Position numbers and translations under genes: made by a program
DNA from: an uncultured archaeon
Lineage (GTDB): Archaea > Nanobdellota > Nanobdellia > Woesearchaeales > UBA583
Length of the DNA stretch: 20,301 nucleotides
Assembly: GCA_937138345.1 (NCBI GenBank)
Contig: CAKZOW010000036.1
Span: 1 to 20,301, forward strand
Direction of reading: 5' to 3'
Notes under the pieces: model-generated
Seen by the model: only the letters and a program-made list of their open reading frames with translations
What the model was told of the DNA's origin: nothing
Database searches by the model: none
Shown: positions 1-20,301 of the stretch, piece after piece
How the letters are laid out: every line of letters begins with the position of its first letter
Numbering within the stretch: position 1 is the stretch's first letter

Positions 1-58
1 AGGCTTAACTTCTGTGTTCGAGACGGGAACAGGTGTAACCCTAAGCTATATGAACCTA
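1..58 (-). rRNA. 5S ribosomal RNA, partial (5' ~55 nt; the 3' part lies beyond the left edge)
   Basis: The reverse complement of 1-58 reads ..GGTTCATATAGCTTAGGGTTACACCTGTTCCCGTCTCGAACACAGAAGTTAAGCCT. This matches the conserved 5' half of archaeal 5S rRNA (..CACACC..G.TC.C...TCGAAC.CAGAAGTTAAGCC..). The exact 5' end is estimated only. Confidence 0.75.
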
Positions 59-81
59 TAAATATAATAAACTAGAAACCC

Positions 82-90
82 TTTATAAAA
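82..90 (-). promoter_or_regulatory. Archaeal TATA box (TTTTATAAA on the minus strand) for the 5S rRNA gene
   Basis: A TATA-like element is centred ~27 nt upstream of the inferred 5S 5' end (~56-58). The spacing is the same as at the other archaeal genes in the window. Confidence 0.4.
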
Positions 91-162
91 GTATTTGTGC
101 ATATAAAATAACTCTTTTTCAAGAAGATAAAACTTAATATATATCAAACTACAAAAAATACT

Positions 163-600
163 ATGACACAGAAAAAAGATAAAATTCAGGCAATTGTATA
201 TAGAAAAAATTCCCAAAGTATTGAATACTTAGCACTTAGAAGAACAAAAGAAAAAGGAAATATCTGGCAACCAGTAACTGGTAATAGAGATCCACAAGAT
301 ACAACTATCTTAGAATGTCTTAAAAGAGAATTAGAAGAAGAAATAGGTATTAAAAACATGTTAAAAATAGAAGAAATACACCAATTTACTTACAAAGGGT
401 CTGGGTCTAAAAAAGGTATCGAGTTTAATGAAATAGTTTTTGGCGTAGAAATTGAAACATCACAAAAAATTATTTTACAAAGTGAACCCTACATCGAACA
501 TGAAGATTATCTATGGACAAGCTATGATGGAGCATTTGAACTCTTTGATTTTGTAGAACAAAAAGAAGCATTAAATAAGTTACATAAAAAATTATCTTAA
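163..600 (+). CDS. Nudix hydrolase (variant Nudix box)
   Basis: 145-aa ORF with the motif G-NRDPQ-D-TTILECLK-RELEEEIGI. The REUxEExGU core is intact. There is a D at the first Glu position and 8 spacer residues instead of 7. TATA-like TTAATATATAT at 134-144 lies ~24 nt upstream of the ATG. Confidence 0.75.
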   Translation: MTQKKDKIQAIVYRKNSQSIEYLALRRTKEKGNIWQPVTGNRDPQDTTILECLKRELEEEIGIKNMLKIEEIHQFTYKGSGSKKGIEFNEIVFGVEIETSQKIILQSEPYIEHEDYLWTSYDGAFELFDFVEQKEALNKLHKKLS

Positions 601-2685
601 AGAAACTCCAAAAGGAGTTGATTTAGCTCCTGTACAATGGGCTAATTCTCCATAAAGTTCTTTTGAACCCTCATAATATTCTAAAAACATATCATCATCT
701 AAATTACCAGCAATTGGAATTACTACATTAATTGAAGATGAAAATTCTACATCAGGAATCCAATTTTCTTCTTCTAAGAGTCCTATAAGTTCATCATCTT
801 TCATATAAAATGCAGAAACATTGTATGCAACATTATCCATTACTAAAAATTCAAGTGATGTAAGCTCTTCTGGCAATTCTTCTCCTTTTGAATAAAGGGC
901 CATTGATTGGAAGTCATACTGAGTATTTTCAATTTGAATAAATACATCAACATCTCTCTCATCTGAAATTGTAAAACAAGCAGCATTAGATACTACATCT
1001 TCTCTCCACTCTCTCCCTTCAAAAGAATCTTGATTAAATGAAAATGATTTTGTAGGTACCATCTGTAAACTCACTAAAAGAGGATTTTCACCATAATCTG
1101 ATAAATCTCTTTGTCCAGGGAATGTCTCAATTAAAGGCAGTTGGAAAAAGCCATCTTTTTTAGCAATAAATCTACCACCAAAACAATAAGGGACATTACC
1201 TGAATAAACTGGATATCCTACTTCAGTTTCTTGATTTGAAACTCTAAATACTTGCTGTTTTGTCTCCCCTAAATCACAGGTAAGACCCAAACATTTAAAG
1301 GAAATATTTACATTTGAAAGATATTGGTCTTCAAATGGAGCATTAATATTCTCAACACTAACATCAACGGGAAACTCATATGTTTCTTCTTGACAATAAG
1401 ATGACTCAGTTAAAGTTGGAATTTGATCTTGAGCTATAATTAATGTTGAAGTACTCTCTTTTGGTTCATTTTGTTCAACAGAAACTCTTAGAGGAAATTG
1501 AAAAAAGTCTTGACTCTCTCCTGAGACATCTTTTAGATTAATCATTAAATCATAATCAAGTGTGTAAGAATGAGCAAAAATTTGAATACATCCAAAATTA
1601 AATCTTCCAATACCAGTATCTACTCCTTGTTCCATAGATCTAACTATTTCTCCCTCTGATGGACTAATCTCAAATTCCCTATAAGGATTATATCTTGAAT
1701 AACCACCAACAAAACTCTCAACTGCAGGATTTAAAACATTCACTTCATAATCTCTAAAACTAGGTTTTGTATTTAATAACTCGTATGAATAAAAATTTCT
1801 AAAATAAGCTTCATTTGGAGAATCAACACCTAAGTTGCTCTCAAACCTATAATCAATTGGAGCAGTTCCCTCAAATTCTAAATATCTGAAATTATTATTA
1901 TTTAATTGAGCTAAAGTATCTCTTAAATCTGATTTTAACCAAATCCTTGGTGTACATGAAAATTCAATTCCCTGTGATGGCATTGAAGTAGTTCTATCTG
2001 CATAATTGGAAGCTGAGAAAATTTGATCTAATGTTAAATCTTCAAAAAGATAAGTTTCCTCTTCAAGATTATAAATCTCAATTGCAAGCTCATACAAATC
2101 ACCTAACTTAGAATCTCTCTCAACTACAAATTCATTTAATGAATTTTTTAACTCACCATTAATTTGTTTATATTCTAAAGGTAAAAAAGCCTGAGTTGAT
2201 ACTGTCTCATAATCTATATCTGTAAATACTTCAAACTCGTCATAATTTACATCAATTTGATAAGCATCACTTAATGTTGTAATAGCTAAATTAATACATC
2301 CTTGTGAATCTTGTTTTACATATTGATTTAATTCATTTTCCATACTAAATACTGTTGGATACTGATCATCTTCAACATCCCAATTAGGTAATTTAAATGC
2401 ACTATCACTCTCCCCTAATTGAAGATAATCATCCCTAAATCTAATATAAGAACTAGTATTAATCACACCACCTTGAGATTGAAGATAAAAAATACCTCTT
2501 CCCATACTCTGATCAATACAATACTCAATTGATTCTTTAATTTGTCCATCAGCCCTATCTTGAGGAGAATAAAACAATTCAACATCAGAGGTGTAAAGCA
2601 CAAAAGCACCAATAATTACAATAACTAAAGAAATTAAAATAAATATTGTTGTTTGAGCTTTGATATTACTATAATTTATTGACAT
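592..2685 (-). CDS. Large (697 aa) secreted/surface protein with prepilin-like (class III) signal peptide; function unknown
   Basis: The ORF track gives 592-2730. I prefer the ATG at 2685 (MSINYSNIKAQTTIFILISLVIVIIGAF..) because GGAGGT lies 6 nt upstream and the longer form would overlap the preceding gene by 55 nt. The N-terminus has a basic n-region, KA|Q, then ~20 hydrophobic residues. The rest is hydrophilic and acidic with 10 Cys. I recognise no catalytic motif. Confidence 0.6.
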   Translation of the reverse strand: MSINYSNIKAQTTIFILISLVIVIIGAFVLYTSDVELFYSPQDRADGQIKESIEYCIDQSMGRGIFYLQSQGGVINTSSYIRFRDDYLQLGESDSAFKLPNWDVEDDQYPTVFSMENELNQYVKQDSQGCINLAITTLSDAYQIDVNYDEFEVFTDIDYETVSTQAFLPLEYKQINGELKNSLNEFVVERDSKLGDLYELAIEIYNLEEETYLFEDLTLDQIFSASNYADRTTSMPSQGIEFSCTPRIWLKSDLRDTLAQLNNNNFRYLEFEGTAPIDYRFESNLGVDSPNEAYFRNFYSYELLNTKPSFRDYEVNVLNPAVESFVGGYSRYNPYREFEISPSEGEIVRSMEQGVDTGIGRFNFGCIQIFAHSYTLDYDLMINLKDVSGESQDFFQFPLRVSVEQNEPKESTSTLIIAQDQIPTLTESSYCQEETYEFPVDVSVENINAPFEDQYLSNVNISFKCLGLTCDLGETKQQVFRVSNQETEVGYPVYSGNVPYCFGGRFIAKKDGFFQLPLIETFPGQRDLSDYGENPLLVSLQMVPTKSFSFNQDSFEGREWREDVVSNAACFTISDERDVDVFIQIENTQYDFQSMALYSKGEELPEELTSLEFLVMDNVAYNVSAFYMKDDELIGLLEEENWIPDVEFSSSINVVIPIAGNLDDDMFLEYYEGSKELYGELAHCTGAKSTPFGVSLR

Positions 2686-3080
2686 TTTGGAACCTCCGCA
2701 GTACCTACATATTGTGTTTGTGTAACACATGCATATAGCTCACCATCTTCTCCTTTAACATGTGGAACTATTTTATATGTGGAATCTTTTTCAAATTCAA
2801 CTTCTTCTGATGATGAACTTAAAATAACATTTGTCACTGAATCTATCTCTGAATTTACTTCATAATACATATTGATACTTCCATCATTTGAAAGTGTTAA
2901 TCTAATATTTTCTTGTCTTGTCTCACAATTTGGAATTACTCTCATACTAACATCTGAGCAAAACTCATGCCTATCTGAGTATGTTACATTAAATATTCCA
3001 AATAAAAGTAAACTTACTAAAAAGGAAAAAGAAATAACTACAATTAATGAAGATCCTAGAGCTTTTGAACCTATATTCAT
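2676..3080 (-). CDS. Small (134 aa) membrane-anchored/secreted protein, possible pilin-like subunit
   Basis: The ORF-track start at 3092 is TTG. The first ATG at 3080 gives MNIGSKALGSSLIVVISFSFLVSLLLFGIF.., with a short n-region, KA|L and a hydrophobic stretch. The remainder has 4 Cys. The stop overlaps the next gene's start by 10 nt. Confidence 0.5.
   Translation of the reverse strand: MNIGSKALGSSLIVVISFSFLVSLLLFGIFNVTYSDRHEFCSDVSMRVIPNCETRQENIRLTLSNDGSINMYYEVNSEIDSVTNVILSSSSEEVEFEKDSTYKIVPHVKGEDGELYACVTQTQYVGTAEVPKCQ
2692..2697 (-). promoter_or_regulatory. Shine-Dalgarno-like GGAGGT for the 697-aa protein
   Basis: Plus-strand ACCTCC is GGAGGT on the minus strand, 6 nt upstream of the ATG at 2685 and inside the 3' end of the preceding gene. 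This fits translational coupling. Confidence 0.5.
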
Positions 3081-3101
3081 ACAAATATTCAAAAAAAATA
3101 C

Positions 3102-3110
3102 TTTATAAAA
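3102..3110 (-). promoter_or_regulatory. TATA box (TTTTATAAA on minus), possible internal promoter for the 134-aa/697-aa gene pair
   Basis: Centred 26 nt upstream of the ATG at 3080, in the 73-nt gap after the 1007-aa gene. Confidence 0.35.
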
Positions 3111-3153
3111 TAATATAAAAACTAATTAGGAGTATAAAAATAAACTCTATAAT

Positions 3154-6100
3154 TTAACTACATCTCCCATAGAGATCCGGATAACTAGGAACTCCAATAG
3201 GACAACTTCCAACATATTCATAACAATTATAATTATAAGGGTCAGGATTATTGTCAGCACACTTACCATGTAAATTAAAAGTCTCAGTACTAATATAAGT
3301 TCTAGCAATAGGGTCAACACATGAAACATTAATATCTTTAAAAAAATGAAGACCCGGTCTATATTGTGAATCTAGCTGCTTATCACTACGCATTCTTGTC
3401 TGAGTACATACACCTCCTTGAATCATTGTTTGTTCTCTAGGATTCTCCCAAGTATTGTGGTTAATACTATGATCTGCTAATATACACTGGGAAGTATCAG
3501 GTGCACAAAATCCCTTTGAGATATATGTATTAGTGATATTCCAAGAAGTTACTGAAGAATAATCCCTAAAATCATCATTAACTGAACCACCATATCCTCT
3601 CCATTCATCATCACATAAAAATCTAATATTTGAGAATTCTGCAGAATCTGGAATTGTCTCCAGGCCACCTGAAGAATTCCATCCTGCAACTAATTGAAAC
3701 GTATCATCTTCATTTGGTTTAAATGTAGTCATAAAAGAATAATTTGAAACAACTCCAAATTGGCATGAAGAAGTTGACTGTGCAACATAAGAGAGTGAAA
3801 GTGTGAATGGATCTCTATCTGAGCCTACAAGACTATCATCAGAGTATACAATATTTTTTACAGGGCTTTGAAAAAAATCTAATTTAATTACTTCTCCTAG
3901 ATTCACAGTACTACCACTCCCAGTAATTGATTCAACATTATGCTGCCATCTTGGCAATAATTTGCAAGTCCCATAAACATCACCCTGATAAAGAGAAGTA
4001 ACATCTGTACCATATTTATCCCAAATATCAACTTCACTATAACCTACTAATTCGTTAGTATCTAAATCAAAAGTTCCTCCTGTATTTAGTAAAACACCAA
4101 AAAACATATTAAAGTTAAATGAACTATCTCTAGCAAATGTAGATGTTAGAGAAATAGTCTCTCTCTCATTGATATAATTTTTAGTAGAATGATCAAATAA
4201 TGTTTGAGTATCACAACATGAAAAACCACTTGAATCAATTTCAGGGCCCATACATTGAGTTGGATAAATTCTAATCTTTAATGGATCTCCTACAATATTT
4301 CCTGATAAATCTTTAATTTGTGCAGACACAGTATATGGTTGTGAGATAAATGAACTATCTGAAGGAGTAGCATATGATTGTAACACTTGTTCCTGAAGTA
4401 TTGGCTGATCCTCAGTAGGAAACAAACCTAAATCATCGCTCCATTCAACACTATAAAAATCTGGATCTTCAACACATGATTCTCTGACCTTAATTCTCCA
4501 ATTAGGCCTCTCTCCAATTCCATCATAGAGAGGGAAATAAGGTTTATAATCAGGTGTTAAAATATAAGTATAAGGTAACTTTCTAGAACCATCAACATCA
4601 AATCCATCAAAAATAGTCTGACTTGTACCAACTCCTCTAAAGTCAGTTGCAATAGGATAATATCCATAAGTTGTATCATCAGCACCCTCTGCATAAATAT
4701 CAAAGCAACTCCTTGCATCTTCATTATTAATATTTTCAATACTACCTGATAAAAATTTGATTTGATAAGTACTAAAAGACTCACCATCTGTTAGCGTAAA
4801 TTCATATGAAAAAAGCCCATCAGTATTTCCTAAAAAAGATAATGAACCATTAGCTTGAAGAGTAAACTCTGATCTTGATGTTATTTGAGACATTTCTTGA
4901 AAATTCAAAGAGTGTACATCAATTTGCTCAAAAGGATATGTAATATCTAAAAAATCTAAAGTAATTCGATCTCCTGGCGTAAATAAAATAGTACATGAAG
5001 TACCTTCTACTCTATAACAATAAGAAGCTTCAGAGAATTCTAAAAAAGGCGCATAGTTTTCATACAAAAAATGGAATTGTTGGGGAGTTCCTAAATACTG
5101 TGTTTGATAATCTTCAATGGTAAAAAGATATTTCTTATACTCAGGCTCATTTGAAATAATAGTTTTTGAAACTGAAATATCATCAATAAATCCAGAATTT
5201 GCTCTTGATAAATCAACAGGGTCTGTTAAATCTAGTGTTCTGTTTTGAACTTTTTCCATAATTAAATTTCTAGATGCCTTCAACAAATCAACATACCTAG
5301 TAGGAATTTCAATACTTGTTTCAAGTGAAGAAACTGCCACATTTCTCTCATCAAAAACTACCGGATAATAAAAAGTACCATACAGTGATTCCCTATTAAA
5401 ATCTAAATCAACATATACTGAGAGTTCTTTATTAATAATGATATAATTATTAAAATTTGTCTGTAATGAAAAATCAACAGAACTTGAAGAAAAATCTCCG
5501 ATATACTCACCGTTATCAATTCTAAGTGTACCCTCAAAAACCTGATCTCCTATTTCCAAAAATAATTCATTTCCAGTTTCCCCTTCAAACTCTTCTAAAA
5601 GAAGTTCTGATGAAGATAATTTTGAAATAACTTTTGTTGTAACTTGTTTTTTTTCCCTAATTAAGTCTAAGTTCTCATAAGATGAAAAATCAACACAATC
5701 AAAAATTGAATTTAAAATATATTCCTGAAATTGATTATGATATCCTGGCATAATCATACTTCCAGAAGGTAGAGTAGCATCTAGAGAAGTAATTGAAATA
5801 TGGCCTGAGGAAGATAGCTTTGTATATACTTGAACTTCGTCTGTATAAATCCTATAAGGGGATAACACTCCTTGTTGATAATCGTCAAAATATGCTCCAT
5901 ACCCATAAACCTGATCTCTTGCATTTTCATCATAAATCAATCCACCCCTAGCTGATGCTAAAAGCAGTGATTTTTCTACCGAATTTTCAAAGCAAAAGGT
6001 AATTTCTTCTCTAAAAGATTCAAAATTTGAACTCTGAGCTCCAGCTAAACTCTCTCCCGAATTAATTCGATTAATTTCTGAGTCTGAAGAAAAAGAGAAC

Positions 6101-6177
6101 AAAAATACAAACAAAACAATAATTATAATCATAATAATGATAAAAATACTTATTTGTGCTCTTTTTGCTAACTTCAT
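3154..6177 (-). CDS. Giant (1007 aa) secreted/surface protein with prepilin-like (class III) signal peptide and Cys-rich C-terminus; function unknown
   Basis: The ORF track gives 3154-6222. The ATG at 6177 (MKLAKRAQISIFIIIMIIIIVLFVF..) sits 1 nt after the stop (6179-6181) of the upstream gene. The N-terminus has RA|QISI followed by a long hydrophobic run. There are 20 Cys after the signal, 8 of them in the last ~120 aa (..GKCADNNPDPYNYNCYEYVGSCPIGVPSYPDLYGRCS). The N-terminal module resembles that of the 697-aa protein. Confidence 0.6.
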   Translation of the reverse strand: MKLAKRAQISIFIIIMIIIIVLFVFLFSFSSDSEINRINSGESLAGAQSSNFESFREEITFCFENSVEKSLLLASARGGLIYDENARDQVYGYGAYFDDYQQGVLSPYRIYTDEVQVYTKLSSSGHISITSLDATLPSGSMIMPGYHNQFQEYILNSIFDCVDFSSYENLDLIREKKQVTTKVISKLSSSELLLEEFEGETGNELFLEIGDQVFEGTLRIDNGEYIGDFSSSSVDFSLQTNFNNYIIINKELSVYVDLDFNRESLYGTFYYPVVFDERNVAVSSLETSIEIPTRYVDLLKASRNLIMEKVQNRTLDLTDPVDLSRANSGFIDDISVSKTIISNEPEYKKYLFTIEDYQTQYLGTPQQFHFLYENYAPFLEFSEASYCYRVEGTSCTILFTPGDRITLDFLDITYPFEQIDVHSLNFQEMSQITSRSEFTLQANGSLSFLGNTDGLFSYEFTLTDGESFSTYQIKFLSGSIENINNEDARSCFDIYAEGADDTTYGYYPIATDFRGVGTSQTIFDGFDVDGSRKLPYTYILTPDYKPYFPLYDGIGERPNWRIKVRESCVEDPDFYSVEWSDDLGLFPTEDQPILQEQVLQSYATPSDSSFISQPYTVSAQIKDLSGNIVGDPLKIRIYPTQCMGPEIDSSGFSCCDTQTLFDHSTKNYINERETISLTSTFARDSSFNFNMFFGVLLNTGGTFDLDTNELVGYSEVDIWDKYGTDVTSLYQGDVYGTCKLLPRWQHNVESITGSGSTVNLGEVIKLDFFQSPVKNIVYSDDSLVGSDRDPFTLSLSYVAQSTSSCQFGVVSNYSFMTTFKPNEDDTFQLVAGWNSSGGLETIPDSAEFSNIRFLCDDEWRGYGGSVNDDFRDYSSVTSWNITNTYISKGFCAPDTSQCILADHSINHNTWENPREQTMIQGGVCTQTRMRSDKQLDSQYRPGLHFFKDINVSCVDPIARTYISTETFNLHGKCADNNPDPYNYNCYEYVGSCPIGVPSYPDLYGRCS

Positions 6178-6178
6178 T

Positions 6179-6937
6179 TTACTTTTTTTTGAATGCAGGT
6201 TTAAATATAAAAAATAACACAACTACAAAAAGTACAAAAATTAAATAAGTAAGATAATGAGTTCCTTCACTTTCTCTAATTTCTACTCCAAAGTCATTTC
6301 TCTGGTCTGGAGAAATATTTTTTTTAATAGTATAGTTAATCTCAGTTGGAATTTTCTCAACATTCCATGCAATAAGAGGATTTGACTCTAAAATCTCAAA
6401 AGGTAACTCACTGATAATATATTGATCCTTATTTTCTTCATCTAAATAAGAAATAACTTCACCCGGGATATCTGAGAGAACTCTAACATGTTCCCCCTCA
6501 CCTTCAATAAATAACGTAATTAGAGTACCTTCATCAACTTCTTTAAACGAAAATGTTGAAGTAATACCTTCAAATTGAGAAAATTTTTGATTAGAAACAT
6601 AAACTATTGAATCTTCATACTCCAATATTCCAACAAAATTGTAATTACCATCCCCTTGTATTTCAATAGGACAAATAACCTTACCATAAATACCTTCAAT
6701 TGAATCAAAAACCTGAGTACAACTCTCATCAAGTAGAAGTTCATCATTGAGAAATGTCTGTATATAAAATTTTGATCCACTCTCAATGAGTCCATAATTA
6801 AAACCAAAAGCAACTTGGAGAGTATCTCCAGACTCAATTACATATAATGTTTCAACAGGTCCTTGTTCCTGAGCTACTAAAGAAAACAATAGTGAGAGAA
6901 AACATAAAACAAAAATACTAGTTTTTTTAAAATTCAT
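6179..6937 (-). CDS. Secreted protein (252 aa) with Sec-type signal peptide and C-terminal membrane anchor; function unknown
   Basis: The N-terminus is MNFKKTSIFVLCFLSLLFSLVAQ|EQG.. . The C-terminus is ..LTYLIFVLFVVVLFFIFKPAFKKK, a hydrophobic helix with a basic tail. The mature part has 2 Cys. It is the first gene of the co-directional cluster. Confidence 0.6.
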   Translation of the reverse strand: MNFKKTSIFVLCFLSLLFSLVAQEQGPVETLYVIESGDTLQVAFGFNYGLIESGSKFYIQTFLNDELLLDESCTQVFDSIEGIYGKVICPIEIQGDGNYNFVGILEYEDSIVYVSNQKFSQFEGITSTFSFKEVDEGTLITLFIEGEGEHVRVLSDIPGEVISYLDEENKDQYIISELPFEILESNPLIAWNVEKIPTEINYTIKKNISPDQRNDFGVEIRESEGTHYLTYLIFVLFVVVLFFIFKPAFKKK

Positions 6938-6959
6938 AATAGTAAATTGAAAAAAATCT

Positions 6960-6967
6960 TTTTAAAA
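6960..6967 (-). promoter_or_regulatory. TATA box (TTTTAAAA) for the surface-protein cluster
   Basis: Centred ~26.5 nt upstream of the ATG at 6937, implying a leaderless transcript. Confidence 0.4.
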
Positions 6968-7181
6968 TTTTTTCACTCATGTGCAGCAAGACATCATAAA
7001 AATGTGGTAAAAATAAAAAAAGAATCTATCTAAACCATAAGATATATAAATTATTATAAACTAAATTTACTAGATTTAACAATTAAAAATCTGATTCTTA
7101 CAATAATTTAATAATTATTGTTTTAGCATATTATGAAATATGAACATATTTTGAGAGAAAAAATCAAAATACTAATAAAAA

Positions 7182-7640
7182 ATGACTGACAATTACAGAG
7201 AAAATGTTGCAGCCATTATTATCAACAAAGATAAAAAAGTCCTTATGTGCGAACATGTATGGATTGATAATGCGTGGCAATTACCTCAGGGAGGTACAGA
7301 AGAAGGTGAAGGTAAACAAGAAGCTTTACTAAGAGAACTAGAAGAAGAATTAGGTACTAAGAGTTTCAAAGTTTTAGGACAAATGGAAGAACCACTTAAG
7401 TATAAATTTCCTTACTATTTAAGAGAAAAATACCAATTTGATGGACAAATCCAAACATTTTTCCTACTTGAATTCACAGGAGATGATTCAGAAATTAGAT
7501 TTGACAATCAAGAAAAACCAGAGTTTAAAGCATTTGAGTGGGTAGATTATGAAGAGCCACCAATTAGAGTAATTTATTTCAAAAAATTATCTTATCTCAA
7601 AGCAATAAATTATTTCAAAGAGCAAGTTGATCAATTATAA
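7182..7640 (+). CDS. Nudix hydrolase, RppH/NudH-like
   Basis: Canonical Nudix box GGTEEGE-GKQEALL-RELEEELG. The N-terminal YRENVAAIIINKDKKVLMCEH..WQLPQGG resembles RppH/Ap4A-hydrolase-type Nudix proteins. Confidence 0.8.
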   Translation: MTDNYRENVAAIIINKDKKVLMCEHVWIDNAWQLPQGGTEEGEGKQEALLRELEEELGTKSFKVLGQMEEPLKYKFPYYLREKYQFDGQIQTFFLLEFTGDDSEIRFDNQEKPEFKAFEWVDYEEPPIRVIYFKKLSYLKAINYFKEQVDQL

Positions 7641-7693
7641 TCAACTCATACTTTATTCTAAAAAATAAATAAAAAAAAAAAAGAGTAATTTTA

Positions 7694-8242
7694 CTATCCT
7701 ATAAAATAAATTGCTGCCCCTATTAAAAGGAAAAAAGCAACAATACCTAGTAATTCTGAATCAATATAAAAGTTTTCAAACCAGGAAGTATCTTGTTCTT
7801 GATTAGTAATATCATCAACACCAGTATTAAATTCCGTATTTACATCATAGGGGTTTTGCTGGGGTTCATTTAAGTCATATGCATTATTGAGACCAAAAAA
7901 CCCTTTAAGCAAAATAATCAAAAAAATTAACCCAATTGCACCAAATACGACTTTTTTGTTAACCATCCCTTGTGCTTCAGAAATAGGAATTCCTAAAAAT
8001 ACTAGTAAAATCCCTATACAAAACACAATAATAAAAATAATCATAAACCAAGTAACAGCATAAGATACAACATATGTCAAAATACCTGTAAAAGAAACAA
8101 TTAATATTGATAAAAAAGAAATCAATGCCGCAACTTTATCATTACCCACAAAAGCCATTTTTTTCAATGTCATGTAAACAATTGCATAAAGCATAATTCC
8201 TACAATAATCATTTTCCAAAAATCACTAAATAAAAATTCCAT
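7694..8242 (-). CDS. Polytopic membrane protein (about 5-6 TM), function unknown
   Basis: The ORF track gives 7694-8302. I prefer the ATG at 8242 (MEFLFSDFWKMIIVGIMLYAIV..), which removes the overlap with the divergent gene and places the palindromic TATA 26 nt upstream. The protein has several long hydrophobic segments. Confidence 0.5.
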   Translation of the reverse strand: MEFLFSDFWKMIIVGIMLYAIVYMTLKKMAFVGNDKVAALISFLSILIVSFTGILTYVVSYAVTWFMIIFIIVFCIGILLVFLGIPISEAQGMVNKKVVFGAIGLIFLIILLKGFFGLNNAYDLNEPQQNPYDVNTEFNTGVDDITNQEQDTSWFENFYIDSELLGIVAFFLLIGAAIYFIG

Positions 8243-8260
8243 AGTAAATTCTTGCCACGT

Positions 8261-8274
8261 ATATTTATAAATAT
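8261..8274. promoter_or_regulatory. Perfectly palindromic TATA element ATATTTATAAATAT shared by two divergent genes
   Basis: The 14-bp perfect palindrome is centred at 8267/8268. That is ~26 nt from the minus-strand ATG (8242) and ~26 nt from the plus-strand ATG (8294). Confidence 0.45.
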
Positions 8275-8293
8275 TTCTTACTTTAAATTTACT

Positions 8294-8728
8294 ATGAAAC
8301 ATCTCTCAGGCAAAGATAAAAAAGAACTCAATACTAAGTTAAATCCAGAATATCAAGTCGATAAAAAAGAAGAAATTATTGAAACAAAGGAAGGTATTCT
8401 TCTAAAAGATAAAGTCCCATATCTTATTAAACTCGAAGATTCTAGTTACATTCCACATTTAAAATCAATTATTGAAAATACTTTCCCAACAATATATATT
8501 GACAATGGTGCGATTCCTTTTCTTCTCAAAGGTGCAGATATGATGAGACCAGGAATTGAAAAAATCGAAGGAGAATTCAAAGAAAATGAGATAGTTGCAA
8601 TTAAAAATTTAAATTATCCTAAAATAATAGGAGTTGGTAAAGCATTGCTAAACTCTCAAGAAATGAATTCCCAAGAAAAAGGTAAAAGTATTAAAGTACT
8701 ACATTACATAAAAGATCAATATTACTAA
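8294..8728 (+). CDS. PUA-domain RNA-binding protein (pre-PUA + PUA, MCT-1/Tma20-like archaeal family)
   Basis: I use the ATG at 8294 (MKHLSGKDKKEL..) rather than the track start at 8252. The PUA signature reads ..IYIDNGAIPFLLKGADMMRPGI..ENEIVAIKN..PKIIGVGKALLNSQEM....KGKSIKVLHYIKD. Confidence 0.7.
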   Translation: MKHLSGKDKKELNTKLNPEYQVDKKEEIIETKEGILLKDKVPYLIKLEDSSYIPHLKSIIENTFPTIYIDNGAIPFLLKGADMMRPGIEKIEGEFKENEIVAIKNLNYPKIIGVGKALLNSQEMNSQEKGKSIKVLHYIKDQYY

Positions 8729-9063
8729 CTACAATTAAGATTATATTTCTTTTCTAAATACTCTTTTTGTAGTTCCCATGAAAATAATAATGTTTCTTCA
8801 GCAATTCTTGTTACAAACTTAGAAAATTCTTCAGGATTAATAATATTTTTTTCTTTTGCCTTTTTCAAAGAAGCTTCTCTATAGTATTCAACGAGCTTTA
8901 ATCTTCTTTTAGGATCTGAGATTATTACTTCTCCACCTTCTGCTAATGCATACTTCGCATCAGCCAAATAAGAAGATAATTCAAAACGTTTTACAAGCAA
9001 ATCTAAAATTTTATGATCTAGAATTTCTAGCTCTTTTTTTACATTTAAAATTTCTGTAGGCAT
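8725..9063 (-). CDS. Chorismate mutase-like (AroQ-fold) small protein
   Basis: The 112-aa ORF aligns by eye with archaeal AroQ chorismate mutases. VKKELEILDHKILDLLVKRFELSSYLADAK matches IRKKIDEIDNKILKLIAER..L...V.EIK; SDPKRR matches NDPERE; ..LQKEYLE matches ..LQKQYLE. The first conserved Arg appears to be Lys. Confidence 0.5.
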   Translation of the reverse strand: MPTEILNVKKELEILDHKILDLLVKRFELSSYLADAKYALAEGGEVIISDPKRRLKLVEYYREASLKKAKEKNIINPEEFSKFVTRIAEETLLFSWELQKEYLEKKYNLNCS

Positions 9064-9084
9064 AAAAGTAAAAGTGTGACTCGA

Positions 9085-9093
9085 TTTATAAAA
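9085..9093 (-). promoter_or_regulatory. TATA box (TTTTATAAA on minus) for the chorismate-mutase-like gene
   Basis: Centred 26 nt upstream of the ATG at 9063. Confidence 0.4.
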
Positions 9094-9131
9094 TGAAAGG
9101 TTTTCTTTTTATAACATCCTAACAATAGATA

Positions 9132-9139
9132 TTTAAATA
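9132..9139 (+). promoter_or_regulatory. TATA box TTTAAATA for the 175-aa ORF/endA unit
   Basis: Centred ~24 nt upstream of the ATG at 9159. It has the same TTTAAATAC sequence as the element upstream of rpl7ae. Confidence 0.4.
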
Positions 9140-9158
9140 CCTAAGAATAATTAGTTCT

Positions 9159-9686
9159 ATGAAAAAAGAGCAAGTATTCAATTACATAGGTTCATTAGTA
9201 TTTGTAAGTATTATACTACTCTTTTTATTTTCTCTAGTTTTTATTAGTAGGTTTGCTCTTGATGACACATCAGGATTACAAGAATATGTAGAATCAACAA
9301 AAATTCTTTTAGAGGAAATTGATGAAGTGCAACAACAAGTATCAAATACCTCTTCAAATCCTACAAGAATTGATTTGAAAAATCTACATGTATTTGATAG
9401 TTCCTATGATATTGTCGATGGTTCATATAAAAACATAAGAGACGAAGGTGCATTTTTTACAATAAAATTTAATTCTACAATTACTGAAAATGAGAAGTAT
9501 TTTATTTTAGAAGTAGACAAAGAATTTGATTATGTGAAAGGACAAAGAATTATTTATCTAAATAATGAAGGAATTGTATTAGAAAATGAAGAAAATAGCT
9601 TAGAAGTATATGATTTAGAGACAGCTAGAATTGGGACTATCAACAAACAAGACATAGAAGGAGTGATTATTTATGAAAAGAATTAA
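9159..9686 (+). CDS. Hypothetical protein with a single N-terminal TM helix
   Basis: 175-aa ORF beginning MKKEQVFNYIGSLVFVSIILLFLFSLVFISRF.., followed by an acidic soluble part. It overlaps endA by 14 nt, so co-transcription is likely. No family recognised. Confidence 0.5.
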   Translation: MKKEQVFNYIGSLVFVSIILLFLFSLVFISRFALDDTSGLQEYVESTKILLEEIDEVQQQVSNTSSNPTRIDLKNLHVFDSSYDIVDGSYKNIRDEGAFFTIKFNSTITENEKYFILEVDKEFDYVKGQRIIYLNNEGIVLENEENSLEVYDLETARIGTINKQDIEGVIIYEKN

Positions 9687-10185
9687 TAAAGTAACATTTG
9701 TAAATAGACAATTTCAAATTGAGAGTGAAGCTGACTTTAAATCACTTCAAACAAGAGGATATGGATATCAATTAGGAAGTATATACTTACTATTTCCTTA
9801 TGAAGCTGCATATCTACTTGAAATTGGAAGAGTTGAAATTAAAAAGAAAAATAGTACATTAACAATTAGTGAAGTATTATCATTAAAAGAAATCAATACA
9901 TTAGAATATCAAGTATATAAAGATTTAAGATCCAAAGGATATTATTTAGGCTCAGGACTAAAGTTTGGTTGTGATTTTAGGGTCTATGAAAAAGGACATA
10001 AAAAAGATGAATCTCACTCAAAGTGGCTTGTAAAAATCGTCAAAGATTCTCAAAAACTCTCATTTAAAGATTTCGCATCAAATATTCGTGTAGGGCATTC
10101 TACTAACAAAAAAATGCTCTATGCAATTGTTGATTTTGAAGGATCAATTAGTTATTATGAAAGCGATTGGGTAAATATTGTATAA
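9673..10185 (+). CDS. endA: tRNA-splicing endonuclease (tRNA-intron lyase), short homotetramer-type subunit
   Basis: The segment ..YQVYKDLRSKGYYLGSGLKFGCDFRVYEKG...DESHSKWLVKIV......F...IRVGHSTNKKMLYAIVD..GSISYY aligns closely with Methanocaldococcus EndA (YLVYKDLRTRGYIVKTGLKYGADFRLYERG..KEHSVYLVKV..VRVAHSVRKKLLIAIVD). The catalytic Tyr, His and Lys are present. Confidence 0.9.
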   Translation: MKRINKVTFVNRQFQIESEADFKSLQTRGYGYQLGSIYLLFPYEAAYLLEIGRVEIKKKNSTLTISEVLSLKEINTLEYQVYKDLRSKGYYLGSGLKFGCDFRVYEKGHKKDESHSKWLVKIVKDSQKLSFKDFASNIRVGHSTNKKMLYAIVDFEGSISYYESDWVNIV

Positions 10186-10279
10186 AGCTTCATAATCTTT
10201 ATAAACAGCATCTGATTAATTTTACTAGAACTTCAATCAGTTGAGGTTTATGATACTATAACCTTCGTTAAAAATGGTA

Positions 10280-10328
10280 CTCTATTTTGATTACATCAAA
10301 ATGGAGCTCAAAAAAACTTAGTTTTTTT
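10280..10328 (+). terminator. Two hairpins plus a T7 tract downstream of endA (putative terminator or structured RNA)
   Basis: The first hairpin is 12 bp, CTCTATTTTGAT-tac-ATCAAAATGGAG (10280-10306, one G-U pair). It is followed by AAAAAAAC-tta-GTTTTTTT (10310-10328), which ends in a run of 7 T. Archaeal termination typically uses oligo-T. Confidence 0.35.
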
Positions 10329-10338
10329 GTTGCATTTT

Positions 10339-10346
10339 TTTAAATA
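10339..10346 (+). promoter_or_regulatory. TATA box TTTAAATA for the rpl7ae-rps28e-rpl24e operon
   Basis: Matches the consensus-like archaeal TATA (TTTAWATA) and is centred ~23 nt upstream of the ATG at 10365. Confidence 0.5.
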
Positions 10347-10364
10347 CGAAGTATTTTAAAAAAA

Positions 10365-10751
10365 ATGGTAGAAATCGATGAAAAACAAGCTTTTTCAATT
10401 ATTCAAAAAGCTAAAGAAACAGGAAAGATTAAAATCGGTGCTAATGAAGTAACAAAAGCACTTGAAAGAGGACAAGCTAAATTAGTTGTTGCTGCAAACG
10501 ATGTATCACCAGCTGAAATTGTTGCACACTTCCCAGGACTTTGTTCAGAAATGAATGTAGTTTACACACAAGCAGGATCAAAAGCAGAATTAGGATCACT
10601 AGTTCAAATCAAATCAACTACAGCATTAGCAGTTGTTGACGCTGGTTCAGCTAAAAAAGAATTAGACACATTAATTAAAGAATTAAGTGCTGATAACAAA
10701 GAAGAAGTTAAAGAAGAAGCTGCTCCTGCTGAAGAAACAAAAGAGGAATAA
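10365..10751 (+). CDS. rpl7ae: 50S ribosomal protein L7Ae (K-turn binding), with an acidic/Lys-rich C-terminal tail
   Basis: The segment ..KAKETGKIKIGANEVTKALERGQAKLVVAANDVSPAEIVAHFPGLCSEMNVVYTQAGSKAELGS.. matches the L7Ae core (..GKIKKGTNETTKAVERG.AKLV.IAEDV.P.EIVAHLP.LCEE.NVPY..V.SK..LG). Confidence 0.9.
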   Translation: MVEIDEKQAFSIIQKAKETGKIKIGANEVTKALERGQAKLVVAANDVSPAEIVAHFPGLCSEMNVVYTQAGSKAELGSLVQIKSTTALAVVDAGSAKKELDTLIKELSADNKEEVKEEAAPAEETKEE

Positions 10752-10755
10752 ACTC

Positions 10756-10773
10756 ATTCACAATTTTGTGAAT
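10756..10773 (+). other. Intercistronic inverted repeat ATTCACAA-tt-TTGTGAAT between rpl7ae and rps28e
   Basis: An 8-bp perfect inverted repeat within the 35-nt spacer. Its function is unknown. Confidence 0.25.
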
Positions 10774-10786
10774 AACATAATACAAA

Positions 10787-11038
10787 ATGGCTAAAAAAGA
10801 CAAAGGATTAGACTTTTCCGAGAGTATTCCTGGTATTGTTGAGAGTATTGTTGGTAATGCTTCAGCAAAAGGAGGAGTAACTCAAGTTAGAGTAAAAGTT
10901 CTTGCAGGAAGAGATGAAGGAAAAATCATCACTAGAAATGTTAGAGGTCCAATTAAAGTTAACGATGTGTTAATGATGACTGAAACAGAATACGAAGCAA
11001 GAAAAATTTTCAAAAAAACTAAAGGAGGAGCTAAATAA
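10787..11038 (+). CDS. rps28e: 30S ribosomal protein S28e
   Basis: The segment ..[45 protein letters not shown] matches the S28e signature (..EVTQVKVR.L.GRD.GR...RNVKGPVR.GDIL.L.ETEREAR.L). Confidence 0.9.
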
Positions 11039-11040
11039 AA

Positions 11041-11232
11041 ATGGCACCATGTAGTTTTTGTGGAAGTGAAGTTAAAAAAGGATCAGGAAAGTTATTTGTA
11101 AAAGATAATGGAACTGTACTTACATTTTGTTCATCAAAATGTGAAAAAAACATGTTAAAATTAGGAAGAGATGCTAGAAAACTTAAGTGGACAAACCACT
11201 TTGTTAAAGGAGAATCTCCTGCTAAAAAATAA
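11041..11232 (+). CDS. rpl24e: 50S ribosomal protein L24e (zinc-ribbon type)
   Basis: [51 protein letters not shown] is the typical L24e pattern CxxC...G.G..FV..DG....FCSSKC. GGAGG lies inside the end of rps28e, ~10 nt upstream of the ATG. Confidence 0.9.
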
Positions 11233-11258
11233 TTGACTAATTTAGTCAATACTTTTTT
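11233..11258 (+). terminator. Hairpin TTGACTAA-t-TTAGTCAA followed by a T6 tract, terminator of the r-protein operon
   Basis: An 8-bp inverted repeat starts immediately after the rpl24e stop. TTTTTT follows at 11253-11258. Confidence 0.45.
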
Positions 11259-11676
11259 CTAAAAATAAAAAATTACTCAAAAATTGTAATTATACTATCT
11301 TTGAGCTTAATTCTACGTCTGGAAGTAGGTCTTACTTTAACTTCACTAGTAAAGGGGTTTGTTGTAGAGAAAATCATTGTAAGTATATATGGTATTCAAA
11401 CTATTTAGATTTAATGATATTACTGGAAAAAACACTAAAAAAAGTGTTACTAATAAAATACAGCAAAGATGTTTTCATAACTCGTAGTAATCAAACTAAT
11501 ACAATTAAATTCTGTAAATAATTGATACTCTATAGCATTAGAGAAGTCAAAGGTCTATGAGTTTTGAGAATTTATAATATCCAAAACAATCAAAAAACAA
11601 GATTTTTTGACATACTTAATTTATCCATTGATAATTTTAAGTATTACATAAATCAAAGATTTATGAATATCACGTC

Positions 11677-13848
11677 TCATCCATTGATGATACGTAATAT
11701 TTCATCACCATACTTTGCAATTTTACTCTCACCAAGTCCAGTAATTTGATACATCTCCCCTTTATTTTGTGGCATAACTTTTGCAAGACCTTCAATTGCA
11801 GAATTAGATAATATCATATAGGCAGGAATTCCTCCCATAGACTTTGCTTTCTCAATTCTCCATTCTTTAAGCATTGTAGCCAAAACACTAGAATTACCGG
11901 TAGAAAGAGAAGAACATTTAGGTTTAGCATAAGAGAAAAGAGAAGTATTTTGTTCCTTAACTTTTGCATACTTTAACATAAATGAATTAATAAATTTTGA
12001 TTTATTTCCCGTGTAAGTAATTACTAATTTTGATTTTGCTCTAGAAAGTGCAACATAAAACAATCTCAATTCCTCATCATTTTTATTGTAATTGTCTGAT
12101 TGTTTTACTAAATCAAATACAAAGTTATCTTGTACTTTATTTGGAAAAGATAAAGAATTACAAGAAACTAAATAAACTTCCTCAGCCTCCATTCCCTTAA
12201 TAGAGTGTATTGTAGCTAACGTAACACCTTTTAGTTCTTTTGAATCTCTCCCACTAGACTCGTCTGTTTTTATAGTATATTCAATTCCTTGTTGATCAAA
12301 TAAATCAGCATAAGATTCTAAAACTTTATTTGTTCTTGCAAGTACAAATATCTCCTCCTTTGGAGTATTTGAATGTTTAATTGCCTCTAAAACAAATAAT
12401 TTCTCAATTTTTTCACTTTGCTGTTCAAATAAAAATATTTTATCATCTTCTGGATTCTCACTAGACTTCCCAGCAATCAAATTTGGTAATTTCATCTCTT
12501 TTATAGAATGATTAAAAAAATCAACTATTTTTGGGTCAGATCTATAATTTTGTTTTAAAGAAATAACTTGAGTATCCTTAAACATGTTTGGAAAAGTTAA
12601 AATATATTCAATCTCAGAACCCCTCCAACCATAAATTGCCTGTCTTGGATCTCCTACTGCAAAAATATTTGGTGCATTAAGATGTTTAATCAAATCTAGT
12701 TGAGGTAGATTAATATCTTGAAATTCATCAACTAAAATATATTCAAATGACGGTAGAGTATGTTTAAAATGAGAAAATAAAACATTACAATCTAAAATTT
12801 GATCTGTAAAATCTCTTAAACTCTTCTCTTTTAATTCTTTATGTAAACAAGTTACTATTGTATGAATAACTCCTGCAACTCTTTTTTTAGAAGGGTTTTT
12901 TTCTAAAGTATGAAACTCAGTAATAGATTCTACCTTATTTTTAAAATAATCTAAAATTGCAAAAATATCTCTAATAAATAGGAAGAATAATTCATCATTT
13001 GATCTCTCCCTTAATTGTTTTCTTGTAAAATAAATATCTTTAATATGATCAAAAAAGATACCTTGTTTTTGCATAATTGATCTAACAAGTGCAATTTTAT
13101 CCTTAAATGTAACAACCCTTGAGGGTTTTGAGTAAATTAATGAACCGTGTTTTTTTAATTGTTTTTCAGCAAATGAGTTAAAAGTCTCAACATAAACTGA
13201 AGTAATACCTAGCGATGCTAGACGTTTTGCCATTTCTTCTTTAGCTTTTTTAGTAAAAGTAATTGCTAAAATTTTTTCAGATTTAACTCCTCTAAATTTA
13301 GTTAAAAATTCAATTCTTTTTGTAAGAACAGTTGTTTTTCCAGAACCTGCTCCAGCTACACATAAAATACTTTGTTTGGGAGAAATAATTGCTTTTTTTT
13401 GTTCATCATTAAATGTATTTAAAAAAAAATCAAATTGTTTAAAGAGTACTCTATCTTCGGAAGTAATATCTTCACCATCAAGAAGATTAGTTTTGAGTTG
13501 AGAGTGATTTTTTGGTTTTTCTTCTTTGTATTCAAACTTTCTCTCAAATATTTCCTTAACTCCAAGACTTGTTCTTTGTAAGATTTTAAAATATCCTTTT
13601 TGAACTTCTTCTAAATATCCTGAAGAGATTAATTGATCAACTAAAGAAGAAATAAGAGGTACATCATGTTTAAATAAACATCCATAAGAATTATACTCAT
13701 CTAAATTATGTTTTTCAATTGTTGGGTTTAAATCTCCTTTAATATAAGTAATAAAAGTAACTTTTCCAAGCATAAATGGGAGGTCATCAAAAGCTTTCAA
13801 TAAAGGCAAATGTAGTTGAGAATAAGGATTTTCTTGAACTTGTTCCAT
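11677..13848 (-). CDS. SF1 UvrD/Rep-family DNA helicase with N-terminal RQC-like winged helix and C-terminal HRDC-like domain
   Basis: SF1 motifs are present: VAGAGSGKTTVLTKRI (Walker A/motif I), LVDEFQDIN (II), GDPRQAIYGWRG (III), QNYRS (IV), TIHSIKGMEAEEVYL (V) and YVALSRAKSKLVI (VI). The N-terminus, ..FMLGKVTFITYIKGD....I.KHNLDEYNSYGCL......LISSLVDQLISSGYLEE, follows the RecQ RQC pattern. The C-terminus, GIPAYMILSNSAIEGLAKVMPQNKGEMYQITGLGESKIAKYGDEIL, follows the HRDC pattern. Confidence 0.8.
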   Translation of the reverse strand: MEQVQENPYSQLHLPLLKAFDDLPFMLGKVTFITYIKGDLNPTIEKHNLDEYNSYGCLFKHDVPLISSLVDQLISSGYLEEVQKGYFKILQRTSLGVKEIFERKFEYKEEKPKNHSQLKTNLLDGEDITSEDRVLFKQFDFFLNTFNDEQKKAIISPKQSILCVAGAGSGKTTVLTKRIEFLTKFRGVKSEKILAITFTKKAKEEMAKRLASLGITSVYVETFNSFAEKQLKKHGSLIYSKPSRVVTFKDKIALVRSIMQKQGIFFDHIKDIYFTRKQLRERSNDELFFLFIRDIFAILDYFKNKVESITEFHTLEKNPSKKRVAGVIHTIVTCLHKELKEKSLRDFTDQILDCNVLFSHFKHTLPSFEYILVDEFQDINLPQLDLIKHLNAPNIFAVGDPRQAIYGWRGSEIEYILTFPNMFKDTQVISLKQNYRSDPKIVDFFNHSIKEMKLPNLIAGKSSENPEDDKIFLFEQQSEKIEKLFVLEAIKHSNTPKEEIFVLARTNKVLESYADLFDQQGIEYTIKTDESSGRDSKELKGVTLATIHSIKGMEAEEVYLVSCNSLSFPNKVQDNFVFDLVKQSDNYNKNDEELRLFYVALSRAKSKLVITYTGNKSKFINSFMLKYAKVKEQNTSLFSYAKPKCSSLSTGNSSVLATMLKEWRIEKAKSMGGIPAYMILSNSAIEGLAKVMPQNKGEMYQITGLGESKIAKYGDEILRIING

Positions 13849-13870
13849 AGTAAATTCTCTCGATTTTTCT

Positions 13871-13880
13871 TTTTAAATAT
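13871..13880 (-). promoter_or_regulatory. TATA box (ATATTTAAAA on minus) for the helicase gene
   Basis: Centred ~27 nt upstream of the ATG at 13848. Confidence 0.4.
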
Positions 13881-13903
13881 TTGGCATTAAAAAAGTAGAA
13901 TTA

Positions 13904-14890
13904 TTAACAAGAATTCTTATTATGAAGCAACTGCATATACAAAATATAAGATATCGTTAAGATAATTACTTTAATTAATGTTGATATATCAATTAAATAA
14001 ACAACTACTAAAATTATAGTAAACAAAATCATCCTAACTAAAGGAAATGATAGAAAACATTTTGGAGTATTTGCATAATAAATAAGACCATAAGAAATAA
14101 AAAATAACAAAGGACCTACTAAAAGAAAGTGTGAAAATACATCCTTATCAATTGCAATTTTAAATCCAGTTGCTAAATAAAGTAAACTAATATAAAATAT
14201 CATATGAGTATATGAATAATAATGGCCACTACCAAAAACTTTACCGTGAATTTTCTCTTCTAGAAAAGGAAAATACTTCCTAGCAATAAACATAACAATC
14301 CCCACTCCTAAAATAAAATAAATACTATTGTTAAGAGTTATTTGAGTTGTATTGAAAATAGTACTTGTCGATAAAATCATCTCCCCTAGCATAATAATAG
14401 TTAAAAGACCTAATCTCTCAGGTAGATGAGTAGAACTCACCGGAATTGATCTTAATTTATTTCTAAAAAAAAGAGGTGCCAACAAATCAATTAATGATGC
14501 AACAATCCAAAATATCAATACGTAGTCTGTGTATCCTGAGATTATCCATAAAAGAGAAGAAAATAAAAGGACAGATGAGAGGGATGAGAATCCATTCCCG
14601 GAAGTAATTTCTGAATATCTTTTCATATAACAAAGCGATAGTACAAACCTTGAAATACCATAAATTAATCCAAAATAGTAGATAATATACTCTTCAAAAC
14701 CAAGTAAAACAGTAATAAATAGAATGGAGAAAATTTGAGTTATTGTTAATACATGATAGAGAGTATCAATTTTTGGAAATCTAGTTGTAAACATAACATG
14801 TCCCATCCAATTGAGGAGAATTGGAATAAATAACAACATAAAAAATAATGTTGAATCAAAAGAATATGTTTCTTTAAGTAAAATAGATAA
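13904..14890 (-). CDS. LtrA-family (low temperature requirement A-like) polytopic membrane protein, N-terminally truncated at the composition break
   Basis: This is the AT-rich C-terminal 328 aa of the 1002-aa ORF. ..LLFIPILLNWMGHVMFTTRFPKIDTLYHVLTITQIFSILF.. fits the LtrA pattern (..WW.W....W...RF..DD...R.L...QM..), and about 8 further TM segments follow. The expected first ~50 aa of the family (ELFFDLVFV-type helix) are missing. An internal ATG at 14839 could give a shorter product. The boundary is approximate (+/-30 nt). Confidence 0.5.
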   Translation of the reverse strand, partial: LSILLKETYSFDSTLFFMLLFIPILLNWMGHVMFTTRFPKIDTLYHVLTITQIFSILFITVLLGFEEYIIYYFGLIYGISRFVLSLCYMKRYSEITSGNGFSSLSSVLLFSSLLWIISGYTDYVLIFWIVASLIDLLAPLFFRNKLRSIPVSSTHLPERLGLLTIIMLGEMILSTSTIFNTTQITLNNSIYFILGVGIVMFIARKYFPFLEEKIHGKVFGSGHYYSYTHMIFYISLLYLATGFKIAIDKDVFSHFLLVGPLLFFISYGLIYYANTPKCFLSFPLVRMILFTIILVVVYLIDISTLIKVIILTISYILYMQLLHNKNSC

Positions 14891-16912
14891 TCCCCCAGTC
14901 TTGTGACCAAAAATCACATCAGATTTGCCGTCTCCAGTAATATCAGACCCGGCTAAGCTTACATTGCTTGTATATAAAAAGATACTATCAACCGTACCCG
15001 CACTTGTTCGACTACTTGGGTCTATATCCGTAACCATGTATAGGTACCCCGAACCTGTACCTACAAACAAATAATCTTTTCCATTTTGCTGGTCAATAGC
15101 CCCGTTGGAGTCAAGACTTATCATGAATGGGGACAAATACCCGTTACGATATTTTTCGGAGTAAACCCCGGCAAACCCATTGGTTCTTGAGGTGGTGATT
15201 GATGGGTCAAAATCAGGAGCAGATGTAGTACCTACGTTTTCATATAGCACTAGTTCAGGGGTTTGACTGCCAACAATCAAATCCAGTTTACCGTCTTTAT
15301 TCACATCGAATAATGCTGGACGGATTTCATTACCAAAAACACGATTAGAAAAAGGTGTTGTTTTAAGGCTGAAAAGGCAGGAATCGGATGGGTTAGAAGC
15401 CTGATTTTCATAATAGTAAAGTTTTCCCGACTCGGTTCCAATTAGCAAATCGATATCTCCATCATTGTCTAGGTCTCCGGCGGCAGGGCATAGGCCTGTA
15501 TCAAAAGCACTGGGAAGGAGCAAGTAGTCTCTTGTAATTAGAGTGTACGCAGGGTCGGTTTTTGTTCCGGTATTCTTGTAATAAGCAATTCTACTTTCAT
15601 AAGTTCCTATTCTTGAAAAGACTCCACGATTCCCAACAAGTAAGTCATTCAATGAATCACCATCTACATCAATTAGAAGAGGGTGTGCGTTGGTTCCCAA
15701 ATCTATCATATCCTTAAATAGGAAATCATTGCCTTGATACTGAAGTGAAGCGTTATTATTTGACCCGTTATTTTTATACAGCTGGGCGCCATTAATATTA
15801 TCGAAACCAGCTTCCGCATTTGGAGAGGCAATCAGGTCTTTTACCCCATCATTATCCACATCAACATAATAGGCTGCTGGAAATGTTTGAACGTCAACTG
15901 ATGTATTATTTCTTGGGTAGGCCGTGTCTTGACTGGTTAATCTGGCATCCGCCAAGGTTCCATTATTATAGGCCATTAGCAGGTTATTGTAGGAAATATC
16001 TCCCAAAATTAAATCAGGTAAATCGTTACCATCCATATCCTGAATTAGTATGGTTGAACCTTCGTGCCGGCTTCCTCTTCCATTAGATATTGGGTTGCTT
16101 TTGTTGAGAGGAATAGCCCCGCCTTTACAACTACCGAAATAGAGTTGGAATGAAAAAGCATCTTCAATAAAATGTCCCCAGCAAGTGGATTCTAAGTCAA
16201 ATATTAGGCTATCATTATTGCCGTTGTTTTCTTGGCTTAGGTTTTTGTAATAGGTTATTGAGTTCGCCCCGCTTCCAAAAGCTAGAATATCCATGTCACC
16301 GTCACCATCAATGTCAGTTATTCCTGGTATGTCAGTAAACCCATTATATACGTCGGTGTATATAAACCCACCTTGTGGGGGGTAATATTTGTACGTAATA
16401 AAATCTACATACTGGCCTGCCTTAAAAGGACTGTTGTATTTAATTGGTAAGAAGGAAAAATCATTTGGCGCTGGGCCAGTCGATGTATTTTTAAACACTT
16501 TAATATCTCCAAAATTGGGAACAGCTGAAAAAATATCTTTTTTCCCATCTCCATCAAAGTCACGTAATAGTGCGAAGTCGGTCATTTTTGGGAAACCAAT
16601 TTCATAGTCGAAACTGTAGTCGTAACCAATTGTGTCTTTTTTTCCCTGATTGATGAAAGTGCGGACGCATTGTCCGTCTCTATCAAAAATAAAAAGGTCA
16701 TCTATTCCGTCTCCGTTTAAATCAATGTCAGAAAATTGTGGGGTGTTCAAACCACCAACCCAAGGAAAGGCATATTCAGTACCAAATGCTTTTACAGATA
16801 CTGAGTCGTACCTACCATACGTTTTTAGGTCAACATTCTGAGCGTAAGAAGATGTTAGTAGTCCAAATAGAACGAGAGTTGTTGCGGGTAAAATAAGTTG
16901 TAGTTGTTTCAT
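14891..16912 (-). CDS. FG-GAP/VCBS repeat (integrin-alpha-like beta-propeller) secreted protein, C-terminally truncated at the composition break
   Basis: The N-terminal Sec signal is MKQLQLILPATTLVLFGLLTSSYA|QN. At least 9 Ca-binding repeat cores of the D-x-[DN]-x-D-G-x-x-D type are present: DLNGDGIDDL, DFDGDGKKDI, DIDGDGDMDI, DVDNDGVKDL, DVDGDSLNDL, DLDNDGDIDL, DVNKDGKLDL, DITGDGKSDV and others. GC is ~40% and codons contain CpG. No C-terminal sorting domain is left. Confidence 0.7.
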
Positions 16913-16916
16913 ATTC

Positions 16917-16924
16917 CAAATATA
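16917..16924 (-). promoter_or_regulatory. Bacteroidota-type -7 promoter motif TAnnTTTG (TATATTTG)
   Basis: Plus-strand CAAATATA is TATATTTG on minus, ending 4 nt before the ATG of the FG-GAP gene. That is very close and would imply a leaderless or near-leaderless mRNA. Confidence 0.3.
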
Positions 16925-17007
16925 ACGTTACGTAATAAGATTTGGTTTACCCCGTTTGCCAATCTACAATTTCAATTTTTTAATTGAACCTCACGTTCGA
17001 TAAAATA

Positions 17008-17015
17008 TACTTTTG
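17008..17015 (+). promoter_or_regulatory. Bacteroidota-type -7 promoter motif TAnnTTTG (TACTTTTG)
   Basis: Ends 9 nt upstream of the ATG at 17025. Confidence 0.4.
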
Positions 17016-17024
17016 CGTCCAGTT

Positions 17025-17756
17025 ATGAAAAAACGCCTATTACTTCCTTTGAGTACACTTTTACTGGCTTCAGTATCATTGTTTGCACAAGAAACTGAAA
17101 AACAGCCCGAAAAAAAAGAGGAGAAAAAAGTTAATAGTGATTCCAAGGTTGCTAATCGTCCAATTAAAAGGGATAATTTTTTAATTGATATTAATTACGC
17201 TGGTGTGGTTAACGCGCCTACTGGTGTCAATTTTAGTTTTGGGTATGGAAACGACATTCAAATTTTCTACGACCATCAATTTAAAGCTAAGGTGTTAAGT
17301 GGTGCTATTGGAATTGGATATTCCCATGCAAAGTATTTCAACAATGGTTACACTACGAATGTTGATACCGCAACTGGACTTGAATATGCGTCTTTTGCCC
17401 CAATAAAAGCTGATTCATCCTACAAAAGGAATTCATATACAACTAATTACTTCGATGTACCCGCTGAGTTGAGGTTCCGGTCAAAACCTAATGATAAAGG
17501 CCATAGCTGGAAGGTGTCTGTTGGTTTCAAGGCGGGCTTCAGACTAGGTTCTTACAGCACAACAAGAACAGAAGAAGGTAGATATAGCAATTTCATTCAG
17601 CCATTACTTACGCAAACTCGATACGGAATTACCACACGATTGGGTTACGGTAGAATTGGTTTAGTCGGTTATTACAGTCTTACACGATTGTTTGAGGCTG
17701 AAAAGGGACATGAGATATTGCCCTTCTCAATAGGGTTCACCATTTCACCCTTCTAG
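17025..17756 (+). CDS. Small outer-membrane beta-barrel protein (Bacteroidota OMP_b-brl/PorT-like family)
   Basis: I use the ATG at 17025 (MKKRLLLPLSTLLLASVSLFA|QE, a Sec signal) rather than the TTG at 17013. The protein has alternating aromatic/hydrophobic beta-strand patterning, is rich in G/Y/S/T, and ends in a terminal Phe (..GFTISPF) typical of OMPs. Confidence 0.6.
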   Translation: MKKRLLLPLSTLLLASVSLFAQETEKQPEKKEEKKVNSDSKVANRPIKRDNFLIDINYAGVVNAPTGVNFSFGYGNDIQIFYDHQFKAKVLSGAIGIGYSHAKYFNNGYTTNVDTATGLEYASFAPIKADSSYKRNSYTTNYFDVPAELRFRSKPNDKGHSWKVSVGFKAGFRLGSYSTTRTEEGRYSNFIQPLLTQTRYGITTRLGYGRIGLVGYYSLTRLFEAEKGHEILPFSIGFTISPF

Positions 17757-17757
17757 G

Positions 17758-18153
17758 CTAGGCTTGCACCAGTTCAGGTAAAGCCTCCTTTATTGAATCA
17801 ATAATTGAATTGTGATCCGTAGGTTTTTGGAAAAACTGGTCAAAGCCAAGGTTTTTATAATATTCTTCATCTTCTGGTAATCCAACCCCAGTAATAGCCC
17901 AAATTTCAGCGGATTCGTACATAGAATCTTTTCTTAGTTCTTCCATTACCTCGGTTCCGTCCATACTGTGATCTAATCTAATCTCTGTAAGGATTAAATC
18001 GAAATTCTTTTTATGTGCAAAGTGCAATGCCTCAACACCATTTCTGGCAACAGTCAAGTGAAATTGTTTTCCAATCATTTTTTCCATGACAAAGATGTTT
18101 ACCTCGTCACTTTCAACTAATAGTACTCTAACATTTGGGTGAATAGCAGCCAT
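17758..18153 (-). CDS. Stand-alone response-regulator receiver (CheY-like) domain with degenerate phospho-acceptor pocket
   Basis: 131 aa. Receiver hallmarks are VRVLLVESDE.., ..NFDLILTEIRLDHSMDG.., ..IWAITGV.. (Thr) and ..FFQKP.. (Lys). Glu sits where the phospho-acceptor Asp is expected, and Ser replaces the second acidic-pocket Asp. Confidence 0.7.
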   Translation of the reverse strand: MAAIHPNVRVLLVESDEVNIFVMEKMIGKQFHLTVARNGVEALHFAHKKNFDLILTEIRLDHSMDGTEVMEELRKDSMYESAEIWAITGVGLPEDEEYYKNLGFDQFFQKPTDHNSIIDSIKEALPELVQA

Positions 18154-18172
18154 AACAATAATGTATATAGCT

Positions 18173-18180
18173 CAAAACTA
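18173..18180 (-). promoter_or_regulatory. Bacteroidota-type -7 promoter motif TAnnTTTG (TAGTTTTG)
   Basis: Plus-strand CAAAACTA. The motif ends 19 nt upstream of the receiver gene ATG (18153). Confidence 0.4.
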
Positions 18181-18251
18181 GCCGAAGAACCAGTGTTTTT
18201 TATAGGTATAGGGTTACTACTTATTCACCCGCAACTGTTAATGGTTGAGGG

Positions 18252-18767
18252 CTAAATTCTACCCATTTGACCCTTAAGCATTTTGATTTGGTCGTTAAGT
18301 AACTTGGCCTTGTCGTGTTTTTTAGCTTGAGCTATATAATTCAGCGCTTCACGTTTTCTTCTTTTAGCCATTGCTATTCCTGCCAGGTTTAAGTTAGCCA
18401 TTGCAATATCATGACCCATACTAAGTCCTGTATTCAACGCTTTTTTAAAGTGCTTTTCAGACTTTGTCATTGCATTACTCTGGCTTTCAACTAATCCTTG
18501 CAAGAAATAATGATACGCACGCTGTTTTGTTGGCATTTGCTCCGGTTTCTTTACCCAGGCTAGTATTTTTCTTGCGCTATCAAATTTATTTCTGCGCACT
18601 TGCAAGAAGGCAATTAGGTTCACTTCATGCTTAAACAGTAACAAAACTACTAGACCTACTAATAAAATGAACATTATGCCATTTCCAATGTGTCCTTGGT
18701 AAAATTCGTAGGCTACAAGAGCGGTAAGCAGAGCAATTAAAACAAACTTTATTATTCGATTAAGCAT
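18252..18767 (-). CDS. Membrane protein with two N-terminal TM helices and a TPR-like helical C-terminal part; function unknown
   Basis: I prefer the ATG at 18767 (MLNRIIKFVLIALLTALVAYEF..GIMFILLVGLVVLLLF) because a TAnnTTTG motif lies 20 nt upstream. The C-terminal helices (..AYHYFLQGLVESQSN..KHFKKALN..ANLNLAGIAMAKRRKREALNYIAQAKK) look TPR-like. Confidence 0.55.
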   Translation of the reverse strand: MLNRIIKFVLIALLTALVAYEFYQGHIGNGIMFILLVGLVVLLLFKHEVNLIAFLQVRRNKFDSARKILAWVKKPEQMPTKQRAYHYFLQGLVESQSNAMTKSEKHFKKALNTGLSMGHDIAMANLNLAGIAMAKRRKREALNYIAQAKKHDKAKLLNDQIKMLKGQMGRI

Positions 18768-18787
18768 GGTACTAATTTTTAGGATTG

Positions 18788-18795
18788 CAAAAGTA
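18788..18795 (-). promoter_or_regulatory. Bacteroidota-type -7 promoter motif TAnnTTTG (TACTTTTG)
   Basis: Plus-strand CAAAAGTA. The motif ends 20 nt upstream of the ATG at 18767. Confidence 0.4.
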
Positions 18796-18828
18796 CGTGG
18801 AATGAAACGCCCACCCAACTAGAACCAT

Positions 18829-20301
18829 TTATTTATAATTTGCTAACGCTTCTGCAAATTTTCGGTCGTTAGATAACCGCGGAATTTTGTTCTGTCCACC
18901 CAATTTTCCTCTCGATTTCATAGCATTTAAAAAAGCATCAGGTTGTAATTCTCTAATAGTTAAGGGTCTTAAGACCTTGCCAGCAATTAAATCTTTGTAG
19001 TACGGGTTTTGTTCTTGAAGGGCTCTATCAATAGCACCTTCCAGTTTCGTTAGGTCTTTAGGCTTTTCTTCAAACTCGATAAACCACTCGTGGTAAGGTA
19101 GGCCAGAACCTGGGTTTATTTGTGGCGCTACATGAAACTCTTTAGTGATACAATCCTCTTCTTCAGTTCCAATTTTCATTGCCATTTCTACTTCTTCTCC
19201 GATTACATGCTCGCCAAACGCTGAAGTAAAGTGTTTAATTCTACCCGTAACTACAATTCTGTATGGGTTCTTTGATACAAACTTTACGGTATCGCCAATT
19301 ACGTAACCCCATAGACCAGCATTGGTGTTTAAAACGATAGCGTAATTCACTCCCAACTCTACTTCAGTTAGCTGCAATCGTGTCGGGTTTTCTTTGCCGT
19401 ATTCCGCAGTTGGAATAAACTCATAGAATATTCCATTATCCACAACTAGTAATAAACCGCTATGGGGCTGTTCATCCTGAAAGGCAATAAACCCTTCAGA
19501 CGCGGGGTAGGTTTCTACGGAAGGTATATTCGACCCAATGAGTTTATTAAATATTGGACGGTAAGGTTCATAGTTTACGCCTCCATAGACAAATAATGAA
19601 AAGTTTGGGAAGATGCTTTCAATGTTTGGTTTTCCCGATTTTTCAATAAGTTTTTCAAAATACATCTGAACCCAAGATGGAATTCCACTAATGAGCCTTA
19701 AATCTTCATGTTCAGTTTCCTCAACAATTTTATCCACTTTGGTCTCCCAATCTTCGATACAATTGGTTTTTAAACTTGGAAGCCTATTTTTTTGGAGGTA
19801 AGCAGGTACATGATTCGCAACAATACCGCTGAGTCTCCCTAGTTTCGCCCTCCCTTTTGTTTCTAAAGCAGGACTACCTTGCAGAAAAATCATTTTACCA
19901 TCAACAAAAGAGGCGTTGTTTGATGCAACAATATAGTGAAGCAGTGCAAGTTTTGCGGAGTTAATGTGGTTGCTTATAGACTCTTTAGAAATGGGAATAT
20001 ACTTTGCCCCAGAGGTAGTTCCTGAGGTTTTGCAGACGTAAATGGGGTATCCTGGCCACAATACATCAGACTTTCCTTCCATCATTTGGTTGATATAAGG
20101 CTGAAGCTCTTCGTATTCCCTTAAAGGAACGTTTTTCTTAAAGGTCGTATAATCGTTTATTCCATCAAACTTATGGTCATTACCAAAGATTGTTTTTTTA
20201 CCAGTGATAATTAGGCTTTCAAAAACAAGCTGTTGCGATTTGGCAGGATGCAAAACAGCCTTTTTGGACTTTCGTACCAAAAAGGCTGCATAATGTTTTG
20301 C
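18829..20301 (-). CDS. Bacterial GH3-family (auxin-responsive-promoter/JAR1-like acyl-adenylate-forming) protein, 5' end beyond the right edge
   Basis: GH3-like motifs are ..VCKTSGTTSGAKYIPIS.., ..FVYGGVNYEPY.., ..YPASEGFIAFQD.. and ..YVIGDTVKF... . The reading frame stays open upstream of the track's TTG (20280) to the window edge (..AKHYAAFLVRKSKK..), so the N-terminus is incomplete. Confidence 0.75.
   Translation of the reverse strand, partial: AKHYAAFLVRKSKKAVLHPAKSQQLVFESLIITGKKTIFGNDHKFDGINDYTTFKKNVPLREYEELQPYINQMMEGKSDVLWPGYPIYVCKTSGTTSGAKYIPISKESISNHINSAKLALLHYIVASNNASFVDGKMIFLQGSPALETKGRAKLGRLSGIVANHVPAYLQKNRLPSLKTNCIEDWETKVDKIVEETEHEDLRLISGIPSWVQMYFEKLIEKSGKPNIESIFPNFSLFVYGGVNYEPYRPIFNKLIGSNIPSVETYPASEGFIAFQDEQPHSGLLLVVDNGIFYEFIPTAEYGKENPTRLQLTEVELGVNYAIVLNTNAGLWGYVIGDTVKFVSKNPYRIVVTGRIKHFTSAFGEHVIGEEVEMAMKIGTEEEDCITKEFHVAPQINPGSGLPYHEWFIEFEEKPKDLTKLEGAIDRALQEQNPYYKDLIAGKVLRPLTIRELQPDAFLNAMKSRGKLGGQNKIPRLSNDRKFAEALANYK

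What the first reader, a model, noticed from the sequence alone, without database searches (positions are those of the whole stretch)
592..6937. Four-gene cluster of secreted/cell-surface proteins, two of them giant and carrying type IV prepilin-like (class III) signal peptides
Seen in sequence:
- Four co-directional minus-strand genes (252, 1007, 134 and 697 aa) fill 6.3 kb.
- The 1007-aa ATG (6177) lies 1 nt after the stop of the 252-aa gene.
- The 697-aa ATG (2685) overlaps the 134-aa gene's stop by 10 nt and has GGAGGT 6 nt upstream.
- The giant proteins start MKLAKRA|QISIFIIIMIIIIVLFVF and MSINYSNIKA|QTTIFILISLVIVIIGAF. That is a short basic n-region, [KR]-A-Q, then ~20 hydrophobic residues.
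- This fits the archaeal FlaFind-type pattern as I recall it: [KRDE][GA][ALIFQMVED][ILMVTAS]x3.
- The 134-aa protein has a looser version (MNIGSKA|LGSS..).
- The 252-aa protein has an ordinary Sec signal plus a C-terminal TM anchor.
- None of the four shows a catalytic or nucleotide-binding motif I recognise.

Inference: this is a surface module, either a pilus-associated adhesin set or bindosome-like anchored proteins. In a compact AT-rich archaeon with a DPANN-like gene set and density, such proteins are prime candidates for host-cell contact.

No assembly ATPase, platform protein or prepilin peptidase lies in the window, so the assembly machinery, if any, is elsewhere.
Basis: partly seen in the sequence, partly recalled or inferred. 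Interest (0 to 1): 0.75.

Follow-up and report, generated by a model that had tools for sequence, protein, structure and literature searches.

The report
Pilin-like surface protein cluster, Nanoarchaeota
This is a real, conserved four-gene cluster of a tiny symbiotic-type archaeon (Nanoarchaeota/Woesearchaeota) that encodes cell-surface proteins, three with the N-terminal signal typical of type IV pilus subunits; they belong to very large protein families with no known function that are good but unproven candidates for cell-to-cell contact.

Summary

The prepilin-like reading is strongly supported by conservation.
- In 61/61 full-length relatives of the 697-aa protein the N-terminus is K-K-[G/A/S]|Q-[V/I]-[S/T]-I-F. 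Q(+1) and F(+5) are invariant, and n-regions range from 4 to 32 residues.
- All ~900-1000-aa relatives carry the same motif. It matches the sites listed for Methanococcus EppA substrates (RAQI, KGQV).

The two large proteins share a homologous N-terminal module (hhalign 97.7%).

The cluster is two translationally coupled pairs (252+1007 and 134+697). It is conserved across Nanoarchaeota/Woesearchaeota MAGs.

The 697-aa family has more than 7,000 cluster representatives and no Pfam, NCBIfam or PDB match. Its AlphaFold model (pLDDT 80) shows an N-terminal helix, two alpha/beta domains and two beta-sandwiches. Foldseek finds only generic Ig-like matches.

No pilus ATPase, platform protein or peptidase lies near the cluster in any locus examined.

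Best reading: modular minor-pilin or tip-adhesin-like subunits of a type IV filament whose assembly machinery is encoded elsewhere (confidence about 0.5). A non-filament envelope complex is the main rival. It is a new variant of a known kind.

The parts
6179..6937 (-). Gene 1: 252-aa type I membrane protein. It has a Sec-type signal peptide (about residues 1-22, nt 6872-6937), an ectodomain of about 200 aa with 2 invariant Cys and the motif IPKxVI...DPLIAWN, a C-terminal TM segment (nt ~6200-6256) and a KKK tail.
   Evidence: ORF and sequence. Hydropathy shows segments at residues 3-24 and 231-249. The 12-member family alignment A4 has invariant C73, C89 and W191. No Pfam, PDB or PHROG match.
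3154..6177 (-). Gene 2: 1007-aa class III signal-peptide protein. The leader MKLAKRA spans nt 6157-6177, the predicted cleavage is before Q8, and the hydrophobic helix spans nt 6091-6156. The ectodomain is acidic and has 20 Cys.
   Evidence: Relatives of 772-1010 aa share 23-26% identity over the full length and the same K-[GAS]|Q-[IVL]-[ST]-[IV]-F start. The gene starts 1 nt after the stop of gene 1; across loci this gap is -11 to +4 nt in 10 of 12. The AF2 model is unusable (pLDDT 28.6).
5248..6165 (-). N-terminal module of the 1007-aa protein (residues ~5-310). It is homologous to residues ~7-208 of the 697-aa protein, with an insertion of roughly 100-140 residues and a shared invariant Cys pair (C62/C161 corresponding to C56/C130).
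   Evidence: hhalign of A1 against A2 gives probability 97.7%, E 1.6e-12. A local HMM of the 697-family N-terminus hits every ~900-1000-aa protein in two pieces.
3081..3153 (-). 73-nt AT-rich spacer between gene 2 and gene 3 with TATA-like stretches (TTTTTATATT, TTTTATAAAG). It is a possible internal promoter for the second gene pair.
   Evidence: Read from the sequence, so the promoter is an inference only. The reading fits the 134+697-type pair standing alone, without the first pair, in loci L012, L013 and L020.
2676..3080 (-). Gene 3: 134-aa small pilin-like protein. The leader MNIGSKA spans nt 3060-3080, followed by one TM helix (nt ~2988-3059) and a domain of about 95 aa with 4 conserved Cys that looks beta-rich (not modelled).
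   Evidence: The 15-member alignment A3 shows K-K-[AGS]|[ILV]-x-[ST]-[YH], invariant C41 and C118, and near-invariant C52 and C133. The signal region aligns in register with that of the large proteins. The UpsA hit (E 0.016) occurs in only 1 of 15 members and is treated as noise.
2692..2697 (-). GGAGGT Shine-Dalgarno-like site 6 nt upstream of ATG 2685, inside the 3' end of gene 3.
   Evidence: Sequence.
592..2685 (-). Gene 4: 697-aa class III signal-peptide protein.
- Leader MSINYSNIKA, nt 2656-2685, with predicted cleavage before Q11.
- Hydrophobic helix, nt 2593-2655.
- Shared N-terminal alpha/beta module, nt ~2062-2667.
- Most conserved middle alpha/beta domain, residues 233-425, nt 1411-1989.
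- Two more variable beta-sandwich domains, residues 426-697, nt 595-1410.
   Evidence: The family alignment A1 (63 sequences) has 8 invariant Cys, with Q11 and F15 in 61/61 full-length members. The profile search finds 7143 cluster representatives at E<=1e-3 and 998 at E<=1e-30. The AF2 model has pLDDT 79.9. Foldseek against PDB and BFVD finds only Ig-like tandem hits with TM<=0.15.

Best explanation
The cluster encodes a conserved cell-surface module of Nanoarchaeota/Woesearchaeota. It is built from type IV pilin-like proteins and organised as two translationally coupled pairs.

**Pair 1** is a 252-aa Sec-exported protein with a C-terminal membrane anchor, plus the 1007-aa protein. **Pair 2** is a 134-aa small pilin-like protein plus the 697-aa protein.

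**Proposed mechanism (inferred)**
1. The three class III precursors insert into the membrane through their single N-terminal hydrophobic helix.
2. A prepilin peptidase encoded elsewhere cuts after [KR]-[G/A/S]. The invariant +1 Gln of the two large proteins points to an EppA-like, Gln-requiring specificity. The small protein has a PibD/FlaK-like site.
3. The mature proteins use the exposed hydrophobic helix to join a type IV filament, or a short pseudopilus, assembled by an ATPase and platform protein encoded elsewhere.
4. There they act as modular minor pilins or a tip complex. The shared N-terminal module and the small partner form the assembly core, and the more variable C-terminal beta-sandwich domains point outward for adhesion or cell-cell contact.

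**Shown here:** gene structure, motif conservation, paralogy of the N-terminal modules, synteny and coupling, and the domain layout of the 697-aa protein.

**Inferred only:** cleavage, filament incorporation, the pairwise complexes, and an adhesive function.
For: 1. **Motif conservation.**
   - In the 697-aa family, position -1 is G/A/S in 59/61, +1 is Q in 61/61, +3 is S/T in 59/61 and +5 is F in 61/61.
   - The leader length ranges from 4 to 32 residues, so the motif is fixed relative to the hydrophobic helix and not to the N-terminus.
   - 115 of the 134 more distant cluster representatives examined fit [KRNST][GAS]Q.[STAG].[FLIVM].
   - Every ~900-1000-aa paralogue in the held loci has the motif.
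2. **Match to known substrates.** The sites equal those listed for proven EppA substrates (RAQI, KGQV, KGQL, KGQI). EppA requires the +1 Gln (PMC4371748). The 134-aa family (KKA|I/L-x-S/T) resembles the PibD sites KAIS, KGIS and RALS in the same table.
3. **Topology.** Each class III candidate has one N-terminal TM-like segment and an acidic ectodomain with conserved Cys (4-20 Cys).
4. **Shared module.** The N-terminal module is shared at hhalign probability 97.7% and by local HMM hits.
5. **Coupling.** Start/stop gaps are -13 to +14 nt in 13 of 14 loci for pair 2, and -11 to +4 nt in 10 of 12 loci for pair 1.
6. **Pilin-type neighbours.** In relatives, canonical K[GA]|ISPV pilin-type genes sit next to the cluster in L004, L007 and L010. 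A Flagellin_arch-type gene follows it in L004.
7. **Structure.** The AF2 model of the 697-aa protein has helix 8-32 and helix 41-70 leading into a globular head, then Ig-like domains. Its only structural matches are tandem-Ig adhesins and pilins.
8. **Conservation gradient.** The C-terminal beta-sandwiches are the least conserved part.
9. **Precedent.**
   - Archaeal class III proteins range from under 150 to over 1000 aa (PMC4371748).
   - Large Cys-rich proteins accompany archaeal type IV pilus loci (PMC4858521).
   - S. sanguinis has a small pilin that stabilises a large modular pilin in a tip complex (PMC9934059).
Against: - No prepilin peptidase, secretion ATPase or TadC/ArlJ-like platform gene lies within about 10 kb of the cluster in any Pfam-annotated locus. 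A crude motif scan of 397 kb of held loci also found none. I could not check their presence in the same genome.
- No pilin family model matches (Pilin_N, Flagellin_arch-type, Class III signal peptide/DUF361, UpsA).
- Foldseek returned no type IV pilin for the N-terminal module.
- Position +5 is Phe. The review describes Glu there for EppA substrates.
- The predicted N-terminal helix is broken at residues 33-40, a low-confidence stretch.
- The family is strongly conserved, most of all in its middle domain. This fits a machine component or enzyme better than a host-specific adhesin.
- The C-terminal anchor of the 252-aa protein has no clear counterpart in pilus tip complexes.
Confidence: 0.5

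Rival explanations
1. This is a membrane-anchored envelope complex, not a filament. The proteins, cleaved or not, stay tethered in the cytoplasmic membrane by their N-terminal helices (and by the C-terminal helix of the 252-aa protein). They form a constitutive surface layer or a short bindosome-like or S-layer-like scaffold of the cell envelope.
For: - The cluster sits in conserved core-genome synteny (PUA, Nudix, cluster, Nudix).
- The family is phylum-wide with many invariant residues.
- No assembly machinery is adjacent in any locus.
- Pairing a C-terminally anchored small protein with a large partner recalls the S-layer-like plus large-protein pairs noted in archaeal type IV pilus loci (PMC4858521).
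- Sulfolobus binding proteins use class III signals without forming long pili (10.64898/2026.04.22.720090).
Against: - No S-layer, substrate-binding or ABC transporter signature is present.
- A strictly conserved peptidase-type site, including invariant +1 Gln, is not needed for simple anchoring.
- S-layer proteins are usually poorly conserved in sequence.
- Canonical pilin-type genes adjoin the cluster in some relatives.
Confidence: 0.25
2. These are uncleaved type II signal-anchor proteins. The basic residues follow the positive-inside rule, and the Q-x-S-x-F motif serves helix packing or oligomerisation in the membrane. Prepilin peptidases play no part.
For: No peptidase was found in the window or in any held locus. 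No pilin HMM matches. The 134-aa protein fails the FlaFind-style regex.
Against: - A small residue at -1 in 59/61 and invariant Gln at +1, with leaders of 4 to 32 residues, is the signature of a cleavage site and not of an anchor.
- The motif is identical to experimentally processed EppA sites.
- The same register is kept in three different families of one cluster.
Confidence: 0.1
3. The 697-aa protein is a surface-displayed enzyme or ligand-binding receptor. It could, for example, act on host envelope polymers. Its conserved middle domain would be the active part, and the class III helix would only deliver it to the surface.
For: The middle domain (residues 233-425) is the most conserved part, with a peak at 361-380. 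Near-invariant polar residues there include R336, Q368, H372, D377, D379, D386, Q396, R400 and N406.
Against: No enzyme family or fold matches by Pfam, NCBIfam, PDB sequence profiles or Foldseek. No recognisable catalytic motif is present. This reading is compatible with the best explanation rather than exclusive of it.
Confidence: 0.1

Closest known systems
EppA-processed Epd pilins of Methanococcus maripaludis (archaeal type IV filament 'system 1')
   Same: Both have a short basic leader ending in [KR]-[GA] followed by an obligatory +1 Gln and a hydrophobic helix of about 20 residues. The sites RAQI and KGQV/I/L are the same (PMC4371748). Several pilin-like proteins are encoded together. System 1 is reported in some DPANN archaea (10.64898/2026.04.22.720090).
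   Different: - Epd pilins are small, whereas these proteins are 697 and 1007 aa.
- Position +5 is invariant Phe, not Glu.
- There is no sequence or HMM similarity beyond the signal.
- The genes are not next to an ATPase, a platform protein or EppA.
- An EppA-type peptidase has not been shown in these genomes.
Modular minor pilins and tip complex of Streptococcus sanguinis type IV pili (PilA-PilC, PilB)
   Same: A small pilin partners with and stabilises a large 'modular' pilin that carries grafted adhesive modules, and the complex sits at the pilus tip (PMC9934059). Here a 134-aa pilin-like gene is translationally coupled to the 697-aa gene in nearly all loci, and a second large pilin-like protein is present.
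   Different: The S. sanguinis system is bacterial. There is no homology. The modules here are unknown folds plus Ig-like domains, not lectin or vWA modules. The interaction and the tip location are inferred only.
Large Cys-rich adhesin-like or S-layer-like proteins of archaeal type IV pilus loci (e.g. subclade 4G of Pyrobaculum/Thermoproteus; PilY-like DUF2341 proteins of clade 1)
   Same: One large protein with a C-terminal TM domain sits beside one large signal-peptide protein and several small pilins, and nearly all carry conserved cysteines (PMC4858521). The survey also reports large Ig-fold-rich adhesin-like proteins in several subsystems.
   Different: Those genes lie inside loci that also hold the ATPase and platform genes, and this cluster does not. 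There is no DUF2341/PilY match. Here the C-terminally anchored protein is small (252 aa) and the large proteins themselves carry the class III signal.
Sulfolobus bindosome (class III signal-peptide sugar-binding proteins)
   Same: Large non-pilin ectodomains are delivered by a class III signal peptide and encoded away from the assembly genes.
   Different: There is no substrate-binding-protein domain and no neighbouring ABC transporter.

Membership tests
Archaeal class III signal-peptide (type IV pilin-like) proteins | A short basic leader ends in [KR]-[G/A(/S)] and is directly followed by a hydrophobic stretch of about 20 residues at the extreme N-terminus. | tested here: met
   The two large proteins match a FlaFind-style regex (written from memory) and have one N-terminal TM-like segment each. 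The motif is conserved in 59-61 of 61 relatives, in 115 of 134 distant representatives and in all paralogues. The 134-aa family has K-K-[AGS]|[ILV]-x-[ST]-[YH] but fails the strict regex.
Archaeal class III signal-peptide (type IV pilin-like) proteins | The leader is cleaved by a prepilin peptidase (PibD/FlaK/EppA, Peptidase_A24) encoded in the same genome. | not testable with these tools
   Only 20 kb of the genome is available. No candidate was found in the window or in 397 kb of related loci by a crude motif scan. The rest of the complete genome CP060218.1 could not be read.
Archaeal class III signal-peptide (type IV pilin-like) proteins | Type IV pilin fold: a long N-terminal alpha-helix packed against a beta-sheet head. 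| tested here: inconclusive
   The AF2 model of the 697-aa protein has helices 8-32 and 41-70 leading into an alpha/beta head. Foldseek returns no type IV pilin among the top PDB hits. The 134-aa and 1007-aa proteins could not be modelled.
Archaeal class III signal-peptide (type IV pilin-like) proteins | The genes are linked to, or the proteins assembled by, a type IV filament ATPase plus a TadC/ArlJ-like platform protein. | tested here: not met
   No T2SSE, T2SSF or Peptidase_A24 gene lies within about 10 kb in any Pfam-annotated locus or by motif scan. Linkage is not obligatory for pilins, so this weakens the case without excluding it.
EppA-type substrates (Epd pilins; Pfam 'Class III signal peptide' DUF361, motif QxSxExxxL as recalled from memory) | Invariant Gln at +1. 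| tested here: met
   Q is present in 61/61 members of the 697-aa family and in all ~900-1000-aa paralogues. It is not met by the 134-aa protein, whose +1 is L/I/V.
EppA-type substrates (Epd pilins; Pfam 'Class III signal peptide' DUF361, motif QxSxExxxL as recalled from memory) | Glu at +5, and a match to the family HMM. | tested here: not met
   Position +5 is Phe in 61/61. No Pfam hit of any kind was found.
Known pilin/archaellin families (Pfam Pilin_N, Flagellin_arch-type; NCBIfam UpsA) | A significant match to the profile HMM. | tested here: not met
   Nothing scores above the cut-offs. UpsA gives E 0.016 (15 bits against a cut-off of 130) in 1 of 15 members only.
Bindosome substrate-binding proteins | A periplasmic-type substrate-binding domain and a neighbouring ABC transporter. 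| tested here: not met
   No SBP domain was found. The neighbours are Nudix, PUA, a tRNA-splicing endonuclease and ribosomal proteins.
S-layer proteins (SlaA/SlaB-like canopy plus stalk) | A Sec signal peptide on both proteins, a stalk protein with a C-terminal TM anchor, and S-layer domain matches. | tested here: not met
   The 252-aa protein has the Sec signal plus C-terminal TM topology. The large proteins carry class III signals, and no S-layer family or structure matches.
PilY1-like tip adhesins | A DUF2341 or PilY1 beta-propeller domain. | tested here: not met
   No Pfam hit and no such Foldseek match.

The most novel reading that the evidence does not exclude
The two coupled pairs form a previously unrecognised surface organelle common to Nanoarchaeota/Woesearchaeota. 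It would be a heteromeric cap or stalk built from pilin-like subunits with their own N-terminal module and a Gln(+1)/Phe(+5) processing signature. In this reading it is the conserved apparatus through which these host-dependent archaea attach to, or bridge to, partner cells, and it depends on a dedicated Gln-specific prepilin peptidase.
Probability: 0.2. Interest if true: 0.8.

Novelty: new variant of a known kind. Interest (0 to 1): 0.55.

Why it matters
**Open question.** How DPANN archaea recognise and hold on to their partners is unresolved, and Woesearchaeota have no cultivated model. Makarova et al. (PMC4858521) noted that for one of the ATPase clades found in nanoarchaea the matching pilins could not be identified.

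**What this cluster offers**
- Three pilin-like families and one anchored partner, conserved across the phylum.
- More than 7,000 cluster representatives for one family alone.
- No annotation in Pfam, NCBIfam or the PDB.
- A sharp, testable processing motif.

**What it makes testable**
- N-terminal proteomics for (pyro)Gln-x-S/T-I-F.
- Co-occurrence with EppA-like peptidases.
- Multimer modelling.
- Labelling of the proteins in enrichment cultures.

**If the pilus link fails**, these remain some of the most widespread uncharacterised surface proteins of the phylum, and a family definition would improve the annotation of thousands of MAG proteins.

Tried and rejected
- **Homologue search for the 1007-aa family.** Word-indexed searches returned only two proteins, both with the single sequence and with a 6-sequence profile. 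The size of that family is therefore unknown beyond the roughly 12 copies found by synteny.
- **AF2 of the 1007-aa protein.** With the only admissible alignment (3 sequences) the model had pLDDT 28.6. It was discarded and not fold-searched.
- **UpsA pilin lead for the 134-aa protein.** Rejected, because only 1 of 15 family members gives the weak hit.
- **Profile searches against PDB sequences.** The searches for the 697-, 1007- and 252-aa families found nothing meaningful. The 134-aa profile gave only chance-level hits.
- **Foldseek of the 697-aa model.** Searches against PDB and BFVD found only tandem Ig-like adhesin or receptor hits with TM<=0.15.
- **Viral or mobile origin.** There are no PHROG hits and no relatives in IMG/VR contigs.
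- **Repeats.** No tandem DNA repeats and no internal protein repeats were found.
- **Homology among the other families.** The 134- or 252-aa families show nothing in common with the large proteins beyond the signal region.
- **Neighbouring machinery.** A regex scan for secretion-ATPase Walker A and A24 peptidase motifs in all held loci found only the UvrD helicase of the window. The scan is crude, so this is weak negative evidence.
- **Literature.** Searches found no description of these families.

Full report
**1. Observation**

The window holds four co-directional minus-strand genes between 592 and 6937.
- The 252-aa gene ends with TAA at 6181-6179, and the next ATG is at 6177.
- The 134-aa gene ends at 2676 and overlaps the ATG at 2685 by 10 nt. 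GGAGGT sits at 2697-2692, 6 nt upstream of that ATG.
- The mechanical ORF list starts three of the ORFs further upstream (TTG 6222, TTG 3092, ATG 2730).
- Hydropathy shows exactly one N-terminal hydrophobic segment in the 1007-, 134- and 697-aa proteins. The 252-aa protein has a signal-like N-terminal segment plus a C-terminal TM segment followed by KKK.
- The ectodomains are acidic and contain Cys: 20, 4, 10 and 3 Cys respectively.
- The region is 94% and 91% identical in DNA to two independent MAG contigs, so it is not an assembly artefact. The right-hand quarter of the window is a different matter (section 9).

**2. Organism and context**

The closest proteins are annotated as coming from Nanoarchaeota or Woesearchaeota MAGs.

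The neighbouring genes are two Nudix hydrolases, a PUA protein, a tRNA-splicing endonuclease, L7Ae, S28e and L24e, and a UvrD-type helicase. The order PUA, membrane protein, Nudix, cluster recurs in relatives. The cluster therefore belongs to the vertically inherited core. It is not viral: there are no PHROG hits and no relatives in IMG/VR.

**3. The N-terminal signal**

I aligned 63 relatives of the 697-aa protein, which share 22-97% identity with it. In the 61 with complete N-termini:

| Position | Residue | Count |
|---|---|---|
| -2 | K | 47 |
| -1 | G/A/S | 59 |
| +1 | Q | 61 |
| +3 | S/T | 59 |
| +5 | F | 61 |

- The leader before the motif is 4 to 32 residues long. The motif is therefore fixed relative to the hydrophobic helix, as expected for a cleavage site.
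- A library-wide HMM search found 7143 cluster representatives at E<=1e-3 and 998 at E<=1e-30.
- Of the 134 new representatives among the best 150 hits, 115 fit [KRNST][GAS]Q.[STAG].[FLIVM]. Most of the rest are truncated or have Y/W at +5.
- Every ~770-1010-aa protein encoded at the position of the 1007-aa gene in related loci has the same start.
- The review PMC4371748 lists the sites of M. maripaludis EppA substrates as RAQI, KGQV, KGQL and KGQI. It states that EppA requires the +1 Gln. RAQI is exactly the 1007-aa site.
- The same review says EppA substrates carry Glu at +5. Here +5 is invariant Phe, so this is a distinct variant.
- The 134-aa family (15 members taken from loci) has K-K-[A/G/S] followed by [I/L/V]-x-[S/T]-[Y/H]. 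This resembles the PibD sites KAIS, KGIS and RALS in the same table, and it aligns in register with the large proteins' signal. It fails my strict FlaFind-style regex.

**4. Relationships among the four proteins**

- BLASTP between the two large proteins is insignificant.
- Profile-profile comparison gives 97.7% probability (E 1.6e-12) that residues ~7-208 of the 697-aa family match residues ~5-310 of the 1007-aa family.
- An HMM built only from the 697-family N-terminus hits every ~900-1000-aa paralogue in two pieces, which implies an insertion of roughly 100-140 residues. The C-terminal HMM hits only the 697 family.
- An invariant Cys pair is shared: C56/C130 in the 697-aa protein and C62/C161 in the 1007-aa protein.
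- The 134- and 252-aa families show no similarity to the large ones beyond the signal.

**5. Synteny**

- The order ~250-290 aa, ~770-1010 aa, ~126-134 aa, ~665-700 aa is kept in most loci, down to 32-38% identity of the last protein.
- The small gene and the ~675-aa gene are separated by -13 to +14 nt in 13 of 14 loci.
- The anchored gene and the ~950-aa gene are separated by -11 to +4 nt in 10 of 12 loci.
- The cluster is therefore two translationally coupled pairs, separated by a spacer of about 60-100 nt. In the window the spacer is 73 nt, AT-rich and TATA-like.
- The second pair occurs alone in three loci, including a complete Woesearchaeota genome (L012, L013, L020).
- In more distant Woesearchaeota, the ~615-670-aa protein is instead followed by an overlapping 1,700-1,900-aa Cys-rich giant with a Sec-type signal.
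- Canonical pilin-type genes (K[GA]|ISPV...) adjoin the cluster in L004, L007 and L010.
- No secretion ATPase, TadC-like platform or A24 peptidase is within about 10 kb anywhere.

**6. Structure**

The AlphaFold model of the 697-aa protein, built on 63 sequences, has mean pLDDT 79.9.
- Helix 8-32 is the hydrophobic segment.
- Residues 33-40 form a low-confidence break.
- Helix 41-70 leads into an alpha/beta module that runs to about residue 230.
- A second alpha/beta domain spans about 236-420.
- Two beta-sandwich domains span about 438-560 and 579-697.

Conservation is highest in the second domain (peak at residues 361-380) and lowest in the two beta-sandwiches.

Foldseek against PDB and BFVD gives only tandem Ig-like adhesins, receptors and sortase-type pilins, with TM-scores of 0.15 or less. 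No type IV pilin appears.

Sequence profiles of the 697-, 1007- and 252-aa families find nothing in the PDB, and the 134-aa profile gave only chance-level hits. Pfam, NCBIfam and PHROGs give nothing either. The 1007-aa model failed (pLDDT 28.6). The 134-aa family could not be submitted.

**7. Interpretation**

The class III nature of the three proteins is the best-supported element; I put it at about 0.8. The next step is inference by analogy: that they are extracted from the membrane and built into a type IV filament as modular minor pilins or a tip complex.

The analogies are these.
- Archaeal class III proteins range from under 150 to over 1000 aa (PMC4371748).
- Archaeal pilus loci often contain large Cys-rich adhesin-like proteins, together with a protein that has a C-terminal TM (PMC4858521; 10.64898/2026.04.22.720090).
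- In S. sanguinis a small pilin stabilises a large modular pilin in a tip complex (PMC9934059). This mirrors the conserved coupling of the 134- and 697-aa genes.

Several points count against a simple 'host adhesin'.
- The 697-aa family is strongly conserved across the phylum.
- No assembly genes are linked to the cluster.
- No pilin-fold match was found.

The main rival is a filament-independent envelope complex (0.25). Uncleaved signal anchors (0.1) fit the conserved -1/+1 positions poorly. A surface enzyme or receptor role for the conserved middle domain (0.1) is compatible with either architecture.

**8. Novelty**

Large class III signal-peptide proteins and pilus-associated adhesins are a known kind. 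The new elements are these.
- Very large families have no annotation.
- The Gln(+1)/Phe(+5) signature is distinct.
- A private N-terminal globular module is shared by two paralogous large proteins.
- The two-pair gene architecture is conserved across the phylum and detached from any assembly locus.

I found no paper describing them. I file this as a new variant of a known kind, with interest 0.55.

**9. Caveat on the window**

GC rises from about 0.27 to about 0.42 near position 14,900-14,960. One 1002-aa ORF spans that point. It fuses an FG-GAP repeat protein (residues 1 to ~660) to an LtrA membrane protein that begins at profile position 21 (residues 676-983).

The genes beyond it look bacterial: a GH3-family protein, a response regulator and an outer-membrane-like protein. 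The contig is probably chimeric there. The finding lies wholly in the archaeal part and is reproduced in other assemblies.

Noticed in passing
window 13904-16912 (-), junction about 14,900-14,960; window 15,000-20,301: One 1002-aa ORF fuses an FG-GAP repeat protein (residues 1 to ~660, GC ~0.42) in frame to an LtrA membrane protein that lacks its first ~20 profile positions (residues 676-983, GC ~0.27). The genes to the right look bacterial (GH3 family, response regulator, beta-barrel-like protein). This is probably a chimeric assembly join between an archaeal and a bacterial contig.
   Followed up: partly
window 1-61 (-): A partial 5S rRNA gene (Rfam RF00001, 40 bits, model positions 1-60 of 120) is cut by the window edge, next to the Nudix gene.
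   Followed up: partly
window 11677-13848 (-): The 723-aa UvrD/REP-type helicase also carries an N-terminal RQC domain and a C-terminal HRDC domain. These are accessory domains usually associated with RecQ helicases.
   Followed up: no
L004 6807-9548; L007 2280-5834, 12412-12798, 12893-14716, 21013-22038; L010 6337-6609: Genes with the canonical archaeal pilin start K-[GA]|I-S-P-V-V-A lie immediately beside the cluster in some relatives. Their sizes run from 128 aa to 1184 aa, and one has DUF7483. None is in the window. They are candidate major or minor pilins of the same system.
   Followed up: partly
L004 12014-13069 (also L014 11897-12952): A 351-aa ORF starts right after the ~670-aa gene in both loci. 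In L004 it starts 1 nt after the stop and has Yip1 plus Flagellin_arch-type Pfam hits. The L014 ORF was not annotated. No such gene is in the window.
   Followed up: no
L021 11991-17078; L022 11845-17481: In more distant Woesearchaeota, the ~615-670-aa class III protein is followed by an overlapping 1,695-1,878-aa protein with a Sec-type signal, 34-44 Cys and faint Big_13 hits. This giant takes the place of the window's arrangement.
   Followed up: partly
L008 1763-2522: In a 91%-identical MAG contig, the homologue of the 252-aa gene is broken. A 169-aa ORF ends at ...SYLDEEN, followed by a 250-nt gap before the next gene. It is either a frameshift or assembly error, or a pseudogene.
   Followed up: no
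L009, L010, L018, L019, L020 (record titles): Five MAG records titled 'uncultured Methanosarcinales archaeon' carry relatives of the 697-aa gene. Where flanks were examined, they show the same cluster order and Woesearchaeota-type neighbours (Nudix in L009; PUA and Nudix in L018 and L019). The taxonomic labels are probably wrong.
   Followed up: no
window 163-600 (+) and 7182-7640 (+): Two Nudix hydrolase genes bracket the cluster. The first overlaps the 3' end of the 697-aa gene by 9 nt in convergent orientation. A downstream Nudix gene is kept in L001, L003 and L008, and an upstream one in L001 and L008 (L003 ends before it).
   Followed up: no
window 2686-2730 (-): An in-frame upstream ATG at 2730 would add MCYTNTICRYCGGSK to the 697-aa protein. 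It is also present in L003 and L008. The wider family and the GGAGGT site support ATG 2685, so gene callers may over-extend this gene.
   Followed up: partly

Follow-up and report, generated by a model that had tools for sequence, protein, structure and literature searches.

An archaeal and a Bacteroidota sequence joined at a shared 21-bp string in one metagenomic contig, very probably by an error of assembly

Shared k-mers are a known origin of chimeric contigs (review PMC7299287). Inter-genome de Bruijn chimeras (reviewed in PMC7299287) consist of two collinear blocks from different organisms, which meet at a short stretch that is exactly the same in both and as long as a commonly used k, and they are marked by a step in composition, by parents that are intact elsewhere and by a junction that is not reproducible. 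The window, the whole 20,301-bp stretch of DNA analysed here and itself one complete metagenomic contig, has these properties. Most described chimeras, however, join related strains or species through long conserved regions, such as rRNA genes and mobile elements, whereas the window joins sequences of different domains through a chance 21-mer in two unrelated genes, with the reading frame preserved.

At the junction lies an open reading frame of 1002 aa, which combines parts of two described protein families. Residues 1-680 resemble the T9SS-sorted FG-GAP/VCBS proteins of Bacteroidota (PF13517 + PF18962) in having a signal-peptide-like N-terminus followed by FG-GAP repeats, but the copy in the window has no Por_Secre_tail and is a truncated copy rather than a variant. 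Residues 675-1002 are identical to a 355-aa LtrA (low temperature requirement protein A, PF06772) of a Nanoarchaeota lineage, except that in the hybrid bacterial sequence stands in place of the first 27 residues of that protein, about 20 positions of the profile. Documented inter-domain transfers into DPANN archaea likewise place bacterial-type sequence beside archaeal genes on one contig. Real transfers, however, occur in several genomes, involve complete genes and have diverged somewhat from the donor, and none of the three holds for the window. The features of the window are as follows.

Positions 1-14870: archaeal segment (Nanoarchaeota, DPANN), assigned from the Pfam matches EndA, L7Ae, S28e and L24e and from contig identity
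Positions 1-61, minus strand: 5S rRNA truncated at the contig start and represented by its 5' half (Rfam RF00001 at 40 bits, covering positions 1-60 of the 120 in the model)
Positions 11677-13848, minus strand: archaeal helicase (RQC, UvrD core and HRDC; Pfam)
Positions 13904-16912, minus strand: hybrid open reading frame of 1002 aa (P0250), almost certainly artefactual, N-terminal part FG-GAP repeats, C-terminal part LtrA
Positions 13904-14890, minus strand: last 328 codons and stop of an archaeal LtrA (P0241), identical to the 328-aa suffix of the 355-aa protein, first 27 residues missing
Positions 14871-14891: junction, the 21-bp exact block TCTTTAAGTAAAATAGATAAT common to both parents, with the crossover somewhere within it
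Positions 14873-16912, minus strand: first 680 of the 784 codons of an FG-GAP, T9SS-sorted protein (P0001), identical over the 680-aa prefix, last 104 residues including Por_Secre_tail missing
Positions 14892-20301: Bacteroidota segment (Flavobacteriales/Crocinitomicaceae-like), assigned from contig identity and the relatives of the FG-GAP protein
Positions 17013-17756, plus strand: outer-membrane beta-barrel protein (Pfam), 243 aa as called in the parent, native divergent neighbour of the FG-GAP gene
Positions 17758-18153, minus strand: response-regulator receiver protein of 131 aa (Pfam)
Positions 18829-20301, minus strand: GH3-family gene, incomplete at the contig end (Pfam and parent, 497 aa in the parent)

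The initial annotation had proposed an abrupt switch from archaeal to Bacteroidota-like sequence within the 1002-aa open reading frame, and the switch is real in the sequence. The maximum-likelihood single change point in G+C over the whole window falls at 14891/14892, with a log-likelihood ratio of 90.6; 500 shuffles of the window in 100-bp blocks gave a mean of 5.1 and a maximum of 13.9. Specifically, positions 1-14890 have a G+C content of 28.7% and a CpG observed/expected ratio of 0.26, and positions 14891-20301 have 38.7% and 0.80. The counts made by hand in the initial annotation were exact (14761-14880, 25.8% G+C and no CpG; 14881-15000, 40.0% G+C and four CpG). Neither side alone contains a comparable break in G+C, the internal log-likelihood ratios being 8.8 and 3.1. 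A second join within the archaeal part was considered and rejected, as its internal value of 8.8 lies within the range of the shuffles; in addition, five independent contigs (L019, L020, L022, L023 and L025) bridge window position 7601, where the matching archaeal contig L001 ends. Tetranucleotide profiles, which had been suggested as a check, pair each half with its own parent, with r = 0.98-0.99 between the left part of the window and L001 and r = 0.93 between the right part and the bacterial contig L002, against 0.87 across the break.

Both parents can be followed through the junction. The match to L001 stops at 14891 and the match to L002 begins at 14871, so the two overlap by exactly 21 bp. 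Outside this block the flanks of the parents are unrelated, with 12/60 and 18/60 identities. The block is the longest string that the archaeal sequence (approximately 24 kb) and the bacterial sequence (20 kb) have in common: the next independent one has 16 bp, and these sequences share no 22-mer. No N gap is present at the junction. In both parents TCTTTAAGTAAAATAGATAAT lies inside a gene that reads it in the same orientation and frame, as LSILLK. In every locus compared here that carries the 21-mer, the flanks are both archaeal (L001/L014, L015, L016 and L017) or both bacterial (L002, L003 and L012), and only the window has one of each. In nine of nine archaeal contigs that reach the site, the alignment to the window stops at 14887-14891 and the contigs run 150-2,850 bp further; in all bacterial contigs that reach it (L002, L003 and L012) the alignment begins at 14871.

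Sharing of a string of this length is expected by chance. Between genomes of 1 Mb and 4 Mb with these compositions, about 12 shared 21-mers are expected, and against a whole metagenome the expectation is thousands. Among GTDB genomes TCTTTAAGTAAAATAGATAAT alone has five matches, and in all five the flanks are unrelated to the window and give no BLAST match to it, indicating that TCTTTAAGTAAAATAGATAAT is a chance sequence rather than a mobile element or a conserved site.

On the archaeal side, window positions 7601-14891 are 99.78% identical to L001, 100% identical to L015 and L017 where these overlap, and 92-99% identical to six further contigs, one of them from NCBI assembly GCA_041253975.1. 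Past the block, L001 continues with 8.8 kb more of archaeal genes at 29.7% G+C, among them an intact 355-aa LtrA, the replication factor C small subunit and a GCD14-type methyltransferase; replication factor C follows the intact LtrA in the matching Nanoarchaeota contigs. The archaeal configuration is present in L001, L015, L016 and L017 and in the relatives L013, L018 and L019, and L020 and L021 carry an intact 355-aa LtrA at their contig ends. In total, the intact ltrA locus is found on at least 10 contigs from independent samples. The LtrA cluster, named 'Nanoarchaeota archaeon', has 10 members, nine with a length of 355 aa and the tenth with 337 aa. In the hybrid, residues 676-983 match profile positions 21-348 of 356 with 129.6 bits (cut-off 31.9). 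The initial annotation rightly described an N-terminal truncation of LtrA but put the loss at about 50 residues rather than 27. The helicase is the native downstream neighbour of LtrA and also occurs in L001, L013 and L018-L021. The genes left of the break had been read as archaeal, in agreement with our matches to a tRNA-intron endonuclease (EndA), L7Ae, S28e, L24e and a partial 5S rRNA.

On the bacterial side, window positions 14871-20301 (5,431 bp) are 100% identical to L002, which lies within a 644,733-bp contig, and L003, L012, L004, L005 and L006 are also 100% identical to the bacterial segment. Past the block, L002 completes a 784-aa FG-GAP protein with Por_Secre_tail and continues with DAHP synthase/chorismate mutase and heme genes at 38.5% G+C. 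This configuration is found in L002, L003 and L012 and in four similar places. A C-terminal domain is absent from the FG-GAP part, as pointed out earlier; its parent P0001 carries the Por_Secre_tail that the hybrid does not. The named relatives of the FG-GAP protein belong to Crocinitomicaceae, Flavobacteriales and Fluviicola, and the exact product of the response-regulator receiver gene occurs on nine contigs, with a bacterial context in all. The Bacteroidota-like character assigned to the right-hand genes is borne out by the outer-membrane beta-barrel, response-regulator and GH3 genes and by the 100% identity to a Bacteroidota contig. Two of the arguments for the break need qualification. 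The TAnnTTTG motif does lie 5-30 nt upstream of four of four bacterial gene starts, but it occurs often in the AT-rich archaeal part as well and is a poor discriminator. On the minus strand, the AT-rich sequence after ..GGGGGA is not exclusively archaeal, as its first 20 bases together with the final A of GGGGGA constitute the 21-bp block present in both parents.

The hybrid itself was found nowhere else. Residues 1-680 of its product are identical to P0001 and residues 675-1002 to the 355-aa LtrA. A cluster look-up places the 1002-aa product on the single 20,301-bp contig, with a record in NCBI and ENA, and an exact look-up among encoding contigs gave no match. The 51-nt sequence across the hybrid junction matched neither GTDB species genomes nor JGI metagenomes, and all other contigs that reach the site carry parental junctions; the same junction in independent assemblies, named earlier as evidence against a chimera, was not found in these comparisons. 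The combination of FG-GAP repeats with LtrA as a natural architecture was likewise rejected. PF18962 occurs in 120 of the 120 best FG-GAP relatives and LtrA in none of them, and both domains occur together in none of the 120 best FG-GAP matches and none of the 120 LtrA matches listed. The FG-GAP-LtrA fusion protein is almost certainly not a real gene.

Both intact parents occur together in runs ERR2094168 (ERZ928167) and ERR2094169 (ERZ928327), which may not be the window's own source. These runs belong to PRJEB22134, an aquaculture study (PMC9710629). Coverage values in contig names, taken from different samples, are 11.7x and 11.4x (ERZ650160) for archaeal contigs and 2.3x (ERZ650164) for a bacterial one.

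The smallest default k of both metaSPAdes (21, 33, 55) and MEGAHIT (k-min 21) is 21, although this may not be the k used for this contig. Since the overlap of the parents equals that value, the window is very probably a de Bruijn-graph chimera of two unrelated genomes from the same samples. One parent is a low-G+C Nanoarchaeota (DPANN) archaeon, contributing positions 1-14891, and the other a Flavobacteriales-like Bacteroidota bacterium, contributing positions 14871-20301, with TCTTTAAGTAAAATAGATAAT present in both genomes by chance. At k = 21, the block would be one node of the graph that two paths enter and two paths leave, and the assembler would have entered it from the archaeal side and left it on the bacterial side. 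The long fictitious 1002-aa open reading frame arises because TCTTTAAGTAAAATAGATAAT is intragenic in both parents, with strand and frame the same in each. The error probably occurred when an iterative assembler was working at k = 21; in such assemblers, contigs built at small k re-enter as pseudo-reads at larger k. Because a repeat of 21 bp is usually resolved by modern metagenome assemblers once k is larger, this reading needs a further circumstance, such as a local gap in coverage. The initial annotation had favoured a metagenome assembly chimera, and the collinear continuation of each half in a different genome past the break upholds that reading.

Template switching at the 21-bp microhomology during library PCR or whole-genome amplification would also give such a contig, with a few hybrid fragments that the assembler reproduced faithfully. 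We regard this origin as highly unlikely. It accords with the preference of template switching for short microhomologies, with the clean 21-bp block that has no extra bases and with the presence of both templates in the same samples; however, an overlap of exactly the default assembler k is more simply produced by the graph, and hybrid fragments of this kind are rare and normally out-voted by the intact paths, which every other assembly built.

The probability that the two contigs were joined after assembly, by overlap merging, scaffolding, bin 're-assembly' or accidental concatenation at submission, is very slight. Merging tools are generally known to require overlaps well above 21 bp, and plain concatenation would neither hit a shared string nor drop one of its copies, even though the contig stands on an NCBI/ENA record, possibly within a processed bin, and the junction has no N gap.

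A genuine and very recent inter-domain recombination, in which a Nanoarchaeota subpopulation took at least 5.4 kb of co-occurring Bacteroidota DNA into ltrA by microhomology-mediated illegitimate recombination, is extremely improbable. If true, such a recombinant in a rare marine/aquaculture Nanoarchaeota would be a snapshot of inter-domain transfer before amelioration, possibly reflecting physical association. Donor and recipient do occur in the same samples, microhomology junctions are typical of illegitimate recombination and the join is in frame, but an in-frame join has about a 1-in-6 chance, given strand and frame. Moreover, over 5,431 bp the bacterial part is 100% identical to its donor, each of the two genes is interrupted within a domain, and a second junction is not seen. 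Our search for signs of integration found no repeats flanking the junction, no tRNA genes and, among the Pfam matches, neither an integrase nor a transposase. The hybrid is on one contig, whereas the intact ltrA locus was recovered from independent samples on at least 10 contigs, and the hybrid junction is absent from two large collections. The two halves map to separate genomes, the archaeal one to L001 and the bacterial one to L002, an outcome that the initial annotation had named as evidence against horizontal transfer. Finally, deliberate concatenation for a test set is unlikely and was rejected, as the 1002-aa product is a public NCBI/ENA record on one 20,301-bp contig.

As an assembly chimera, the window illustrates that a chance 21-mer shared across domains suffices for an in-frame chimera, and that such joins are diagnosable without reads, through independent assemblies of the same community. 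The finding is a matter of data quality, namely a chimeric contig and a fictitious 1002-aa product on an NCBI/ENA record. The contig and its product could end up as contaminants of a genome bin, lead to overestimates of horizontal transfer into DPANN archaea or introduce a false domain architecture into protein databases. For the organisms themselves, the chimeric junction is almost certainly no biological feature and provides no evidence of inter-domain transfer.

The archaeal–bacterial junction is almost certainly an assembly chimera, not biology. Independent public contigs were found by exact-protein look-ups, and the window was then compared with them by BLAST. The archaeal helicase adjoining the hybrid open reading frame (ORF) is also present on ENA contig ERZ650160 NODE_3009 (L001, 16,091 bp), in the order helicase, intact 355-aa LtrA, replication factor C (RFC) small subunit, and more genes. 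The bacterial response regulator is found on nine contigs, one of which is a 644,733-bp contig of ERZ928167 (L002), where the FG-GAP gene is intact: its 784-aa product ends in Por_Secre_tail, a sorting domain for type IX secretion, and the genes next in line are those for DAHP synthase/chorismate mutase and heme synthesis. Positions 7601–14891 of the window match L001 with 99.78% identity (the 13 mismatches and the single 3-bp indel all lie more than 2.1 kb from the break), and positions 14871–20301 match L002 with 100% identity. These matches share exactly 21 bases of the window, 14871–14891 (TCTTTAAGTAAAATAGATAAT), a string present in both parents. Directly outside it the parents are unrelated (12/60 and 18/60 identical positions); they share no 22-mer when ~24 kb from the archaeon is compared with 20 kb from the bacterium, and the next independent common string is 16 bases long. 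The abrupt switch inside a 1002-aa ORF, described in the initial annotation, is confirmed, and its reading there as a probable chimera is supported, with halves that match different contigs and meet at the shared 21-mer; placed separately, as had been proposed, the left half goes to Nanoarchaeota contigs and the right half to Bacteroidota contigs.

The 1002-aa ORF is present, as claimed, at 13904–16912 (−), and the following features were assigned in the window.

Features of the window and its hybrid ORF
1–61 (−): 5S rRNA, partial; model positions 1–60 of 120, gene cut by the contig start
Hybrid ORF, N-terminal two thirds: FG-GAP repeats (Pfam)
Hybrid ORF, residues 676–983: LtrA (Pfam); profile positions 21–348 of 356
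Right of the break: GH3-family gene, truncated at the contig end

The hybrid ORF comprises residues 1–680 of the 784-aa FG-GAP protein, followed by the final 328 residues of the 355-aa LtrA. Both halves had been described as truncated: the FG-GAP half indeed loses 104 residues, the sorting domain among them, and the N-terminal truncation of LtrA is borne out, except that 27 residues are lost, not the estimated ~50. The LtrA cluster has ten members (355 aa in nine, 337 aa in one), the named ones being 'Nanoarchaeota archaeon' MAG proteins, and no FG-GAP repeats were found in LtrA relatives among the matches listed. Among the FG-GAP half's 120 best relatives, every protein is 700–920 aa long and has FG-GAP repeats and Por_Secre_tail, and none has an LtrA domain; those named belong to Crocinitomicaceae, Flavobacteriales, Fluviicola, and other Bacteroidia. 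Both parents read the shared 21-mer in one and the same frame, as the six residues LSILLK; therefore, the unbroken frame is a coincidence of strand and frame (~1-in-6 chance) and no evidence for a real fusion.

Gene content likewise divides as first described, with tRNA-intron endonuclease, L7Ae, S28e, L24e, a PUA protein, and half a 5S rRNA to the left, and an outer-membrane beta-barrel protein, a response regulator, an AimR/TPR-like protein, and the GH3-family gene to the right. The Bacteroidota −7 promoter motif TAnnTTTG, at 16924 (−), 17008 (+), 18180 (−), and 18795 (−), does lie 5–30 nt upstream of all four bacterial gene starts, but with 26 further occurrences in the AT-rich archaeal part it is weak evidence alone.

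The hand counts in the initial annotation are exact (14761–14880, 25.8% G+C and no CpG; 14881–15000, 40.0% G+C and 4 CpG). A maximum-likelihood, single-point analysis of all 20,301 bases puts the G+C change point at 14891/14892 (log-likelihood ratio 90.6); the ratio averaged 5.1 and never exceeded 13.9 in 500 shuffles of 100-bp blocks. Neither side alone has a comparable G+C break (8.8 left, 3.1 right), and the step is beyond local noise. G+C content is 28.7% to the left and 38.7% to the right, with CpG observed/expected ratios of 0.26 and 0.80. Each half agrees with the beyond-break part of its own parent in G+C, CpG ratio, and tetranucleotide profile (tetranucleotide correlation 0.98–0.99 for the archaeal and 0.93 for the bacterial parent, versus 0.87 across the break).

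Both parental junctions recur in other contigs.

Occurrence of the three junctions
Intact archaeal junction: L001/L014 (ERZ650160), L015 (ERZ928327 = ERR2094169), L016 (Logan ERR2094168), L017 (ERZ928167 = ERR2094168)
Intact bacterial junction: L002, L003, L012, and four similar places
Hybrid junction: window alone

The alignment to the window ends at 14887–14891 in all nine archaeal contigs reaching the site, each of which extends 150–2,850 bases beyond, and begins at 14871 in all bacterial contigs reaching it (L002, L003, L012). More distant archaeal relatives (L013, NCBI assembly GCA_036146255.1; L018–L021, four other samples) keep the order EndA, L7Ae, S28e, L24e, helicase, LtrA (355 aa), with RFC following wherever the contig reaches far enough. 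NCBI and ENA list the hybrid product on one contig only, the 20,301-bp window itself, and a 51-base junction-spanning string has no match in GTDB species genomes or JGI metagenome contigs. Both intact parents are present in runs ERR2094168 and ERR2094169 of study PRJEB22134, whose samples come from aquaculture systems in Shandong, China (PMC9710629).

Several observations concern the parental genomes themselves. The window starts inside the 5S rRNA gene, a typical contig end caused by repeats. Three consecutive archaeal ORFs, 592–2730 (−, 712 aa), 3154–6222 (−, 1022 aa), and 6179–6937 (−, 252 aa), match nothing in Pfam; related contigs L020, L022, and L025 have these genes too. The 712- and 1022-aa products start with K(R)AQ and a hydrophobic stretch (KAQTTIFILISLVIVIIGAF; KRAQISIFIIIMIIIIVLFVF), which resembles a class III (type IV pilin-like) signal of archaea, and, being Cys-rich, they are candidates for large surface proteins in the Nanoarchaeota lineage. 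The 723-aa helicase at 11677–13848 (−), which ltrA adjoins in all Nanoarchaeota relatives seen, joins RecQ accessory domains (N-terminal RQC-like, C-terminal HRDC) to a UvrD-type motor (UvrD/Rep superfamily-1 core). Its three differences from L001 are all synonymous, and 10 of the 14 window–L001 differences lie at 7678–8024, within or just beside a 182-aa gene at 7691–8239 (−) with no significant Pfam match; this variation between strains is real and includes one small gene that evolves fast. The locus from NUDIX to LtrA recurs at 92–99% nucleotide identity in seven further samples (L018–L024; a TARA sample and NCBI assembly GCA_041253975.1 are among them), and the lineage therefore appears widespread. 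On the bacterial side, contigs L004 and L005 (assemblies ERZ650164 and ERZ928254) end no more than 2 bp apart at 17148–17150, inside the outer-membrane beta-barrel gene, which suggests a strain-variable or low-coverage point.

Iterative assemblers begin at small k and reuse the resulting contigs as pseudo-reads, the smallest default k being 21 in both metaSPAdes (21, 33, 55) and MEGAHIT (k-min 21). For a 1-Mb and a 4-Mb genome of these base compositions, ~12 chance-shared 21-mers are expected by computation, and thousands for the archaeon against a gigabase-scale community; a 21-mer common to two unrelated genomes is the chance expectation. GTDB genomes, 596 Gb in all, contain the junction 21-mer (14% G+C) five times; its surroundings there are unrelated, and these occurrences are due to chance. 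Chimeric contigs are known to arise from k-mers that several genomes have in common (PMC7299287). At k = 21, the shared string would form a single node that two paths enter and two leave, the assembler would come in by the archaeal path and continue into the bacterial one, and the wrong join would persist into the final contig set; this three-step graph history (shared node, wrong walk, survival) is the most likely origin of the contig.

An in-vitro template switch at the same microhomology, also an artefact, is very unlikely. A post-assembly merge, a further artefact, would require an unusually short overlap threshold and is extremely unlikely. The only non-artefact alternative, a real and very recent inter-domain recombinant, is just as improbable: identity to the donor is 100% across 5.4 kb, the FG-GAP and LtrA genes are both truncated, a search of the junction for marks of integration turned up no integrase, tRNA, or flanking repeat, and the hybrid is recovered from a single contig, whereas both intact loci are repeatedly recovered from the same samples. 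Deliberate concatenation is not credible, as the join drops one copy of the string common to both parents and the hybrid product is public record. For an assembly chimera, the sole practical consequence is that the contig needs splitting at 14871–14891 and the hybrid protein record needs flagging.
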